This document shows positions 1 through 64,000 of a stretch of DNA of 64,000 nt, in pieces. Made by a program: the position numbers and the translations under genes. Under the pieces are notes generated by a model that made no database searches, was not told the origin of the DNA, and was given only the letters and a program-made list of their open reading frames with translations. Numbering within the stretch: position 1 is the first letter of the stretch; the number at the start of each line of letters is the position of its first letter. This stretch comes from a virus, in the IMG/VR virus record IMGVR_UViG_3300025011_000027, positions 27,967 to 91,966 of that record. One strand, 5' to 3'.

Positions 1-894
1 AGTAAGGGCATCGGCATTCCCCTTCACCGTTTCCGTCGTTCGCCCTACTCCAGCTAGGTTACTTAAGTCAGTATCGAAGGCATACTGGGAGTGTGGATCT
101 GCTGCTGCTACATGATCAGCATCTTTAGTATCAGCATATGTTTCAGCAATAACTATTGCTGCCACCGATGCGCCTGCCACATCTGCCCCAATATCTGACG
201 GACTTAAAGTATCAGCCCCTCCTGTGGCATGAGAAGATTTGTGCGCCGAAGGAGTATACGTTGCTGGCATTGCGTGTCTGTGATCTTCTCTTGCGGCATT
301 TGTACCCGTACCTACTGCTCCAGTCGTTCCTTCTGTTTCAGAGGTTGGTGTTGTACTTGATAAAGGTGTTACTGGCAGATTGGTGAGTAAGGAGCCATCA
401 CCTACTAATTTAGTTCCTGTTGTATTCGTCGAAGGCATAACAACTGTAATACTCGCGTCAGCTACATTGTCAGTCCATGAAGTCGTTACATTGTCAGCTA
501 TTTGTTGAAGGAAATAAAAAGTAGTTCCTCCAGCTTTAGTTCGATAAAGATTTCTAGCTGTAACTCCTTGAGGTCCGACAGGAATGTTAGTCAGATTAAC
601 CTGTTGAGTTGCTGGAGATACAGTCGCACTCGCCGTCCCGCCGCTTGTGTTTCCTTGATCAGTAACTCCGCCAGATGAATTAGCGTAACCGGTAATAAAC
701 GATACTGCATATTGATAGTTTCCATTCAAAACTCCCGTAATTGCATTAACCGCAACCGAAGGAGCAGTTGGTACAGTTAGAGCTTGAAAGAACACTATCT
801 GACCAACGTCATTTTTACCGGTTAACGCATCTATGATTTGGTCTAAGTCTGACGGACGTCCTGTTGTTCCACCTGATACTGTATAAAGACCCAT
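1..894 (-). CDS. tail fiber / receptor-binding protein, N-terminal part (runs off window)
   Basis: Not in the ORF track. ATG at 894 after GGAGGTG; reads MGLYTVSGGTTGRPSDLDQIIDALTG...VNLTNIPVGPQGVTARNLYRTKAGG...AAREDHRHAMP...HKSSHATGGAD (H-x-H fiber motifs); follows baseplate genes. Confidence 0.75.
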   Translation of the reverse strand, partial: MGLYTVSGGTTGRPSDLDQIIDALTGKNDVGQIVFFQALTVPTAPSVAVNAITGVLNGNYQYAVSFITGYANSSGGVTDQGNTSGGTASATVSPATQQVNLTNIPVGPQGVTARNLYRTKAGGTTFYFLQQIADNVTTSWTDNVADASITVVMPSTNTTGTKLVGDGSLLTNLPVTPLSSTTPTSETEGTTGAVGTGTNAAREDHRHAMPATYTPSAHKSSHATGGADTLSPSDIGADVAGASVAAIVIAETYADTKDADHVAAADPHSQYAFDTDLSNLAGVGRTTETVKGNADALT

Positions 895-906
895 CTTTGC
901 ACCTCC

Positions 907-1383
907 TTACGCACTAAAAGTAATGCTCCATTGAATTGTGATATTTTCTGTAATAAGTGGAGTAAACGGAACGGGTAGCATCGTATGAAACCACGGATTT
1001 GCTGAAGTATCTCTAAACAGTACCTCAGTCACTAGAGTTGATACGATACCTGAGGGAATTTGGAATATAAAAGTAGTAGTTCCAGAAACAGGCGAATTTT
1101 GTTGATTGTAACTGAATGGGAACAATGTACCTGCTATTGGAGTAAATAAACCAGGGTCAGTTACACTAGGAGTTCCTGACCCTGATCCTAATTGTATCTG
1201 AGTTGGGGGAGAAACAGGTTGATAACCTAAATTATTCTTCCCGCCTATCCATTGAGCAAAAGCTGAATTTGCATAATTAAGTGCTAAATTATGAGAAGAG
1301 AATGCACGCTCTTTACCTGTAATGGAATCAGTAAGTGTCACAATAACATTATCCGTTATTTTAGTACCAGACCTTACTTTCAT
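907..1383 (-). CDS. baseplate / tail-fiber attachment protein
   Basis: IQLGSGSGTPSVTDPGLFTP and C-terminal ITIQWSITF resemble fiber-proximal baseplate proteins; position. Confidence 0.5.
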   Translation of the reverse strand: MKVRSGTKITDNVIVTLTDSITGKERAFSSHNLALNYANSAFAQWIGGKNNLGYQPVSPPTQIQLGSGSGTPSVTDPGLFTPIAGTLFPFSYNQQNSPVSGTTTFIFQIPSGIVSTLVTEVLFRDTSANPWFHTMLPVPFTPLITENITIQWSITFSA

Positions 1384-1394
1384 TTATACACCTC

Positions 1395-2204
1395 CTACCA
1401 ATTAAATTCACCCCAAATAAAATCTCCCCAAGTCCAATACTTTGATTTTAATGTAACGTCTAAAGACTCAGTAACATGAACAGTATCAGACATAATTCCT
1501 TGCAGGGTAATTGTAACTCCTACTCCAGAAGCTTTTAAATTTTGAATCATTGATCTCAGTGTATCAAGTGTATAAATATAACCTTGCGGAGCTGAAGTAG
1601 GTAATGTAATAATTACTTTAAATGCTCCTGGGTCAGTGTCAAGTACGTCACTCGAATAACCCAAATCATAAAGAACCTTTTGAATTGCAATATTATTTAA
1701 TCTAGGAAATAAAGAGAAGTCGATTATCCTAGTGGAGTATAATTCATCTGGTTCATTCTGTTGACTTGTTACTCCATAAAATACTCCGATATTCTCAAGC
1801 CACTGATCAGTTGCAGTTGAAGGAGTTATTTGAAATTGTGACTGAGCTGTATTTTTGTCTATGTCGTTTAACTGTTGTGAAACGGTCATTGATATTTGCC
1901 ATAAAACTGAGGTAAAAGACTGAAGTAAAACTGGTGTATGATATGTCCCTTCCATCAGAGATAATGCAGACATCGTAGGATACTGAGTGACTGTACAATT
2001 AAATGTCGTGAGAGCGTTCAGAATCGCGGCTAAGCTGTCTAAAGTGTTACTTGCTAAGTCATATACTCCTATGCCGGATACGATCATCATGCCGCGTTTT
2101 ATGACGATTGTGGACTCCTCAGTACACGTAATATAAAGACTGTTCTCTACCTGAGGATCTTGATTAATTGCGGGAGGTAGATTTTTAAGATAACGTTCAA
2201 TCAT
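1395..2204 (-). CDS. baseplate wedge protein (gpI/gp48-like)
   Basis: TATDQWLENIGVFYGV...NEPDELYSTRI and LKASGV motifs; directly downstream of baseplate J. Confidence 0.65.
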   Translation of the reverse strand: MIERYLKNLPPAINQDPQVENSLYITCTEESTIVIKRGMMIVSGIGVYDLASNTLDSLAAILNALTTFNCTVTQYPTMSALSLMEGTYHTPVLLQSFTSVLWQISMTVSQQLNDIDKNTAQSQFQITPSTATDQWLENIGVFYGVTSQQNEPDELYSTRIIDFSLFPRLNNIAIQKVLYDLGYSSDVLDTDPGAFKVIITLPTSAPQGYIYTLDTLRSMIQNLKASGVGVTITLQGIMSDTVHVTESLDVTLKSKYWTWGDFIWGEFNW

Positions 2205-2217
2205 ATCTGTCCTCCTA

Positions 2218-3327
2218 TCACAAAAGGGTTATTAGGGGACTCCCTGATAATTTAAGCAGTATGCCTGTACCTGGAATAACATCAGAAGCAGGCGTAGTTA
2301 TAACGTAATTTAGAACTCCTGTAATACTTCCTACTACCAGACCAATTGATTTCACCAGTAGAGTATCACCTATGTTTAAAGATTGAATCAAGTTTGCTAT
2401 TGCAGTACTAATTGCAGTACTCAACATTTCTAAAGTATATCCAGGAGAGGGAGTCACTGATAACGCTACTACTTGTGTTTGGTTTGTGGCTATATAAGCA
2501 GTTGAAGGTATTCCTGCGGCTTTGTATCCAATTACAAAAGACCCATCTGTATCTACATAACCATTTATTAACTTCTGACATTGCGTTAACAAATTGGATG
2601 AGGTATCGTAGGTTCCATTATCCACATAGATAGTATTAAATCCACTACCTTCAATTACGAGAGCTTTCATAACACGCTCTATAACGTACCCGTATTCATC
2701 GAGTAGTTTAGCTTGTTTTGCTCCGTATTGCAAGGAATTTATATCACCTCTATGGACCGATGCTAGAAAGTCAGTAAACCTCTCAGCTCTCTCACTTTCA
2801 GTTTCTAAGTCTGCTCCACTAATCACAGCTTTTGTATTTGTGACTAAAACATTAGTCAGTCCACTTATACTAGAGTTGAGTTGGGTTATTGTACCAAGTT
2901 GAGTATTTCCAATTTTACCTGGTTGAGTGCATACAATACCTAAGTTTGCTGAAGTAGCTCCAGAAGGCCATGTATAACTTCCTGTAGTTTTGTATTGTAT
3001 TGTAGTTCCTTTCTTTGACACAATAATCCCGGAAGGAATAGCAACATTGGAAGTCGGAGCAACTGGAACTGAAAGTTGAGCGAGTGTATAAGCTGACTTT
3101 GGCTGTAGGAGCTGAAAATCAAACATTGAATATCCTGCCTCACGCTGCGAAGTAACTACATTTTCAGCTTGGCTACTGTAAAATCTTTTAAGTTCCACGG
3201 CAAATGCTGTAAATAGTCCTCTTATCACCGAACCTCTATTAAGATCGTCCGCGGTCGGAGTCAGAGCTGTATAAGTATTAATCATATTTGCAAGGGTCTG
3301 GTTCTCATTAGGTGGAGAATAAGTCAT
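2218..3327 (-). CDS. baseplate J-like protein
   Basis: GSVIRGLF, CTQPGKIGN, SGADLETESERAERF motifs. Confidence 0.88.
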   Translation of the reverse strand: MTYSPPNENQTLANMINTYTALTPTADDLNRGSVIRGLFTAFAVELKRFYSSQAENVVTSQREAGYSMFDFQLLQPKSAYTLAQLSVPVAPTSNVAIPSGIIVSKKGTTIQYKTTGSYTWPSGATSANLGIVCTQPGKIGNTQLGTITQLNSSISGLTNVLVTNTKAVISGADLETESERAERFTDFLASVHRGDINSLQYGAKQAKLLDEYGYVIERVMKALVIEGSGFNTIYVDNGTYDTSSNLLTQCQKLINGYVDTDGSFVIGYKAAGIPSTAYIATNQTQVVALSVTPSPGYTLEMLSTAISTAIANLIQSLNIGDTLLVKSIGLVVGSITGVLNYVITTPASDVIPGTGILLKLSGSPLITLL

Positions 3328-4208
3328 TAAGATGTACCTCCTGTTGGTATATTAGCAGAAATGGACATATTTTTGTTAGAGTTAATCACCTTTAACTCCC
3401 CAGATAACTCTACAGCATCAAGCTTAGATATAAAATTAGGCATTATTATGTCAGCTACTCTAGGGTCAGATAAAGCGGATTGTCTTGCGAATGATAAGGC
3501 TAACGTCTGATAATAAGGCTGATTACTTTCTCCGATCACTTCAAATACTCTATTACCGTAAGTATTATCTCCAGGGAGTTGACCCATCGGAGTTCTCCAC
3601 CTCATTGTTACCGCTTGGACTACGTTCTCAATATCTGAGATCGTTTTAAGGTCTCCATTTACTCTTTCAAGAAAACCATCCTTGTCCAAATAAATATCTG
3701 TTCCATAAATGTTAGAGACAGCTAGATTAGCACTTACAATATTACCGATGGTTGCGGGAAGATAGATAGTATCACCAGTCTTCAAAACTTTAGTCGTAAC
3801 CGTTTGCTGATTAACAAATACTGAAGCTATAGCGGAACGTGTGTAAGATTTCTGTAAAGGTGTCTGAAGCTCTAACGTGATAGTACCATCCAAGTTAATC
3901 GTTGACTTCTTAATAATGACAGATTCATAATATCCAGTTGTGAAGTCTCTTAAAAATAGTGTGTCCAGAGGAATAACTTTTAAGCTTTGAATGTTCCCTA
4001 AAGTGACTGAAGAACTACTTATAGTTGAAATAATTTGAAGTTTACCTTTTTCAGACGAATATTGATCTATAGGATCATCACTGATAAACGGGTAACGCAA
4101 AGTGTTAAGGGATATAATAGCTCTCGAAACATTTATCTTCAGTTGTGACTGGGATATTGTTTCAATCGTGTCTCCTTGAGCCACGACATAAGTTAGGTAT
4201 TGACTCAT
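3327..4208 (-). CDS. baseplate wedge protein (N-terminal LysM-like, C-terminal gp25/DUF2634-like)
   Basis: YVVAQGDTIETIS at the N-terminus; GDLKTISDIENVVQAV...TPMGQL...YGNR...LSDPRV at the C-terminus. Confidence 0.7.
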   Translation of the reverse strand: MSQYLTYVVAQGDTIETISQSQLKINVSRAIISLNTLRYPFISDDPIDQYSSEKGKLQIISTISSSSVTLGNIQSLKVIPLDTLFLRDFTTGYYESVIIKKSTINLDGTITLELQTPLQKSYTRSAIASVFVNQQTVTTKVLKTGDTIYLPATIGNIVSANLAVSNIYGTDIYLDKDGFLERVNGDLKTISDIENVVQAVTMRWRTPMGQLPGDNTYGNRVFEVIGESNQPYYQTLALSFARQSALSDPRVADIIMPNFISKLDAVELSGELKVINSNKNMSISANIPTGGTS

Positions 4209-4591
4209 GCCGACACCCCCAGTAATAAGTTTAAAAATGAGTCTCCGATATCAGAAAAAGGACTTAGTTGCATAATAGGATCCCAAGAAGAGAAAGTTAA
4301 TAGAATGTCTCTTGAAGATGCACTAATTGTGAGTAATTTGGTTCCATTCGTAGTGCTTGCGACTCTATAAAAGGCTACATGACCTTCCCAAAAAGCCTGC
4401 CAAAGATTGTTCAATAATAGTTTATCAGATACAGTAGGAGCATCAATAGTCAATAAGTCACACGTAGTCATACCCGCAGATAGTATCTTGACTATAATAT
4501 GGCAAGAGGTTGAATCATACAAATAAATACTTTCCAAAAGACTTGGAAGTAATCTAACTGACTCATAAATGAAAGGGTAGTTATAAAGCAT
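4205..4591 (-). CDS. hypothetical baseplate-region protein
   Basis: RBS GGAGG, coupled to neighbours. Confidence 0.5.
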   Translation of the reverse strand: MLYNYPFIYESVRLLPSLLESIYLYDSTSCHIIVKILSAGMTTCDLLTIDAPTVSDKLLLNNLWQAFWEGHVAFYRVASTTNGTKLLTISASSRDILLTFSSWDPIMQLSPFSDIGDSFLNLLLGVSA

Positions 4592-4602
4592 TATATTACC
4601 TC

Positions 4603-5310
4603 CTATCTATAAGGTACTAATATAATCTGACCAGGATATATAGTATATGGAGAAGAAATATTGTTGAACTGAGCTATTAGGGGATACTGAGAACCGTCAT
4701 GATAAAACATATCTGCTATTTTCCATAAAGTATTTCCTGATACCACTGTGTAAGGTATCGGATCTGGTTTAATTGTTTCTGCAACCGCTGCAACTGTTGA
4801 AGTACTTTTTGCTACAATTGACGATATTCCCAAAGCTACCTGTACTGGAATGTCAGGAGAGGGTGCTTTGGGATTACTCATGTCTTGAAGTAAAGTAATG
4901 GGAATCGAATACCGGATAATTAACGGTTCAGCTTTGTTACGAGACGTTTGAAAATCATCCATTGTTATTTTAAAACTATACCCATCAATATCGTCAATAA
5001 AAAGAAGTTCAACTTCCGGAGTGGTCACTATTCTCTTATAATATTCTTCGTAGATTCTCCACAATATCTGAGCGGTTTCTTGACCATTTAACCCTGTAAG
5101 TGCGCTCTTTCTCCATCCAGTACTGCCTTGAATAGTTAATGATCTTACTCCTATACCAAGTATATCTTTGTAAATTCCTCCCATTGTTTGAGTTGTAGTC
5201 TGACGAGCTGGAGAAGTTATCTGAATTTGATCAGGATTAATCGGCATTGTTAAGCTAATCCCTTCTCCGCCACCTGACAATCTGAATGAAACATGATCAT
5301 TATCTGACAT
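4603..5310 (-). CDS. tail tube initiator with C-terminal LysM (XkdP-like)
   Basis: MPINPDQIQI N-terminus; LysM YTVVSGNTLWKIADMFYHDGSQYPLIAQFNNI...IYPGQIILVP. Confidence 0.8.
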   Translation of the reverse strand: MSDNDHVSFRLSGGGEGISLTMPINPDQIQITSPARQTTTQTMGGIYKDILGIGVRSLTIQGSTGWRKSALTGLNGQETAQILWRIYEEYYKRIVTTPEVELLFIDDIDGYSFKITMDDFQTSRNKAEPLIIRYSIPITLLQDMSNPKAPSPDIPVQVALGISSIVAKSTSTVAAVAETIKPDPIPYTVVSGNTLWKIADMFYHDGSQYPLIAQFNNISSPYTIYPGQIILVPYR

Positions 5311-5324
5311 GAAAAACTGCCTCC

Positions 5325-6047
5325 TTACACGATAACACCTGGTCCGCTAGGAGTCGATACAGCATCACCAGATACTGCTACTCTCTTACCGTTAAGCGTT
5401 AATACACCTTCCTTAGCTTGAATAATAAGCCCTTGAGCTAGGTTAATCGTTAAAATACCATGCGTAGTTGTCGTTGCCGGTGACCAATTTTTACCTCTAC
5501 CTTTTATAGCTGTCATATCTTTGGAAGCTTCATTAGGACCGTAAATGATGTAAGAACCATCAGGATAATGAGTCTCATGGTGACCACCTTTAGTTATCAC
5601 GGTATATACACCCGATTCGTGGCTATTGACGGAAAGTCCTGATTCGTCTAAATGTAGCTGAGAATCGAGAGGAAAGTCAAATCCTATTACTCGCGGAGTT
5701 TGCCAATTACCATCTAAAAATCCAATAATAGCTATTATGTCCGATTCATGGGACAAACTCCCACTATCATCAGTACCTTCTGAAGTATCAACAGGAGCTA
5801 CATTTTTTATTGACGCTAAATACCTAAAACCTGCTACTGTACTTGCAGAATTTAATAGTACTCTAACATTTCTCAATACGTCACCACTAAATAACTTAAC
5901 ATCTACTGAGGTTCCGTCTCTAACTCCAATTACTTTCCCACTATACAAATTACTAGAATTCCTTGTAGAAGTGTGCTTAGTCTTTTGTACTGAAGACTGA
6001 CGTACTACAGTATTTAGTGGTAGATTAGAGTAAGGATTATGGAACAT
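5325..6047 (-). CDS. baseplate central spike (gpV/gp5-like)
   Basis: OB-fold GKVIGV...VDVKL...IIGFLDGNWQTPRVIG; C-terminal NGKRVAVSGDAV. Confidence 0.65.
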   Translation of the reverse strand: MFHNPYSNLPLNTVVRQSSVQKTKHTSTRNSSNLYSGKVIGVRDGTSVDVKLFSGDVLRNVRVLLNSASTVAGFRYLASIKNVAPVDTSEGTDDSGSLSHESDIIAIIGFLDGNWQTPRVIGFDFPLDSQLHLDESGLSVNSHESGVYTVITKGGHHETHYPDGSYIIYGPNEASKDMTAIKGRGKNWSPATTTTHGILTINLAQGLIIQAKEGVLTLNGKRVAVSGDAVSTPSGPGVIV

Positions 6048-6065
6048 ATAATAACACCTTCCTGT

Positions 6066-7730
6066 CTATTTAAGTGGACTTTTAACAACTGGAGGAACAT
6101 ACCCCTTACCTAGTAAGTAGTCTATAAATGATTTATCATCGGACGCATCTGGAGAAGTATTAGCAGGACTAGGGCTAATCCAACCATCATTAGTTGGAGA
6201 GCTTAATTTATCTGATTGATCAGTGTTAGGATCGGTATAATCTATTGAGTCAGATTGGTGAGAATCTCCGTAGTTTGAACTATTATTTACTACAGGTAAA
6301 GATAAAGAACGACTTAAAGCCGAAGGGTCTAAAGATCCCGAAGAAGGATCGGTTGCGTAACGTCCTCTAGTTACACCAACTGTAGTTTCGTAATAAAAAG
6401 TACTATCATTACCTTTTGAATCAAGCTGAGACACACTGAAAATATTGTCTACTGACTCAATATAGCTTTCCTCGAGGGAGTCTTGATTAAACAAGTATCT
6501 ACCTATTGTGATAGATGGGTCACCTTTTAGTCTTAAAGTACCATTTAGCATATCAGGAGCCCACCCATATGCTTTGTACAGCCACATGTTCATTTTTACT
6601 GATAACTGCACTTGTAGAGAATCAACTCCGAAATTCAGTACGGGAATTGCAGGAGAAGATTTAGACATTATTTGCAGACCATATCTATAGATATAAGCCT
6701 TATTAAACTTTGGGTTAGAGGGGAAACTATCGTCACCTTCATTAGCCGTCTTTTCAGCATCAGTACCATTACCAAACATATCACCACCGGAAGTAATAGC
6801 TGCTTTATACTCTAAGTCACCTTGAGTAAATAGGGAGGGATAAGTAAAGAAGTAATCATAAGTTTCTGCATCAGACGAACCCATATCGTCTTCAATAATA
6901 TCTTCGTTGATAATTGTAACTGAAGGCCACCATTCAGTACCTAGAGCTGATTCAGCAAAAATGTATTTTCCGTTTTTATCCTTGAAAGGAGTGTTTCTAT
7001 GCATGATAATAGGGCCATCTTGAGCATCAAATACAAACCATTCACACCAAGGAAGGTTAGCATATTGGTCTATGACTGAAGCAATACTTCCTGACATCGA
7101 CTGAAGAGTGATCCAGCTTAATGCATAATCGTCTAAAACTTGCACTAAAGGTCTAAGTAGAGGAATATTTGGAGTTTCTGCTTGCATTGCTTTTATCCAT
7201 GGGGTAATTGTCGATTCGATGATTGAAGGAATTAATTTATTCAGAGGAGTTACTGCATCACTCATATTTGGAAGTATTCCTAAGTTAGTCTGCGCTTCAG
7301 TTCCTGTAATTTGAGGACCAGGATTAACATCAGAACTGGGAGTAAGTTGTCCTGGTATATTAGCAACATAATAGACTTCATATTTTTGTACTAATTTACC
7401 ATAGTCGTTTCCATTTATAGTAATTGTTCTTCGTATTTTACCAGAACGGTCAATGACCTTAGTCCTACGCTTATTAGTCACGAATCCGCGCATTATGAAC
7501 TTAGGGTCACCAGTACGAGACATCTTTATTTCAACGTAATCCATGTTAGATAAAATTCTATGCCACGACTTCTCCATGGTGAGAAGTAACGACCACTGAC
7601 CCATAGGTTCAGCTAAACTTTTATGAGTGTTAACTTGAAGGATATAAGGAGTTAAGTCATAAACAGTGGCCCCATGCCACGCTATAACTGATAGTTTAGG
7701 AGCATACGTTTTTACAGTAAACATGGTCAT
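6066..7730 (-). CDS. baseplate hub protein (gp27-like)
   Basis: DLTPYILQVNTHKSL...ITINGNDYGKLV...GTLRLKGDPSITIG; follows the tape measure gene. Confidence 0.7.
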   Translation of the reverse strand: MTMFTVKTYAPKLSVIAWHGATVYDLTPYILQVNTHKSLAEPMGQWSLLLTMEKSWHRILSNMDYVEIKMSRTGDPKFIMRGFVTNKRRTKVIDRSGKIRRTITINGNDYGKLVQKYEVYYVANIPGQLTPSSDVNPGPQITGTEAQTNLGILPNMSDAVTPLNKLIPSIIESTITPWIKAMQAETPNIPLLRPLVQVLDDYALSWITLQSMSGSIASVIDQYANLPWCEWFVFDAQDGPIIMHRNTPFKDKNGKYIFAESALGTEWWPSVTIINEDIIEDDMGSSDAETYDYFFTYPSLFTQGDLEYKAAITSGGDMFGNGTDAEKTANEGDDSFPSNPKFNKAYIYRYGLQIMSKSSPAIPVLNFGVDSLQVQLSVKMNMWLYKAYGWAPDMLNGTLRLKGDPSITIGRYLFNQDSLEESYIESVDNIFSVSQLDSKGNDSTFYYETTVGVTRGRYATDPSSGSLDPSALSRSLSLPVVNNSSNYGDSHQSDSIDYTDPNTDQSDKLSSPTNDGWISPSPANTSPDASDDKSFIDYLLGKGYVPPVVKSPLK

Positions 7731-7743
7731 AGGACCTCCTTAA

Positions 7744-10323
7744 TTACTGAGTTTGTAAACCGTTATAAGTTGCTCGGACAGTTAGCGGAATCATGCCACT
7801 TCCACGATTATTTCCATTGGAATCTAATAACTGAATATTAATTGATTTCGGGACATTAAGCGATACTTGAGCACCTCCACCCGTTCCTCCTAAAGATTGA
7901 TAGCTATTCCAGACACCATCTGCCCACTTTCTATCTCCAGGCTTCCAACTGTTGTTCATAAAGTCGTTCAAACTATCCTTCGTGACAGGTTTACCTTTCA
8001 TGTAACCAGATATTTGCTTAGCCGCTGATAATGTTTGATTAGTAAACTCACCTGGAGTGTCTCCATACTTCCATTCTTTGTTATTCGGTCCAGGGCCATA
8101 ATCACCGTATCCCATTGAGAATCCTGGATAGCTATTAGGGTTAGTTCCCCACTGAGTCTCATGCTGACCGATAGCTGCTAATAATATAGGGTCAACTCCT
8201 GTTGCATTACCTGCGGCTACTGCTGCATCCCAAAACTTAGAAGGAACATTAGTTGGAGCTACTCCACCACTTCTTCCTGTTATACGATTACCCCCACTTG
8301 AGCTTCCGCTACTTTTTGAGCTAAGTAATTGAACACCCCTACTTCCTGACATTGAAGCTGCATTACCTAATTGAGTGGGTACTGCAATCACAGGATTTGA
8401 GTTTGTAGATGAGGGAGTAGCACCTGAACCACCAAACCAACCTTGAATCTGATTTGCCCAAGGCCGTAATGACATTAAGATAGCGGCCGTCTGAGTTGCA
8501 GCTTTAGCTGAATCAAATGATCCAGAACTACTACCAGAATCAGATTCTTCATCGTATGAAGCAGTTAAGGAATTTGAAGGAGCTGACTGAGAGGTTTTAC
8601 TTTTCTTATATTTATTGTACGCCCATATACCACCTGCGGTTAATATTGCTCCTCCTATAGTAGCTATTGCTAAAGGTATTCCTATACCAGTAGATGCTTC
8701 AGCTCCTGCAAGTGCTGCTCCCCCTGCAAGTACTCCTCCAGATGTAAGTCCCCCAGCGCCTGCGGCTGCAACTGCTCCGGCCCCTGCTGTAACTACTCCA
8801 CGTGTTAATAGTCCCCTACCAACTCCTAAAGCTGCTTTTCCGATTTTACCTGCACTGTATACGCCCAATCCTGCAGCTCCAATGTTACCAACTGCGTTTC
8901 CAAAGACCGCATTATTTAATCCTTGGCCTGCATCAACAACATTGGAAGTAAGTCCCTGTTGCGCTTGAGCTGGATTTACAGTGTTTTGAAGAGTTTTGTC
9001 TAAGGGAGAAAGTTGAGATTTTAGACTTTCTTGATTCTTACTAAACAACGTGGAATTAAATGTACCATCTTTATTAAGGTACTGCTCTCTCAGTGCTTTC
9101 ATCATTAAAGGCTTAATTCCTAACATCTGTCCTTCATACAGGTTCTTAGAATCTTCATCATTCCCAAACATCTTTTCAGCACCGGTCATGACGTTCTCGA
9201 AGTTCGTCTTGTTATTATCACCTAAACCGAAAGCACCTTGAGACTGAATGATCTTAGCCCGAGCATAAGAAGCTCCAGGAGCAATTAATCTAAACATTGC
9301 CGCTTGGCCCATAGCACCGAATCCAGGACTTTGTATTCCTTGATCAAACTGGGCCATAGTTTGTGGTAGTTGGTTAATAAGAGCTTGATTACCGCCCTTT
9401 GTTGCAGTGGCGTATAATCCACCTAACATATTTTGATCTGGAGCATTAACCATATTTTGTTGAGCAATCGCAGTTAAGCTCTGAAGTGCTTCGACAACTT
9501 GACCGTTCTTACCTTGCATATTTCCAGCATTAACGGTATTAGCAACTAATACCGCGTATTGTTGCCAATTCATTTGGGAAGTTGATCCGCCTGTAACACC
9601 TGATTTATACGAACCACTAAAGTAGTTTGCAGCTTGTCCGTAATCAAATCCATTTGATCTTCCAAACTGAGCTACACCTTTAATCTGATTGAAGAAATCT
9701 TTAGACTTACCTGCGGCTCCTTGTATTGTTTGAGCGCCACTTAATATTTCAGGATTTGTATATCCATATCCTTGACCTGATCTAAGCATACTCTGTGCCC
9801 AGTTCATATCTCCGCCACCACGAGTCATTGTTTTACCCATATTAGCGAATGCAGGTAGTTGCTGTACGTTAGCATTGTAACCATTATACATTCCTGATAT
9901 ACCCTTGAGTCCAATAGCTGCGACAGCACTTGCTCCAGCCATCTGTGCTATCTCTCTAAGCTGATCATTTCGATTCGGTGAACTTGCACCCCGGACCGCG
10001 CTTACATCGCCGTACGACTGCCGAATATCGTTTCTCACGCCAGACATTTGAGCTTGAACAGTGGGATTTCCCGCAAGTCGTGCCTGACGCTCAGTAAGTC
10101 TAGCCATGCGCTCTACTAAACCTAACTGGTCTCTAAGTTGACGAGTATATTGCTCACTTCCCCAACCTCTAGATGTCATAGTCCTAGAAGCTTGGTCAAG
10201 TTCCCGGAACCTTTCAGTTATTCTTTGAGCTGAAGAAGCTACGCCTTGAAAGTCTCTTTGAAGGCGGTCCACTGCTTGTCCCTGTCTAACGTCTAAACTA
10301 ATTCCTATACGGTGATCGGGCAA
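7744..10323 (-). CDS. tape measure protein with C-terminal lysozyme-like (SLT/glucosaminidase) domain
   Basis: Gly/Ala-rich helical body, hydrophobic segment, then AAGNATGVDPILLAAIGQHETQWG; follows tail chaperones. Confidence 0.8.
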   Translation of the reverse strand: MPDHRIGISLDVRQGQAVDRLQRDFQGVASSAQRITERFRELDQASRTMTSRGWGSEQYTRQLRDQLGLVERMARLTERQARLAGNPTVQAQMSGVRNDIRQSYGDVSAVRGASSPNRNDQLREIAQMAGASAVAAIGLKGISGMYNGYNANVQQLPAFANMGKTMTRGGGDMNWAQSMLRSGQGYGYTNPEILSGAQTIQGAAGKSKDFFNQIKGVAQFGRSNGFDYGQAANYFSGSYKSGVTGGSTSQMNWQQYAVLVANTVNAGNMQGKNGQVVEALQSLTAIAQQNMVNAPDQNMLGGLYATATKGGNQALINQLPQTMAQFDQGIQSPGFGAMGQAAMFRLIAPGASYARAKIIQSQGAFGLGDNNKTNFENVMTGAEKMFGNDEDSKNLYEGQMLGIKPLMMKALREQYLNKDGTFNSTLFSKNQESLKSQLSPLDKTLQNTVNPAQAQQGLTSNVVDAGQGLNNAVFGNAVGNIGAAGLGVYSAGKIGKAALGVGRGLLTRGVVTAGAGAVAAAGAGGLTSGGVLAGGAALAGAEASTGIGIPLAIATIGGAILTAGGIWAYNKYKKSKTSQSAPSNSLTASYDEESDSGSSSGSFDSAKAATQTAAILMSLRPWANQIQGWFGGSGATPSSTNSNPVIAVPTQLGNAASMSGSRGVQLLSSKSSGSSSGGNRITGRSGGVAPTNVPSKFWDAAVAAGNATGVDPILLAAIGQHETQWGTNPNSYPGFSMGYGDYGPGPNNKEWKYGDTPGEFTNQTLSAAKQISGYMKGKPVTKDSLNDFMNNSWKPGDRKWADGVWNSYQSLGGTGGGAQVSLNVPKSINIQLLDSNGNNRGSGMIPLTVRATYNGLQTQ

Positions 10324-10325
10324 GT

Positions 10326-10577
10326 TTATCCACCCCCAAACATTCTACCAAAAACGTCTTTAGGATTAACTATTTCAAAATCTGATTCTTGAGTTGGTTC
10401 TTGTTTAACTGCATACCGCATTGAGTATCTTGGGGCATTTGAATCATCTGGTAAAGTAATGTGCATTTCCTCACCCGATTCAATTCTTTTCTTCATATCC
10501 GCGTATAGTTTTGGATCAGTACGCATATTCCTTTCAAATGATCCTTTATCAAGATCGATAGAATCATCAGATGTCAT
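10326..10577 (-). CDS. tail assembly chaperone, frameshift-extended part (frame open upstream to ~10767)
   Basis: Frame has no stop from the slip site in the upstream gene; no clear RBS at the Met. Confidence 0.65.
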   Translation of the reverse strand: MTSDDSIDLDKGSFERNMRTDPKLYADMKKRIESGEEMHITLPDDSNAPRYSMRYAVKQEPTQESDFEIVNPKDVFGRMFGGG

Positions 10578-10719
10578 GTCATTTAAGAATTCAGCATGCT
10601 CTTTTCTGAGAATTAACTCGTATTCAAGCTCGTACTCAGTTAAGTTTTCAAATTCGTTTAATGGCCCTCTAGGAATATTATACTGAAGTCGATAAGCATA
10701 TTGAACGCTTCGACAGTCA

Positions 10720-11073
10720 TCATACGCCCACTGGATCTTGTTCTCCTCGTACTGGCTTTCGAAAAGAGTCTAACCATTTTCTAACCTCTTGTCCAAGAGA
10801 AATAAGAGCTTCAAGGTCAAATAACTTGTCATAATCCCATCCGTTAGTACTCTTGTCCTTTATAAACTCTTTGGGAGCTGCACTAACTACAACATCTAAA
10901 AGGGCCATAACTTCTATTAAATCCCAATCATTAATCGAGAGATTCAACGATTCAGAGTACCGCTGCATTCTTTTTGAAACATCTAAGCGTTGTTTAAGAC
11001 TCGGAATTTTGCAAGTTACTTTACCGAAAGCACTATCAAACTCTTTTTCTTGGGACTGTGTTAAATGATCCAC
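10720..11073 (-). CDS. tail assembly chaperone
   Basis: Between tail tube and tape measure; ends WLDSFRK. Confidence 0.75.
   Translation of the reverse strand: MDHLTQSQEKEFDSAFGKVTCKIPSLKQRLDVSKRMQRYSESLNLSINDWDLIEVMALLDVVVSAAPKEFIKDKSTNGWDYDKLFDLEALISLGQEVRKWLDSFRKPVRGEQDPVGV
10759..10767 (-). other. putative +1 programmed ribosomal frameshift site TCT-TTT-CGA
   Basis: The +1 frame opens immediately here (TAG just upstream) and runs to 10326. Confidence 0.6.
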
Positions 11074-11095
11074 TTAATATACCCTCTCTCCGTTT

Positions 11096-11125
11096 AAAAT
11101 AAACGGACGGTGTTAACCGCCCGTT
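11096..11125 (-). terminator. intrinsic terminator after the tail tube gene
   Basis: AACGGGCGG-TTAACA-CCGTCCGTT-TATTTT. Confidence 0.65.
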
Positions 11126-11131
11126 GTTTGA

Positions 11132-11578
11132 TTAACCTAATAAATCTCCCGCTAAATCTAAAGCTACAAAACTATGATCGTATTTCATAGCTTGACCAGT
11201 ATCCACTGAATAACCCATACTGCTTGGCATACATGATAGCGCCTTAATCAATAAGGAATCGGGCGTGTTAGTTCCTGCAATTGAGCTATATACTCCCACA
11301 TCAAAGACGTTACCTTCTAAAATATCTCTAACTGAGGTGCTAGGGAGAATTCCCTGTGCAGCGAGGTTAGTAGAAATAAGTAAGATACCTGATAAGCTTA
11401 CAGTAATTCGAGCAATTCCAGGAACATACTCTACTACTACATTATCTCCAATACCTGCTTGATCCTGCAAAGCGAAATCGGCGGCGATTCTTAAAGAACT
11501 AGCAATACCAATGACTTTATTTTTGATAACAATTAGAACTTGATTGGCAGACCTAACTTTTTTGTTTACTCCGTTCAT
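11132..11578 (-). CDS. tail tube protein
   Basis: SANQVLIVIKNKVIG...GIGDNVVVEYVPG; directly after the sheath gene. Confidence 0.8.
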   Translation of the reverse strand: MNGVNKKVRSANQVLIVIKNKVIGIASSLRIAADFALQDQAGIGDNVVVEYVPGIARITVSLSGILLISTNLAAQGILPSTSVRDILEGNVFDVGVYSSIAGTNTPDSLLIKALSCMPSSMGYSVDTGQAMKYDHSFVALDLAGDLLG

Positions 11579-11593
11579 TAGTCAATCGCCCCC

Positions 11594-13315
11594 TTACGCT
11601 GTTTTACTGTAAACTGTGAAGTTTGCTGATATTCCCGCGAAGTTCATTGGAGCTGGTATAGTCGCTTTGTACGTGGTAGTGATTGCATTACCTGTCAGTA
11701 CTGAAACAACATCACTATAGGCAGGAGTGTCTTTGTCTCCAACAATTGCTCCTTCGTCACGCAATAACCGAAGAGTCGAATCAGCCGCGGACTGCATCAT
11801 ACCAGCACCTGATGGACTTCCATCTTTACCAATAAGCTCATCTTGTGCATCTCCGACCTTCATCATTACATAGTCTTCGTTACACACCATTGATAACTCA
11901 ATATTGTCGAGATCATTGTCCACTTGCCAAGTAGTCAAGCTTCGAACTATTCCGAAATAGCTACCTTGCTCACTTGAGAAAAATTTAATTGCCATAACTC
12001 CGAGGTCACTCAAACTGTCATAGTCTGATTTTTGGAGGGTACTCTGTAGAGTTCCCTCTAGTCCTTTAGCTGTGACTGGCTTACGAGTTAAAGCTGAGGT
12101 TATTGTTAAACTAGATAACAATGCTGCAATTTGACCCGTAATGAGGTAGGGATCATATGCGGTAAGCAGTCCTGTTAGATAGTCTAAATCCTGTATACCT
12201 GGATAAATGATAGACACACGGCGAGAGTTAAGATTAGAGCTTCTAACTCCAACTTGAGTAACCGTTTCTCCTTTAACCCCTCCTACGATGCTAATACGGT
12301 TATGTCTGATAGTTGGATCTGACATATAAGCATTATGAGTTGCAGCCATCGCATGAACGGAAGCATCTGCGGTAACGGGCACAATGATCCTAGCTTGGGG
12401 AACATTCTGAAGAGCTGTGAACACATTAGCCCAATCAGTATTAGTCGTAATACCATCCGATCCCCCAGCTAAGTAAGCAGGTGCGGTCATTGCAGTTGGC
12501 AAAGCTCCAATTAGTGAAGGCCTAGTTGCGGTTACGATTGAAGTCGTATTGTACCAGTCTATCAAAGCTTGAAGATTTGCAGTAACGATTACTGGACTAG
12601 CTTTTGCAGGAGCATTTGCAACGGAGTCAAGGAAATTTAAAGTCGAAGCTGAGGGATTTGACCCTGTGACTGTTGCAGTCCATCCAGCCGTTGAATTGAT
12701 CAAGTTTACTACTTGCTGAATCGTTTGGTAAGTAGAGAAAGGAGCAGTCCAAACAACTGATTCTGACCCTAAAGTACCTGCCGAACCACTTATTGTACCT
12801 GCTGCATTGTCTACGTTAAGTAAAGCTGAAGCACTTGCTCCGGTGTACTGAACGCTTAACACGGCTTGATACAAGTTATCTTTAGTATATGAGAACCCAT
12901 CTTGGGTAACCGTTCCTTTAAGACCTTGAATGGTACCTGCGGCAACTTGGGTAGAAATTAAGTTAGTGAATACCCCGTAGTCAACAGACTTCAAGTTAAC
13001 AACTGGAGCGGAACTGGAAAGAACGTCATAAGTTGCTTGAAGAGCAGGGTTTACTCTCATATAAGCAAGATATGGAGCACTTGCGTCAATGTACGAACGT
13101 CCAGCCGCTATTTGTAGATCACCACTCCGCAGCTTAGTAAAAGCGTCTTGTTGCCCGTTGAGCATTTGAAGGGTTTTTGGCTGTCCACCACCACCTGATA
13201 TTCCGAGAAGTACAACCATTCGTTGAGAGCTTGAAGGGCTAGACATCCCTGACGAAGACCTAGTTGCAATTACTCCGGGTTGTATAATTGTGGATCCTTG
13301 AAACGAAAAAGGCAC
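11594..13315 (-). CDS. tail sheath protein
   Basis: 573 aa; IIQPGV, LRSGDL, YLAGGSDG, LNSRRVSIIYPG, IVRSLTT motifs (SPO1/Twort-like). Confidence 0.9.
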   Translation of the reverse strand: MPFSFQGSTIIQPGVIATRSSSGMSSPSSSQRMVVLLGISGGGGQPKTLQMLNGQQDAFTKLRSGDLQIAAGRSYIDASAPYLAYMRVNPALQATYDVLSSSAPVVNLKSVDYGVFTNLISTQVAAGTIQGLKGTVTQDGFSYTKDNLYQAVLSVQYTGASASALLNVDNAAGTISGSAGTLGSESVVWTAPFSTYQTIQQVVNLINSTAGWTATVTGSNPSASTLNFLDSVANAPAKASPVIVTANLQALIDWYNTTSIVTATRPSLIGALPTAMTAPAYLAGGSDGITTNTDWANVFTALQNVPQARIIVPVTADASVHAMAATHNAYMSDPTIRHNRISIVGGVKGETVTQVGVRSSNLNSRRVSIIYPGIQDLDYLTGLLTAYDPYLITGQIAALLSSLTITSALTRKPVTAKGLEGTLQSTLQKSDYDSLSDLGVMAIKFFSSEQGSYFGIVRSLTTWQVDNDLDNIELSMVCNEDYVMMKVGDAQDELIGKDGSPSGAGMMQSAADSTLRLLRDEGAIVGDKDTPAYSDVVSVLTGNAITTTYKATIPAPMNFAGISANFTVYSKTA

Positions 13316-13316
13316 T

Positions 13317-13523
13317 CTACTTCACCTCCTGTTTAGAATATTTTTCAATGAGCTTATGCCAATTCTCGTCAGTATCAGCAAAGTGGAATTCTCTTTCCTG
13401 TGTATGATAGAATCCACCCATTAGCTCGACTCCATACTTCAATGCATTAGCTTGAGCAAAAGAGCTTAAAGGAACTAAAACTACATCAGCCTCTGGTGGC
13501 AGTACTTCTTTGTCGACATCCAC
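13317..13523 (-). CDS. small virion-associated hypothetical protein
   Basis: More likely start is GTG at 13523 after AAGGAGG, not the ORF-track start. Confidence 0.6.
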   Translation of the reverse strand: MDVDKEVLPPEADVVLVPLSSFAQANALKYGVELMGGFYHTQEREFHFADTDENWHKLIEKYSKQEVK

Positions 13524-13539
13524 GTTCTGTTCCTCCTTT

Positions 13540-14160
13540 CTAAGGTAATTGCGAAAATACTGAGAAAGTTCCTGAAGAATAAGCATTCGTAACAACGGTC
13601 GGAGTAGCTGTGAAAGTCTTATCATATTCAGCACTCATTATTATTCCTCGTGCGAATGTGAATACTGGTAGCCACTGAGGGGATGGTTCAAAATCCCCTA
13701 ATCCTGTTGTTAAGTTTCCTAATCCCTCTTCGTTAAAATAACTGTAATGAGTCAACAATGCCCAAGAACATATTGCAGATAACCAAATAACTACATCAGC
13801 ATTTGGGGAGTAGATAGTGGCTTTTAAAGTACCTTTAAACCTAGCTCCTTTAATATCTGTGAATGTCCCGTCACCATTATTAATTGTTTCATAAACTAAC
13901 CCAATAGGAGTCTGTTCAGTTATTTGACCCTCATTTGCTATTGTGACGCCAATAAAGGGCATATGACCCGACTCCATAGGAAATCCTGGAGCCAAGTTTA
14001 TTTTTGTCTTAACATTCCCAAAGTATGACTTTGCAGCGGCAAGTTCAGAATCACTTAAAGCGTCCAGTATATCCTCTAACAACGACGGATTTTGCTGAAC
14101 GCTCTTGATACCGTTTGCTAAAGCATTTAGCATATAGGTTTCGGTCATCATCCCTGCCAT
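13540..14160 (-). CDS. tail completion / neck protein
   Basis: GFPMES..MPFIGVTIANE...IYSPNADVV; upstream of the sheath gene. Confidence 0.6.
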   Translation of the reverse strand: MAGMMTETYMLNALANGIKSVQQNPSLLEDILDALSDSELAAAKSYFGNVKTKINLAPGFPMESGHMPFIGVTIANEGQITEQTPIGLVYETINNGDGTFTDIKGARFKGTLKATIYSPNADVVIWLSAICSWALLTHYSYFNEEGLGNLTTGLGDFEPSPQWLPVFTFARGIIMSAEYDKTFTATPTVVTNAYSSGTFSVFSQLP

Positions 14161-14162
14161 AT

Positions 14163-14561
14163 TTAAGACCTCTGAGAGATAGCTGTAACGGTTACTGCTC
14201 CACTAACATAAGTAGGTATTGTTGCTCTTATAGATTGATATAATCCTACATACTGTGTTATTCCGGGAGTAGTCACAGACGCTAGAGTTAACCAGTTCAC
14301 TCCGTCAAGCGTAGCTTCCAAAAGAACAGTTGCGTCGAATGTACCAGTTACCGCAATTGCGTGTAAATTCCTACCTAGAACATGAATTTCAGGAGTAGTT
14401 GTTCCTAAAACTTTGGCTGCCGACACTGCATCAAACAATTTGAACTGAAGGGGATATGATGTCATAAAGAATAATGGTTGTGCGCTTCTTAATGATACAT
14501 TTGGGAGATAGGGGAGGACATTACTCTCTCCCCTAATTACGTTACCTGGTTGAATTATCAT
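14163..14561 (-). CDS. hypothetical virion protein (beta-sandwich)
   Basis: GTFDATVLLEATLDGVNW motif. Confidence 0.5.
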   Translation of the reverse strand: MIIQPGNVIRGESNVLPYLPNVSLRSAQPLFFMTSYPLQFKLFDAVSAAKVLGTTTPEIHVLGRNLHAIAVTGTFDATVLLEATLDGVNWLTLASVTTPGITQYVGLYQSIRATIPTYVSGAVTVTAISQRS

Positions 14562-14793
14562 TTTCTACCGCCGCCTTTTTCAAATCCAGTTTTACCTTTT
14601 TCTCGGCGTTTGATTCTCCGGTCTTGTCAGTAGTATCTTCACCAGTATATGCTGAAAGTTCAGCCGCTCCGACTTCCATTAAGAAGTTCCCAACTTCTTC
14701 GTCAACCTCAGCAAGTCCATCTTCGAAAGCTACCGTAACTGGTGTCGCATTAACAAAACAGGTTAGTTCCTTATGAGTTGATTCAATAAACAA
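14542..14793 (-). CDS. hypothetical virion protein
   Basis: VAFEDGLAEVDEEVG; directly follows the major capsid gene. Confidence 0.55.
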   Translation of the reverse strand: MFIESTHKELTCFVNATPVTVAFEDGLAEVDEEVGNFLMEVGAAELSAYTGEDTTDKTGESNAEKKVKLDLKKAAVENDNSTR

Positions 14794-14816
14794 TAGAGCC
14801 TACTCCTCTCTAAATC

Positions 14817-16265
14817 TTAGTACCCAGATTTGCCGATGTTTACAACCATAAACTGTCGCTCAGGAGCTTTTACGGCAAGAGTGTGCAGATACAACAGACC
14901 GAAAGGAATAGTGGTATTTTGGATGGCCAGAGGCAATTTTAGCAGCGGAGCCATTTGAGCCATTACCATATTCATTGGATTCTTGTTCATAAAGCAAGCA
15001 ACATCTGTTCCAGGCATAATGCTATTGTCATCTACGAACAGAGCATTTGCAGTTGCAGTACGAGCAACATCTCCGATCCATTGAGCGTCAGAACCTGTTG
15101 AGATAAGACCACGATACACACGATAACCCCAAGCACCCGTTACATTAGGAATAGTGACTGTAACAACTTGACCGGCCGCGGTAACTGTTCCTGCGGATAC
15201 AGTAGTTCCGAGAGATTCACCCTGAGCATTAAAAGCAGATACGGTGTAGTAATTCGTTGCAGCATCGGCAGTCTTGAAGTTAGACACTTCAGTACCGGTT
15301 ACTGAACGAGCAGCGGCAGTTGGTCCAGAAGGAGCTGCACAAGCACCACTATCCGCAGAAGTTAAAGGCGCTCTTCCACCATCAAACGGATCCAAGAAAA
15401 CGTCTTGAGTGAAAGGCATAAATCCGATTTGAGTTCTGTATCCTTCGATAGGAGTACCAGCTGCAAATCCACCGTCACGAGCTGTCAAGTTCATATTACG
15501 CTCAGACTCGGTCTTCATGAGCTGAAGAGTGGCAAGCGTGTCAGGAGACAAGAAAGATCCAATGTCCCGAGTGGTCGTTACGAAAGCTTTAGCCATCTTA
15601 GCAGCAATTCCACTGATAACATCAAATGTCATTGGCTGACCATGCATGTCGATAACGTTTAAAGGAGCGTTCGCTTTCAGGTTACGATAAAGGCCATCAT
15701 AGAAAATATCCGATCCGCCATTGTCTTTGATCGTGCTATTTCCCCAAACTAGAGCATGCTCAACGGATCCGAGCAATTGCATGGTACCATCATATTCTTC
15801 TTCGTCAACTGGGTTGGTGAACATTCCTCCGAGTGCTCCAGCTAAGTTAGAAATGACAGTTGTACCACGTTGTACCCCGAAGAACCGAACAGGCTCAGTG
15901 TTGCGGCTCCAAGAACCGAGTCCAACCGGCCCGATCGCGCCCTCAGCAAAAGCATTAGCTCCGCGAGACGTACCGTACTGATTACGACGATTCCATTGGT
16001 AAATCGGGTTGATGCTAGGCACACGCTCAATAAAACGTTGCTTAACGAGTTGTTCTTCACTGAAAAGTACAGAGGTCATAATGCTGTCCAAGTTTTGGAG
16101 CAATAAGTTTGTACCATCAGCCATCCCTGTAATACTACCGGTTGCAAGTGCTTTGACAAGAGGAGCGGAAAGTTGATTCACAAACTGATCTACCCCGACC
16201 CAGCCGGCTCCAAGAGCGTTTTTAGCTAATTGGTTAAAGGATTTTACTAAGAACTTTTCAGCCAT
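14817..16265 (-). CDS. major capsid protein (Herelleviridae-like, with Fn3-like insertion)
   Basis: LVKALATG, LLLQNLDS, VEHALVWGNS, FYDGL, VIDMHGQPM, YYTVSAFNAQGES...YRVYR, QMAPLLKLPLA. Confidence 0.9.
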   Translation of the reverse strand: MAEKFLVKSFNQLAKNALGAGWVGVDQFVNQLSAPLVKALATGSITGMADGTNLLLQNLDSIMTSVLFSEEQLVKQRFIERVPSINPIYQWNRRNQYGTSRGANAFAEGAIGPVGLGSWSRNTEPVRFFGVQRGTTVISNLAGALGGMFTNPVDEEEYDGTMQLLGSVEHALVWGNSTIKDNGGSDIFYDGLYRNLKANAPLNVIDMHGQPMTFDVISGIAAKMAKAFVTTTRDIGSFLSPDTLATLQLMKTESERNMNLTARDGGFAAGTPIEGYRTQIGFMPFTQDVFLDPFDGGRAPLTSADSGACAAPSGPTAAARSVTGTEVSNFKTADAATNYYTVSAFNAQGESLGTTVSAGTVTAAGQVVTVTIPNVTGAWGYRVYRGLISTGSDAQWIGDVARTATANALFVDDNSIMPGTDVACFMNKNPMNMVMAQMAPLLKLPLAIQNTTIPFGLLYLHTLAVKAPERQFMVVNIGKSGY

Positions 16266-16311
16266 TGTGTTTAATTCCTCCTAAAAATGTTATTTTGTTA
16301 GCTTTTAAGTA

Positions 16312-17196
16312 TTATAGTTGAGCTTGTACTGACTCCGGAAGTGATTCGACATAAGCTTTTAAGTCAGCTTGATTTCTTACTTTTCCCAGACGAGCTAAGT
16401 CCATAGGCTCAATTTCACCTTTATTCAAGGCATCGGTTACAACATCTTGAATGTCTGATTTGCTCAAGGTTCTTGAACCACCAGTAGCGGCTGCGTCACG
16501 CTTTTCCATTACTACGAATCCAGTTGCGGGAGAAGTAACAGGTTGACTCTTAATTAACTCAATATCAGCGGCAAGAGCAACTTGACCTTTTAAGCTTGCT
16601 TCCAAACTCTTTGCAAGAACCATTACGGTTCCTTGAAGAGCTGCAATATTAGCGTTGGTCTGAACTGACATTGCTTGAACATTTTTAGCAAGGGCTCCTA
16701 GTACTTCTGAAGCTTCAAGTACTTCTTCGTACTCATCGTTAAAGTTCTTGAAAAGAGGTTCTTCTTCCTCAACAGGTGCATTCTTACTTACAGCACCCTT
16801 TGGAGTTACTTTCTTACCATGATTGGTGATAAGTGTACCTTGAGAACCTTTGTGCGGCTCATCAGGATCCTCATCCTCTTCAGTAACTGGCCCGCCGTTT
16901 GCTTTACCGTTCTTGTCGGTACCTTCCTTATTCTTCTTAACTTTTTCTTCTGGCTCTTCTTCTCCGCCGCCCATTTCATTTTCTTCATCTTTGGGTTTTT
17001 CTTCGCCTTCTTCTTCCTCACCAGTTCCCTTGCCCTTTGCGCTTTTGAACAAGTCTCTGAGGAAGTTAAGACCTTTTCCACTGAATGTAATCGCATCATG
17101 TGCGCCACCGGAAGTAGACTTTTTAAGTTCGTTCATGTGGTCTTCAAATTCTTTAGTCAATTTGTTACCGCTCCTTTTATTTAAGATAGCCCGCAA
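16312..17196 (-). CDS. head scaffolding protein
   Basis: Acidic, low complexity; between protease and major capsid genes. Confidence 0.7.
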   Translation of the reverse strand: MRAILNKRSGNKLTKEFEDHMNELKKSTSGGAHDAITFSGKGLNFLRDLFKSAKGKGTGEEEEGEEKPKDEENEMGGGEEEPEEKVKKNKEGTDKNGKANGGPVTEEDEDPDEPHKGSQGTLITNHGKKVTPKGAVSKNAPVEEEEPLFKNFNDEYEEVLEASEVLGALAKNVQAMSVQTNANIAALQGTVMVLAKSLEASLKGQVALAADIELIKSQPVTSPATGFVVMEKRDAAATGGSRTLSKSDIQDVVTDALNKGEIEPMDLARLGKVRNQADLKAYVESLPESVQAQL

Positions 17197-17941
17197 ATTG
17201 CAGACGCTTGACCAACCTATAAGCTTCGTTTTCTTTTACTCCCTTACACTTAACAAGGTGGAAGTAGGCACTCTCTGATCCTTTTCTAAATCGTCCCTTT
17301 TCGTCGTAACAATTGTGGTCACATTTACCCCAAAGAACATCTTCGATTGGAAATCCAGTTAGGGCTTTACTCGCTTCTTCAGTAACATGACCATCATCCA
17401 AGTTTTGATTGAGAAGAGGAACTCCGTTACCTGTAGTTAGTGACTTAGCTAAAAACTCAGCGAACGTATCAGTGTTAGCGGGCTTAGGAGTAAGTGCTAC
17501 ATCGTCCACCCTCGTCTTAGTGAGTCGATTCGCCTCCGTCTCTAGTATCGCCCCCTCTACTGAAAACCCGTGATTCCTTTCGGGGTCGTCTTTTTCGGCT
17601 TGCAGTAGGTCCCAAGCTGCTCTTCCTGGCTCACTATCATATAGCTCAACCAAGTGATAAAAAGCAGGACCTCTTATGCCTTTCTTGAGAGTACTTCCAT
17701 CAGAGACAATTTTAGCTTCTAATGGTTTACCCAGAACGTATTGCGGTCCTTTTAGATGATCGTAATTCAAATGACCTTTTGTCAAATAAGAACTAAATTC
17801 CATTCCAGGAACTACTAATTCTTCGCCATGTTTGTCTTTAGTTTCAGTACTCGCGACACCCCTAAGCAATCTCTTACGTTCGCCCTTTATTAGCTCTTCG
17901 TCACGTTCACAGATAACAAAAAAGCTAAAATCTGCCGGCAT
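17177..17941 (-). CDS. prohead protease
   Basis: GVASTETKDKHGE, LNYDH, GFSVEG, VALTPKPANTDT. Confidence 0.88.
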   Translation of the reverse strand: MPADFSFFVICERDEELIKGERKRLLRGVASTETKDKHGEELVVPGMEFSSYLTKGHLNYDHLKGPQYVLGKPLEAKIVSDGSTLKKGIRGPAFYHLVELYDSEPGRAAWDLLQAEKDDPERNHGFSVEGAILETEANRLTKTRVDDVALTPKPANTDTFAEFLAKSLTTGNGVPLLNQNLDDGHVTEEASKALTGFPIEDVLWGKCDHNCYDEKGRFRKGSESAYFHLVKCKGVKENEAYRLVKRLQFAGYLK

Positions 17942-17957
17942 TCACGTAACCTCCCAC

Positions 17958-17984
17958 AAAAAATAACGCATCTAGTGTGCGTTA
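17958..17984 (-). terminator. intrinsic terminator
   Basis: TAACGCA-CACTAGA-TGCGTTA-TTTTTT. Confidence 0.55.
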
Positions 17985-18013
17985 GTTTTGTATTTAGTGT
18001 TTTAGTGTTTTTC

Positions 18014-18748
18014 TTAAAATAAGAGAAGAGTAAGGGTATCCGATGCCACGGTACATTTTAATGAGAGAGTGGTTGAGGTACTTGTGATTAGAGTAGTTGT
18101 CCCATCAGTGTCAACTGCTGCATTAACTGATCCAATATTAAGCGCCGCGGCTACGTCATTTTCAGCACCTGCGGCTATTCTAACTTTAGATGCACTACCA
18201 GTGGTACCTGAAGTAATAACATAGACGTTGTTCGTAAAGGTTACTGTCACCGCAGCGTAAATTCCGCCGAGTGCGCGAATGTCTGTTTGCATTGCGGCAG
18301 CTATTCCTGCTCCTGTGGTCAATCCCGCAAGGGTTAAGGTTACGCTTTGATATGTGGGAGTTGCTGAAACATCGCTATCAACGGCAATCTTGAAGGTCGT
18401 TGCAGAACCTGCACTAATATCAGTACTCGGACTTGCAGCTCCCGTTTCATAACCTGCTGCAACTGTGCCACCATGGAATGGTCTTCCGCCCTTTTGACTA
18501 TTTACGAGTACATACCCTACTGGAGCCCTGCCTAATGCGTGTGTTACTGTATCAGCGGTGTTTGCCGTTGCATTTGTTGCATAAGTAACATATACACCAT
18601 CAATATCACCTGGTACTGCTCCAGAAACACCTGTCCCTAAACTTCTTTGAGCCGCTAGTGCTTTCAGTAATGCACCAGCTTTAACTCCCGGAATAGCTAC
18701 ATTAATCGCCCTTACCTGTTTATCAGTGAGTTGAACCAACATTGACAC
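18014..18748 (-). CDS. virion decoration / fiber-like protein
   Basis: A/T/G-rich beta protein; VTHALGRAPVG motif. Confidence 0.5.
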   Translation of the reverse strand: MSMLVQLTDKQVRAINVAIPGVKAGALLKALAAQRSLGTGVSGAVPGDIDGVYVTYATNATANTADTVTHALGRAPVGYVLVNSQKGGRPFHGGTVAAGYETGAASPSTDISAGSATTFKIAVDSDVSATPTYQSVTLTLAGLTTGAGIAAAMQTDIRALGGIYAAVTVTFTNNVYVITSGTTGSASKVRIAAGAENDVAAALNIGSVNAAVDTDGTTTLITSTSTTLSLKCTVASDTLTLLLF

Positions 18749-18912
18749 CTCCGACCTTTTTAATAAGTATCTTTGAAATTATTTGACTACAAGTTTAGAA
18801 TAGTTAAGTCTTTCTCCATTAACTGCGCTCATTTTAGCACCGATCCAGTGATAATACAAGGTATATTAATAGTCTTTCATAAATAATTGTTCCTCATAGA
18901 CCACCCCCTTCA

Positions 18913-19719
18913 TCATAAAGCACGTTCTACCAACTTAAGCAAATTCTCAGTAACCTTCGGGATACAAAAAGAATAAACTGCTTGAATGATAGGATTAGGT
19001 TCGATACTAGGATGCCACCAACTTAATGGGTCACTACCAACCTGTTTTCCATTAACTACTCTAGGAGTTGAAACTCTTCTAAAGGTCACATAGTTTGTAT
19101 GGCCTGGATTCCCTGTTTTATACATTCCGTGATAGACACTGGATTGATGAGTGTATCCCTTGAAGCTAGTTTCAGAAGGAGCGTCCCAAGTGAGTGGAGC
19201 CTCCCACTTTATACCCCCAGTTCCGTGTGAAACGCTCCTAGTAAGCTGCTTAGCTTGTTTGTATACTTCATCAGGCATGCTCATTTTAATTGATATTGCG
19301 CTTGCCCCAGAACTTGGTGAAGTTGGAGTATAATGTCTGAAAGGGATAGTATTGTACTTCCCTGACCCATCTTTGGTTGTTCTAGCTTTAGGACCGCTAA
19401 GTAAGTCTGGTTTCATGTCCCAAGCTTCTTTTCCACCTTCAATCTCTAGTACTTCTTTAGCATACCCAACTGGAGATACAATAGCTTTAAATTGGGAAGG
19501 GAAATTCAATGAGTCACCAGTCGAGAGTGCTTTTGCATATTCATCATCAGTAAGACTTTTTGACATTCCAGGAAGTACGTTTCCTTGAACTGCGGAACGC
19601 CACACATCACGAACATAAATGGCAGCGTTCTCCAAACCTCTCTGAAGTAGTTCTCCATTTATTCTAACGTCATTCAGAGCATCACCTAACTGAGATAAAT
19701 CAACATCTATTTCGTACAT
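18913..19719 (-). CDS. neck / head-tail protein
   Basis: WDMKPDLL, YNTIPFRH, YVTFRRVS...SDPLSWWHP (Herelleviridae-like). Confidence 0.65.
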   Translation of the reverse strand: MYEIDVDLSQLGDALNDVRINGELLQRGLENAAIYVRDVWRSAVQGNVLPGMSKSLTDDEYAKALSTGDSLNFPSQFKAIVSPVGYAKEVLEIEGGKEAWDMKPDLLSGPKARTTKDGSGKYNTIPFRHYTPTSPSSGASAISIKMSMPDEVYKQAKQLTRSVSHGTGGIKWEAPLTWDAPSETSFKGYTHQSSVYHGMYKTGNPGHTNYVTFRRVSTPRVVNGKQVGSDPLSWWHPSIEPNPIIQAVYSFCIPKVTENLLKLVERAL

Positions 19720-19721
19720 AC

Positions 19722-20408
19722 TTACACCCCATTAAAAACCACATGTTTTTTTCTTAGCAAGACCTTTTGCCCCAAGTTAGTTCCGCGCTCTCTTCTAGGT
19801 TGCGGAGGCGCGAATACTATCCAATCTACGAGTGCGGAGTACTTAATACTGTATGGTGTACCAGGATCGGGTTCAGAACCTCCTACCACATCCCAGGTTA
19901 TACTTCTTCCTTCAATCGTAAAATCTGTATCCTTGACATAATAAGCAACATCACCAGTCACAGGATCAACGGTGATACACTCAGAAACGTCAAGAATAGA
20001 ATAGTTAGCTGTATCAGTATCCGAAGTATCAGATCGTGTTATAAGCTCTCCTTCATAAGGAATACCTTCTTTCCAAGTAAGTTGTATCCTGTCATAATCA
20101 CTCAAAGTCTGAGGGATATTTGGAGAGAATACAAGATCACCTGGAGAAGCTATTCCTGATTGAAGCAGTTCTTTATGCTGAGATATGTTGGTTACCATAC
20201 CAATTATCTTTCCCTTGTCTAACCATACCCACCCTAATCCATTACAAGCTTTACAATTTGGATTAGCTCTATTAGGATCGAGTACATATCCGGTTTGGGA
20301 GAGTGTGCAAGTACATTTCATCCCTTGACTGTATTTTACACTCTCTCCGTGTCTCTTAATAAATTCACTTTGTCTATTAACACTTACTTTTGAGTTGTTT
20401 AAAGGCAT
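19722..20408 (-). CDS. head closure / neck protein
   Basis: FIKRHG..V.....KCTC...NCKACNGLGW. Confidence 0.65.
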   Translation of the reverse strand: MPLNNSKVSVNRQSEFIKRHGESVKYSQGMKCTCTLSQTGYVLDPNRANPNCKACNGLGWVWLDKGKIIGMVTNISQHKELLQSGIASPGDLVFSPNIPQTLSDYDRIQLTWKEGIPYEGELITRSDTSDTDTANYSILDVSECITVDPVTGDVAYYVKDTDFTIEGRSITWDVVGGSEPDPGTPYSIKYSALVDWIVFAPPQPRRERGTNLGQKVLLRKKHVVFNGV

Positions 20409-20422
20409 ATTTTCTCACTCCC

Positions 20423-21781
20423 TTATATGGTCGTGTATTGAATACCACAAAAGCGAATTCTCATCTTTGGAACTTCTTTAGCTAACCACTCTTTGTAGCT
20501 TGTGAAGTGGCCACCATAAGTTCCATACGTTGCGCTTGCAGTATACCCCTCTGACTGACTAACACCATCACGACTGGTTGATTGACTTGCGTAACCTGCA
20601 CGATAAGCAGAACCTGCACTATTCAGTAATTCGTACGAGGCTTTTTTTGCGATAGCTTCACGTACAATAGAACGATCGGCTTTCAAGTCTCTCAATCCTA
20701 CGGTTGCTCGATAATGCCAGAAACTTGGAATAGACGCATAATTGTAAAGATACGCCATTACAAATATTCCACCATAAAAGTTCCACATTACTTGAGCTGA
20801 AGTGGTAGGAACTAATTCGCATATTCCAGAACGCTCATTCCACACTAGCCACGTTCTAGGTACTTGAACTGATTTACTCGTATTAAAATATCCTGTAAGT
20901 TCTAAGTCCAAAATATTAGGATAGGGAATCTTAAAGCTCAACCACTTGTTAAAGTTTCTTGGTTTGTAGTACGTCTCAGGAATAGCTACTTCATCGAAGA
21001 ACAGACCATTCTTGAAACCATCAGTATCAACGATAGTTGGCTCAAGTTTGGTTACTATACGCTCCTCCACCCAATTTGTAGCTGCACGTATTTGTCTTAT
21101 AAATGCGCTATCTTTAAGTCGGCCGTTATCAATATAAAGCATTTCTGACTTATCGACTGAAGGAAGTAGGTTAGGACTTACAGTAACCATAATATAATCT
21201 TCATTGTCACCGTCGAGTAATAACAATGAATAGGGAACGTCACCTACTACAGGTACGCCAGTTCCCGCTTTCCAAGACAGCTCTTTAGTAGTCTCAGTAT
21301 ACGTCAGAGTAAACGGGCCTTTATAGTGATTCTCACTGACCTCAGTAACAATTACTCCCGTTATCTTTTGGGGCTGGATTCGTGGTTCTAGGATTTCATA
21401 GTCGTAGAAAGTAACACCTTTTGTCCATTCTTCTTTAAGCTCTTTCACAGGAACTATGGAAATGGCAAACATCTTCGACTCCACGACATTATTCTGACTG
21501 TCAGTGACTACAATGGTATAATCTCCCTGCTTCGCACGATAAATTCCAAGTTCGTCCATTGCGTCTCTATTCAAGTCAAACGCCACGTTATACCTCGTTT
21601 CAGTTGTCAAGGTAAGATTCTTCACGACTATATTCCCACCACCGTCAGACCGGCAAAGTGCGGCACTGATAACGTCTGACGGTACCGGGGACGTTACTAT
21701 AATAGTAGATCTAATTACCGATAAGTCTGAGTGATATCGGCTGTACTCTGAAAGGTCGGTAAATACTGAAGATATAGTCAA
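20423..21781 (-). CDS. head-tail adaptor-like virion protein
   Basis: FIRQIRAATNWVEE and GYASQSTSRDGVSQS..YTASATYGTYG motifs. Confidence 0.6.
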   Translation of the reverse strand: MTISSVFTDLSEYSRYHSDLSVIRSTIIVTSPVPSDVISAALCRSDGGGNIVVKNLTLTTETRYNVAFDLNRDAMDELGIYRAKQGDYTIVVTDSQNNVVESKMFAISIVPVKELKEEWTKGVTFYDYEILEPRIQPQKITGVIVTEVSENHYKGPFTLTYTETTKELSWKAGTGVPVVGDVPYSLLLLDGDNEDYIMVTVSPNLLPSVDKSEMLYIDNGRLKDSAFIRQIRAATNWVEERIVTKLEPTIVDTDGFKNGLFFDEVAIPETYYKPRNFNKWLSFKIPYPNILDLELTGYFNTSKSVQVPRTWLVWNERSGICELVPTTSAQVMWNFYGGIFVMAYLYNYASIPSFWHYRATVGLRDLKADRSIVREAIAKKASYELLNSAGSAYRAGYASQSTSRDGVSQSEGYTASATYGTYGGHFTSYKEWLAKEVPKMRIRFCGIQYTTI

Positions 21782-21797
21782 CTTAATGACCTCCCTA

Positions 21798-24149
21798 TTA
21801 ATGTTCTAGATTATAGTGGATTGTTTCCAGTGTGTCCGTTTCAGCATCTTCCAATTGCTTCTTAGAATACTCGTTATCAGGATGGGCTAAAATTTTAGTA
21901 ACAAGGTTGCTATGAGGATCAAAACCTTCATTATTAACCGACGATGGTCCTAACTTCTTAGCATAGTTTATAATTTCCATAATAGGCTTACTATTAAGGC
22001 TCTCTGCACTGACTTTGTTACCAGGATGAGTTAAAACTTTTTCAGCTAGCTTGCTTTTTAAAATAAAACCTACATGCTCCTCAGACGTGTTAGCATAATT
22101 GGACCACTCTCCTGCCCATTTACCAAGTTGAGATAAAGATGCAGTTTCAAGAGTTTGATTATCATATTTATACGGATGATCTTTCTTTATCTTGTCAATA
22201 AAACCTTGAGTAAGTTCATCCTTCATCTGTTCAAGTATAGTTGAGCTTCCTTTAGTAGTTTTTGGAGAGGAGATTACCGATTCTACTGTCTTTGTCTTCT
22301 GACTCGTAGTGACAGTAATTTTAGGTTGTTTAGTACCTTTAGACTTATTAGGCACATATTCAGCATATAAACTATCTGCGGCTTCTTTCATGCTGCTCAT
22401 ACCCATACTGTAATACTTATCATAAGCTTTACTACCATATTCCTTACCAGATAACAATTCTGCCAATTTACGCTTTGTATCAGTATGTGAGGACTTATTA
22501 TTGTCGTAATCCTTCATAATTGATTTGTAAGCAGCTTGCTTTACTTTCCACTTCTCTTTGTCAGCTTTTTGTTCTGGAGTTAGTTTCGGAGCTTTCTTTT
22601 CAGGTAAGTTCTCCACTTCGTCCAAGTTTACTTCAGCATACTTTGTTTTCTGCTTTACGGTGAAATGATGTTTACCATCTTTCTTTTTGTATCCTACAAT
22701 GGTGTATCGTGCTTCCATTGACATTAGAACTTCGTCCTCACCAGAATGAGAGCTTAAATGTTTAATACTAGCTGCGTATTTACTTCCACCTTCTAAAGTA
22801 AATATACAACTATTTCCACCACTTCCGTGACCTGAAAAACCATTTGCAGTACTCTTGCTACTTGACCAACTACTGGTTCCACGCATATCAATAATAAGAT
22901 TTGATCCTGTTGACTTTATGAGCTTATCAAGTAATTCGTCGTTTACTGATATACCTCTATACAGAGGAGCAGTACCTGCCCATTTAGGCATTACTTTTAA
23001 AGCTTTTTCAATGTCAACACTTCTCTTATAATATTCTTGGTATGTGTAATTATTAGGATCCATTTTCTTAGTTTGAACTGATCTTATTCCAGAAGAACCA
23101 GAACCTGAGAATGAAGTAATAGCACTTGCATAATGGTCAGCCGCTTCATCTGAAACACCTAGACCCTTAAAATAGTCAATCTTTTCAGATTTACTTACTT
23201 CATAACCTTTATGACCTTCTTTTCCATAACGATGTGTAACGCCGACTCTGCCTCGTGTCTCTTGACTACCTCCAACCTCTCCAGGTCTTCCAGCGTGATT
23301 GAAGTCTCCTGAACCGGGGCCACCCTTTCTTAATACAAGCAACATGTCAGCACCCCTTTTACTTAATATTCTCCCTAGTCCTAGAAATATTGATTTACTA
23401 AATTTGGGTTTTATCGACTTAACTTCTTTCAGATAAATCATAGTATGAGTTGCCGCAGTTCCTGAGGAAGTTGTCCCTGCAACATCGTCTATCCTAGAAA
23501 TTTTGAATCTTGACCCAGCGGACATTAAGACTTCTTCTTCCTCTTTAAATTCACTGATAGACCTAATGCTTGCTCCATGCATGCTTCCCTTTTCTAAAAT
23601 AAGCATGACCGATCCATGATGACCATATGCTTTTGGACCTTTACTGCCAAAACTTAGTGCAACCTTTTCTGAGCTTGACCAACTACTTACTCCCAACATG
23701 TCGATAGAATCTCCGCTTTTATGTGAGTCTCTTAGCGACTGAAGATTACTTGGTTCAATTCGTATTCCTCGATAGATGGCTCCTGACTTCCATTTTGGAA
23801 GCTTCTTAATGAGTGCTTCCAAGTTCTTAGCATGATTAACAAGTCGATCTTCTTCCTCTTTATTGTCTCCCTTATAAGTTCCACTACCAACTTGTCTAAT
23901 TTCAGTATAGTCAATACCAGTAAAGTCAGTTATTGCCTTTGCGTATGCTTTAGCATGCTGCTCATCAACTCCAGTTTCTTCCATTATATAAGCAGCTTTT
24001 TTAGATAGTCCATTGTATGTTGAAGGATGATGCTCACTGGTTCTTCGACTTGTTCCACCTTTTCCTTCACTACCACCCACTTGACCAGGTCTCCCTGAAT
24101 GTCCAAAATCCCCTGATCCTACGCTACCCTTACTGAGTACTATTTGCAT
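21798..24149 (-). CDS. tandem ADP-ribosyltransferase (two VIP2/Alt-like R-S-E domains), probable virion cargo; possible internal start at 23345
   Basis: ART1 IYRG...VSSWSS...EEEEVL; ART2 LYRG...TSSWSS...GEDEVL; each preceded by M-x-x-VL-x-KG-x-x-GSGDF-x-H-x-GRPG-x-VGGS. Confidence 0.85.
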   Translation of the reverse strand: MQIVLSKGSVGSGDFGHSGRPGQVGGSEGKGGTSRRTSEHHPSTYNGLSKKAAYIMEETGVDEQHAKAYAKAITDFTGIDYTEIRQVGSGTYKGDNKEEEDRLVNHAKNLEALIKKLPKWKSGAIYRGIRIEPSNLQSLRDSHKSGDSIDMLGVSSWSSSEKVALSFGSKGPKAYGHHGSVMLILEKGSMHGASIRSISEFKEEEEVLMSAGSRFKISRIDDVAGTTSSGTAATHTMIYLKEVKSIKPKFSKSIFLGLGRILSKRGADMLLVLRKGGPGSGDFNHAGRPGEVGGSQETRGRVGVTHRYGKEGHKGYEVSKSEKIDYFKGLGVSDEAADHYASAITSFSGSGSSGIRSVQTKKMDPNNYTYQEYYKRSVDIEKALKVMPKWAGTAPLYRGISVNDELLDKLIKSTGSNLIIDMRGTSSWSSSKSTANGFSGHGSGGNSCIFTLEGGSKYAASIKHLSSHSGEDEVLMSMEARYTIVGYKKKDGKHHFTVKQKTKYAEVNLDEVENLPEKKAPKLTPEQKADKEKWKVKQAAYKSIMKDYDNNKSSHTDTKRKLAELLSGKEYGSKAYDKYYSMGMSSMKEAADSLYAEYVPNKSKGTKQPKITVTTSQKTKTVESVISSPKTTKGSSTILEQMKDELTQGFIDKIKKDHPYKYDNQTLETASLSQLGKWAGEWSNYANTSEEHVGFILKSKLAEKVLTHPGNKVSAESLNSKPIMEIINYAKKLGPSSVNNEGFDPHSNLVTKILAHPDNEYSKKQLEDAETDTLETIHYNLEH

Positions 24150-24153
24150 GCTG

Positions 24154-25593
24154 TCACTTCCTCCTAATAGCTAAAAGAATGCGCTTATGATCTTTCTCAT
24201 CAGCTTGGATTTCTTTAAGCTTATCCGCCGATTCTTCGTCCCCTGCTTCTTCAAACTATTTGATTCTTTCACCATAGTCCTTAATAGCTTTTTCTTCTCC
24301 TTTAAGGTCATTGGTTAGAGAGATTCTTTTAGCTAATAATTCACTTAATCCGATCATGGAATATTCACCTGACTTCTTAAAGGAGGTAACTACGAAACGA
24401 GCTTTACCTGATATAAGTACCTCTTCCTGTTCATCAAATGCGCTAAAGTCTTTAATGCTTGCTCCTAACCTTGTACCATTTTTAAGAACAAATATAACCT
24501 TATTAGCATAATTTCCTTCACTAAACTTCTTAGCGACATCTAACCCGCTGCTCCAGCTACTAACACCTAACATACTGAAATCTTCTCCAGTATATAGACC
24601 ATTTAAGTATTTTTTAAGAATTGCATTACTGAAAGATACTCCCCTGTAAAGTGTGCCTGTCTTACCCCACTTAGGAAGTATTTCGATAGATCTTTCCAAG
24701 TCACTACCCATCAATGCATACTTACGTTCTTCCTCTTTACTATTGAAGTTCTCTGAATTACCCATCTGAGCTGCGCGAATATCAGAGACGCTAGGTCCTG
24801 TAAAAAGAAGGATTGTCTCGACCAGCCGCTTAGCGTACTCAATCTCTACCCCTCTTCTATAAAAGACCCTATACTTTTCATCAAGCTCTCCAAGTTCTCT
24901 ATGACCTGAGGTACTTGAATTCTTCTTAAGTTGATACGCTACCCACTTATCCACTGTCTCTTGCCATATACGATGCGGAGCAAGCTCACCATCCCACTTC
25001 TTGTCAACGTCACTGAATACGTGCATCCTATTGTTCTTATATTTCCCTTCCTCTATCATGCCATCCGAAACTGCAATTAAACGTGGTTTATCGCTCTTAC
25101 TATCTACCATATACCAGTAACAATTCCAGTCCATTCCAATAGACCAAATTTGTGCCCATACTTCTGAACTATGAAGGGCGCCAACAACAAAGTCAGGACC
25201 GTTTTCATATGAATCATTTGGTTTATGAGCTTCAATAATTAGTTTTTTCACGTATAGACCTTTATCACTATTCTCTCTTTTCCATAAAGCTCTGTATCTA
25301 CGCTCAGCGGCAATTACTCTTGTGCTATTCAGTCCCCCGACAACACATGGAACATGCGTATGTCCAGATTCTATAGCTGCAAGTAGTTTGTGGTGTCCAT
25401 CGTGAAGGTCATAGTCATACCCAACAACTAAAGCTGGAGTAGGTTTACCTTCTTTAAAGTCTCGAACATATTGAGCAACCTTATCACGATTGATGCTCTT
25501 AGTAGTCTGATAAGGAGTATTAATTCTATTCGTTGGTATGTATATTGGGTTAGGTGCAGTGGTCTTATATGCAAACCTATTAGCATTGCCCAT
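24154..25593 (-). CDS. ParB/Srx-like + ADP-ribosyltransferase + half-ferritin protein; in-frame TAG at 24256-24258
   Basis: LHDGHHKLLAA (ParB/Srx); LYRG...VSSWSS...EQEEVL (ART); DLKGEEKAIKDY..RIK*FEEAGDEESADKLKEIQADEKDH (ferritin-like helices spanning the TAG); ORF track stops at 24256. Confidence 0.75.
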
Positions 25594-25627
25594 TAAAGTT
25601 TCACCTACTTATAATTATTAGCCGAAT

Positions 25628-25655
25628 AAAAAAGACTAGCGCATAATGGCTAGCC
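25628..25655 (-). terminator. intrinsic terminator
   Basis: GGCTAGC-CATTATGC-GCTAGTC-TTTTTT. Confidence 0.55.
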
Positions 25656-25671
25656 TTAGTTTAGCACGGAT

Positions 25672-26853
25672 TTACTTTTTTAGCACTACTTTAATGTCCT
25701 TGTCGGTCTGAGCGTTCTTCTTTACTTTTTGGGTGCCTCGACGTTGCTCTGTAAGCTTCGCAAAGAAGCTCTTGAACTCATTCCCGGCATTGTTTTTCCG
25801 CTCAATTGCTTGAGTGTAGAATGATTCAGGTAACTTTAGGGAATCTGCATAGGGCTTAAGCATTTTACGATATTCTTGGTCAGGGATAGCTTTGAGCTTA
25901 TCAAGCGCACTATCTACCGCGGTAAGGTCAAGATCAACTTTTCCCTTTGCGTACTCACGATACATGGTATTATAAAGAGGTTCTTGCTCTCCATACTGAG
26001 CGTTAGGATGATAGTCCAAACTCATATGATGAGAACCTTTGTCCTTTGAATATCTGAAAGCTTGCTCTTTATCGACACCTAATACCTTTCCTTGTTCAGT
26101 CAATATGAAGTTTCCTGCATGAGAATCGAAGTTCCCAACTGTCCAATCCAGTACGTGTTCGCGCTGAATATCTTGAATCTGTTGAGGTGTAAGTGACTTC
26201 CAGTTAAGCTCTTTCAAATTACCCATTACACCTGGCACAAGAGGTTGAACTGATCCTAGTTTGCCTCCCTTGATTCTATCAGTATGAACTGGAATATGAT
26301 CACCGTATTTGAAGATTCGAGACGCTATATTTGAAACCGCTGTCTGAACATGCGCCCTAAATTCTTCTCTTTGTCCGCCCTTTGACTCCGCAGGTTTAAA
26401 TATATATTGGCGACCTTTATCGTCAGTAAAGATATCCTTCTTCCCTGCTCCCCCTAGATGAGAACCGCTGCCTTGATTCTTCATTTCTGATATCTTTGGA
26501 AGAGTCTCTTTTGCTATCTGACCATCTTTAGTCAAATAGATATGCTGCCCGTTCATGGTTACCCAACGCCCGCCTGGATACTTCTTGTCCATACTTTCTC
26601 CAAATGACTTTTGTAACGTATGTCTTACTGCCCACTGTGCGGCTTGCTCACTGGTCCAACGAACGGTCGGAGTGTTATCACCAAGCTCATTCTTTTTCAG
26701 TCCTTCAAAGACTTGAGTTACAAGTCCGTAAAAAGCTGCTCCTTCTTCTCCTTGATCTCCGTATTCACTTTTGACTATTTGCTTTGCTCTTGACCAGTGG
26801 TTCTCATTATTAAGATCCGCTAGACTTCTCTGGATTTGATCGACTTCACTCAT
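25672..26853 (-). CDS. HipA / PI3-PI4-kinase-like protein with N-terminal virion-protein motifs
   Basis: Gly loop LGGAG, YIFKP, HVLDWTVGNFDSHAGNF, VLGVDKEQAF; GRWVTMNGQHIYL motif. Confidence 0.75.
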   Translation of the reverse strand: MSEVDQIQRSLADLNNENHWSRAKQIVKSEYGDQGEEGAAFYGLVTQVFEGLKKNELGDNTPTVRWTSEQAAQWAVRHTLQKSFGESMDKKYPGGRWVTMNGQHIYLTKDGQIAKETLPKISEMKNQGSGSHLGGAGKKDIFTDDKGRQYIFKPAESKGGQREEFRAHVQTAVSNIASRIFKYGDHIPVHTDRIKGGKLGSVQPLVPGVMGNLKELNWKSLTPQQIQDIQREHVLDWTVGNFDSHAGNFILTEQGKVLGVDKEQAFRYSKDKGSHHMSLDYHPNAQYGEQEPLYNTMYREYAKGKVDLDLTAVDSALDKLKAIPDQEYRKMLKPYADSLKLPESFYTQAIERKNNAGNEFKSFFAKLTEQRRGTQKVKKNAQTDKDIKVVLKK

Positions 26854-26887
26854 TAACTTATCCCCCTCTTATTAATGTAATGCTATA

Positions 26888-26916
26888 ATATTACTACATA
26901 ATGAGAGGACTGTCAA
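26888..26916 (-). promoter_or_regulatory. sigmaA-type promoter for the kinase/ART cluster
   Basis: TTGACA-17-TAATAT. Confidence 0.65.
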
Positions 26917-27137
26917 ATTACTGACAGTCCCTTTGGTTTGAAGTAATGCTTTTCAAGTACCCCTTTATAATTCGTGATCTCGACGGCGTCCAATTTACCT
27001 TCGCGCTCTAACTTTCTTAAATCCTGACGAGTAATGCCAGCAGCTCTTTTTAGAATAGCTGCGCGAACTGGTTTACCTGTTTCTCCTTCAAAGTGATCAC
27101 AAATGGCATGAATATTAGCTAACCAGATAGGCTTCAT
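26913..27137 (-). CDS. hypothetical protein (possible winged helix)
   Basis: GITRQDLRKLEREGKL. Confidence 0.5.
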   Translation of the reverse strand: MKPIWLANIHAICDHFEGETGKPVRAAILKRAAGITRQDLRKLEREGKLDAVEITNYKGVLEKHYFKPKGLSVI

Positions 27138-27292
27138 TTGTTCATACCCCAGTTAGATCGTGTGCCGCATTTTGGACAAGTAGCTGAATACTTATCATTC
27201 TCTACTGAGAAAACTTCTCCGCACTTCTTACAAGTTACTTCTTGGTTCTCGCCCTTGCATAGTACCCTAGTTGGTCTTTGTTCTTCTTGCAT
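27134..27292 (-). CDS. small Zn-ribbon protein
   Basis: Not in the ORF track; CKKCG...CPKCG; ATGA overlap with the next gene. Confidence 0.6.
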   Translation of the reverse strand: MQEEQRPTRVLCKGENQEVTCKKCGEVFSVENDKYSATCPKCGTRSNWGMNK

Positions 27293-27550
27293 TTACTTTT
27301 CCTCCATTAATTCATATTTTATAGACATTTCGCGGATCTCCATGAACTTTAGTTCTTTGTCGTATCCGTCGAATTCTTCCCAAAACTTTTTGGCCTGTTT
27401 CCAACTATCAAATCTTTTTGCTTTATTAAGCTTAATAGTACAGTCGGTATGATGTTTAATGGTAAGATGATTCTTTGCAATGTACTTAAACTCTTGACCA
27501 CGTTGAACGATGATAACAAATTTACCTTCAACTTTTGCTTCAGTTTGCAT
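27293..27550 (-). CDS. hypothetical protein
   Basis: RBS, coupled ORF. Confidence 0.55.
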   Translation of the reverse strand: MQTEAKVEGKFVIIVQRGQEFKYIAKNHLTIKHHTDCTIKLNKAKRFDSWKQAKKFWEEFDGYDKELKFMEIREMSIKYELMEEK

Positions 27551-27565
27551 GGTTTTAGTCCCCTT

Positions 27566-27799
27566 TTAGTTTTTAGTTAGTTTTTCATACTCCGCAACCG
27601 TCATATCCTCTTCAGTTACGTCCTCAGCTCTTAAGATAAGATAGTTTCCCTCATGGATTACGGTATATTCATTTGCCATAATACTGAATTTGAGTGCGCT
27701 AAACTTCTGACCAATTTTATCTTTATACCAGTTTCCATACAAGTGAGCCTTAGAAGCTCTAACGACAGTTAGCACCCGTACTCCTTTTCTTAGACTCAT
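27566..27799 (-). CDS. hypothetical protein (SH3-like; paralog of 44997-45326)
   Basis: LYGNWYKDKIGQ motif. Confidence 0.55.
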   Translation of the reverse strand: MSLRKGVRVLTVVRASKAHLYGNWYKDKIGQKFSALKFSIMANEYTVIHEGNYLILRAEDVTEEDMTVAEYEKLTKN

Positions 27800-27800
27800 G

Positions 27801-28190
27801 TTAGTATACCCTTTCTTCTGACAGGTTTACGGCGTGTACATTCTCTAAGGTATAGAAACAAGGTTGCTGATCATGAGCTTTAACCCATTCGTCGAAGACT
27901 TCTTGGAATTTACGGGTAAGCTCTGCTTCTGCTTCGTGGGAGATACTATCCAAATACCCATCTGAAGATTCTCCGCATTCTTCTCCAGCGTCACATCTTA
28001 GCTGCTCAAGGATAGTTTCAGCATCAATAGTTGGCCTGAACCATTTAACTTGACCAACATAGATATCGCGTCTCTCACCACAATCAAATGCGTCCCGAAG
28101 TGCTTCCTTCTTAGTTTCACAGGTTCCATTACCCCAAACACCGTCTTCAGTTGCATTCCAAGACCACAGTCCTTCTCTAATCTCTGACAT
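27801..28190 (-). CDS. conserved phage hypothetical protein
   Basis: WGNG..ETKKEAL..A...IYVGQ...IDAETILEQL; RBS AAGGAG. Confidence 0.6.
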   Translation of the reverse strand: MSEIREGLWSWNATEDGVWGNGTCETKKEALRDAFDCGERRDIYVGQVKWFRPTIDAETILEQLRCDAGEECGESSDGYLDSISHEAEAELTRKFQEVFDEWVKAHDQQPCFYTLENVHAVNLSEERVY

Positions 28191-28222
28191 TAAAAAACAC
28201 TCCTTTCATCATACATACTAGA

Positions 28223-28252
28223 TATATAACAAAAGAAGCGTATTTTTTAAGT
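28223..28252 (-). promoter_or_regulatory. phage-specific promoter motif CTTAAAAA-N13-GTTATATA (copy 1 of 7)
   Basis: Same motif and spacing at 7 sites upstream of minus-strand gene starts. Confidence 0.7.
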
Positions 28253-29437
28253 GACTGTTCCATATTCTCTCATATACTGTATGGGGTAACAATGACAGTG
28301 CGGGTGGGTGGAAGCGTTTGGTAACCATCCTCCTTCTTTGCCGATCTTCGAAGCAGTTAGTCCTACATTCATCCCGCCTGTTCTTGCGACATTATGAAGA
28401 ATCTCACTAAGCTTGAATATCTTTGGTGTTCCATCTGGATTTAGGTATAGCTTCTTACACGATGCACACGCGATGGGCTGAACGTGATAATATACTTCAA
28501 TCTCGTCAGCGTCTCCCCCACCTTCGTGTTGTATGCTTGCTAGTTTGCCCAAGTTAGTGGAATACCTGATTTCAGTTTGAGCTATTCTATCCCAATCCCT
28601 ACTTATGTCTTCTTGCTTAAATCGTGACCTTAACTCTGAACTAAGCTCTTGCCATCCTTTGACGCTTCTATCTGACTCTAGGATACTCATTTCTTCTCTG
28701 CTTAGTCCTTCTTCATTGTATTTTGTGATCTTAAGGTCTCCAGAGAAATAGGACTGAATAATAAGGTTTAAGTTCTTCTTTTCATTGGCTAATATAATGT
28801 CCTCTGCTTTGTCGGCAAGCTTTCTTCCAAACCCTGTTACAAACCTTGCCGCGTTCTGCTTTGCTTGCATTAGTATTAGCTCATCTACGCGGTTCAGAGG
28901 TATCTTAGCGACTAGTTTAACCATGTCCGCATACGTATCTCCGTTGGCTAGTACAAACGATAGTCTACCAGCTACATACGACTGATTAATCCAGGTCTCC
29001 AAGTCCTGCTCAGGAGGTACTATGCCGTATTTATTCCACTGACGTTGCAGCGAACTTGGTACTTTATAGCCTAATCCTATCGCGGATCTGAAATGAGATT
29101 CGATTAATAATCTAAGTTCTGCAACTTGTGCTTCAGTCAATGTAGGAGGTACTCCAGACCGTTTACTGAGAATGTTCTTTTTAAACGTGCTTTTCCCTTT
29201 AAACCACTTCTCTATGTTCTGAACGAGTGTAGTCATTAGAGAACGTGTCGTTATATTGAGCTTCTTCTCTATCTGTCTGAGATACCTCTCTGGTATTTCT
29301 TCTCCTACATGGTTATGCTCTTTCTTCGATAGAAGCTCTACCACTTTACTAGTTAAGTGTTCATTCGATATATAGGAGGAGAGTGCTTTTGCAAGTTCTT
29401 CATCTGTGATGTTCTCACGAGTTACCCTTACTTGCAT
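28247..29437 (-). CDS. MuF-like head morphogenesis protein
   Basis: RDWDRIAQTE, ACASCKKLY, THPHCHC; follows the portal gene. Confidence 0.85.
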   Translation of the reverse strand: MQVRVTRENITDEELAKALSSYISNEHLTSKVVELLSKKEHNHVGEEIPERYLRQIEKKLNITTRSLMTTLVQNIEKWFKGKSTFKKNILSKRSGVPPTLTEAQVAELRLLIESHFRSAIGLGYKVPSSLQRQWNKYGIVPPEQDLETWINQSYVAGRLSFVLANGDTYADMVKLVAKIPLNRVDELILMQAKQNAARFVTGFGRKLADKAEDIILANEKKNLNLIIQSYFSGDLKITKYNEEGLSREEMSILESDRSVKGWQELSSELRSRFKQEDISRDWDRIAQTEIRYSTNLGKLASIQHEGGGDADEIEVYYHVQPIACASCKKLYLNPDGTPKIFKLSEILHNVARTGGMNVGLTASKIGKEGGWLPNASTHPHCHCYPIQYMREYGTVT

Positions 29438-29580
29438 TGCGCTGCCTCCTTTTTTCTTAACATTGAATCATATATCTTTTGGAGCTTTACAGCTTTGTCC
29501 ATGCTCCCGAATCTTGCTTCATCATATACCCAAATAGCTAAGTCGGTTAGTGACTTTGACAGTTTGCTTTGGCATTCCAT
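29428..29580 (-). CDS. small hypothetical protein
   Basis: Not in the ORF track; MECQSKLSKSLTDLAIW...; RBS GAGGTG. Confidence 0.45.
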   Translation of the reverse strand: MECQSKLSKSLTDLAIWVYDEARFGSMDKAVKLQKIYDSMLRKKEAAQCK

Positions 29581-29588
29581 AAGGCACC

Positions 29589-31259
29589 TCATTCATCGTC
29601 TAGTATCTCAAACAGTAGTATCTTAGCACCTTCATTCTTCTTCAGTGCGTTATCACTTGGTTTCTTTTCTGGAGTTGCAGCTTTCTTTTTGTCTTGAGCA
29701 GTAGGCTTAGAGTCTTTCCCCTCTTTGCCTACCGCCTTCGACGCACCATCTTTTCCTTGTCCCTTAGAAGACTTAGGATCACCGCCTCCCGCGTCTTGCT
29801 CGGCCGTAGCCTGTTCTTGAGCTAGTGACGCTGACATTGCTGACATATACACGGTGCTATCTGGAACGTCTCCGAACTCTAGATCTCCTTCTAATCCCAT
29901 GGAGCGTCGAGATTCGTTAAACGTCATACCAGCTTTAAGTTGTTTACTAATCAATTCTATTCGTCGATCTTCGTCGGCAAGGTCTGTATCATATATCATA
30001 ACTAAATCGTCATAACGAGGTTTAATGACTACTTTAGTTAACCAACTAGCATGTCCAAATATAATGCTCTCTAATCCCTCTTGCTTAGCGTCAGAAAGGA
30101 TTTCATCTTCATTAGCTCCATTACCTATGCTCATCCCACCGCTGGATCCTTTGTCAATTGTAAAGTTAACTATTGACGGGTGCGCTCTGAATGCTGCGGT
30201 CTTTAACTGAATAATAATCCTCAAGAATTCAGCAAATTGAACGTCTTTTGGAAGCTCTCTGATCTTAATTAACTCAGCTTTGAAATTCTCATCCGCAGGG
30301 ATAACTGGCACACGTTGATAGTCTCCAGAACCACTTTGGTCAAGTACTTGTCTTTGAAATGCTCCAAGTCCGATAGGGTCAACGTCACCATATAGAAATA
30401 GCATACTTTCAGGACTGTCTTGATTGAATAGTCCATCATTATATGCCCAAGCATTCAACCACGTTTGTGTAGCCATAATAGACTGCTCTAGTGCCGACCC
30501 TGCTCCATATGCCCATCGGTCAATCTCGACACTTGGGTTGGTAATGTTTACGCTCATTTCTTCAGCGGTCCAGCATGCTACAGGTAAAGCGTCAATCACT
30601 TGAACATATGCGGCGTTAGTAACATCCAATCCATAGGTCTTAAATATTCCTTCATACGATGCGCTTCTGGTGGTTTTGTTCTTCTTAGCAAAGTCCATCA
30701 GAACTTCGATAACAGGACGAATCGTAGTACCGTCCACAAGATGATAAGAGCAAGGTGCTCCAGTACGATCTTTAGTAATGACCATAGCCTTTCGATCATA
30801 TGTAAGCTCTTGGTCTGTGCATACCGCGGCGAAGTCGATAAACCCATTTGGATGAATCATAGGATTGACGTTCTCTATGATCTTCTCAACCTCTTTACAA
30901 CGGCGTATAACGTCCTCTGTGGGGCTATAGTTAGGGTCGGCGTGATTCTCGTTCACCACTCTATATCCGACCTGCTTACCAGGCACTACGACCTTCTTAG
31001 AGAGGTATTTAACTTGTGCTACTCTTGCCATAATGATGATCTTATCTATTAGCGATTTCTCGCGTGATAATCTTAGTAAGTCGAACTGAATAGAGCTATT
31101 TGGTTTGTGGTATCCTGTTCCCGCCATGTCTCGTGCTTGTGAATACTGAGAGAAGAACTTACCTCTAGCTGCTTGCTTTTGAGCTTCTTCTTCCATTTTC
31201 TTGGCGAGCGTTACCCGCTCCGGAACGATTAGCCCATTGTATTGTGCCCACTCAGCCAT
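29589..31259 (-). CDS. portal protein
   Basis: DQELTYDR, YHLVDGTTIR, AYVQVID, YGAGSALE, YNDGLFNQ, KDVQFAEF, MTFNESRRSMGL. Confidence 0.9.
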   Translation of the reverse strand: MAEWAQYNGLIVPERVTLAKKMEEEAQKQAARGKFFSQYSQARDMAGTGYHKPNSSIQFDLLRLSREKSLIDKIIIMARVAQVKYLSKKVVVPGKQVGYRVVNENHADPNYSPTEDVIRRCKEVEKIIENVNPMIHPNGFIDFAAVCTDQELTYDRKAMVITKDRTGAPCSYHLVDGTTIRPVIEVLMDFAKKNKTTRSASYEGIFKTYGLDVTNAAYVQVIDALPVACWTAEEMSVNITNPSVEIDRWAYGAGSALEQSIMATQTWLNAWAYNDGLFNQDSPESMLFLYGDVDPIGLGAFQRQVLDQSGSGDYQRVPVIPADENFKAELIKIRELPKDVQFAEFLRIIIQLKTAAFRAHPSIVNFTIDKGSSGGMSIGNGANEDEILSDAKQEGLESIIFGHASWLTKVVIKPRYDDLVMIYDTDLADEDRRIELISKQLKAGMTFNESRRSMGLEGDLEFGDVPDSTVYMSAMSASLAQEQATAEQDAGGGDPKSSKGQGKDGASKAVGKEGKDSKPTAQDKKKAATPEKKPSDNALKKNEGAKILLFEILDDE

Positions 31260-31314
31260 AACGCTACGCCTCCTAAATTAAATATGTCTTATAAATGATA
31301 TCAGAACTATGTAT

Positions 31315-31342
31315 AGTATAGCGGGTTTTCCCCAAGAGTCAA
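31315..31342 (-). promoter_or_regulatory. sigmaA-type promoter for the portal operon
   Basis: TTGACT-16-TATACT. Confidence 0.55.
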
Positions 31343-31343
31343 C

Positions 31344-31385
31344 AAAAAGAGAACGCGGAGAGGGACCAACCAATCGCGTTCTCTT
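31344..31385 (-). terminator. intrinsic terminator closing the ncRNA
   Basis: AAGAGAACGCG...CGCGTTCTCTT-TTTG. Confidence 0.7.
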
Positions 31386-32000
31386 ATTTGGTATGATGTG
31401 TTGTTGAAGGCATCATACTATTTGTGCCAGAGCAGGTCGCCTACTACCCCTCTGACTTGCATCATACGTTTTGCTTCCTAAAAATACACTATATGTTGAG
31501 GGATAAAGAGTGCATAGACCTTCACTGTCGGGAATTCTGCGGAAACTCCCACCCAATGTCTCTCAAAGTCTCTACACGAACTGAAAGATACATGCTAGTC
31601 CAACATTCAGTATACCACCTTCGTAGGTCTGATAGTCAGAGCTATGCAACATGATAACACACCACCTTATGATTCAATTAGTGTAAGCAATGCCACCTAT
31701 ACTTACGTACTCCCTCGAAGTGTCTTTATCACACTTCTACACTAATGCTTTTCAGCATCCCAAAATTAACTATTTTTAAGAGATAAGCGAACCTGGATTC
31801 AGTTCCCAATTAGATTGGGCACCTCCATAGAGTTCGCTTCTATTTCTCTTGAATGCTTCTTACCCTCCCAGAATAAGCATTCGACACACTGCCCTCACTT
31901 TCAGATTCTTACTTGCAGTGCTTCCCTAGTTACTTAATCCTGGCTGTTAGTTCATCAGCGTACTCATTTACTCGCGGGCAATATTATCCGCCGCCACCAA
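31345..32000 (-). ncRNA. large structured ncRNA candidate (ROOL/GOLLD-like size class)
   Basis: ~650 nt with no sense-strand ORF, packed with nested helices, ends in a terminator. Confidence 0.65.
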
Positions 32001-32004
32001 GATG

Positions 32005-32259
32005 TTAGTCCAAACTCGTTCTGCGCTCACTGAGCTTCGGTTGTTTCTTACGGTGTACATTCTTACCGTCTTTACAATCGGGACACAAGCATGCTACCGC
32101 TCTGTGGCTGTGAGTGACTAATGAAGAGCCAAGGAAACGTAGTCCTTGGAGCGTTCGTTTACATTGATCGCACTGAAAGGGAAATAAAGTATCACACTCT
32201 TGCCAAACAATGTTTTGCTTTATTGGTGAACCTTTAAACCCATCAAACGCTCTAGCCAT
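32005..32259 (-). CDS. hypothetical Zn-finger protein
   Basis: CDQC...CPDC. Confidence 0.55.
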   Translation of the reverse strand: MARAFDGFKGSPIKQNIVWQECDTLFPFQCDQCKRTLQGLRFLGSSLVTHSHRAVACLCPDCKDGKNVHRKKQPKLSERRTSLD

Positions 32260-32564
32260 CAGTTTTTACTTGGATCAAGCTTAGCGTTATCAAGCTCAAT
32301 AAGAATAGCTCTTACCTGAGGATTAGTTTCTGCGGTTTTAATAAGGAGTGCATTCTGGTCAGCCATAAACTCAGCTTTAGCTTTTCGAACGTCTTCCTCA
32401 GTAACTACACCTGCCGACAATAAGAGGGTTAGAATAAACTCCGATCCATCCCTCGATAGCATTTCTTCAGTGTAGTACATTTTGTTAGGATCTAACTGCT
32501 TAAGCTCTATGACTGCCGCGGCTGGTTTGTTTCTGAACTGACTTAAATCAGGAATTTTGCTCAT
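32259..32564 (-). CDS. hypothetical protein
   Basis: RBS, coupled ORF. Confidence 0.6.
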   Translation of the reverse strand: MSKIPDLSQFRNKPAAAVIELKQLDPNKMYYTEEMLSRDGSEFILTLLLSAGVVTEEDVRKAKAEFMADQNALLIKTAETNPQVRAILIELDNAKLDPSKN

Positions 32565-32693
32565 TTGAGTTCCTCTTCTCTAACTAAACGTCATAAAATC
32601 TTCTGAGAGCTTACGTGCGGCGCTGTGCGGCATTTTGATGTTCTTTATGTGCAAATACTTCCCGCGCATGCGCTGACTCGTTACGGGCTAAAT

Positions 32694-32924
32694 CTACATG
32701 ATCCTATTTCTACTTTTGTACTGCATATATAGAAATTCAATGATAGCGTAACCAAATCCACCTAATATCACTAAAATTAAGAGTGGGATAGCTACTTGGA
32801 TTCCCATACTGAAAGTTAAACAGACAAATGATACGACTAGCCAAAATAAGAATTTAAGTGCTTTCATAGTGTTGCGCCTTCCTTCTTTAGTTTTACATAT
32901 TATAACATAAGGAAAGCGCACCAT
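32694..32924 (-). CDS. small membrane protein (likely start MKALKF at ~32867)
   Basis: Two hydrophobic helices. Confidence 0.5.
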   Translation of the reverse strand: MVRFPYVIICKTKEGRRNTMKALKFLFWLVVSFVCLTFSMGIQVAIPLLILVILGGFGYAIIEFLYMQYKSRNRIM

Positions 32925-33111
32925 ACTATCCTTAGTTTTTAACGATTACGCTTCCGTGATGCTTTGGCAACTTTGTTCGCGCGGTTACGTTTTGCACGAT
33001 ACCTAAATAGTTTGAAATCCTCTTCATTTAGAGGAAAGTCTCTGCGCTCTTGACTTGGCATCATAGCTGCTAGAATCTCATCTGGTAAACCACTTCCGTA
33101 CGACAAATTGA

Positions 33112-33378
33112 TCACTCTCTTTCTAATCTTTTTAAGAACTTATCACGAACTAAGATCATTCCCATAGCCATTTGGGGATTAACTTTTCTCGCATATTGAA
33201 GCTCTTCATTTATGTCCGCAAGAAAAGCCTTTATTCGTTGATCATCAGACAGTCGTGATGGTTCTTCGTTTCCGCATACGGAACAGACATGTACCATGAT
33301 AATCGAATCAGGCATATTATCCCCTCCTTGACTGAATGACTTTATCTGTAACCCGTTGAGCTGCAATCTTGAATGCAA
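33112..33378 (-). CDS. hypothetical protein (likely start MPDS after AGGAGG)
   Basis: CSVCG; internal RBS. Confidence 0.5.
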   Translation of the reverse strand: MHSRLQLNGLQIKSFSQGGDNMPDSIIMVHVCSVCGNEEPSRLSDDQRIKAFLADINEELQYARKVNPQMAMGMILVRDKFLKRLERE

Positions 33379-33414
33379 AGAATAGGATAAGATATCCCAG
33401 TGTTGCCATAATAC

Positions 33415-33810
33415 TTACCTCCCCGCATTAGAATTTTTACGACCATTGGGAGATTTAACTATGTACACGCAACCGCACTCTAAGCATGTTACGCTTACTA
33501 GGTCATGGTCTTGACTAAGGTTTTCCTTTTCTGTTCGTAAATATCTTGCCGCAGATGTTTCAGCATAACAAGTAGGACAGCTTGAAGTAATTTGAGAGGA
33601 TTCGATACTGATAATTGGTAAGTCGCCATGATAGGAAAGGATACGCACTGAGTAACTAAATATCTGAAGTCTCTCGACATTGTACTTCTTGATGATATGA
33701 GCTATCCAGTGCATTAAATCGTTTCTGCTACACTTTCCATGAGCGTAATAGCTGATTAGGTTATGGATGTGAGTACGATCTTCGAGGGTAGGGAATTGAA
33801 GAACTGGCAT
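33415..33810 (-). CDS. hypothetical Zn-ribbon protein
   Basis: CPTC...CLECG; RBS AGGAGGTG. Confidence 0.6.
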   Translation of the reverse strand: MPVLQFPTLEDRTHIHNLISYYAHGKCSRNDLMHWIAHIIKKYNVERLQIFSYSVRILSYHGDLPIISIESSQITSSCPTCYAETSAARYLRTEKENLSQDHDLVSVTCLECGCVYIVKSPNGRKNSNAGR

Positions 33811-33837
33811 GTTATCACACCTCCTAACCTTATTTAG

Positions 33838-34575
33838 TTACTCGATTATACCGATGCTCTTGAACTTACCTTCATTGTCAAAACTATAGTAAGTCGCGTA
33901 ACCCACTAAACCGACAGTTTTTGGCTCCTTGTTAACAATGTTAATGAAGATGACTGGTTCTTTAACATCATTGAGGTCTTCACCGAAAGGCACTTCGAAT
34001 TCACTGAACATGGTTTTAACTCTCACATAGTCTGTATCCGCTGCGAACTCAGGAGCAACATAAGCTGGAGCGTCTTCTTTCTCCTCAGCGTCAGTGGTAT
34101 TGAATAGCCCGCACTCGCTTTTCTTATCGCATGTATCGCAACCTTTGGCCTCTTGCATGAGCTTAAACGCTCTACCGGCAACATCATACAGAACGCAGTG
34201 GATAACATTGTCGCCGCCTTCAGCTAACCCATATCCAACATCTTCAATCTTGACTTCGCACGTTGCAACATCATAACCGCAAGTGTCACAAAGGTTGGTC
34301 CTGTAAGCGTCAACTTCATAATCCTGCAGGAGAACTTCGCTGAGCTTCAATTCTTCGCCACGCTCAAGCTTTAAGACTTTCCACATTATGCCTATTGGAT
34401 GATTGAGCACCTCAGCGGTTAGGTCATGCATAACGCAACCAATCACGTTCTCACTTGGGCCATAAGTTACATCTTCAGGCTTCACGATGCAGTTTAACCC
34501 CTTAACCATTGTACAGGAATCACAAAGGTGGATGGGTTTCTCACCAGCGGTATCTTTCTCAGTTTTCTCGTTCAT
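33838..34575 (-). CDS. Cys-rich repeat protein
   Basis: Two LCD(S/T)C...C....EDV.YG....NVI.CV..D repeats. Confidence 0.65.
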   Translation of the reverse strand: MNEKTEKDTAGEKPIHLCDSCTMVKGLNCIVKPEDVTYGPSENVIGCVMHDLTAEVLNHPIGIMWKVLKLERGEELKLSEVLLQDYEVDAYRTNLCDTCGYDVATCEVKIEDVGYGLAEGGDNVIHCVLYDVAGRAFKLMQEAKGCDTCDKKSECGLFNTTDAEEKEDAPAYVAPEFAADTDYVRVKTMFSEFEVPFGEDLNDVKEPVIFINIVNKEPKTVGLVGYATYYSFDNEGKFKSIGIIE

Positions 34576-34611
34576 TTAGTGGTCAACTCGCTTTCTTTCT
34601 TAGATGCTTAA

Positions 34612-34641
34612 TATATAACAAGATCATCGAATTTTTTAAGT
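34612..34641 (-). promoter_or_regulatory. phage-specific promoter motif (copy 2)
   Basis: ACTTAAAAAA...TTGTTATATA. Confidence 0.7.
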
Positions 34642-34643
34642 GA

Positions 34644-35144
34644 CTAAAAGTTTGTTTTAATGAAGTCGATTAAGGACTGAATATCTTCATTAAGACGCTT
34701 GTTTCGTGACGCTATCACCATCGCATACCCGTCTTCTGACTCATCTTTGCTACAATTGATGGTATAGTTATATCCTTCAATCTGGTGTCCAATGGTATCA
34801 AGCAACTTAAACAGAGGAGCATTAAGTGTATGATCTGTCAGTAAGGGAACATCTTTAACCAGTTCGACTTTGCTTCTGTCTTCAGCAATAGCCCTACCTA
34901 ACTTCTTGTTAAGCTCTTGCTGGATTAAAGGGCTTGGGCAAGATAGTAAATTAACTACGTGGCGACAACCCTCATTCATAATTTTACCTATGATAGCATC
35001 TTTCATATCATGAGTATAGAATGCAGGATCAGTAAACACTTTGTCCATTGCAGGACACTTAGCGCACCTTCTCAATTTCTCATCTTGCGCGGTTATTTCA
35101 GAATAAGTTTTAAGACCAAACTTCCAAGCATTTTTCTCTTTCAT
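34644..35144 (-). CDS. hypothetical protein (paralog of 35188-35532)
   Basis: CAKC...GC...CPS motif. Confidence 0.6.
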   Translation of the reverse strand: MKEKNAWKFGLKTYSEITAQDEKLRRCAKCPAMDKVFTDPAFYTHDMKDAIIGKIMNEGCRHVVNLLSCPSPLIQQELNKKLGRAIAEDRSKVELVKDVPLLTDHTLNAPLFKLLDTIGHQIEGYNYTINCSKDESEDGYAMVIASRNKRLNEDIQSLIDFIKTNF

Positions 35145-35187
35145 TAGTTTAATAGCCTCCTTTAGTTTTTAAAGTTATTCACCCTCT

Positions 35188-35532
35188 TTAGGCAGGTTCC
35201 CAGCAACTCATTTCTTCTTCCATTGTTGAAATAAGATCGTCGATAGTTTCAATAGGTTCGTCGTTGCCTGTAAAGGCTTCGAACTCTTGACGCAATACAC
35301 CAACTTGGTTGTACATTTCAAGTAGATCAAGTAAGCGCATGAGCTTCGTATTGTCTACCTTAGGAGGCAATAGATCTTCTTTTGCAAGAGTGCTTGGACA
35401 TATCTCCATCCCGTATCCTTTGTAGCAACCAGTCTTCCGTAGCTTGTCGATGATGATTACTTTATGCTCTTCAGTGTGGTCCTCTTTCAGTGCTATGCAC
35501 TTTGCACAACCTACTTTGATTTCATTCTCCAT
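35188..35532 (-). CDS. hypothetical protein
   Basis: CAKC...GC...CPS motif. Confidence 0.6.
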   Translation of the reverse strand: MENEIKVGCAKCIALKEDHTEEHKVIIIDKLRKTGCYKGYGMEICPSTLAKEDLLPPKVDNTKLMRLLDLLEMYNQVGVLRQEFEAFTGNDEPIETIDDLISTMEEEMSCWEPA

Positions 35533-35671
35533 TAACCATCACTCGCTTTCTTTCTTAACTCCATGTGGTCTAGTATTCCCACATATGCAACCGCGGCTGT
35601 GAATGCAATTAAAAATGATACAATGACTATCGTTAACATAAAAAACTCCCTTCATTTGCTATCTGAATAGA

Positions 35672-35701
35672 TATATAACAAATGAGGAGAATTTTTTAAG
35701 T
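35672..35701 (-). promoter_or_regulatory. phage-specific promoter motif (copy 3)
   Basis: ACTTAAAAAA...TTGTTATATA. Confidence 0.7.
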
Positions 35702-35702
35702 G

Positions 35703-35924
35703 CTATTTGATATAGCCTAACTCATCCACTAACCCGCGCTTATCCAATTCATCATAAATTGCTCTACTCTCTATGCCTGTGTACTCGTTAGACATCCCAC
35801 AACTTTGATCCATCTGTAACGCATCATGACCAGTTTTAAGGAACTCATTAGTGGCGGTTGGTATCATCTTCAGTATGTTCTCGTGTCGTTGCTTTCTACG
35901 CTTCTTAAATCCAAATAGATCCAC
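35703..35924 (-). CDS. hypothetical protein
   Basis: Coupled ORF. Confidence 0.5.
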   Translation of the reverse strand: MDLFGFKKRRKQRHENILKMIPTATNEFLKTGHDALQMDQSCGMSNEYTGIESRAIYDELDKRGLVDELGYIK

Positions 35925-36307
35925 TATCCTCTATAACTCCCTTCATTATCAAATATAGGTAGAAAAGAAGTCTCTCTTACAAATTCGGGATACTCTCTCA
36001 TGGTAAACCTGCATCCTGGATCGTAGAACCAACCATTATTCCACACTGTCCAATGAGTGTTCTTATCGTCTGTGAAATGCAGCTTCACTATGCATAGATC
36101 AGGCTTCTTAACTCCTGTACTCAGTCTAATAAGCTTATCCCCACATTTGATACCTAAAGAGGTCAAAGCTTTCACAACATCCCTTGTTCTAGTTCCGCCC
36201 TTTGTACTGAATACTTTTATTGACTCTTCAAGAGTAATATCCGCAAGCATCGCCACGCATGTTTGGCCACATAAACTCGAATCTCTCGGCTGCTGAAGTA
36301 GGTTCAT
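35924..36307 (-). CDS. peptidase C39-like protein
   Basis: QQP...LCGQTCVAML, HWTVW, YDP (Cys-His-Asp). Confidence 0.75.
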   Translation of the reverse strand: MNLLQQPRDSSLCGQTCVAMLADITLEESIKVFSTKGGTRTRDVVKALTSLGIKCGDKLIRLSTGVKKPDLCIVKLHFTDDKNTHWTVWNNGWFYDPGCRFTMREYPEFVRETSFLPIFDNEGSYRG

Positions 36308-36308
36308 A

Positions 36309-36467
36309 TCATTTTACTCCCTTAAACCAACGTACTTGCATTAGTGGAATATGTATAGTCTCACCATTCTCTAATTTGAGCCAAAGTAGTGCAAATCCTG
36401 CTCTTGCTTCAACAACTTTAAATTCCTCTACATAACCGTCCATCCATTTTACTTTAACAGGCATCAT
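36309..36467 (-). CDS. small hypothetical protein
   Basis: Not in the ORF track; MMPVKVKWMDGYVEEF...; RBS GGGAG. Confidence 0.55.
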   Translation of the reverse strand: MMPVKVKWMDGYVEEFKVVEARAGFALLWLKLENGETIHIPLMQVRWFKGVK

Positions 36468-36503
36468 TCTTAATAGCTCCCTTCCTGGTACATTCTACTT
36501 GAA

Positions 36504-36533
36504 TATATAACAAAAAGAGAGCTATTTTTAAGT
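36504..36533 (-). promoter_or_regulatory. phage-specific promoter motif (copy 4)
   Basis: ACTTAAAAA...TTGTTATATA. Confidence 0.7.
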
Positions 36534-36536
36534 CGA

Positions 36537-38072
36537 TTATACGTAAAATTCATTTGGTATGATCTTAGGTTTTGCAAGTGATATAGCATTCTCAAGCGCA
36601 TCCAAAATATCATCATGAGAAGCCTTCGGTCCATACACCACCATTTGGTTGTAGCACTTCTTAAACTTGCTGTGAATACGTCTGCCTGGCATTCTCGTGT
36701 TATCTACAAATCCATCCTCATGGTCAAGTGCTTCTCTCATATAGACCTGCCCGTTCTCAAAATAAGGCTGCATAGTCATTAAGCGGGTATACTTGTCACT
36801 GATATGATTGAGGCCCTTAACCGGTATCACAGCGTCTTTAATGACCTGTTGCTTCAGTGCCTGTTGGTATGCATTCGTCTCTATTCCAACTCTTGACGGT
36901 AGCCACTCTTGATACTTCTTCACGATCATTTGAACCTGTACTATAAAGTCTATGTGACCATCCCAAGGATCTAATAACACTATCTTACTAGTGGGAGTTA
37001 TTCCAATCGTGAAGTCTACAAAGTCGTCCGCACTCTCTTTCTCACTGATAGCAGGGTCAATACCTTGATAGAGCGTAAGAGGTTCACCATTGAATATCCA
37101 ATGTTCTTTTTCTTCATCGAATTTGATTTGTGAGCTTGTGTACCACTTGAGCCACTTTGCAGGGAATGCTCCACCTGTGAGTGATTGTGGTCTTTGCTGA
37201 TAGAGACTAGTCCACTCATAACTTCCAATGCTTGCTCTAATTCCATAATACCTTGTAAGAGGGAACTGTTCTGGCCAAAGTGGCTCTCCAATACTTCGTT
37301 CAAGTACGTCTCCTTCTTCTGCGAGTGCTGGGAGGTTGATAATGTCCCATTGTTCTGCAAATTCATCACCATCCTGCATAGCTTTTATCAGTCTTCCTGC
37401 CAGATCATCTTCATGCCATCTAGTCATAATTAAGATGATAGCTCCATCACTCTCTAAACGTGTATAAGCGGCTGAACAATACCACTCCCAGATACTATTC
37501 CTCATTACTTCACTGTTCGCCTCTTGACGGTCTTTATGTGGATCGTCGATGATTAAAATGTTAGCGCCTTTCCCTGTGAATGAACCTCTTACCCCTGCAC
37601 AACCATATCCTCCACTGACAGATACTCCATCCTTTGTGCTTTGTAATGCCCAATCATCTACAGCTTGGCTATCTTGTGCTAACTGTACTCCAAATAGTTC
37701 TGGTCCATATTCACTAACTAATCCTCTTGTTTGTCTTGAGAACTTGTTTACTAAGCTTGCCGAATAAGATGCTGCAAGTATTCTGTGGTCAGAATGCTTA
37801 CCAAGGTACCAAGCTGGGAAATGAATAGTTGCTGTCTGTGACTTATAATGTCGAGGGGCGGTAAATATCATTAGTCGTTTAATCTTCCCCTGCTCTACTT
37901 CCATCAGCTTTTTATCTATCAGCAATTGATGCTTAGCCTGCCACGCTTTAGCTCCTTTAGGACTGACATAGTACTTATATCCAGTAAGGTTAGCTCTTGC
38001 CGCGCCTACTTGCCATTCATGATTTGTAAATTGGGGTATCTGCTGCGCTGCTTGTGCCATATTACCATTCAC
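36537..38072 (-). CDS. terL: terminase large subunit
   Basis: Walker A APRHYKS, Walker B ILIIDDPHK, IMTRWHEDDLAG, nuclease GIDPA and HDDILDA. Confidence 0.95.
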   Translation of the reverse strand: MNGNMAQAAQQIPQFTNHEWQVGAARANLTGYKYYVSPKGAKAWQAKHQLLIDKKLMEVEQGKIKRLMIFTAPRHYKSQTATIHFPAWYLGKHSDHRILAASYSASLVNKFSRQTRGLVSEYGPELFGVQLAQDSQAVDDWALQSTKDGVSVSGGYGCAGVRGSFTGKGANILIIDDPHKDRQEANSEVMRNSIWEWYCSAAYTRLESDGAIILIMTRWHEDDLAGRLIKAMQDGDEFAEQWDIINLPALAEEGDVLERSIGEPLWPEQFPLTRYYGIRASIGSYEWTSLYQQRPQSLTGGAFPAKWLKWYTSSQIKFDEEKEHWIFNGEPLTLYQGIDPAISEKESADDFVDFTIGITPTSKIVLLDPWDGHIDFIVQVQMIVKKYQEWLPSRVGIETNAYQQALKQQVIKDAVIPVKGLNHISDKYTRLMTMQPYFENGQVYMREALDHEDGFVDNTRMPGRRIHSKFKKCYNQMVVYGPKASHDDILDALENAISLAKPKIIPNEFYV

Positions 38073-38090
38073 CTTTCTTTGATCTTACAA

Positions 38091-38243
38091 TATAAAATAG
38101 CTCTAAACGTGTCTTCGGTGTATGTTTTACCCCGGTCAGAACACGGATTTTGCTCAATTTTGAGCATTTAGAGCTATTTTATAGCATAAGGTCAGGAGGT
38201 TAAGGTGCATTTAGGAGTACCTATTGCACCTTTTCTTACCTGA
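38091..38243. repeat. inverted-repeat / multibranch structured spacer between terS and terL
   Basis: 17-bp perfect IR TATAAAATAGCTCTAAA (38091-38107) / TTTAGAGCTATTTTATA (38167-38183) enclosing two hairpins; a further AAGGTGCA/TGCACCTT stem. Confidence 0.7.
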
Positions 38244-38278
38244 AAGAGCATTTATCATATCTTTTTAAGTGCTTGTGT

Positions 38279-38977
38279 CTACACCGGGTCAGAAGTGACA
38301 CCGACTTCTTTTTCGTCTTCAACTATGACAGCTTCTTCGACTAAATCAGGTGCTGGGAGTTGACTGAATATCTGTGAAATAAGATCAGGATTAGAGGAAA
38401 TAATCTTTTCAGTCACGCTATAATTATGCTCTACGGTGTGCGTAACCGTTCCGGTATGATTAATACTAAGCTTATCATTCAGCATGCCCATATGCCTTGC
38501 TAGAAGCTCTAAACTGCCTTTCTTATCGTAGAATTTGATGCTTATTCCAGCGTTCGTTTGAGTTATCGACTGAATACAAGCAGCCTGGGCTTCGGTAAGC
38601 ATGGAAGAATCCTTCAATCTGAATACATCTCTACCGAACTCGTCCACGCTCCACTCCATGAAGTCTGTTGGATTATAAAAAGCAAGTCTCGCTATCTCTA
38701 AAAGCACACGCTCACGACTGACATCAGCACTGATTTTACAATTATGCTCAGCAATTTCCCTTACTGCCCTCTTTATATTAAGGTTTGTTAAGAGTTGGGA
38801 AGCTTGTACTCTAGCAGTGGGACGGCTATACCCTGACCTTATTGCAGCTTGTTCACCATGAAAGTCAATGGCGTACTCTCTAACAAATTTCAATTGTTGT
38901 TCTGTCAAGTTCTCTGTAATCTCTTCTGATAGTAATTGTGATCTTTCTTGATAATTTGTTATTGATTTCCAAGTCAT
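38279..38977 (-). CDS. terS: terminase small subunit
   Basis: LTEQQLKFVREY..D...QAAIRSGYS..TA...ASQLL; IKFYDKKGSLELLARHMGM. Confidence 0.9.
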   Translation of the reverse strand: MTWKSITNYQERSQLLSEEITENLTEQQLKFVREYAIDFHGEQAAIRSGYSRPTARVQASQLLTNLNIKRAVREIAEHNCKISADVSRERVLLEIARLAFYNPTDFMEWSVDEFGRDVFRLKDSSMLTEAQAACIQSITQTNAGISIKFYDKKGSLELLARHMGMLNDKLSINHTGTVTHTVEHNYSVTEKIISSNPDLISQIFSQLPAPDLVEEAVIVEDEKEVGVTSDPV

Positions 38978-39181
38978 GGCACTTTCAGCTCTTTTCTTTC
39001 ATATATCCCCGCCGGCGAAAATTTTTCTAGCTGCGGGTAGTAACTAGTGGTAATTGATCTACCATTGTTCCATAGTCCATTTGATTTTACACAACATGTT
39101 AAGAAAATACTACGATACAAGTTACAAAACCTATTGCAAAATACAATGCAGAATATAGCGCAACTTGAAGCTCTGTAATTT

Positions 39182-39682
39182 CTACTCTTTTTCGTTGTCT
39201 AGGAGGTTTAAGGTTAATGGTAATATCTCTCCTTTCAAAGGAACATCGACGATATACCCACAATCTTTGCTATAGAATAGCATATTATCATCAGGAGTTC
39301 TACCGTACCACGGAAAATTAATGCACACATTAGGACGATCTTTATGAATACTGCATTTGTTGTCTGCTGTGAGCTGTAAGCATCTAAAGAAATGTAAATG
39401 TTCGCTGGAGGTTGCTCTTTCTTTATATGCTTCAAACCATGTGGCTAAGTAAGGATTAATGGCAATAGCTTCTTCAGTGGTGATCTGCTCCCAGTTTAGG
39501 TAAACGAATAAAGGATCACTCGAAGTATCCTTCTCTGTACCACAGAGATAATTTTTAACTGTTTGCATTTCTCTGATATCGTCCATGGACCGGTTGAGTG
39601 TTATTGCTTTGCAGCATAGTCCGCACATATTACATGAGCCTGTTAGTTCGTGCATAATGGTAATCCTACCCTTCTCTTTCAA
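39182..39682 (-). CDS. YkgJ-family CxxCxxCC Fe-S/Zn protein
   Basis: CNMCGLCC...C..L...NKCSIHKDRPNVCINFP. Confidence 0.8.
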   Translation of the reverse strand: MKEKGRITIMHELTGSCNMCGLCCKAITLNRSMDDIREMQTVKNYLCGTEKDTSSDPLFVYLNWEQITTEEAIAINPYLATWFEAYKERATSSEHLHFFRCLQLTADNKCSIHKDRPNVCINFPWYGRTPDDNMLFYSKDCGYIVDVPLKGEILPLTLNLLDNEKE

Positions 39683-39869
39683 CGAGTTTAGTTAGTTCTT
39701 CAGAGATTGAGAATTGACAAGTACAGCGCATTGCGCCATCGTCAAACTCTTCCTGAGTAAATAGTTTTTCGAATAGGTTACGATCTGTTCTGTCGAATCC
39801 ATCATAATCCATAATCTTTACATTACGAGTCTTCTCCCACTCTTTGAGAGTTTTAAGTTCTGCGCTCAC
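39666..39869 (-). CDS. hypothetical phage protein
   Basis: KIMDYDGFDR motif. Confidence 0.55.
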   Translation of the reverse strand: MSAELKTLKEWEKTRNVKIMDYDGFDRTDRNLFEKLFTQEEFDDGAMRCTCQFSISEELTKLVEREG

Positions 39870-40050
39870 TAATAAGCACTACCTTTCCTTCTAGTTCAGG
39901 AGTTAGATGATATGTTTCAGTAGGTTTGCAAACACTGAATAATACAGGTATACCATCAACTATTCTGTCAACGGTTGCATATAGTCCGTGCCATTCTGAG
40001 TGATCTAATATTTCTACTTGATCTCCTACTTGAAACATAATGGAAATCAT
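39853..40050 (-). CDS. hypothetical protein (KOW/SH3-like)
   Basis: FQVGDQVEI. Confidence 0.5.
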   Translation of the reverse strand: MISIMFQVGDQVEILDHSEWHGLYATVDRIVDGIPVLFSVCKPTETYHLTPELEGKVVLISERRT

Positions 40051-40613
40051 TCCTCCTTTAGTTGATCACTCATTTTAGACAGTGTTTTAGCTAAGATTTG
40101 GAATTCTTCCTTTGATAATCTAATACTATGATTCTTGTCATGTTCCCATAACGAAAATAGTATAGGATCAGATGAATAAGGAATTTCAGCAAAGAAGAAT
40201 CCATAATTATCTTTGTCTATTATGACCTTCTCTATCTCGCCGTCCTCTTCTTTGGCGTTGTAGATAGAGCTTATTTGATCGGCCATTATTGACTTATTAA
40301 CTCCAGCAACAAACTGAATAGAGTTAAGGTAATCGAGTACTTTCTTTTGCTTATCTATAGATTTATAAGTGATTCTAATCTTAAGGTCTTCTTTAGCTTT
40401 TTCTTTAAGTTTCTCAAATGAATTACACATAAAAGTACCTGGGAATCTCATACCGTTTTGATAAGGTTTGATAATTAAAGGACGCTCATGCTTACACATT
40501 CCATTTAAGTTGAATACGCATTGTCCCAACCCTTCAGAACAAGTAATATAGTGCAAAACTAAATCTCCATTAAGCTCCTTATGTGGTAATAAACTTGAAA
40601 TAAGTTCAATCAT
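40047..40613 (-). CDS. hypothetical protein
   Basis: RBS, coupled ORF. Confidence 0.55.
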   Translation of the reverse strand: MIELISSLLPHKELNGDLVLHYITCSEGLGQCVFNLNGMCKHERPLIIKPYQNGMRFPGTFMCNSFEKLKEKAKEDLKIRITYKSIDKQKKVLDYLNSIQFVAGVNKSIMADQISSIYNAKEEDGEIEKVIIDKDNYGFFFAEIPYSSDPILFSLWEHDKNHSIRLSKEEFQILAKTLSKMSDQLKEE

Positions 40614-40616
40614 TAT

Positions 40617-41018
40617 TTATCCTCCTTGATTATAATTTTCTACATATACTACGTTCTTGATGCCAGCTAATTTTATTGCTTCAGCGCATGCTTTGCACGG
40701 TTGAGTAGTAATGTATAAAGTTGCATCTTGCAAGCCAATAGACCGTCTTTCTGCCTGTCTGATAGCATTTATCTCGGCGTGTACTGCTACGCATAAATCT
40801 AATCGTTCCCCACTAGGTATACCTAACTCTGACCTTATACATTTCTGAGTATCAGAACAATTTAGTTGCTGTGCTGCACTTCCATTGTAGCCTGTAGAAA
40901 CGATCTCATTATTTATTACCATTACTGCTCCGACCTTGCGTCTCAAACAAGTTGTTCTATCTGAGACGCAAGCAGCTATGTTTAGGAAATATTCTTGCCA
41001 ACTACTTCTTCGCTTCAC
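40617..41018 (-). CDS. dCMP deaminase (ComEB-like)
   Basis: TCLRRKVGAV, STGYNG, HAEINAI, PCKAC. Confidence 0.92.
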   Translation of the reverse strand: MKRRSSWQEYFLNIAACVSDRTTCLRRKVGAVMVINNEIVSTGYNGSAAQQLNCSDTQKCIRSELGIPSGERLDLCVAVHAEINAIRQAERRSIGLQDATLYITTQPCKACAEAIKLAGIKNVVYVENYNQGG

Positions 41019-41460
41019 GTATACACCATTCAGTAGTTAACAATTCGATTTGAGTTGGCATCCAGGGAACTCTTCCAAATCGAGACTGAACATAGTAGTA
41101 AGGAGCTGTGTTGATAGAGTCAACATCAGGAAGCTGAATGCCAATCATTACGTCTTCTTTCCAGAATGGTAATCCACAGAGTAAACCAGTAAGCATTGCT
41201 TCAGTTGCAAGTCCAAACGTCATTCCGTCAGTTTTTCGATATGCAGCTTCGAATACTGCTTTAGGTGACCAGCTCATGTATCCGCCCTCGTACTTAACTA
41301 GATAACCAGGGTGGAATGTCGCCACAATGGTACCATCAGATTTAGCTTCATGCTCCACTACTGCGTTTGAGACATCAATAGGTCTGTCGAATTGCTTACC
41401 TGCTTCTTCTGCTGTCATAGGCTTTGCGTGAATGATCTTTGATCCAATGTACTTTTCCAT
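41002..41460 (-). CDS. DUF2829 / Tad2-like anti-defence protein with an extra N-terminal domain (ORF track extends to 41619)
   Basis: MEKYIGSK...GYLVKY..GYMSWSPK.VFE.AY + MTFGLA.EAM..G...APYYYV..RFGRVPW..TQIELL...W; RBS AAGGAGG before MEKY. Confidence 0.65.
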   Translation of the reverse strand: MEKYIGSKIIHAKPMTAEEAGKQFDRPIDVSNAVVEHEAKSDGTIVATFHPGYLVKYEGGYMSWSPKAVFEAAYRKTDGMTFGLATEAMLTGLLCGLPFWKEDVMIGIQLPDVDSINTAPYYYVQSRFGRVPWMPTQIELLTTEWCIREAKK

Positions 41461-41648
41461 TACTTCCTCCTTAGGCCATATTTGTTTCACTGACTTTAAT
41501 TGATCATGGATACTACAAACTGCATTACATGATATAAAGTCTATCCATAGTTTGCAGCGCGGACAATTGACATTACCATTTTCTCTAGGGGTATAATGCG
41601 GACACTGAGACAATTGCATTCCTCCCTTAAGTACTCTTGATCTTTAGA

Positions 41649-41678
41649 TATATAACAAATAAATCTGATTTTTTAAGT
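41649..41678 (-). promoter_or_regulatory. phage-specific promoter motif (copy 5)
   Basis: ACTTAAAAAA...TTGTTATATA. Confidence 0.7.
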
Positions 41679-41700
41679 TCTAAAATAAAAAAGAGAGCAT

Positions 41701-41904
41701 TTAAGCTCTCTTTTCGTTCCTTACCCTCTTCTGATATTCTTTTCTTTTTCTTCTGGACTTTCTCTTATTCTTAAAGTTATTTTTAAATGGATTGTTTAGA
41801 AAGAATGCACTCATCAGGTTACGATATCTGATCATTCTCTTTCCTTGGATCTTAAGACGGTTGTTATCTAACTCCCTATCATCCTCATATACTGTATTCA
41901 TCAT
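41701..41904 (-). CDS. basic hypothetical protein
   Basis: ORF followed by a terminator-like hairpin. Confidence 0.45.
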   Translation of the reverse strand: MMNTVYEDDRELDNNRLKIQGKRMIRYRNLMSAFFLNNPFKNNFKNKRKSRRKRKEYQKRVRNEKRA

Positions 41905-42311
41905 AGCCCCGCCTTTTCAATTGTCGTTACGTTACTGACTGAGAAATCAAATGGCTCGTATGCGCTGCTTAGTCCATTCTGATAAGATAAGTCATTCGGG
42001 TCAGTCTCTTTAAGACTATCATTAAATACATAGAACTGTATGGTTTTGATGAATTCAAGCGTCTCTTGTGGGAAGATATGTCTAGTGGTTAAGAAGTATT
42101 TTTTCTCGTATATTGCGAAGTTTAGTATATGGAGAGCAACTTCAGTTTGGTAATTATCCCTAAGCCACCATGCTATCCAGACCCTGTTAATGTATTCGTA
42201 GTTTCTAACTTTGCATGAATGATCGAGCGCATAATCAATGAATCTATCTAAGGATTTTTCTAGCATCATGCAGAAGTTGTCAATGGTTGAAGAATCAATA
42301 AGGATCTCCAT
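41901..42311 (-). CDS. hypothetical protein
   Basis: Coupled ORF. Confidence 0.55.
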   Translation of the reverse strand: MEILIDSSTIDNFCMMLEKSLDRFIDYALDHSCKVRNYEYINRVWIAWWLRDNYQTEVALHILNFAIYEKKYFLTTRHIFPQETLEFIKTIQFYVFNDSLKETDPNDLSYQNGLSSAYEPFDFSVSNVTTIEKAGL

Positions 42312-42653
42312 CTAATCATCTTCTCTTTCAGCACAAGTACATGAAGCTCCTACCATATGACACTCTTTGCAGTACTCCTCAAGCTCTGGGTAATAGTAGA
42401 TAGGCTTAAGCTTCTCGACGTTCGCTAATCCCTCTTCTTTAGAGGTATAGATAACCTTATCAATACAGAAACGACCACTACCATCCTCATAGTTCGTTGC
42501 AGTTATTACGTACCTTTTACCTTTTGTTGCATCGACAATTATTTCACAGAACTCATCATCAGGAATGGAGTTGAACGATTCCAATAGTACTTCAAGATCA
42601 GGGTCAGTCAATTTGGAAAGAACCTCTTTAAGAGCAGCTTTAGCGTTAATCAT
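42312..42653 (-). CDS. hypothetical protein
   Basis: RBS, coupled ORF. Confidence 0.55.
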   Translation of the reverse strand: MINAKAALKEVLSKLTDPDLEVLLESFNSIPDDEFCEIIVDATKGKRYVITATNYEDGSGRFCIDKVIYTSKEEGLANVEKLKPIYYYPELEEYCKECHMVGASCTCAEREDD

Positions 42654-42822
42654 TTTTCATTACCTCTTTTCTTTATTTACTTACGACTGTAATAACATGA
42701 GTTTGGAATAAGATGAATACTGAAACTAGAAGGGCTAGGTTACTGGCTATGAATTTAATTTTGGCGTTTGTCATACTTGTCACTCACTCTCAAGTTTAGT
42801 TGGAACTCTCGCTCACACTATA

Positions 42823-42851
42823 ATATTAACATATAATATGAACACCGTCAA
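42823..42851 (-). promoter_or_regulatory. early sigmaA-type promoter with palindromic spacer
   Basis: TTGACG-gtgttCATATTATATGt-TAATAT. Confidence 0.75.
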
Positions 42852-42865
42852 GCAAGTGGAAATGT

Positions 42866-42906
42866 AAGAAGCAGGAAGCGTTTGGTTGCTCCCTGCTTCT
42901 TTTTTA
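42866..42906. terminator. terminator hairpin
   Basis: AAGAAGCAGGAAGC...GCTCCCTGCTTCTT. Confidence 0.55.
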
Positions 42907-43209
42907 TTTACTGAATAGCTCAAGGACTAATTGTACTTCGTCTTCAGTCAACGACCTACCATCGCCCTCTTCGTCAACTGCGGTGAATAATACATTACCA
43001 ACTATTATATCATGAGCAGTTGCAAAGTTAGGAAGTAGGCCGTCAAATTTTCCCTCTTCGTTACATATCATGGATACACAGTCTCTAAAGTGTGCAACTT
43101 CAATGTGTCCCTCAACTATTGTTTTAAGTGCTTCTAAAGTATTCTCGATCTCGCGTACCTCACAAAGTTCATTGACCTCTTTGACAACTACTTTGATCGT
43201 CTTTTCCAT
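42904..43209 (-). CDS. DUF3846-like protein
   Basis: EIENTLEALKTIVEGHIE...ICNEEGK..GLLPNF...IVGNVLF. Confidence 0.75.
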   Translation of the reverse strand: MEKTIKVVVKEVNELCEVREIENTLEALKTIVEGHIEVAHFRDCVSMICNEEGKFDGLLPNFATAHDIIVGNVLFTAVDEEGDGRSLTEDEVQLVLELFSK

Positions 43210-43386
43210 TTAATAATCCTCCTCAATGAATATTTTAGACTATATACTATGAATGCTATAATCATTAATATGATAGTACACCATACTAATGCAAGCAATG
43301 TTAGAGTAAACCAATTGTTACACATCAAAACGATTTCCTTAATCCAGTCAGGAAGTAACACTTGCTCTAACACTTTAACACTCTCC

Positions 43387-43647
43387 CTACTTTAAGAATC
43401 TATCAAGCTCAGTAATGGAAAATAAGTCAATCTCGTTTACTTCAAATCCAACTCGATTTTTAATTGAACTCACTGAATAGGTTATGATCTGAGTACCTGC
43501 TCCATAAAGTTTTACGTTTGAAACTCCACCTATGGATACTGGAATTAAAGTGTTGAATCCCCTGTCTGGATCCTCTTTACATATAAAAAGCTTATCGTCT
43601 TTAGAGTACTTTGCTTTCACTTCAATGACTTCTCCCACATGTAACAC
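43387..43647 (-). CDS. hypothetical protein
   Basis: Coupled ORF. Confidence 0.5.
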   Translation of the reverse strand: MLHVGEVIEVKAKYSKDDKLFICKEDPDRGFNTLIPVSIGGVSNVKLYGAGTQIITYSVSSIKNRVGFEVNEIDLFSITELDRFLK

Positions 43648-43648
43648 C

Positions 43649-43903
43649 TCACTTATCCTTTTTACTGAATAAGAATGTATCGTTCTTACTAGTTTTCTCT
43701 GCTGTCTTCAGTAATCCTTTAGTACCAATACTAAGTATGTTAGCTGCACACTCTGTTCCGTAATAGTTTACTTCTCCAGTCTCGTGATGAATAGCTACAG
43801 TCTTCTTTAAGTTACGTTTACCGCAATGGAAACAGATGGTAACATCTTCACTAATACCTATTAGTCTCATCATGACTTTTTCTTCTCGTTCCAAAGTATG
43901 CAC
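43649..43903 (-). CDS. hypothetical Zn-finger protein
   Basis: CFHCGKRNLKKTV...YYGTECA. Confidence 0.6.
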   Translation of the reverse strand: MHTLEREEKVMMRLIGISEDVTICFHCGKRNLKKTVAIHHETGEVNYYGTECAANILSIGTKGLLKTAEKTSKNDTFLFSKKDK

Positions 43904-44040
43904 GAGTTTGGAAATATTAATCCTAGAGGATTTTTAGAGAGAGGTTGCTTTTGTAAACAACCTATCCAAACTAAGTTCTTGCAATGCCAACATGATCTAA
44001 CTAATAGGATATCTTTCATACGATCAGGTTTACTCACAGT

Positions 44041-44997
44041 TTATACCTCCTTTGAGATAGCATACAGCTCTCTACTAATTTCCTCCAATCCAAGTCCATT
44101 CTCAATTCCTAGTACCCATCGTTTAGGGATTGCATCAAAGCCGAGTATAGTTCCAACAATAGCTCCTGTAATGCTCCCTGTTGAGTCTGAATCTCCTGAG
44201 TGACATACTGCTGAAGCAATAGCTTCTTCGAAGTTGTCTTGGTGCTTGAGCGCACAATAAATGGAAATAGCAAGTGCTTCTTCAGCTACCCATCCTTCTC
44301 CAATTTGATATATACATTTTAAATCATAAGAAGGAGTTGACTTACCGGTGTCAGCTAAATATAAAGCAAAATTTATAGCTTGAAGTGTTTCTTCGTGCCC
44401 TTCATAGCTCTTGAGCTTCGATATAACGCTGTTTAGTGCGTTCGTTAGATTTTCACCGGCAAGTGTTCTGCTAATCAGCTCAGAGAGGAAACCAGCGGTC
44501 AAATAGCCCGTCTTATGTCCGTGAGTTATTGCCGCTGCTCTCACTCCTAAGTCAAAAGCTGTAGATCGATCGAACACTAATCCTATAGGAGCTGTACGCA
44601 TTACCCCGCCACAGCCTTTGCTATCATTGATTGGTAATTGGGGAGTACCCATCAAACCGCTTCCCAAAGCTGACATACAAGAATAACCAGGCGCTCTGCT
44701 CTGACCAGGATCACTTTGAGTTAAGAACCACTTATAGTACTCTTTATAAATATGAACAGTATTATAAGGGAGCAAGCTTAAATCTGCATTCTCCTTAAAA
44801 GCATTTATCATACCTTTAGATGTCGCAAGACTCATTTGGGTATCATCTGAATAAAGCATCTTTCTCCTACCATTACCAATGCTTAAAACAGATTTCCTTT
44901 TGATATTCTGAACGGGTAAGAACTCGACAGGATAACCTACAGCGTCCCCAATTGCAAGCCCGAACATACAACCTCTTATTTTAGATAACTTTTCCAT
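44041..44997 (-). CDS. ADP-ribosylglycohydrolase (DraG/ARH family)
   Basis: GLAIGDAVG.PVEF, YSDDTQM, SKGCGGVMRTAPIG, ITHGH, GDSDSTGSITG. Confidence 0.93.
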   Translation of the reverse strand: MEKLSKIRGCMFGLAIGDAVGYPVEFLPVQNIKRKSVLSIGNGRRKMLYSDDTQMSLATSKGMINAFKENADLSLLPYNTVHIYKEYYKWFLTQSDPGQSRAPGYSCMSALGSGLMGTPQLPINDSKGCGGVMRTAPIGLVFDRSTAFDLGVRAAAITHGHKTGYLTAGFLSELISRTLAGENLTNALNSVISKLKSYEGHEETLQAINFALYLADTGKSTPSYDLKCIYQIGEGWVAEEALAISIYCALKHQDNFEEAIASAVCHSGDSDSTGSITGAIVGTILGFDAIPKRWVLGIENGLGLEEISRELYAISKEV

Positions 44998-45326
44998 TAC
45001 TTAACCTCCTTAATTATTTTAGCATCTTCAAGCATTACATGACGTACATTACCTTTATAAATTACGTCATATTTTACAGCATCATAAGAAATACAGTCTA
45101 ACTCCTGACCTATTAACTCTTGATACCATCCTCCATAGAGACTGGACTTAGAGTTACTAACAATTTTAATTATCGTTTCTTTCATTCTAGCTCCTGCTTT
45201 AAATGCAAGTATCAAATCTTTGACATCCTCAACACTGAAATAATATCCAGGCAGGTGATCTTGATGTAACTCACTTTGAATATACTTGGCGAGGTCTTCC
45301 ATTTCAGAATCAATTAAAAATAACAT
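44997..45326 (-). CDS. hypothetical protein
   Basis: LYGGWYQELIGQ motif. Confidence 0.55.
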   Translation of the reverse strand: MLFLIDSEMEDLAKYIQSELHQDHLPGYYFSVEDVKDLILAFKAGARMKETIIKIVSNSKSSLYGGWYQELIGQELDCISYDAVKYDVIYKGNVRHVMLEDAKIIKEVK

Positions 45327-45341
45327 CTATTAATCTCCCCT

Positions 45342-45545
45342 TTAAAATAGTTTTCTCTGGACTGGTTTAGTGGCTGCTTTAGGTTTTTCTACTAGCTTAG
45401 GCGTCTCGATTACTTTTTTAACCTCTCCTCCTATCCATTTTCTCATAGCGCATATATCGTCCCCATGCTGCAATTCTCTTACACAATGCCCAAGCGAACG
45501 GCACTCTTGATGCCATCCGCAACACCCAAATATTTCTCCTGCCAT
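45342..45545 (-). CDS. small Cys-rich protein with C-terminal QxxLF
   Basis: FGCCGWHQECRSLGHC...C; ends QRKLF. Confidence 0.6.
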   Translation of the reverse strand: MAGEIFGCCGWHQECRSLGHCVRELQHGDDICAMRKWIGGEVKKVIETPKLVEKPKAATKPVQRKLF

Positions 45546-45546
45546 A

Positions 45547-45819
45547 TTAGTACGCCACTACTCTGAATTCTCGTTTTATCTTTTTAACCGCGGGACGCTC
45601 AAGATAGGTAAGAGCTTCTTGCTCAGACTGAAAACCGTCATTCAAGAATACCCAGCAAGGCCCGTCAGCGGTTAGATTTTTGATTTCTTCAAGAGTCGAA
45701 GAGGTTAAGCTCTCACTCCATTTATTGTTGTTCTTCTGAAATAACTTAATATTTTTCTCATAGGTCTTTATCATTGACGCGATTTCTTTCTCATCAATGA
45801 AGCTCTCTACTTTGAACAT
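45547..45819 (-). CDS. hypothetical early protein
   Basis: First gene after an early promoter. Confidence 0.55.
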   Translation of the reverse strand: MFKVESFIDEKEIASMIKTYEKNIKLFQKNNNKWSESLTSSTLEEIKNLTADGPCWVFLNDGFQSEQEALTYLERPAVKKIKREFRVVAY

Positions 45820-45859
45820 TTAGCGTCACTCACTTTCTAAACTAACATAGGTTTCATTA

Positions 45860-45888
45860 ATATTAACATATAATATGAATAACGTCAA
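45860..45888 (-). promoter_or_regulatory. early sigmaA-type promoter with palindromic spacer
   Basis: TTGACG-ttattCATATTATATGt-TAATAT. Confidence 0.75.
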
Positions 45889-45908
45889 GCAAAGAGAAAG
45901 AGAGCTGA

Positions 45909-47234
45909 TTACTCAGCTCTCGCGTTGGCGTTTAGTACTGCTAATCTTCCAATAATGTCAGTCAGGATTTCTTCGAAGGAGTGAGTTCTATCCTCAGCAC
46001 CATGTATGATATGAACGCATTCATGAATCATAGCTCCGAATAGAGGAGAACCACCTTCAGTTAATAAGCTGCGATGTAGGTATATAACGTCTCCATCGTT
46101 ATCATGTTTCTTATCAGGATTATCGAATTTGGAAACTACTTTGACCACTATTTCTTTATTGGAGTAGTCTAATTTTTCAGCGCACTCTCTAGCATCTTGC
46201 ATGTTAGCAAGCTCATACTCAGTGAGCTTATTGTCTTTTAGGACATATTGATCTGGATTGGTAAGTGCCGAATTAGTTTTCAATTCTTCACTGGATTCTT
46301 TTATCCCCGCGGCCGTTTTAATAGTGTAATTAGCTGCCCAAGATACAGGAGTTTGTAACACTGTATATCCTTTGTCTTCTAGGATCAGATCAGATTGGGT
46401 TCCGTCACTCATAACTAACTTTTTATCACTGAACATCTTCTGCGCCATTTTAGTAAACATTTCTTTTCCTGACTGGCTATTAGGAGATAAATATATCCCT
46501 GTCTCAACAACTTCTTCATTGCTGTAAGCAGCTTCTAGGTACATCTTACAGAACTCTCTGACTAGGAAACCTTCTTCTTTTATGATGCGCTCAATCTCTT
46601 GTTTTGCTACGCTTAAATCAACCACTGTGCGGTCTCTGTTGATAAACTTCTTGGAGGTTAAGTTGTAGCTGTATAAGCTATTGAGAGGCATTGTGAATAG
46701 TCCATTTACGAATAACTTCCCGCCTGGAAAAAGTATGTTAGGGGCTATATTTTTGTCGATTGATTTGCAACCGCTCCACTTGAGGAATTTTGCTTTTGCT
46801 TCGGCATATTCTTCTTTAGTACACTGAATGTGGACTAACGTCTCCTCTTTGTTCTTTGTAGTCTCATCAAGGGTCAATACGAGGATGTCACTTTCTAGTC
46901 CTTCGCTATACTCTATACTTGGGCGGAAGCTGAATCCAGAAGTGGAAACATAGAACTTACGGTTTTCTCTTGCGGCTACTAATGCAGCTATCTTAAGACC
47001 TTCACCAAATTGCCCGATTTGGTCAGTTGACTTCTCACTATTGCCGAGTACTAAGTGCTTAGGTTTGATCTCGCTGCCCTTATTGATGATGTCGCAACCG
47101 TCAAAGTATGCGTCATAAGTGATCTTGAAGTCTCCCTCATCCATTGCGTTCGCGATTACTTCGCGTATGGCGTCTACCATTGTCCAGTTTGCACAGTATC
47201 CAGCACTGATAGGATATTCAATTCTTTGTTGCAT
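45909..47234 (-). CDS. GHKL-type ATPase fused to a zincin (HExxH) metallopeptidase-like domain
   Basis: AIREVIANAMD, IGQFGEGLKIA; C-terminal MIHECVHIIHGAEDRT..F. Confidence 0.75.
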   Translation of the reverse strand: MQQRIEYPISAGYCANWTMVDAIREVIANAMDEGDFKITYDAYFDGCDIINKGSEIKPKHLVLGNSEKSTDQIGQFGEGLKIAALVAARENRKFYVSTSGFSFRPSIEYSEGLESDILVLTLDETTKNKEETLVHIQCTKEEYAEAKAKFLKWSGCKSIDKNIAPNILFPGGKLFVNGLFTMPLNSLYSYNLTSKKFINRDRTVVDLSVAKQEIERIIKEEGFLVREFCKMYLEAAYSNEEVVETGIYLSPNSQSGKEMFTKMAQKMFSDKKLVMSDGTQSDLILEDKGYTVLQTPVSWAANYTIKTAAGIKESSEELKTNSALTNPDQYVLKDNKLTEYELANMQDARECAEKLDYSNKEIVVKVVSKFDNPDKKHDNDGDVIYLHRSLLTEGGSPLFGAMIHECVHIIHGAEDRTHSFEEILTDIIGRLAVLNANARAE

Positions 47235-47293
47235 AATTAGTTTCCTACTTTCTTTTAATTAATTCTTAGTTTGGAGATTTCGCTCACAAGATA

Positions 47294-47322
47294 ATATTAA
47301 CATATAATATGTAAACTGTCAA
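47294..47322 (-). promoter_or_regulatory. early sigmaA-type promoter with palindromic spacer
   Basis: TTGACA-gtttaCATATTATATGt-TAATAT. Confidence 0.75.
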
Positions 47323-47337
47323 ACTTATTCCAGCAAA

Positions 47338-47378
47338 TAAAAAAGATCCCAGACTTGGTGGGTTAGTCAAGTCTGGGA
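47338..47378 (-). terminator. intrinsic terminator
   Basis: TCCCAGACTTG...CAAGTCTGGGA-TCTTTTTT. Confidence 0.7.
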
Positions 47379-47432
47379 CAAGTAATGAAGTACGCTTTTT
47401 TAGTATAACTCCTAACTCACTCATTTATACAC

Positions 47433-48023
47433 TTAAGAGCTTACCGGTGCGTCAAAGTTAATCTCGATACACTTTCTCGATGCTAGATAGTCGGCCATAT
47501 GGACGAATATCTCAATCCGGCAAGAAGGTTTTGGTAATACTTCTTTCTTCGTCTTGTAGTCTGAATTCCACTGGCCCATGTGCGGGGCGATCAATCCGGA
47601 AATAAACGCCGCGTGGGCAGCACTCTCCACATCAAGGTCAATCTTCTTAAATAGCTCATTTACCAATAAAGGATGCTCAGTCACAGTGTAATGATTGCGG
47701 GGATTAAAGCCATTTTTACAAGTATCGTGCAGAATGAGGGCAGCAATGATGAGGTCTTTTTCTGTATCCGTATATGCCTGAACGGATTCATTTCTGAATA
47801 GCTCAAGGGCTATTCTCACAGCCGCTTTGGTATGTCTTACCAGACCACCTTTTCCAACACAGTAAGCAGGATGATACTTTCCTGTGCTACTTGCAGGAAT
47901 GTCCCAGAAGTATTCAGGCGCCACTGCAAGAGTGTTAAGTACCAATCTTCTGATTGCGGCACTTTTGATCTGATCTATTTCCATTCCGAATACATCAAGG
48001 ATAGCTTGTTCTGACATTTGCAT
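47433..48023 (-). CDS. HD-domain phosphohydrolase
   Basis: PASSTGKYHP, GGLVRHT, LHDTCK, HMGQW, VHMADYLASR. Confidence 0.85.
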   Translation of the reverse strand: MQMSEQAILDVFGMEIDQIKSAAIRRLVLNTLAVAPEYFWDIPASSTGKYHPAYCVGKGGLVRHTKAAVRIALELFRNESVQAYTDTEKDLIIAALILHDTCKNGFNPRNHYTVTEHPLLVNELFKKIDLDVESAAHAAFISGLIAPHMGQWNSDYKTKKEVLPKPSCRIEIFVHMADYLASRKCIEINFDAPVSS

Positions 48024-48343
48024 TATTTTATTCCTCCAATTAATATTAATAAGTTATGTTCTACCTTTTTAAGTCTCTCTCTAATCTCAGAGTTCTCCAT
48101 AAATAGATGGCTGGATTGGAGAGCATGTATATCGGTCAGAGCAAGATTAATGTAAAAGTTCCTGCGCTCACTTTCAGCGACTAAGTACTTAAACCCATCA
48201 ACCAATTCCTCTTTGGCCATCTGAAGCCAGTCCCACTTTGGCTCTAAAGGTTTCACAGAATGGCCGTATTTTTCAATACCTTTTACTTCCTGATCCTCAT
48301 TGACTCGCGTAAACTCTTCATTAGCTACGTCTACAAATGACAA
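48023..48343 (-). CDS. all-alpha NTP pyrophosphohydrolase-like protein
   Basis: KGIEKYG...DWLQMAKEELVDGFKYL. Confidence 0.55.
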   Translation of the reverse strand: MSFVDVANEEFTRVNEDQEVKGIEKYGHSVKPLEPKWDWLQMAKEELVDGFKYLVAESERRNFYINLALTDIHALQSSHLFMENSEIRERLKKVEHNLLILIGGIK

Positions 48344-48378
48344 TTACCATTACCTCTTTCTTACTAAAGAGCAATAAT

Positions 48379-48891
48379 TTACTCTTTAGGTTTAAATATT
48401 CCCAACAATAAGTTTTTGGGCATTTCCTTTGCAATCACTAAAGCATGCTTGGCTTTCAGGGAAATGCGAATCTTCAATCCAGCATAAATTCCATAATCGT
48501 CTCCTGCTTCGATGCCCGATCCTGCTTCGATGCCCGATCCTGCTTCGATGCCCCATCCTGCTTTGATGCCCCATCCTGCTTTGATGCCCCATCCTGCTTC
48601 GATGCCCGATCCTGCTTTGATACTTAGTGTCGCTTTCAGAAAACCTTTAATTCTAATAAACCCGGCAAAGAAGAGGTTCCCTTCAACTTCAAAATCACCA
48701 TCAATTTCCATGACTGCATCAGTTTTTCCTATATTACTCAACAGCCAGTCTGCATAACCACTTTCATCCTCCTTAGCTAAAAGATCAAGAACATCTTGAT
48801 ACTCAGCACCTTCTGGAAAATGATCAGAAAAGTACTTTTGGCCAGAACTACAAGCAGATTTTTCTTTAAGTAATTCCAATGTAATAAACAT
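48379..48891 (-). CDS. hexapeptide-repeat (beta-helix) protein
   Basis: ACSSG..YF...FP N-terminus; I(K/E)AG(S/W)G repeats. Confidence 0.7.
   Translation of the reverse strand: MFITLELLKEKSACSSGQKYFSDHFPEGAEYQDVLDLLAKEDESGYADWLLSNIGKTDAVMEIDGDFEVEGNLFFAGFIRIKGFLKATLSIKAGSGIEAGWGIKAGWGIKAGWGIEAGSGIEAGSGIEAGDDYGIYAGLKIRISLKAKHALVIAKEMPKNLLLGIFKPKE
48502..48621. repeat. 18-bp tandem repeat, about 6.7 copies, coding
   Basis: TCCTGCTT(C/T)GATGCCC(G/C)A units. Confidence 0.9.
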
Positions 48892-48956
48892 AGTTAATTC
48901 CCACTTTCTTTTTTAAACTACTTATTTACTTATGCATTCTTCGATCATAATTAAAT

Positions 48957-49262
48957 TCATCGAAGATACCCCCTGAGTCTTAACTTGGCCTCATGCCTGC
49001 TCATTACTTCTGATAGGTCTATGTCGTACTGCTCAGCTATGGTATACATCATCGTTGAGGCGCTCTGTGCTACATCTGCGGCCTCTTCAATTAGTTTTTC
49101 CGGGTCTAACTCCACAGTATTAATTTCCCCGCTTGCTTTGATTCCTTTACCATAGTGCTGAAACAATTCTCCAACTTCTTCTATGAGCTTCATAGAGCAT
49201 GCATGAAGATTAGGAGTTAACCTATCCAACTTCTTAAAACATAAGCTAATTAATTTTTTAAT
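48957..49262 (-). CDS. MazG-like nucleotide pyrophosphohydrolase (probable ATT start at 49262)
   Basis: KLIEEVGEL...EEAADVAQSA...HEAKL..RGY; GGGAGG upstream of an in-frame ATT. Confidence 0.75.
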   Translation of the reverse strand: MKKLISLCFKKLDRLTPNLHACSMKLIEEVGELFQHYGKGIKASGEINTVELDPEKLIEEAADVAQSASTMMYTIAEQYDIDLSEVMSRHEAKLRLRGYLR

Positions 49263-49328
49263 AAATATCCCTCCCTTATTAAAAAATTAGAACTCACCTC
49301 CCTTCAGTTATACTAAAAATGAAGCTTA

Positions 49329-50654
49329 CTATTTTACTTCTCCATCTTCAATATAGATTCCCACTGTTCCGGTCTCATCAACAACTTCCATCCATATCTG
49401 AAAGTCATTCTCCGCGGCCATGCGCTCTATCACAGCCATATGAGCTTTGTCGAGTAAAGAACCATCGTCTATTCTGATCACTCTAAGTTCTGGATTCAGC
49501 GCCATTGCAATTGCTAAAGATACTTGAAGCTTTTGAGCGGAGCTTGCCTGCTCGAATGGTAATCCTTGATATATAACCCCACCGGCCATGAAGTCTAGCC
49601 CTTCGATAGGAAACTTAGTTGCTTTCATTAACTCAGCTTTATAATTCAAGACAGCATCTATTTGGGATGTACATACTTTGGATTCCTCTTTGAGAGTTTC
49701 ATAAGAGTCCTTAGCGGTTAAGTATTCTTCCCAATCTCTTGCTTTTTGATTGGTCTCATCCGCACTTGCAATGCGCTCGTTAATGTCAGTTAGGTCAACA
49801 TCCTCAAGAGCTTCCACTTCGGCACTGAAAGGTTCAAGTAGCACTCTTGAATTTTCCAATTCTTCGGTAAGGGTAATCAGTATCCCTTCCTGCTCCGCAA
49901 GTTGATTTTTCAGCTTTTCAATGATGGAATTTACCTGAGCTATGTCACGTTCGTGTTGGCGTATGTTCGAATCCTTTTCCCCTTTAAGTTTGCGCTGCTT
50001 TTCATTGTTAAGATTGATTTCGGTCAGTCTTTCTTTCTCTGCAACCAGCTCTGAAATACTAACTGCTGAGGTTTCAACCGCTCCGGACTTGCTCTCGAAT
50101 GTTGCTTTTGCTTTATCCCTTTCTCTATTCACACCAGTACGGGTATCGAAAGCATCTTTGTAAACATTGTTTAAAGTTGCAAGAGGATTAACTCCCTCTT
50201 TTACAACAACACCGGATATCTCAGCCAACTTGTCAATATCAATGGAAATAGATACGATACCAAGAAGTGTATCCACCTGTACTTTCTTGTCAGCTTTAGA
50301 GAAGGCAAGCGGGTCAAAGCTAAACTTACCAATCAGCTTATCAAGCATAGCTTGAGGACTAGAGAACTTAAGCCCTTTTGCATTGGTTACTTCAAGAGTG
50401 GAACCGCGTTCAGTAAATTTACGAGTAACGATCATATCACCAAGATTAACGGTGACATTAGCTTTCTTTTGACCATTACGAATGGGCTGCTCACAGATAT
50501 TCTTTGTCCCGCAAAGTGCATACCAAATTGAATCTAAAACGGTAGTTTTTCCTTGCTCATTTGGCCCTGAAATCTTGACCACATTACCTTCTGGAATAAT
50601 GGTAATTGCTTTTAGCTTCTTAACGTTTTCAACCTGTAGACCCACAACTTTCAT
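49329..50654 (-). CDS. SbcC/Rad50-like ABC ATPase with coiled coil
   Basis: GPNEQGKTT, coiled coil, QASSAQ signature, IRIDDGSLLD. Confidence 0.85.
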   Translation of the reverse strand: MKVVGLQVENVKKLKAITIIPEGNVVKISGPNEQGKTTVLDSIWYALCGTKNICEQPIRNGQKKANVTVNLGDMIVTRKFTERGSTLEVTNAKGLKFSSPQAMLDKLIGKFSFDPLAFSKADKKVQVDTLLGIVSISIDIDKLAEISGVVVKEGVNPLATLNNVYKDAFDTRTGVNRERDKAKATFESKSGAVETSAVSISELVAEKERLTEINLNNEKQRKLKGEKDSNIRQHERDIAQVNSIIEKLKNQLAEQEGILITLTEELENSRVLLEPFSAEVEALEDVDLTDINERIASADETNQKARDWEEYLTAKDSYETLKEESKVCTSQIDAVLNYKAELMKATKFPIEGLDFMAGGVIYQGLPFEQASSAQKLQVSLAIAMALNPELRVIRIDDGSLLDKAHMAVIERMAAENDFQIWMEVVDETGTVGIYIEDGEVK

Positions 50655-50684
50655 AAATAAAAACCCTTTCCTTAGTTAAAGATT

Positions 50685-50981
50685 TTAGACCTCATTATAA
50701 AGTTTAGTTAAACCATCTATAGTCTCATTTAAGCTCTTAACATGTGATTTAAGAATATTAATGGTTGACTCAAGATCGGATTGCTTAGACGCCATATAAT
50801 AACCGTCCGGTCCTGAACAAATAGGATACCCATGCTCTCTGAGATCATGAATCTTAACACGAATATCCCTAATACAGGAAGCATACTTTAAACTTACCAA
50901 ATCCTTTGACTTAATTGACTTTGACTCTCCACAATGATGTGCAACTAAATATTCTCCGAGCTGCTTTAACTTATCATCCAC
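50685..50981 (-). CDS. winged-HTH DNA-binding protein
   Basis: RDIRVKIHDLREHGYPICS...GYYMA. Confidence 0.7.
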   Translation of the reverse strand: MDDKLKQLGEYLVAHHCGESKSIKSKDLVSLKYASCIRDIRVKIHDLREHGYPICSGPDGYYMASKQSDLESTINILKSHVKSLNETIDGLTKLYNEV

Positions 50982-51020
50982 TGTATTTTCCCTCCTTTAA
51001 TAATCAACTGTATGTTTAGA

Positions 51021-51050
51021 TATATAACAAAACCGCTCTAGTTTTTAAGC
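51021..51050 (-). promoter_or_regulatory. phage-specific promoter motif (copy 6), overlapping a terminator hairpin (51029-51063)
   Basis: CTTAAAAA lies in the loop of AACCGCTCTAG/CTAGAGCGGTT. Confidence 0.7.
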
Positions 51051-51088
51051 TAGAGCGGTTTTTATTTCGTATTAATTTTTTAAGGTAC

Positions 51089-52012
51089 CTAGCTTACAAG
51101 GCTGATAAGAAGATTGTCCATTCCCCTGTCTATATCCATCCGACCTGTCTTCATGTAAACCTCAGCCTTCTGGATTAGTTTGAGCTTATCTATCAACTCT
51201 TGAAGGTCAAACATACCAATTGAGTCCTTATTTTGATTAACCTGCCAGATTGAAAGGCCCGTCTTAGCTGCTATATCTGTCGCACTAAGTCCATGCATAG
51301 ACTGAATAAGGAATAGCTGCTTAAACTGAGTATATAGAATGGAAATTATCTTGATGGGACTTTCTTTAAGTGCGATCAAATCAGCGTATAATTCCCATGC
51401 CCTTGTCAGCTCTTTCTTCGCCACAGCTTTCATCATGTCGAATATCTTATCCTCGGCGGGCGGTTCAATAAGCTCATTGATAACATCCAGATTATACTCA
51501 GCATAACCACTGTGACGAATCTTATGGCATTCATTCTCAATGCGAGATACCTCATTATTGCAGTACCTAGATATTAGCATTGCGAAGTCTTCTGGATAAT
51601 CTTCGGAAACATTAAGGGACTTTTGAACTGTCCTTATTAACTGAGAATCGCTAAACTTCTCAAAGTTTACGAGGTACGATTTCTTTGCGGCTTTAAAGAA
51701 TTTCATGCGCTCATCTACTTTGTCAAATACAAGAATAAGGGTATCCTTACCAATCATCGTTTGCAGGTCCTTTATTTCCATTTCCAATACCGCTTTATCA
51801 TTACGAATTACAAACGTATTAGGAGCCTTTGAGTTAAACAGTCCGACATTTTGAAGTCTCACTTTAATGGATTGTAAAGTTGTAACCTCAATGGGAGTAG
51901 GGTCGATGCGGTGAATATACTTACGCATGACTTCGCGCTCTTCACCAGTAAATACGTACAAAGACTGAGTAACCCCTTTATCCAATTCTTTCTTAAGCTG
52001 TGAGAAGTCCAT
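51089..52012 (-). CDS. holA: DNA polymerase III delta subunit
   Basis: LYVFTGEE, VGLF, KVDERMKFFK, IENECHK, KIFDM, ESPIKIISIL, MKTG. Confidence 0.8.
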   Translation of the reverse strand: MDFSQLKKELDKGVTQSLYVFTGEEREVMRKYIHRIDPTPIEVTTLQSIKVRLQNVGLFNSKAPNTFVIRNDKAVLEMEIKDLQTMIGKDTLILVFDKVDERMKFFKAAKKSYLVNFEKFSDSQLIRTVQKSLNVSEDYPEDFAMLISRYCNNEVSRIENECHKIRHSGYAEYNLDVINELIEPPAEDKIFDMMKAVAKKELTRAWELYADLIALKESPIKIISILYTQFKQLFLIQSMHGLSATDIAAKTGLSIWQVNQNKDSIGMFDLQELIDKLKLIQKAEVYMKTGRMDIDRGMDNLLISLVS

Positions 52013-52015
52013 CAG

Positions 52016-52285
52016 TTACACCTCTTTCCATTGCCAAGCTACCCCACAATCACCAGATATTACGAAGCTGTCAAGACTAAATGTTTTGTTGTTAATGTCA
52101 ACCGCCAGCAAATCAATTCCCATGCTCTCGTAATCATCTAAGATATCCCTAGCTACTTTAAGAGCTTTGATAGCTGAATTGGAATCTTTTCCCCTTACCT
52201 TTAATAACTTAGCGTCAAGCTCTTTCTTGAACCTATCCAAGTTCTTGGAGCATAGATCATTTTTGGGAGTTAAGCCAATTGCCAT
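52016..52285 (-). CDS. hypothetical protein
   Basis: Coupled ORF. Confidence 0.5.
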   Translation of the reverse strand: MAIGLTPKNDLCSKNLDRFKKELDAKLLKVRGKDSNSAIKALKVARDILDDYESMGIDLLAVDINNKTFSLDSFVISGDCGVAWQWKEV

Positions 52286-53067
52286 GCTATATCCCTCATT
52301 TCGACTAACATCATTTCCAATAAGTTTGTCTTATTGACTGACTTATTGGACATGAATGATTTTGCTTCGTATACTCTAATGAGTAGGTTATTGATCATTT
52401 TGAAGTTGGTAGTTACCCCTTCTTCCGCAATTAAGTTATCTCTCAATACCTTAATGAGGAATTTAAGAAACAATTCGTACTGATCAGGAACGACTGACTT
52501 TAAGATATTAAAGGCGTTAGCCACTGATATCTTATGGAGGTTATTAGCTACCTTCACACAATGGTTATAAAGGCTTTTATAGTCAATCTGTTCATACTCA
52601 AGTACCTGACCTGGATTGTCACATACTGAAAGTAAAATAGGATCATCTGTAAACTCTAGCATGTCAGCTTCAGAGTAACCTTCCAATCGTATGATTAAAG
52701 CTCTCGACTGAATAGTGGATAATAGCTCATCAGCTTGCTCGACTGTCAGGATGATATAAGCATTTTTTGGAGGTTCTTCAGCAAGTTTCAGCAAAGCATT
52801 CTGAGCTTGAACAGTCATAGTTCCCGCATCTGCTAATAGATAGAACTTAGGAGTGTGAAGTGTCACAGAATCGGCGACGATGGCGCGTACGGCGTCAACC
52901 TTCATGTCTTCCGGGATATACACTAATGCTTTCATTTTACTTGCTAGAGCGTTTGCCAGTGTTTGTTTTCCCTGGCCTTTAGCTCCTACTAATATTAGAA
53001 AGTGAGGGAGGGAGTTATGGGTAATATAACTCCCAAGTATGTCTCTTACTCTCTCTTGTCCTATCAA
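52270..53067 (-). CDS. holB: DNA polymerase III delta-prime subunit
   Basis: MIGQE, GAKGQGK, AQNALLKLAEEPP, LLSTIQSRA. Confidence 0.85.
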   Translation of the reverse strand: MIGQERVRDILGSYITHNSLPHFLILVGAKGQGKQTLANALASKMKALVYIPEDMKVDAVRAIVADSVTLHTPKFYLLADAGTMTVQAQNALLKLAEEPPKNAYIILTVEQADELLSTIQSRALIIRLEGYSEADMLEFTDDPILLSVCDNPGQVLEYEQIDYKSLYNHCVKVANNLHKISVANAFNILKSVVPDQYELFLKFLIKVLRDNLIAEEGVTTNFKMINNLLIRVYEAKSFMSNKSVNKTNLLEMMLVEMRDIAWQLA

Positions 53068-54251
53068 AGTTGCAACAAACTCCCCTCAATGAGATATTTT
53101 GGATGACGCTCATACTTGATTAAATTGGTCAAAGAACTGAGTGAAGTGAAAAGATCGTCAAGATAGGTTTCGTTCATTCCAAAGAGTATTGCGTCCATTA
53201 ATGTGTAATACACTGAAGGGACGGATACGTAGTCAAAGTTTTTCAGGAGCTGGACTTTTCTGAGATCAACCACAAATCCTGCAAATCCTTTGACAAACTG
53301 CTTCAAATCTTTACCATCCAAGTGTATACGCTCAATGAGAGCTATCAAATCCTTTTTGTCATATCCGTTCATGTGGGTTAGTATCTCCATAAGCTGAATG
53401 TAATCGTCATAACTTGACGCTCCAAGTATCTCCATTACATCCGTCAAGTAGACTTCCTTCTTGTAGCTAAGGCAAGTGTCAAGTAAGCTAATTGCGTCCC
53501 GCATACCACCGTCAGCAAGCTTAGCTAAGTACTCAATAGCGGGATAATCTACAGATACAGATTCATCCCTATCAAAAACACTAAGCTGCTCGAAGGGAAC
53601 CTCACAAAGATCGTCAAGTACCACACCAGTCTCAGTTACTAAAGTAACGTTATAAGTACTACCAGCCAAGAAGTTGTTAGCGTAATCTTCCATGCAAGCT
53701 AATGTCTCGCCAACTTCAAAAGGTTTAAAGTCAACGTTTTCCATTCCTATGATATACTCAAGTCTTTCTATTATTTGCTCAGTCTTCAGACGCTTGTAAT
53801 CGAACCTCTGTACCCTACTGAGAATCGTTGCAGGTATCTTCTGAGGGTCGGTAGTGCATAAGATGAACACAACATGCGCGGGCGGCTCTTCTAACGTCTT
53901 TAAGAGGGCATTAAATGCTCCTGTGGACAGCATATGAACCTCATCAATGAGATAAACTTTAAATTGGGCGCCGAGAGGTTTATACTTGCAAGCTTCTCGA
54001 ATCTCACGCACTTGATCCACACCATTGTTTGAAGCAGCGTCGATCTCAAGCGGCTCGACATTTCCATTAATAGCTCTAGCAAAGATACGAGCAATAGTTG
54101 TTTTCCCAGTCCCTGCTCCTCCGCAAAATAAATAAGCTTGCTTAGTATCGTTAGCCTCAATTTGATTCTGAAGTATTGTGAGAATGTTCTCCTGACCTGA
54201 TACATCCTCCCAGTTTTTAGGTCTGTACTTCGTCGCTAATGCCTCTGCCAT
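53064..54251 (-). CDS. dnaX: DNA polymerase III gamma/tau subunit (gamma-like, with insertion)
   Basis: KYRP, GTGKTT, EIDAASNNGVD, IDEVHMLSTGAFNALLKTLEEPP, GGMRDAISLLD. Confidence 0.95.
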   Translation of the reverse strand: MAEALATKYRPKNWEDVSGQENILTILQNQIEANDTKQAYLFCGGAGTGKTTIARIFARAINGNVEPLEIDAASNNGVDQVREIREACKYKPLGAQFKVYLIDEVHMLSTGAFNALLKTLEEPPAHVVFILCTTDPQKIPATILSRVQRFDYKRLKTEQIIERLEYIIGMENVDFKPFEVGETLACMEDYANNFLAGSTYNVTLVTETGVVLDDLCEVPFEQLSVFDRDESVSVDYPAIEYLAKLADGGMRDAISLLDTCLSYKKEVYLTDVMEILGASSYDDYIQLMEILTHMNGYDKKDLIALIERIHLDGKDLKQFVKGFAGFVVDLRKVQLLKNFDYVSVPSVYYTLMDAILFGMNETYLDDLFTSLSSLTNLIKYERHPKYLIEGSLLQL

Positions 54252-54270
54252 TTGTTATTTCCACCTTTCT

Positions 54271-54474
54271 TTAATCTTTAAATTCAAAGCTTCTTAATGG
54301 CTCATAGGAGATAACTTTTCTCGATAGCTCAGTATAAATTTCTTCATCGTCAACCAAGACTCGAAGAGTTATCCCATCATCTACTTCCAAATGAAGCTCA
54401 TCGTTAACCATACAGATATTTGTTAAAGTCTTACCAATAAGTATTTTCCTTAGTTTTTCGAGGTCGTTCTTCAT
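54271..54474 (-). CDS. hypothetical protein
   Basis: RBS. Confidence 0.5.
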   Translation of the reverse strand: MKNDLEKLRKILIGKTLTNICMVNDELHLEVDDGITLRVLVDDEEIYTELSRKVISYEPLRSFEFKD

Positions 54475-54478
54475 TGGT

Positions 54479-54733
54479 TTAGTCCTCCTTTAGTGTTACT
54501 CTCGACATTTCGACAATTGCCACTCCACCATCGGGCAGCATTTCAGGATTAAGTCGATAGAATGTCCTACCTGATTTGATACTTTCACTCACAATGGTAA
54601 TATGAGAGCCAGCGGCTAAATATAAATATCTATCGTTACCCATTCTATCTCTGTACCTTAGAGGATAATTCTGAGTAACGTAACCACTTCGAATCATTTC
54701 ACGATCTCTACCTTTAAAGTCTTCTTCCCCCAC
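54479..54733 (-). CDS. hypothetical protein (start probably ~54697)
   Basis: Overlaps the 3D-domain gene. Confidence 0.45.
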   Translation of the reverse strand: MGEEDFKGRDREMIRSGYVTQNYPLRYRDRMGNDRYLYLAAGSHITIVSESIKSGRTFYRLNPEMLPDGGVAIVEMSRVTLKED

Positions 54734-55182
54734 TCTTTTGCCCTCCCTAAGTCTGAGATATACAGGTCGATCTTGTGACCTTTGACAGCACTTCCGCTAT
54801 CTTCAACAGTGTATATTCCAGACAAAGACTCGATTCTAACTCTTGTGCCTTTTGGTAATATGCGCCAATCCGCTGAGATAGTTCTTCCTTCTTGAACGTA
54901 TGTTCCTGTTGCAGTTATTCCATAACCTTTATCACCAGGACGTTTTCCTGTTGATTCTACTCCCGCGGTGTAAGCGGTGATAGTGAAGTTACCCATATCT
55001 ACATATGTTAGCTCTGAACTTCTTGAAACTTTTTCTTCTTCAGTCTTTACTGGCAATGGTAATACAGTAGCTAAGATAGCAGGGGCGGGTTGAGGCATGA
55101 TTTGCTCAGTACTCTCCAATACATTTGGGTCAGCTAGTAAAGAGCAAAGCACTATCAAAACTACCTGAGCTATCCTCTTCAT
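54694..55182 (-). CDS. secreted 3D-domain cell-wall protein
   Basis: Signal peptide; TAYT...GITATG...ISAD..ILP.GT...EDSGSAVKG.KIDLY. Confidence 0.88.
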   Translation of the reverse strand: MKRIAQVVLIVLCSLLADPNVLESTEQIMPQPAPAILATVLPLPVKTEEEKVSRSSELTYVDMGNFTITAYTAGVESTGKRPGDKGYGITATGTYVQEGRTISADWRILPKGTRVRIESLSGIYTVEDSGSAVKGHKIDLYISDLGRAKEWGKKTLKVEIVK

Positions 55183-55193
55183 TAAGTCCCTCC

Positions 55194-55541
55194 TTATTTA
55201 TTGATCTCTAGCCATGCAGCTAATAACATCATAAAATCATCATCCCTGAGTGCCATAAATTCATGATTATTGTCTCCAAAATCAAAGACAACTACCGGTA
55301 TCTCTTTGCCTCGCGCGAACGCTTCTTCCATGTTCTTGTCAAACCATTCACGTTGGAGAGTGTGAGACTTTTGAGGTCTTTTAAGTGTCTTACACTCGAT
55401 CATTAATTTATCTGTGGTTACGTCTCCTTTCTGAAATAAAGTGGCTCCGCTATTTGCAGTACGATTACCATTAACTATCTTAGCTACTTTGTCTTCTTGA
55501 CGTTTAGAATAAAATCTGTTCGGCTTATCATCACTTGGCAC
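55194..55541 (-). CDS. PD-(D/E)XK nuclease, Hjc-like Holliday junction resolvase
   Basis: SKRQE..VAK...NSGAT..QKGDV...IECKT. Confidence 0.7.
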   Translation of the reverse strand: MPSDDKPNRFYSKRQEDKVAKIVNGNRTANSGATLFQKGDVTTDKLMIECKTLKRPQKSHTLQREWFDKNMEEAFARGKEIPVVVFDFGDNNHEFMALRDDDFMMLLAAWLEINK

Positions 55542-55562
55542 TCAATTCCTCACCTCTCTTAA

Positions 55563-55592
55563 TATATAATAAAAGGCCCGCATTTTTTAAGT
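55563..55592 (-). promoter_or_regulatory. phage-specific promoter motif (copy 7), within a terminator-like hairpin
   Basis: ACTTAAAAAA...TTATTATATA. Confidence 0.6.
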
Positions 55593-55607
55593 GCGAGCCT
55601 TACTTTT

Positions 55608-56225
55608 TTATTCAACTACTTCCATACTGGTTATGGATTTTTTGACTACCCAACCCTGCCACGTAACCTTTGCAAGTGCTTCTCTCAGTGCTTCATAGTT
55701 TGCTTTTAGCTCTTCTTCAGTTTCGAACGGATTTATATGAGCATGTTTCCCGCATATGGGACCTAGACCATATAACAAACTTACGGGGTGAGTTAATTCT
55801 CTTCCGCAATGCATGCAAGCATCAGTTGGAAACGGTTGAGCGTGTAAGCTCATCTTATACATTCCTGGTGTTTCTTCAAGTATTGTACCAAACATCGTTC
55901 TGAAAGGCATTGGAATGTCATTGTTGATCTTTTTCATGAGGTCAAAGTCAGGAGTTGATTTCTTGGTCATGTAAGCTCTAACTGATATTTTATAAAGCTT
56001 ATTAGTCACTTCTACAGATTCTTCTTTAGGAGCTGAGGGTATATTTGGAACTTCTGATTGTAGTCTTCCCGTCTCAGCTCCCTTTGTGCTTAGCTGCGGC
56101 TTGAAGTTTAGCTCTATTTTGAATTCTCCCGTGAAGTCTTTGAGAGCTTCGAGTGCTGAGGCAGAGTCTTTATACTCCACCCCGTTAACCCTAAGTGGTT
56201 TGTTGACGCTCAGTAAGTTAAGCAT
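55608..56225 (-). CDS. DUF6011-like Zn-finger protein
   Basis: CMHCGRELTHPVS..YGLGPICGKH. Confidence 0.7.
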   Translation of the reverse strand: MLNLLSVNKPLRVNGVEYKDSASALEALKDFTGEFKIELNFKPQLSTKGAETGRLQSEVPNIPSAPKEESVEVTNKLYKISVRAYMTKKSTPDFDLMKKINNDIPMPFRTMFGTILEETPGMYKMSLHAQPFPTDACMHCGRELTHPVSLLYGLGPICGKHAHINPFETEEELKANYEALREALAKVTWQGWVVKKSITSMEVVE

Positions 56226-56463
56226 TTTTTACCTCCCCTTCCGCTCTGAGTATCGGAGCCATTGAGTATTGACCCATCGGCCAAATCATTTCATTTCCGT
56301 TCATATCTGGATATACTTTTCGTCTAACCTGACCTTCGTCACCAGTTATAGTTATTGTGTTTGCAGTACGCTTGATCACTTTGAATGTCCAAACACAGTT
56401 ATGATCACAAACAGAGTTGCAAGAGTATGTTTTTCCAGCTTCGAATTTTCTCAAGTTGCTCAC
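56218..56463 (-). CDS. hypothetical early protein
   Basis: KFEAGKTY...CDHNCVW..KVIKRTA. Confidence 0.6.
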   Translation of the reverse strand: MSNLRKFEAGKTYSCNSVCDHNCVWTFKVIKRTANTITITGDEGQVRRKVYPDMNGNEMIWPMGQYSMAPILRAEGEVKNA

Positions 56464-56496
56464 TCGCTTTCTTTGGTGTAATTAACTTACAATGTA

Positions 56497-56525
56497 ATAT
56501 TAACATATAATAACACCATTGTCAA
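56497..56525 (-). promoter_or_regulatory. early sigmaA-type promoter
   Basis: TTGACA-17-TAATAT with TATTATATGT in the spacer. Confidence 0.75.
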
Positions 56526-56526
56526 A

Positions 56527-56563
56527 TAAAAAAGAAGCTAAGCGGTTAAGCTCAGCTTCTTTT
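56527..56563 (-). terminator. intrinsic terminator
   Basis: AAGAAGCTGAGC-TTAACC-GCTTAGCTTCTT-TTTT. Confidence 0.7.
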
Positions 56564-56579
56564 AACGGTTCGATAATTC

Positions 56580-57464
56580 TTAGTAGATGGTGCCGAAAAC
56601 GATATCAACGCCTGTTTTCTCTTTCAGCATAGCTTGGATTTTGGTCTTGGTGTTAAAGTCTTTAGAGCTAACTTTGTCACCTTTGACGATCAACTTGTGG
56701 CTCCAATACACGTTATGTTTGGTCTCCCAAATCATAGACCAATCAGCAGTTTTACCTGTGAAAGTAACGAGCTTGTAATTCTCATCGCGTCCCTGCTCTA
56801 CTAACTTGGTGTAATGCTCAGTCTCATCGGTGTAGGGGAGAGTCTTCTCAGCTTTAGGCTCTTTCTTAGGAGGCTTAAGAGCATCTTTAGCGGCTTTCTC
56901 AGCATCTTTTTTGGCTTTTTCTTCAGCCTTTTCGGCGTCTTTCTTAGCCTTAGCTTCTGCTTTCTCAGCATCTTTTTTGGCTTTTTCGTCAGCTTTGACT
57001 TTATCAGCGGCAGCCTTTTCCTCGTCTTTTTTGGCTTTGGCGTCTGCTTTAGCTTTATCCGCTGCTGCTTTCTCAGCTTCTTTAGCGGCAATTTCTTCAG
57101 GAGTGGGAGCTTTAGCAGCTTTCTCAGCTTCTTTGGCTGCTTTTGCAGCGGCTTTGTCAGCTTCTTTTTTGGCTTTAGCGTCAGCTTTATCGGATGCGGC
57201 TGAAGATACTACTTTTCCGTCAACCATAATCGACGCAAGAGATTCAGCGGGACGTTCTGCTTTTTGCTCATCTGTACGGGCATCGTCGGTGATCACATAC
57301 CACTTTTTGAAGGTTGCTTCATTGATGTCAACTTGGCTTCCATCTTCAAGGACGATAGCTACCATTCCAGTACCTAGGATATTGGCTTCTCCCTTTTTTT
57401 GATTGCGGATATTCAGTACTCGTACCATTCCCGGGGTAGTTGCTTTTTCAGTCATTTTTAACAA
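56580..57464 (-). CDS. Lys/Ala/Glu-rich repeat protein
   Basis: ~110 aa of KAKKDAEKA-type repeats between two small globular domains. Confidence 0.75.
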   Translation of the reverse strand: MLKMTEKATTPGMVRVLNIRNQKKGEANILGTGMVAIVLEDGSQVDINEATFKKWYVITDDARTDEQKAERPAESLASIMVDGKVVSSAASDKADAKAKKEADKAAAKAAKEAEKAAKAPTPEEIAAKEAEKAAADKAKADAKAKKDEEKAAADKVKADEKAKKDAEKAEAKAKKDAEKAEEKAKKDAEKAAKDALKPPKKEPKAEKTLPYTDETEHYTKLVEQGRDENYKLVTFTGKTADWSMIWETKHNVYWSHKLIVKGDKVSSKDFNTKTKIQAMLKEKTGVDIVFGTIY

Positions 57465-57542
57465 ACCTCTTTCTATCTTTTAATTTTTTGATTACGTTAG
57501 GTAGCTGTCTCGCGTGTAAGCACTTGTTTTGCTTACAATGTA

Positions 57543-57571
57543 ATATTATCATGTAATAGGTTTAATGTCAA
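57543..57571 (-). promoter_or_regulatory. sigmaA-type promoter
   Basis: TTGACA-17-TAATAT with an A-rich UP element. Confidence 0.7.
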
Positions 57572-57664
57572 CCCTTTTTAAAATTTAATTTAAGCTACCT
57601 TTTATTAGTATAGACAGCTAGTGGATGACTTAAACATCTACACCACAAATAATATGATAGTGTA

Positions 57665-57693
57665 ATATTATTACCCTTTAGGGCATAAGTCAA
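57665..57693 (-). promoter_or_regulatory. sigmaA-type promoter
   Basis: TTGACT-17-TAATAT. Confidence 0.6.
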
Positions 57694-57743
57694 TACCTGA
57701 AAAGGACAAAAGCGAGGAAATTCCCCGCTTTTTAAAAATTATT

Positions 57744-58910
57744 TTATTCTTCTTGTAACTTCTCATTTACTGCTTCAAGTATCTCTCCAAATATTTCATC
57801 ATCTTGTCTGAGATATTCGAGCAGCTTCGGCTTACCTTGGAATTTTAGATCATTTTCTCCGTCACTCAGTATATCCCCAGTACTTGGATCCATAATGTTA
57901 AACCAAGATCCTGACTGAACGATGAAGTCAAACTTTATCGCCATGAACACTGTATCTCCGAGAACGTCAGCTCCTGAGTCATATTTAAGAGTGTACTGTC
58001 CTATTCTACGATCAGGTTTACAAACTTTAGTTTTTACCACTGTAACGTCTACAAGATTTCCTGATGGCTCCGCGGCTGAATTCTTTAATTCTACATTGTC
58101 CGCATCTATGAAAGCTCCTTTTCTGAAGAACATTCTTAGAGCGCAGAAATGTTTCCAAGCTCTCCCGCCAGGACTATGAAACTGATTAAATGGATTATTG
58201 AAATCGTCACGAACTTGATTAATGCCAATAAATGCAGTATGAAACTTAGTTAGCGGCTCTTTACATTTTGTTGTGAATTGAGTCAGAGGTCCTGATATTC
58301 CGCCGTATGACTTTTTAGAAACATCTTCATCATAGATATTCTGTCCTACTAACACTGGTATAGAATCAAGTACTAATACTTCAATTAGCCCTGTATTTAG
58401 TAAGTCTAGTATCATCTGAAAAACTTCTTCAGCAGTTTGATTCTCAGGTCTTACAAGATAAAGGTCATTGGTATCCACTCCGTTTAATTCTGCCCAGTCC
58501 TCATCGAGCGTGTTCTCAGCATCTACATAGACACACTTTCTAGGACCATTCTCAGTCAGTACAGCTATATCAGATAGTATTTTTTTAACCTCATCCTTAG
58601 CAGATTTAGTGTCTTTCTCGGCCAGTTCTTCTGATCTTGAATGTAACTGCGCCACTTGAGTTGTCCACGCCGCTAGACACGATTTCTGAGCCTGTGCGAC
58701 GATCTGAAGCGCGGATGTAGTCTTCCCCCCACCTTCAGGACCGAAGAATTCAGTAGCTTTTCCTTTCGGCACTCCACCATATGTCATATAGTTAGCTCTA
58801 GGGCTATTGAAAGGTATTTTCTCGACATAGATAGTATCTGTACCTTTACGAATGATATCAGTTTTGAACTTTTTGTTTATATCAAGCATTACTTTATCAA
58901 GTGCATTAAT
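57744..58910 (-). CDS. recA: RecA recombinase (probable ATT start at 58910; ORF track start 58889)
   Basis: GPEGGGKTT, YVDAENTLD, VLDSI, GINQVR, SPGGRAWKH. Confidence 0.93.
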   Translation of the reverse strand: MNALDKVMLDINKKFKTDIIRKGTDTIYVEKIPFNSPRANYMTYGGVPKGKATEFFGPEGGGKTTSALQIVAQAQKSCLAAWTTQVAQLHSRSEELAEKDTKSAKDEVKKILSDIAVLTENGPRKCVYVDAENTLDEDWAELNGVDTNDLYLVRPENQTAEEVFQMILDLLNTGLIEVLVLDSIPVLVGQNIYDEDVSKKSYGGISGPLTQFTTKCKEPLTKFHTAFIGINQVRDDFNNPFNQFHSPGGRAWKHFCALRMFFRKGAFIDADNVELKNSAAEPSGNLVDVTVVKTKVCKPDRRIGQYTLKYDSGADVLGDTVFMAIKFDFIVQSGSWFNIMDPSTGDILSDGENDLKFQGKPKLLEYLRQDDEIFGEILEAVNEKLQEE

Positions 58911-58911
58911 T

Positions 58912-59118
58912 TTAATCTCCTCCTTCTGTCATATGAGGTGGATTTTTCCAATAATCTCTTAAGTGAGCTTTCACAACAATACAAGTTTGATTCCAAGAAA
59001 ATTGTACTCCAATAATCTCATCGTCGTTTAGTTCTACATATTTAGGTTTCTTAAAGGGAGGAAAGGTAGGTTTAGCTTTCGTGCGTTTCTTAGCCATCGC
59101 CGTATCTTCCTCTATCAC
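58912..59118 (-). CDS. hypothetical protein (likely start MAKKR)
   Basis: Coupled ORF. Confidence 0.45.
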   Translation of the reverse strand: MIEEDTAMAKKRTKAKPTFPPFKKPKYVELNDDEIIGVQFSWNQTCIVVKAHLRDYWKNPPHMTEGGD

Positions 59119-59665
59119 TCTTGTGGTAACTTAATTCTTGCTTACCAACTTCAATCTCAGCAATACGTTTGGTCATGATCTTCTTAACCCCGCTGAATAC
59201 TTGTACTCCCATTTCTATCTGGAGTTTTAACTTCTTGTAAGCTCTCTGAAAGGCTACTTCAACGAGCATTTCCGGCATAGACTCTTGCTCAGCTTTATTG
59301 GTCTTATCCCCTACAGTACCAACCGCTTCAAGATAAGCTTTGTTGAATACTTCAAGTTTCACAGCCTTTGCAGTATCCCCTTCAATACCTAAACTCTCTA
59401 ATCCAGATCCTGCAAAGTATAAGAACACAGGAACTTTCATAACAAGATTCTCGATAACCTCATCCGACAGCGGCCTATCTTTATGCTCACGTAAAAGAGA
59501 CCTAATCATTACCATATATTCGTGTAAGTCACGATTATACCTAACCAAGATGTTATCAACGATCTTATCAAGCATTTCACTATTGACGTTCACTTTTCTT
59601 CGTATTCCACGTAGTTTCCCAGCGTCAACTAGTTCTTCCTGGTTTAAAGGTAATACATCAGCCAC
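59090..59665 (-). CDS. helical hypothetical protein (possible recombination mediator)
   Basis: GTVGDK...AE...AYKKLK; next to recA. Confidence 0.5.
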   Translation of the reverse strand: MADVLPLNQEELVDAGKLRGIRRKVNVNSEMLDKIVDNILVRYNRDLHEYMVMIRSLLREHKDRPLSDEVIENLVMKVPVFLYFAGSGLESLGIEGDTAKAVKLEVFNKAYLEAVGTVGDKTNKAEQESMPEMLVEVAFQRAYKKLKLQIEMGVQVFSGVKKIMTKRIAEIEVGKQELSYHKSDRGRYGDG

Positions 59666-59668
59666 AAC

Positions 59669-60202
59669 TTACTCCCCCTTTACGCAATTCAGGAGTACTT
59701 CTTTTTGATACTCAAATAACTCAGATACGCCACCTATTCCTCTAGCTACTTGAGCAAGTCCATAGGCATCATACTCATTGTCATTTCCGCCAAACTCTAC
59801 CCCATATATTCTTTGGATTGACGTTGCAATTAATACCTTGTTAGCATTTCCATTATTAGTAATAAACTTTTTCATTGACTTTGGGGGAATCTCAGTATAC
59901 TTGATACCTAGATCATAAAGAGATAATCTAAGTACTCCTCCCCACTCTGCAAGAGTCTCTTTCTTTCCTGTCGAACCGAAAGAATATCCTTCTAGCGCCA
60001 CTGTGAGGTCGTCTGTGGCTCGCATATCAATGTGACGATATAATACAGCTAGAAACTTCTGTTGTAAGTCTGAAAGGCGCTCGGCTCGTTTATTAGCAGG
60101 AATGGTTGTATCTATTGTAGCGTGAAAGAGTAGCGCATTAACGCTACTCACTCCAACAATACTTGTTCCTGATAAACTAGGATCAATGCCTAGATAGATC
60201 AA
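59669..60202 (-). CDS. ruvC: RuvC-like Holliday junction resolvase
   Basis: YLGIDPSLSGT, VALEGYSFG, PKSMKKF..GNANK, DNEYDAYGLA. Confidence 0.85.
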   Translation of the reverse strand: MIYLGIDPSLSGTSIVGVSSVNALLFHATIDTTIPANKRAERLSDLQQKFLAVLYRHIDMRATDDLTVALEGYSFGSTGKKETLAEWGGVLRLSLYDLGIKYTEIPPKSMKKFITNNGNANKVLIATSIQRIYGVEFGGNDNEYDAYGLAQVARGIGGVSELFEYQKEVLLNCVKGE

Positions 60203-60885
60203 ATACTTTCAGCTCCCTCAATAGGTACTATATTACCAATAGTAACTCGGGCATAGTTATCAGTGAGAAAATCCCGATCAAGCGCAATATCATCGAATAG
60301 AGGGGGAAGAACTCTCTTTAGAACAATGAGAGCTGGAATCATTATTTGCCGCATTTGTGGATGGGCTGCTTTGTCAGCTCGAAGTGACGTAATTGCTCTC
60401 CATTCCCGCATATTTGCAGTAATCCATAATTCGGTTTTAGTACTATTATTTAGAACGGTCCTAGCTTCTTGAGCTAACGCTCCCATCTGCATTAACTCCC
60501 TATATGCGTCACTGGAATCTTCGCAAGCTTGTCTCCATTTATAATGTTGATTACTACCTTCTGGAAAGAAGAAAGGACTGATAAATGTAGCTCCCGTGGA
60601 ATCATATCTAACATATCTAGTTGATTCCTGAGAAGGACTTGCTATTCTGTGACGAACAAGCTCATGAGATACGCCGCGATCGGCAGTAAACTTAATGGAA
60701 ATAGAGGCATGTTCAAGGATTGAAGTATGACCTCTTTTTATCAGTCCTCTGATGAATGAATCGGCAGAGTCTCCAGTGCATCTTTCTTCGCTCTTATAGC
60801 ATACCCGTCCAATCATTTCAATCTCTTTTAAAGCTGTACCCCAATCCTTTTTACCAATAAATACTTCAGGTTGAATAACTTGCAT
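60199..60885 (-). CDS. thyX: FAD-dependent thymidylate synthase (start MQVIQP after GAGGAGG)
   Basis: GRVCYKSE, GHTSILEH, RGVSHELVRHR..S.SQESTRY, EARTVL, NMREWR, AHPQMR. Confidence 0.95.
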   Translation of the reverse strand: MQVIQPEVFIGKKDWGTALKEIEMIGRVCYKSEERCTGDSADSFIRGLIKRGHTSILEHASISIKFTADRGVSHELVRHRIASPSQESTRYVRYDSTGATFISPFFFPEGSNQHYKWRQACEDSSDAYRELMQMGALAQEARTVLNNSTKTELWITANMREWRAITSLRADKAAHPQMRQIMIPALIVLKRVLPPLFDDIALDRDFLTDNYARVTIGNIVPIEGAESI

Positions 60886-60898
60886 TTTTATTTCCTCC

Positions 60899-61675
60899 TC
60901 AATGTTTTTTACATTCTTCGGTATACTGACAGTACTTGCATTTGTCAGTTTCTTTGGGCGGTACTGTCTCATTCTCTATGTGAGAATTGCAAGTCTCTAT
61001 CTTATGCACGACCTCTTCTTTGTTCTCAGGGGTAACATGCACAAGGAAAGTTTTCTTTTGGCATACGTCTCGATTCTCGTAAAGAAACATGATGGAATCA
61101 ATTCCTAAACATAGTGAGTAACAATAAGACTGAATTTTGTGGTCTGGTTCAGGTTGCATCCTTACTTGAAATTTGAAGCTAACTTCAGTTTTTATTTCAA
61201 GGATATAGTACCGTCCATTCAGCTTTATGATTCCATCACACATAAAAGAAATGTTAAATACCTCATTGTAGAGCTTAGTTTCCATTCCTTTACGTTCTTT
61301 AACAATGGTTCCACTCATTGGGTGCAGCTTTAAGTAATCACCAACGTCTATCCATTCAACGTCATACCCCAAACGCTGCATCTGAGAAATAGCTGTCTGA
61401 ATGTGTTCGTGTCGAGCTGTACCGCTTTGACCCATTCCTACTAACTGCGGATCAGTAGTTAACTTGACATCAGGCTTAGCCCCTACTACTTGGAAATAGC
61501 AGTTTCTTAAGCAACCTCCCATACTACTAGGTTTATATGATTGAGAGGGTGGACGACTAGTTTCTTTGTCTAGTCGTCCAATTGCTTCATTTAGGTAATA
61601 CAGGAACTCCTGCTCTGGTGTTTTCTCCTTAGTCGCGTTAGAGATCATTTTAGCTAAGTTCTTGAATCCTGCCAT
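60899..61675 (-). CDS. Cas4-like PD-(D/E)XK exonuclease
   Basis: PSSMGGCLR, GTARHE, DGII, LEIKT, Q..CY, CKYCQY...C. Confidence 0.85.
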   Translation of the reverse strand: MAGFKNLAKMISNATKEKTPEQEFLYYLNEAIGRLDKETSRPPSQSYKPSSMGGCLRNCYFQVVGAKPDVKLTTDPQLVGMGQSGTARHEHIQTAISQMQRLGYDVEWIDVGDYLKLHPMSGTIVKERKGMETKLYNEVFNISFMCDGIIKLNGRYYILEIKTEVSFKFQVRMQPEPDHKIQSYCYSLCLGIDSIMFLYENRDVCQKKTFLVHVTPENKEEVVHKIETCNSHIENETVPPKETDKCKYCQYTEECKKH

Positions 61676-61677
61676 AT

Positions 61678-62790
61678 TTATTCAGAGTCCTTTTCTGGTT
61701 GCTCAGCAGATTCATCGGTCATCGGACTTAGCACTAAAGAAATAGCTGCTTCAGTGAACAATAGTGGTAATTCTTCACCATATTGAACGTGAACAGTATC
61801 AGCGGACAGCACTGAAAGTAGGTCTTTGAGGTAGTTTATGTTTACAGTAATTTCCCCAACTTCTTCACCTTTAACATGCTGCTCCAGATGAATGACCTCG
61901 ACCGAGTTTCCTTTCAGCTCTTGAACTGTCAAGTCACCTTCTGAAAAGTTGAGCTTGATTCCGTTGTTATCGAACTTGTCTACGAACAGTGAGAGCCTGT
62001 CTATGGAGTCTAATAGGGGCTGGCGTGGTAATACAGCCATGTTGGCATACTCCATGCCTAGAATAGGCGTAACGTCAGGGTAATCGTCAATGCCGTCAAG
62101 CTCTGTGCCAAAGATTGTTTGGTCGTTAGTGGTAAACAGTATTTTATTACCATCACGCTCAATTACAACACGATCATCCACTAATCCCTGTAAAAGATCA
62201 GCAAGAGTCTGCGTCAGTAATACGGGCTTGGAAGCAAAAGTGGTTCCTTCAAACACAGGAGAGGAGTTTATGCACATCTTAATACCATCCGTAGTTATTG
62301 CTTTAGTACCAACATTATAGCCGGTAAGGCAGGGCATGAATACTTCGTTTGCGATAGCTGACTTATTGACCACGAAAATCTTTTTCAGAGTGCTTGTATC
62401 CATAGTCACTTTGTCAGCTTCAACCCCAAGGAACTCATAATCAGGGAATTCTTCTCCGTCAAACAGTGCTAACGTGTAAGTACCATTACCTTTAACCTTA
62501 CCCTCTTTGTCATTAAACTTGAACGTCATTTTAGGTACAGTAGTTTTAGCAACAAGTTTAGATAGAACATCAGCTTTTACGACAGCTTTCCCAGGTTCTT
62601 GGTCTCCGTCAAGCTTTGCTTTGACAGTAATAAAGTTGGCTAAGTCGGTTGCAGTAATAAAAAGTTCTCCCTCTTCATCCAGAATCATTTCGACGTATTC
62701 GGTAATAGGCATAATCTTAGAGTTACCTACACCTTTTGACACCTTACTGAGCATTGCGTTTAACTTCACGGTTGGGATAATAAATTTCAT
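61678..62790 (-). CDS. dnaN: DNA polymerase III beta sliding clamp
   Basis: 370 aa; LFITATD, EEFP, TTDG, DYPD, NINYLKDLL, VLSPM. Confidence 0.85.
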   Translation of the reverse strand: MKFIIPTVKLNAMLSKVSKGVGNSKIMPITEYVEMILDEEGELFITATDLANFITVKAKLDGDQEPGKAVVKADVLSKLVAKTTVPKMTFKFNDKEGKVKGNGTYTLALFDGEEFPDYEFLGVEADKVTMDTSTLKKIFVVNKSAIANEVFMPCLTGYNVGTKAITTDGIKMCINSSPVFEGTTFASKPVLLTQTLADLLQGLVDDRVVIERDGNKILFTTNDQTIFGTELDGIDDYPDVTPILGMEYANMAVLPRQPLLDSIDRLSLFVDKFDNNGIKLNFSEGDLTVQELKGNSVEVIHLEQHVKGEEVGEITVNINYLKDLLSVLSADTVHVQYGEELPLLFTEAAISLVLSPMTDESAEQPEKDSE

Positions 62791-62802
62791 TTAATTTCCT
62801 CC

Positions 62803-63312
62803 TTAATTCTTAAAGGTCCTACCCCTTATTATTTCAAAAATAACAGTTCTGCTTACTCCATATTCTTTTCCAATGGACTCATAAGTAGGAGGACCTAATC
62901 TTCTCTTTTCCCCATTATTACGAATAGGAAAATATGAACTATACTTTTCACGTATTTCTAAAGCTTGAGCGTTGGTTAATTTTGAATTGTGCCCTAACTC
63001 ACCGTGTTGCTTAGAAAGTCTCCCCATGCTAACTGCATCTAACATATTGTCTAACTGAGTTCCTAACATAAGATGGTCAGGATTAACTCATTTTCTATTA
63101 TCGCACATATGGCGCACTATTAATCCTTCAGGTATCTCCCCCTTAAAGAGTAGATAAGACGCTCTATGAGCACGGTAATTCGTATGATTAAACCAAAAAA
63201 TCCCGTAACCATATGCGTTAATAGTATAATTCCACTCCCAACATTTATCTGTTTTAATTACTTTAGACATAAAATCAATAATAATGTTGGATTTATCCTC
63301 TGTAAACACCAC
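62803..63312 (-). pseudogene. HNH homing endonuclease interrupted by an in-frame TGA (63088-63090)
   Basis: CWEW...GYG...RAHRASY...VRHMCDNRK*VNPDHLMLGTQLDN.LD...KLTNAQALEIR; TGA sits at the conserved Cys. Confidence 0.8.
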
Positions 63313-63325
63313 CTCTCACTTCCTT

Positions 63326-64000
63326 TTAGAATAATTTTGACTGTCTTACTAATTTAGGAGTATACTTATAATTATCTGCCCAATTCTGAAAAAACTCGAT
63401 ATTAAATTTAAACCTGTTCTCAGGTTCCCCTAATTCTTCAAGTGTAAAACCGAATAGTTTAAAATACTCTTCAAGCTCATCACCTAATTTAGCGTGTAAA
63501 TTACTAATATGATCAGGGTTATGAGTGAGTTGATTAGAGACGCATAGAGGACCGTACTTGGTGATGACAACTCCATGCCTAGCGTATTGTAGCCAGCTAG
63601 TTGAATCTGCCGAGTAAAAAGGGAATCTCTCCAATAGAGGTAAGCTAGTCATACCAAAAGCATGCGTCTTTACTTGCGGATTTGAGCTTACTTTAATGAT
63701 TCTGAAACAATAGTCAATCCAGTTTTCCTTAAGAGCAGTTTGAACATCGTTGGCTGGAGATATGCCGATATAGTCGATGCGCTCAGGGTGTTCTAGCATC
63801 TGACGTAGATATTTGAAATCCTCGCCTTGATGAAAGATTGGTAATAACTTCTTGGGACTACCCACACGCTCAACCATGTACAAATAATTCTCCCATGACT
63901 TTTTAGGAGCAGACGCGATCTGTTCCGATGTCTTTGGCTTTTGATACTCTCCTGGAATAGTATCTAGTTGAGCGAAACACGTCCATGTAGGATCAGAGTC
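63326..64000 (-). CDS. DpdA / tRNA-guanine transglycosylase-like DNA modification enzyme (5' partial)
   Basis: Frame open to the window end: AQLDTIPG...SWENYLYM...LLPIFHQGEDF...YIGISPAND...KTHAFGMT...PFYSADSTSW. Confidence 0.75.
   Translation of the reverse strand, partial: DSDPTWTCFAQLDTIPGEYQKPKTSEQIASAPKKSWENYLYMVERVGSPKKLLPIFHQGEDFKYLRQMLEHPERIDYIGISPANDVQTALKENWIDYCFRIIKVSSNPQVKTHAFGMTSLPLLERFPFYSADSTSWLQYARHGVVITKYGPLCVSNQLTHNPDHISNLHAKLGDELEEYFKLFGFTLEELGEPENRFKFNIEFFQNWADNYKYTPKLVRQSKLF

Follow-up and report, generated by a model that had tools for sequence, protein, structure and literature searches.

Why should a tailed phage carry a set of large enzyme genes in the middle of its head-assembly genes? 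Enzymes carried in the phage head act in the earliest phase of infection; beyond T4 Alt few of them have been studied. The locus considered here lies in a window of 64,000 nucleotides from the 92 kb genome of an uncultured tailed phage, and consists of three minus-strand ORFs (Table 1) encoding an atypical kinase (393 residues), a ParB-X-ART protein (445 residues) and an ART-ART protein (783 residues), where ART stands for ADP-ribosyltransferase. The gene order is terS, terL, portal, MuF-like gene, cassette, virion proteins, protease, scaffold-like gene, capsid and sheath, i.e., the cassette has portal and MuF-like genes on one side and protease, scaffold and capsid genes on the other. A first-pass annotation had placed these three large enzymatic genes among the head genes, between MuF and a head-tail adaptor. 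The ORFs are as described there, and the upstream neighbor is MuF-like on structural grounds: the protein gave no match in Pfam or PHROG searches, and resembles clusters with Phage_Mu_F or Phage_min_cap2 in an Atlas structure search (TM 0.49–0.55). The adaptor assignment finds no support here, the sole match of the gene downstream of the cassette being a PHROG tail-fibre family. The MuF-like gene stands apart from the cassette genes, with about 1.4 kb and four small ORFs (129, 77, 85 and 74 residues) between them.

Table 1 Features of the cassette and related genes in the window
Feature	Position in window	Strand	Basis
ADP-ribosylglycohydrolase, 318 residues	44041–44997	-	PF03747, 231 bits, full profile
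Portal protein	29589–31259	-	5 PHROG portal families, best E 7e-11
MuF-like minor head protein, probable	28247–29437	-	Structural look-alikes; directly after portal gene
Repeated motif ACTTAAAAA...TTATATATCT, putative phage promoter	28222–28251	-	Aligned with 8 other genome copies
Small ORFs in the block headed by this motif copy	27801–28190, 27566–27799, 27293–27550		
Basic ORF, 74 residues, downstream of this motif copy and just upstream of kinase gene	26913–27137	-	Translation; pI 9.6
Sigma-70-like promoter, TTGACA-17 nt-TAATAT, upstream of kinase gene	26888–26916	-	Consensus match only
Stand-alone atypical kinase, 393 residues	25672–26853	-	Motif alignment, model, fold matches
Kinase domain, about residues 110–375	25729–26526		
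Terminator-like hairpin and T-run, just after kinase gene	25632–25657	-	
ParB-X-ART3 protein, 445 residues	24256–25593	-	Pfam/PHROG matches, model of ART part
ParB domain, residues 4–110	25264–25584		
ART3 unit, about residues 248–418	24340–24852		QxE loop
Ferritin-like helix pair, 3′ end of ParB-ART gene	24154–24318	-	Pfam Ferritin, sub-threshold
ART1-ART2 protein, 783 residues, two cargo units and tail	21798–24149	-	Pfam, pairwise BLASTP
Header 1; ART1	24069–24149; 23466–23954	-	Parts of 783-residue protein
Header 2; ART2	23262–23345; 22641–23159	-	Parts of 783-residue protein
Lys-rich linker and three repeats of about 45 residues (tail of 783-residue protein)	21801–22619	-	

The three ART units are recognized by two Pfam models above the curated cut-offs. 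ART1 (residues 66–228 of the 783-residue protein) matches PF03496 with 37.6 bits (cut-off 23.4), and PF01129 (cut-off 22.3) is matched by ART2 (residues 426–503) with 35.2 bits and by ART3 (residues 299–418 of the 445-residue protein) with 34.8 bits. The units are mutually 33–38% identical (pairwise BLASTP E 3e-27 to 3e-29 at 35–38% identity) and are, as judged from these alignments, paralogues; YRG and SSWSS are present in all three, and the pattern of the family is a helical pre-domain followed by LPKW..YRG, SSWSS and ExEVL. The nearest solved relative by sequence is the Vis toxin (4xzj), to which the ART3 model can be matched with Z 15.9 and rmsd 3.4 over 177 residues, and further matches are Tre1 (6drh_B; Z 15.4), HopU1 (14.6) and 8za7_B (13.6); this fold match rests on the ART3 model, ART1 and ART2 being assigned by sequence. 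The earlier claim of three homologous R-S-E ARTs is in agreement with these data, and so are the catalytic loops that it listed: the full ARTT loops read SEFKEEEE (EEE) in ART1, SSHSGEDE (EDE) in ART2 and SAFDEQEE (QEE) in ART3. The divergence is real, since among 39 related ART domains with readable ARTT loops 34 are ExE and ART3 alone is QxE. An ExE motif is associated with Arg as target and QxE with Asn, and QxE is also found in the guanine-specific ART ScARP, where the Gln binds guanine (PMC7827354). The best explanation of these sequence features is that the cassette encodes three predicted arginine-type mono-ADP-ribosyltransferases, one of them a Gln variant.

In the 445-residue protein, the QxE unit is joined to a ParB-type domain. 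The ParB/Srx assignment made previously is confirmed by PHROG ParB-like families (E 4e-26) and by 46% identity to SPO1 gp2.12; the homology of the domain is clear, and the conserved Arg of the D-G-H-H-R motif is replaced by Lys (DGHHK in the phage protein, DGHHR in SPO1 gp2.12). Residues 111–235 form a middle part with no domain assignment, and in the model the block-mean pLDDT is 71–92 for the ART part and below 50 for the remainder. One may ask whether this protein, at least, acts on nucleic acid, with the ParB domain bringing the QxE ART to host, rival or phage DNA. The union of the only QxE loop with a ParB-type domain, the guanine-binding Gln of ScARP, and the nuclease-type partner domains (e.g., PF18431) carried by relatives of the ParB domain would fit such a role; however, the ART3 model is matched by protein-targeting ARTs at Z 13–16 and by Scabin at no more than Z 4.0, ART3 has Phe at the aromatic position of the ARTT loop, where C3 family members have Tyr or Phe and ScARP has Trp (PMC7827354), and the Lys in the ParB motif also argues against it. 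We regard a nucleic-acid target as very improbable. The 3′ end of the same gene shows a further peculiarity, i.e., a TAG stop (24256–24258) that splits a ferritin-like helix pair. Beyond the TAG the frame stays open for 33 codons, up to a TGA located 4 nt ahead of the next ATG. The Pfam Ferritin match (E 5.7e-4; 20.3 bits against a cut-off of 24.5) spans the TAG if this codon is read as Q; 24 of 128 ORFs use TAG as an ordinary stop, and no tRNA genes are found in the genome. Because the TAG falls inside the helix pair, the ParB-ART gene may be partly decayed.

The third protein is predicted from its model (pLDDT 84) to be a kinase of PI4K-II/CtkA/HipA-type fold with all catalytic motifs, the likeness being at the fold level (PI4KII-alpha Z 14.4, CtkA 13.2, MavQ 11.2, HipA 10.2); Foldseek matches were also obtained, and no Pfam family matches above its cut-off (PI3_PI4_kinase E 0.033, 14.5 bits against 27.1). 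The kinase domain comes after the protein's own N-terminal part (110 residues) and contains LGGAG (133–137), K153, E163, Q203, D243-S-H-A-G-N248 and D261, of which LGGAG, K153, D243-S-H-A-G-N248 and D261 are conserved in an alignment with 13 relatives; Q203, located within strand 199–204, is invariant in the alignment. The protein is a possible member of the family that Iyer et al. 2017 described for kinases of polyvalent proteins; however, its model has a helical C-terminal part, and no insert is evident. Compared with PI4K-II, CtkA and HipA kinases, the fold is the same, but neither a HipA N-terminal domain nor a HipB-type partner is seen: Pfam scans gave no HipA_N match, and the neighboring ORFs have no family match. 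Model and motifs bear out the HipA/PI-like kinase proposed in the first-pass annotation, which had named predicted folds other than ART or kinase as grounds for abandoning its proposal; the ART3 and kinase models came out as ART and kinase, respectively.

Relatives of the kinase are numerous, with more than 1400 cluster representatives in the family (1455 at E ≤ 0.001), and most of the best 150 are at least 1000 residues long. Among its closest viral relatives, 80 loci of IMG/VR (35–54% identity, same catalytic motifs), the domain lies in reading frames of 655–1607 residues (median 1140), and Phage_Mu_F or Phage_min_cap2 is present in six of seven sampled frames, four of which also contain Rho_N. 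It is found within P0032, P0035 and McProf gp54 as well, the last of which bears the annotation ‘minor capsid fusion protein’ and combines a VG15-type N-terminal domain with kinase and ART. Kinase and the same ART family are also joined in single polypeptides, e.g., P0059 and P0141. The present kinase has the same domain and catalytic motifs as the MuF/minor capsid-kinase-Rho_N fusions and McProf gp54, but stands alone, without MuF, Rho_N motif or DarT-like C-terminus.

That other phages have the kinase domain fused to a MuF or minor-capsid protein supports a role as head cargo, and so does the occurrence of the same ART family as the C-terminal domain of the Phage_portal_3 protein P0202 (34% identity) and of the MuF protein P0183 (31% identity); Porphyromonas phage 005b and cyanophage S-2L also have members of the family, in proteins labelled ‘minor capsid’. 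Our preferred reading, which we hold to be probable with moderate confidence, is that the products of the cassette are head cargo, enzymes that are packaged, injected and modify host or defence targets, with a hydrolase encoded elsewhere in the window as eraser. From the genomic context we infer that the ARTs, the ParB-like domain and the PI4K/HipA-type kinase would be produced together with the head proteins, be taken up by the procapsid close to the portal/MuF complex and pass along with the DNA into a new host, where each ART would hit a different host or defence target by means of its own ARTT loop and the kinase would phosphorylate other targets. Capsid loading and injection with the DNA is a strategy already described in other phages, and precedents for head-carried ARTs are T4 Alt and head-linked ARTs (PMC9503650, PMC5512222) as well as Bxa-BAH (PMC11699363). 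With T4 (Alt and ModA/ModB) the phage shares the presence of several R-S-E ARTs and, as a proposed mode of action, a head-carried enzyme that would modify host proteins as infection begins; the sequence similarity to Alt is, however, weak (in this comparison, PHROG 832 matches ART1 at E 2.6e-11), the gene context is different, and a capsid-targeting sequence of T4 type is not known here. The repertoire of ART, ParB-like domain and kinase is that of polyvalent proteins and head-linked NAD-ADPr enzymes, for which MuF- and portal-linked domains, an enrichment of ARTs in myoviruses and a location beside head genes have been reported (PMC5512222, PMC9503650). The ART-ART and ParB-ART proteins carry two effector domains each, as polyvalent proteins carry two or more, but here the domains are distributed among three genes rather than contained in one giant protein, and a zincin-type processing peptidase is not present. 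The phage offers a compact, unfused set of three paralogous ARTs with differing substrate loops, a kinase and a matching hydrolase, the parts of which are individually testable.

The gene for the 783-residue protein would have originated as an in-frame fused tandem duplicate. Both of its ART units open with a near-invariant header of 20 residues (consensus GG-P-GSGNFGH-A-GRPG-E/Q-V-GGS), the second of which has an in-frame Met269 with its own SD; the tail of the protein gave no usable look-alike. The header is repeated two to six times per protein in more than 100 phage multi-effector proteins, precedes many unrelated effector domains and, in P0283, also separates portal, cargo and MuF domains; it is common to the ART units here and to portal- and MuF-linked cargo. 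The string was not found in the literature searched, and a term search of Iyer et al. 2017 (PMC5512222) returned no junction peptide. The header would probably serve in loading and/or proteolytic release. We tentatively suggest, as a possibility somewhat short of probable, that it is a general, undescribed cargo tag that the head-assembly machinery recognizes for loading, cutting or both, and that the phage delivers tagged writers, the marks of which are later removed by its own eraser. If true, the tag would mark enzymes carried in a phage's capsid, and a loading or cleavage function would make it possible to predict the virion cargo of metagenomic phages by a sequence rule.

Instead of being packaged, the enzymes of the cassette could be synthesized once infection has occurred, in the manner of T4 ModA/ModB and the T7 Gp0.7 kinase, and serve within the same cell to take over host functions or block defences, their position among head genes being the result of mobile gene insertion. 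This agrees with several observations, some of which also count against a head-cargo role: no cassette protein is fused to a head protein in this phage; the header is confined to the two ART units of the 783-residue protein and is absent from the kinase and the ParB-ART protein; and other NAD-conflict genes, i.e., the hydrolase and a Tad2-like domain, sit outside the head module. The Lys in the ParB motif and the TAG within the helix pair likewise weigh against cargo. The kinase gene, in addition, has its own promoter-like site, located partly within a hairpin, and a terminator-like hairpin, which counts against a simple cargo reading; promoter-like matches are not commoner in the sequence than in shuffled sequence. 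Because of these flanking sites, and because the motif that heads the small-ORF block also occurs upstream of replication genes, expression of the cassette may not be strictly late. Against the absence of packaging stand the relatives of both ART and kinase that are physically joined to portal, MuF or minor-capsid proteins, the presence of the same header on portal- and MuF-linked cargo, and the head-assembly block, which is otherwise unbroken around the cassette. We consider unpackaged enzymes unlikely, and head cargo remains the preferred reading.

The first-pass annotation had noted no obvious immunity gene adjacent to the cassette. No such gene was recognized next to it, and the small adjacent ORFs, including the 74-residue ORF, a candidate for a small binding partner, have no Pfam, PHROG or NCBIfam match; however, 17 kb from the cassette the window does encode an ADP-ribosylglycohydrolase (ARH) with all of the motifs GDAxGxPxE, SDDT and GGDSDST. 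Its relatives are ARH1, DraG, Tri1 and Lmo0067, and it matches the DraG and Tri1 models at E 6e-20 and 8e-18, below the equivalog cut-offs. By analogy with Bxa-BAH and Tre1-Tri1, it probably partners the ARTs as eraser or immunity protein, and would strip Arg-ADP-ribose and either shield the producing cell during ART build-up or end the modification pulse.

In Tre1-Tri1 of the Serratia T6SS and the Listeria ART-ARH pair, an interbacterial toxin is secreted, and the immunity protein, partly of binding type, is encoded next to it. MuF polymorphic toxins reportedly carry the toxin domain C-terminal to the MuF domain (as described by Jamet et al. 2017), a fusion that is not found here. Bxa of the Bacteroides stercoris prophage PhiBxa ADP-ribosylates arginine, and a phage hydrolase of the ARH1 family reverses the mark (PMC11699363). 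These systems raise the possibility that the cassette encodes MuF-type polymorphic toxins or fitness factors comparable to Bxa and Apk2, released by lysis or particle-borne and hitting neighboring cells, with the hydrolase and perhaps a small ORF as immunity. The ART fold is indeed nearest to Vis, the interbacterial toxin Tre1 and the Listeria pair; the hydrolase resembles DraG and matches Tri1 and Lmo0067 by sequence; small ORFs with no assignment lie upstream of the cassette; and the Bxa-BAH-Bsi precedent is located in a prophage head region (PMC11699363). With Bxa-BAH-Bsi and the Apk2 MuF toxins (PMC11699363, PMC10083569) the phage shares an ART and an ARH1-type hydrolase, but its ARTs are not fused to MuF, comprise three paralogous domains and are accompanied by a kinase and a ParB domain. 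In contrast to Bxa-BAH-Bsi, its hydrolase is distant rather than adjacent, and no Bsi-like inhibitor was identified; unlike Tre1-Tri1 and the Listeria pair, the ARTs are located in a phage head module and are not linked to the hydrolase. Among the general domain assignments, no secretion signal or receptor-binding domain was recognized, and a toxin directed at neighboring cells is, in our estimate, distinctly improbable. In favor of head cargo with its own eraser, the pairing of ART and ARH recurs elsewhere: it is present in prophages of McProf type and in Porphyromonas phage 005b, where a MuF-ART 36% identical to the present ARTs has an adjoining ARH.

The source record comprises 91,966 bp, of which the window covers bases 27967-91966, and is rated complete by CheckV. 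Nearly all genes are carried by the minus strand, and in the order of transcription they start with the small and large terminase, the portal, a 396-aa protein, a 129-aa ORF with three smaller ORFs, and the cassette. Four virion-type proteins, the head protease, an acidic scaffold-like protein and the major capsid protein follow 3' of the cassette, and after these come sheath, tube, chaperone and tape measure. This gene order, with sheath, tube and tape measure, identifies a contractile-tailed phage and places the cassette within the head-assembly block. Among 50,697 phage records, Megablast gave zero matches to the cassette.

The first-pass annotation had named MuF and a head-tail adaptor as the neighbors of the cassette. 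The Atlas model of the 396-aa protein resembles clusters with Phage_Mu_F or Phage_min_cap2 at a TM of about 0.5, and no profile match accompanies this structural resemblance, so that the MuF assignment is probable, not proven; the head-tail adaptor on the downstream side was not borne out by the PHROG search. No ORF of at least 100 aa is present in the region of about 1 kb that lies 5' of the portal gene.

Features of the phage discussed in the text (window positions)
Feature	Position	Strand	Remark
554-aa tail protein	6066-7730	minus	TAG stop
Head protease	17177-17941	minus	
ART1-ART2 protein, 783 aa	21798-24149	minus	
Ferritin-like two-helix element	24154-24318	minus	Pfam E 5.7e-4, below cut-off
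ParB-X-ART3 protein, 445 aa	24256-25593	minus	
Kinase, 393 aa	25672-26853	minus	
Repeated 30-bp motif, candidate phage promoter (ACTTAAAAA...TTATATATCT)	28222-28251	minus	between MuF-like gene and 129-aa ORF
Portal	29589-31259	minus	
Region without ORF of at least 100 aa	31260-32258		
dCMP/cytidine deaminase	40617-41018	minus	PF00383, 85 bits; near ARH gene
205-aa protein with Tad2-like domain	41002-41619	minus	PF11195, 26.1 bits (cut-off 25)
Full-length ADP-ribosylglycohydrolase (ARH)	44041-44997	minus	231 bits; GDAxGxPxE, SDDT, GGDSDST motifs
HD-domain protein	47433-48023	minus	near ARH gene

The cassette itself is real and its domains had been read correctly. All three ART domains, two in the 783-aa and one in the 445-aa protein, score above the Pfam curated cut-offs, and their proposed homology is upheld by pairwise identities of 33-38% (BLASTP E 1e-27 to 1e-29) and by a common helical pre-domain with the motifs LPKW..YRG, SSWSS and E/Q-x-E-V-L. 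The closest solved relative by sequence is the Vis toxin, and the ART3 model (block-mean pLDDT 71-92) matches the folds of Vis (Z 15.9), Tre1 (15.4) and HopU1 (14.6), followed by C3, iota-like, VIP2 and SpvB-type enzymes at Z 12-14. A pierisin-type DNA-targeting fold is unlikely for ART3, as Scabin reaches only Z 4.0 compared with Z 13-16 for protein-targeting ARTs. The ARTT loops, SEFKEEEE, SSHSGEDE and SAFDEQEE, were read according to a published rule (PMC7827354) and differ as had been claimed; judged from the sequences, the three units keep the ART core and have diverged in the recognition loop. An HMM built on this core retrieved 50 domains in 46 fetched proteins, with a readable loop in 39; ExE was present in 34 of these and QxE in ART3 only, and the Gln is therefore regarded as the derived state. 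An Atlas search with the C-terminal 238 residues of the 783-aa protein produced no usable match, and HeH/Rho_N-like repeats in this part, noted by inspection alone, are not claimed; no domain was assigned to the last 143 residues.

For the kinase, sequence searches against Pfam, PHROGs, NCBIfam and PDB yielded nothing above threshold, which made a fold search necessary. The model (pLDDT 84) matches PI4KII-alpha with Z 14.4 over 238 residues, and further matches include CtkA (13.2), Fam20-type kinases, MavQ and HipA (10.2). In an alignment, LGGxG, a Lys, a Glu, Gln203, D-x-H-x-x-N and a later Asp are kept in 13 relatives. The closest relatives have kinases that are 78% and 64% identical. An exhaustive search returned 1455 cluster representatives at E <= 0.001, and for most of the best 150 listed of these 1455 the kinase domain (query residues about 110-375) resides in proteins of 1000-7700 aa.

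The ParB domain occupies residues 4-110 of the 445-aa protein, has ParB-like PHROG matches, and is 46% identical to SPO1 gp2.12, with the motif DGHHK in place of DGHHR in SPO1. No full-length relative with the ParB-X-ART architecture was found, and proteins related in the ParB part have other domains at the C-terminus. Three fetched proteins (P0289, P0291 and P0296), 51-64% identical to the ParB domain, are joined to different C-terminal domains including PF18431, so this ParB module appears to be exchangeable, an N-terminal partner for effector domains that vary. In the model, pLDDT is below 50 both for the ParB domain and for the unassigned residues 111-235. At the other end of the gene, the TAG stop splits a ferritin-like two-helix element and is followed by 33 open codons that end in TGA 4 nt ahead of the next gene; the TAG has arisen by nonsense mutation or else is a leaky stop. 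As explanations of this TAG, amber recoding and a suppressor tRNA are rejected, since TAG is an ordinary stop that terminates 24 of 128 ORFs, and tRNA genes are absent genome-wide. Behind the TAG of the 554-aa tail protein, the frame stays open for 246 codons, which look like the next gene in frame.

Related proteins join the same domains to head proteins, which is contextual evidence for carriage in the capsid. Domains of the same ART family are found at the C-terminal end of P0202, a Phage_portal_3 protein, and of P0183, a MuF protein; Porphyromonas phage 005b and S-2L have the family in 'minor capsid' proteins. Related-locus searches with the single kinase or the single ParB-ART protein retrieved none; loci were obtained with the kinase alignment alone, and in all 80 of these IMG/VR loci the kinase domain is part of a reading frame with a length of 655-1607 aa (median 1140). 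Of seven frames sampled, six contain Phage_Mu_F or Phage_min_cap2, four of the six together with Rho_N. Kinase and ART share one polypeptide in the fetched proteins P0059 and P0141, and McProf gp54 has the order VG15-kinase-ART. These fusions follow the pattern published for polyvalent and head-linked effectors, according to which ARTs beside myovirus head genes are probably packaged (PMC5512222, PMC9503650). The cassette is within a known class of head-linked phage effectors, and the earlier proposal of capsid-delivered host modification restates, for a new phage, a published general model; from sequence context, delivery of the cassette enzymes by the capsid is plausible and somewhat favored. 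The points worth following are an undescribed header peptide and an unlinked hydrolase.

The 783-aa protein consists of two tandem units, opened at residues 1-27 and 269-296 by a header, M-x-[IL]-V-L-x-K-G-x-x-GSGDF-x-H-x-GRPG-x-VGGS. The two copies use different codons, and Met269 has its own Shine-Dalgarno sequence. The header occurs in 100 of 119 proteins retrieved with the 783-aa protein, in 1-6 copies (nearly all 2-6) spaced 150-300 residues apart, and precedes unrelated domains, i.e., Zeta toxin, Fic, 2H, PI3/PI4 kinase, Tpt1/PARP-like, ART-PolyVal, ParB_N and InPase; Nudix is among the precomputed Pfam families of header-bearing proteins, and in the fetched protein P0283 the header also stands between portal, cargo and MuF domains. 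A back-translated pattern identified 109 viral stretches, 80 of which hold 207 copies with 13 of 20 positions at least 99% invariant. The first copy starts within 50 residues of the protein start in 60 of 99 cases, often behind a very short peptide, as here. The header string was found in no paper in a literature search. We favor a putative loading and/or cleavage tag. The header does not accompany relatives of this phage's head proteins: BLASTP with the portal, the protease, the capsid protein and further head proteins was empty in the 80 header-bearing loci. As for a protease site, the VLxK type is absent from the capsid and portal proteins; the protease has one LxK-type match and the scaffold-like protein has two, none of them followed by a header. 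The last residues of the kinase are VVLKK and those of the read-through tail behind the ParB-ART gene are LLAIRRK, both of which look like remnants of header-preceding residues.

The full-length ARH, candidate eraser of the ART marks, has ARH1, DraG, Tri1 and Lmo0067 as nearest relatives, and the latter two have partner ARTs that belong to the best fold matches of ART3. ARH is also present in McProf-type prophages, and Bxa-BAH is a tested precedent for an ART with a hydrolase (PMC11699363); a Macro domain was not found in the phage. In Porphyromonas phage 005b (positions 4828-7673), the ART of a MuF-type 'minor capsid protein' shares 36% identity with ART1 and ART2. Next, on the opposite strand, come a small ORF and the gene for an ADP-ribosylglycohydrolase, which is the published Bxa-BAH layout. 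A second NAD-signal-related gene of the phage studied here encodes the 205-aa protein, which has a Tad2-like (Thoeris anti-defence 2) domain at its C-terminus.

By sequence match, the kinase gene has its own TTGACA-17-TAATAT site and a terminator-like hairpin; shuffled sequence gives promoter-like and terminator-like matches at least as often. Eight more copies of the 30-bp motif were extracted from the genome.

Follow-up and report, generated by a model that had tools for sequence, protein, structure and literature searches.

Promoter-proximal intrinsic terminators are part of the leaders of phage late operons, as exemplified by the arrangement of the lambda PR'-tR' type, and hairpins processed by RNase III occur in phage mRNAs, e.g., the R sites of T7 and the sites found in the early RNAs of SP82 and SPO1. 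Besides these small elements, much larger RNAs are carried by phages of the Bacillota, including the ROOL (RF03087) and GOLLD (RF01998) families and the two long non-coding RNAs (lncRNAs) of phage K (Kayvirus), lnc001 of 635 nt and lnc002 of 1154 nt, which were seen by RNA-seq as abundant transcripts endowed with their own early promoter and located beside tRNA genes (PMC9241854).

The locus described here is a hairpin-rich gap located upstream of the portal gene of a phage known from the IMG/VR record IMGVR_UViG_3300025011_000027 (91,966 nt, rated complete by CheckV). The whole stretch of DNA that was analysed, i.e., the 64,000 nt extending from position 27967 to position 91966 of this record, is referred to as the window, and the coordinates of the locus are those of the window. 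Nearly all of the genes are oriented in the same direction, 73 of the 75 ORFs of at least 150 aa in the whole genome being carried by the minus strand, and neither tRNA nor tmRNA genes were recognized by ARAGORN in the 64 kb of the window. In the direction of the minus strand, the locus is organized as follows:

36537-38072, minus strand: TerL gene (PHROG 38, E 4e-102)
32260-36536, minus strand: about 14 small ORFs between TerL and p84, without Pfam or PHROG match among those scanned
32005..32259, minus strand: p84, ORF of an 84-aa Cys-rich protein (CxxC...CxxC), kept in relatives and last gene before the gap
31260-32004, minus-strand gene order p84, gap, portal: the gap, 745 bases from the p84 stop to the portal ATG
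31983..32012, minus strand: candidate promoter for an independent transcript, TGGACT-18-GATAAT (9/12), a weak match of the promoter scan
31340..32004, minus strand: non-coding stretch, presumed to be transcribed, either by prolonging the p84 unit at its 3' end or as an RNA of its own (about 635 nt)
31615..31698, minus strand: cluster of three Shine-Dalgarno-like AGGUGG motifs, from motif positions
29589..31259, minus strand: portal gene (PHROG portal families)

A first-pass annotation of this DNA had proposed a large and ornate non-coding RNA, of the ROOL/GOLLD class or of a new one, lying directly upstream of the portal gene and between terminase and portal. The gap, at 31260-32004, does abut the portal gene (29589..31259), and the second statement holds in a loose sense only, TerL being 4.3 kb away and separated from the gap by p84 and about 14 small ORFs. 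The gap had also been called the longest of a gene-dense window, and the stretch 31260-32004 is indeed the longest one lacking an ORF of at least 80 aa on either strand, in the whole genome of 91,966 nt. Another ORF-poor stretch, of 516 nt without any ORF of at least 80 aa on either strand, occurs at G000:C1:26146-26661, 1.3-1.8 kb before the start of the window.

The non-coding nature of the gap, as already annotated, is borne out by the absence of ORFs, of a codon signal and of protein-family remnants. All six frames are broken by stops, the longest sense stop-to-stop frame reaching 49 aa. With a codon-usage log-odds score trained on the phage's own 73 long ORFs, every sense frame of the gap scores between -0.13 and -0.67, vs a mean of +0.24 and a 5th percentile of +0.07 for in-frame coding sequence. 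A PHROG search with the stop-to-stop pieces of the gap matched no family, and the three longest ORFs opened by a start codon have not been called by gene callers in a collection of 15 billion proteins. The GC content amounts to 42%, vs 39.6% for the genome. Neither iterons nor tandem repeats of note were found in the gap, and an internal duplication of about 165 nt (direct repeats D2/D5) was dropped as a candidate, since it did not exceed shuffled sequences. The three AGGTGG motifs reported within about 85 nt are present at 31615-31698 (minus strand), in a window that contains 24 minus-strand copies per 64 kb; the second stands 9 nt ahead of the ATG at 31652, which opens an ORF of 26 codons (31572-31652, minus strand), and the third precedes an ORF of 3 codons. 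As the promoter scan returns promoter-like sites at chance frequency, the match at 31983..32012 (minus strand) counts as no more than a possible promoter.

None of the known families of large RNAs was recognized in the gap. At gathering thresholds, Rfam 15 gave no match over the whole window, and a search of 31200-32100 with lax filters and E<=10 returned just two chance-level matches, far below gathering, to SraB and, across the terminator on the opposite strand, to Thr_leader. Membership of ROOL or GOLLD, to which the first-pass annotation had likened the gap, is contradicted by the lack of any covariance-model match even at E<=10 and by the lack of tRNA neighbours, beside which these RNAs often lie in prophages. 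A group I or group II intron was rejected, both p84 and portal being full length compared with their homologues and no Rfam intron model matching, and so were RNase P and tmRNA, which gave no Rfam match even at E<=10, ARAGORN finding no tmRNA. At the DNA level, comparison of the gap with the INPHARED phages, the PLSDB plasmids and 401 Bacilli genomes yielded only chance matches of 20-40 nt. A recurrent match of 28 nt (90% identical), encountered in three genomes, was discarded as a chance match located inside a conserved coding gene and belonging to no Rfam family.

Folding of the gene-sense strand (minus, 31340-32004) yields a minimum free energy (MFE) of -203.4 kcal/mol, with a z-score of -2.3 to -2.5 against shuffles, vs MFE values of -151 to -180 and a z-score of -0.26 +/- 1.1 (minimum -2.0) for 12 coding controls of equal length. 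The gap region is thus the most stable of 13 equal-length windows of 665 nt (-203 kcal/mol). The antisense strand folds as well, with a z-score of -3.05, and in the partition function both the positional entropy and the number of confident pairs remain within about 1.2 sd of the shuffles. The stretch to be considered is accordingly somewhat more structured than its surroundings, with neither a strand-specific nor a convincing global fold. The individual elements recognized in the 5'-3' direction of the RNA are the following:

31886..31921, minus strand: hairpin with a 7-bp stem GCACUGC/GCAGUGU and a 22-nt loop (pair probability 0.99; local z not significant)
31851..31882, minus strand: hairpin GAAUGCU.../...AGCAUUC (pair probability 0.98; local z -0.3 to -1.5)
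31778..31850, minus strand: extended hairpin, an outer 6-bp stem AAGAGA/UCUCUU around the 55-nt module (-28.1 kcal/mol, z -4.5)
31785..31839, minus strand: 55-nt hairpin module with 22 pairs and a CUA triloop (-23.2 kcal/mol, z -4.75)
31717..31759, minus strand: two small hairpins, a GAAA-tetraloop stem and GAAGUGU/ACACUUC with a 7-nt loop (z about -3; pair probabilities 0.83 and 1.0)
31523..31558, minus strand: hairpin of 5+9 bp, CAUUG..UGGGAGUUU / GAAUUCCCG..CAGUG (z -2.9; pair probability 0.93-0.97)
31391..31467, minus strand: 3' hairpins GUCAGAG/CUCUGGC and GUAUGAUG/CAUCAUAC, from inverted repeats and partition function
31340..31385, minus strand: intrinsic terminator with an 11-bp stem, a 17-nt loop and the tail UUUUUGUUG (z -4.6, pair probability 0.95)
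31313..31342, minus strand: predicted sigma-70-like promoter of the portal/head operon, TTGACT-16-TATACT (10/12), overlapping the terminator tail

When windows of 70 nt are compared with dinucleotide shuffles, those surpassing the shuffles correspond to the 55-nt hairpin (z -3.5 to -4.75), 31716-31785 (about -3), 31521-31590 (-2.9) and the terminator (-4.6), i.e., 4-5 local hairpins in all. Windows within about 31851-32010, most of 31596-31725 and 31431-31560 have z-scores of about -0.3 to +2.6, and about half of the region, including the 5' 100 nt and the middle, is unstructured. The description of the gap as "tiled with helices" consequently goes too far, only the 4-5 local hairpins surpassing shuffles. 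Every helix listed by the first-pass annotation does exist as an inverted repeat, and most of them have a pairing probability above 0.8, but the long-range closing helices, TGCATAG/CTATGCA and TAGTGTA/TACACTA, are absent from the high-probability helices of the partition function. With a z-score of about -2.4, the advantage over shuffled controls is larger than that of the coding controls, but it is marginal and equally good on the antisense strand. Because the structure is marginal, is not strand-specific and leaves about half of the region unstructured, the label of a new ornate large RNA is doubted and receives no positive support from these folds. The modular structure is deduced from the fact that only the 4-5 local hairpins beat the shuffles, with unstructured spacers between them. 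Depending on the method, the GAAA-tetraloop stem within 31717..31759 comprises 6 pairs, GAUGCU/AGCAUU (partition function), or 4-6 pairs (local windows). A second copy of GUAUGAUGC at 31459-31467 could pair with the same partner CAUCAUAC, giving alternative hairpins upstream of the terminator; this alternative pairing spares the terminator stem, so that no attenuator logic is evident.

The comparison with relatives throws light on the position of the gap. In a large protein collection, 38 other relatives of the portal were encountered, with identities mostly of 51-70%, and tblastn with the portal retrieved 545 phage records, the distant matches being portals of the Herelleviridae type. Four distinct relatives with a portal 54-63% identical were compared at the DNA level, namely L002/L007, L003/L005 (a Gordoniibacillus kamchatkensis prophage), L004 and L008, together with the fragments L006, which is 95.5% identical in the portal DNA but does not extend as far as the gap, L009 and L010. 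Furthermore, a portal variant at least 90% identical (P0041) resides on an ENA contig of 33,287 nt and a 70% relative (P0002) on a Logan contig of 17,382 nt. One of the portal homologues, P0031, consists of 892 aa and contains a LAGLIDADG_2 domain (PF03161), so that the portal gene of this relative may contain an intein or be fused to a homing endonuclease.

Homologues of p84 that are 42-60% identical occur in L004 (812-1075), L003/L005 (L003 2003-2260) and L008 (5136-5396). The proteins of this group, of 84-88 aa, share two CxxC pairs and an invariant C-terminal ERRTxLD motif, and are encoded near TerL and portal. With respect to Pfam and PHROG, p84 matches no family, apart from a weak Zn-ribbon hint (Pfam); it may be a packaging accessory protein. 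Between p84 and portal, the relatives hold quite different contents: two ORFs of 82 and 52 aa in L008, a single ORF of 83 aa in L004, and 3.7 kb of ORFs in L003. Comparison of these slot ORFs with the gap by tblastx left no trace, and nhmmer and blastn found no DNA similar to the gap in the relatives' loci. The p84-portal interval therefore varies from one relative to another and is, in these sequences, a variable cargo slot. A second cargo insertion can be read in the 4.3 kb of small ORFs that lead from TerL to p84, because in L008 the p84 homologue comes directly after TerL. The role in assembly or packaging suggested for the gap RNA by the first-pass annotation had been drawn from its position, which in relatives is that of the variable cargo slot.

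What recurs at this slot is the terminator. The one announced at the end of the region is present, with an 11-bp stem at 31347-31385 and a U run behind it, and 31340-31385 (minus strand) is predicted to act as an intrinsic (Rho-independent) terminator, a stable GC-containing stem being directly followed by the U run in the folding model. A terminator also occurs immediately before the portal gene in L008 (hairpin at 5850-5925), L004 (1350-1385) and L002 (1010-1105), and not in L003. In L004, a similar TATACT element stands behind its own terminator. In L002, the U run is only about 35 nt away from the portal ATG, which leaves no space for a downstream promoter, and the portal gene of this relative may depend on read-through.

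Taking these data together, the gap is best read, with a probability of about one half, as a lineage-specific non-coding spacer, most likely transcribed, which contains a few independent hairpins and ends in a terminator-promoter junction. It would occupy the slot that relatives fill with swappable small genes. Because no terminator is found after p84, transcription arriving from the terminase side should cross the whole gap, and the strong terminator closing the gap also makes its transcription likely. RNA polymerase would pass from the terminase-side genes through p84 into the gap and halt at the 31340-31385 terminator, and the portal/head operon would restart at its own sigma-70-like promoter directly behind. 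The upstream hairpins, including the 55-nt module, would probably be local elements serving the 3' end, the processing or the stability of the transcript. Provided that the predicted promoter is used and the gap transcribed, transcript punctuation would be its one conserved job. This reading is favoured because a terminator before the portal is a repeated feature of the group, in contrast to the rest of the slot. Several points nevertheless speak against it: the region is the most stable of 13 windows, and a passive spacer would not need such folding; phage genomes rarely keep 650 nt devoid of function; the 55-nt module has no U run in the window and thus cannot serve there as a terminator; and the clustered AGGUGG motifs stay unexplained.

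The 55-nt hairpin deserves a separate treatment. A scan of IMG/VR with a 19-nt pattern led to the record IMGVR_UViG_3300024999_000503 (G402), of 19,225 nt, 47% complete and with an estimated full size of about 40 kb, in which positions 18873-18927 (L024 8269-8323) are 100% identical over 55 nt to 31785-31839 (minus strand) of the window. This identity stops exactly at the ends of the stem and is the sole DNA similarity between the two phages, whose proteins have only a few replication and regulator genes in common, at about 42% identity. An assembly chimera was rejected as the source of the shared hairpin, both contigs being collinear with their own relatives on both sides. The hairpin is more stable on the sense strand (-23.2 kcal/mol, z -4.75) than on the antisense strand (-19.3 kcal/mol, z -3.6), and two G-U wobble pairs exist on the gene-sense RNA strand only. 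A covariance model of the hairpin recognizes a single copy each in the genome of the window phage and in G402, and no copy in the Gordoniibacillus genome or in the L004 record. A degenerate scan of IMG/VR for diverged copies returned G402 only, and a search of 401 genomes of the Gordoniibacillus order gave chance matches only. Exact-pattern scans of IMG/VR for two other hairpins of the gap, that of 31523..31558 included, found none.

In G402, the hairpin is located 27 nt downstream of a TTGACA-17-TATAAT promoter, is followed by the U run UUUUUCUAU, and stands behind the gene of a 179-aa transcriptional regulator (PHROG 1558/36). The promoter and the leader are common to all 18 loci related by this regulator, with an ordinary GC-rich hairpin and a U run at the same leader position, and the stems of these leader terminators vary by compensatory changes (GCGC, GCCG and GACG types). 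Up to the base of the stem the G402 leader is identical to those of L039-L041 and L045, and the upper 14 nt of their terminator are replaced by 45 nt in G402. From these alignments, the 55-nt module occupies the position of the promoter-proximal intrinsic terminator in G402's phage family. The leader terminators of this family (L032-L050) are defined by a hairpin situated about 30 nt past a conserved late promoter and bordered by an A tract and a U run; the G402 copy has these attributes and the window copy has not. The latter is devoid of a U run and of a late promoter upstream, and is wrapped in an extra 6-bp stem. Because the U run is absent, the window hairpin cannot be read as a terminator there; a homologue of the G402 regulator and the late promoter motif of that family are both absent from the window phage. 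The general layout of the L032-L050 late leaders, which lie some 60-180 nt past the regulator gene (L039 1553-1710 being an example), comprises the PHROG 1558/36 regulator and its terminator, a promoter with a TG-extended -10 element, about 30 nt of conserved leader, the GC hairpin with its U run, then a SD and a small Cys-rich ORF. This leader looks like that of an antitermination-controlled or attenuated late operon.

Other explanations of the gap have to be weighed against the spacer reading. The gap might instead encode an independent, lineage-specific non-coding RNA of about 635 nt, belonging to a new class, starting at its own promoter, ending at the terminator and acting in trans in late infection, possibly by titrating a host factor or ribosomes via the AGGUGG cluster or by helping head assembly or packaging. 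The candidate promoter at 31983-32012 and the strong terminator would delimit such a transcript, the region has the lowest MFE among the 13 equal-length windows (z about -2.4) and several hairpins of high pairing probability, phages seldom keep useless DNA, and the 635-nt and 1154-nt intergenic lncRNAs of phage K offer a precedent (PMC9241854). However, the promoter match does not exceed chance, neither the 5' 100 nt nor the middle is structured, the antisense folds as well relative to shuffles, and one of the modules is a borrowed terminator-type hairpin. Moreover, searches of INPHARED, PLSDB, about 800 Bacilli genomes and the relatives' loci, as well as the exact IMG/VR scans (three hairpins), yielded no homologue, and the relatives lack the RNA at the p84-portal slot. 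An independent RNA of this kind is consequently held to be unlikely. Its fuller version, a lineage-restricted RNA of about 635 nt and undescribed class, equipped with its own promoter and terminator, expressed late next to the head genes, acting in trans and partly built of modules exchanged between unrelated phages, is distinctly improbable; ribosomes or a host factor that binds RNA could, for instance, be sequestered by its AGGUGG motifs, or it could take part in prohead assembly. That the gap is the decaying remnant of former cargo genes, in which nothing but the terminator and promoter at the end would still be functional, is a rather unlikely reading, to which the small swappable ORFs of the relatives' slot, the restriction of the region to one lineage and the SD-like motifs preceding the 26-codon and 3-codon ORFs, which look like orphaned gene starts, lend some weight. 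It is opposed by the lack of a residual codon-usage signal in any frame, of a tblastx trace and of a PHROG match, by a folding more stable than that of any coding control, and by the speed at which phages normally delete useless DNA.

The remaining readings are much less probable than these. A function of the gap at the level of DNA, as a pac or cos packaging site, an origin of replication or a series of palindromes bound by proteins, was considered since its inverted repeats are strand-symmetric, the plus-strand z-score being as good as that of the minus strand, and since it adjoins p84, a protein with a weak Zn-ribbon hint that is kept next to TerL in L008. This proposal is very unlikely for a gap that is not AT-rich (42% vs 39.6% GC for the genome), has neither iterons nor tandem repeats, is not located at a contig end, with no end repeats reported, and is missing from the relatives; the two extra G-U pairs of the 55-nt hairpin, confined to the sense RNA strand, also speak against it. 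It is even harder to believe in a small-protein or type I toxin-antitoxin-like locus, in which the 26-codon ORF behind AAGGUGG would give the product, translated under the control of the structure around it. A distance of 9 nt, which is a good spacing, separates the SD from the ATG at 31652, and the peptide is hydrophobic in its C-terminal half, but the hydrophobic stretch covers only about 15 residues, the ORF scores poorly for codon usage, has no homologue and is absent from the 15-billion-protein collection, and no antisense promoter or terminator was found, so that the locus does not qualify as a type I toxin-antitoxin system. Finally, size and phage origin are the only arguments for a member of ROOL, GOLLD or another catalogued family of large RNAs (OLE, group I/II introns, RNase P, tmRNA), a reading refuted at the sensitivity of the Rfam models, which also conflicts with the absence of tRNA and tmRNA genes and with the completeness of the flanking genes, and which retains a practically negligible probability.

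With respect to the known systems, the gap adds no new RNA class as it stands and belongs, as an orphan non-coding region, to a general kind already known. It resembles the phage K lncRNAs in being intergenic, several hundred nucleotides long, carried by a large Bacillota myophage with a distantly related portal, and without Rfam family or known function. It differs from them in that they were seen by RNA-seq and have tRNA neighbours, whereas the gap is known from its sequence, lacks tRNAs and is located in the late/structural region. Should the entire gap prove to be conserved in close relatives, with covarying pairs, it would have to be upgraded to a new phage lncRNA. The similarity to ROOL and GOLLD is limited to a similar size range and to the carriage by Bacillota phages or prophages, the gap differing by the lack of a covariance-model match, of tRNA neighbours and of a homologue family, and by its only partial structure. 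In this respect, a hairpin-rich phage gap need not be ROOL- or GOLLD-like, and local z-scores combined with the comparison of slots allow modular spacers to be separated from global folds.

At the scale of individual hairpins, the comparison leads to the regulatory elements of phage transcripts. Like the late-leader terminators of L032-L050, the window contains a 55-nt hairpin identical to that of G402, the lowest 5 bp of which match the base of the family stem; unlike them, it has no U run, no promoter 27 nt upstream and no regulator homologue, and it carries the extra 6-bp wrap. By analogy, the 55-nt hairpin and its extended form may resemble a phage RNase III site, with which they have in common the irregular hairpins of 22-28 bp with internal loops, situated between transcription units and leaving stabilising 3' hairpins. 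A hairpin common to otherwise unrelated phages may point to a common host factor, e.g., a terminator-reading or RNase III-type activity, and the 55-nt hairpin provides a clean example of a regulatory RNA hairpin that moves as a module between phages.
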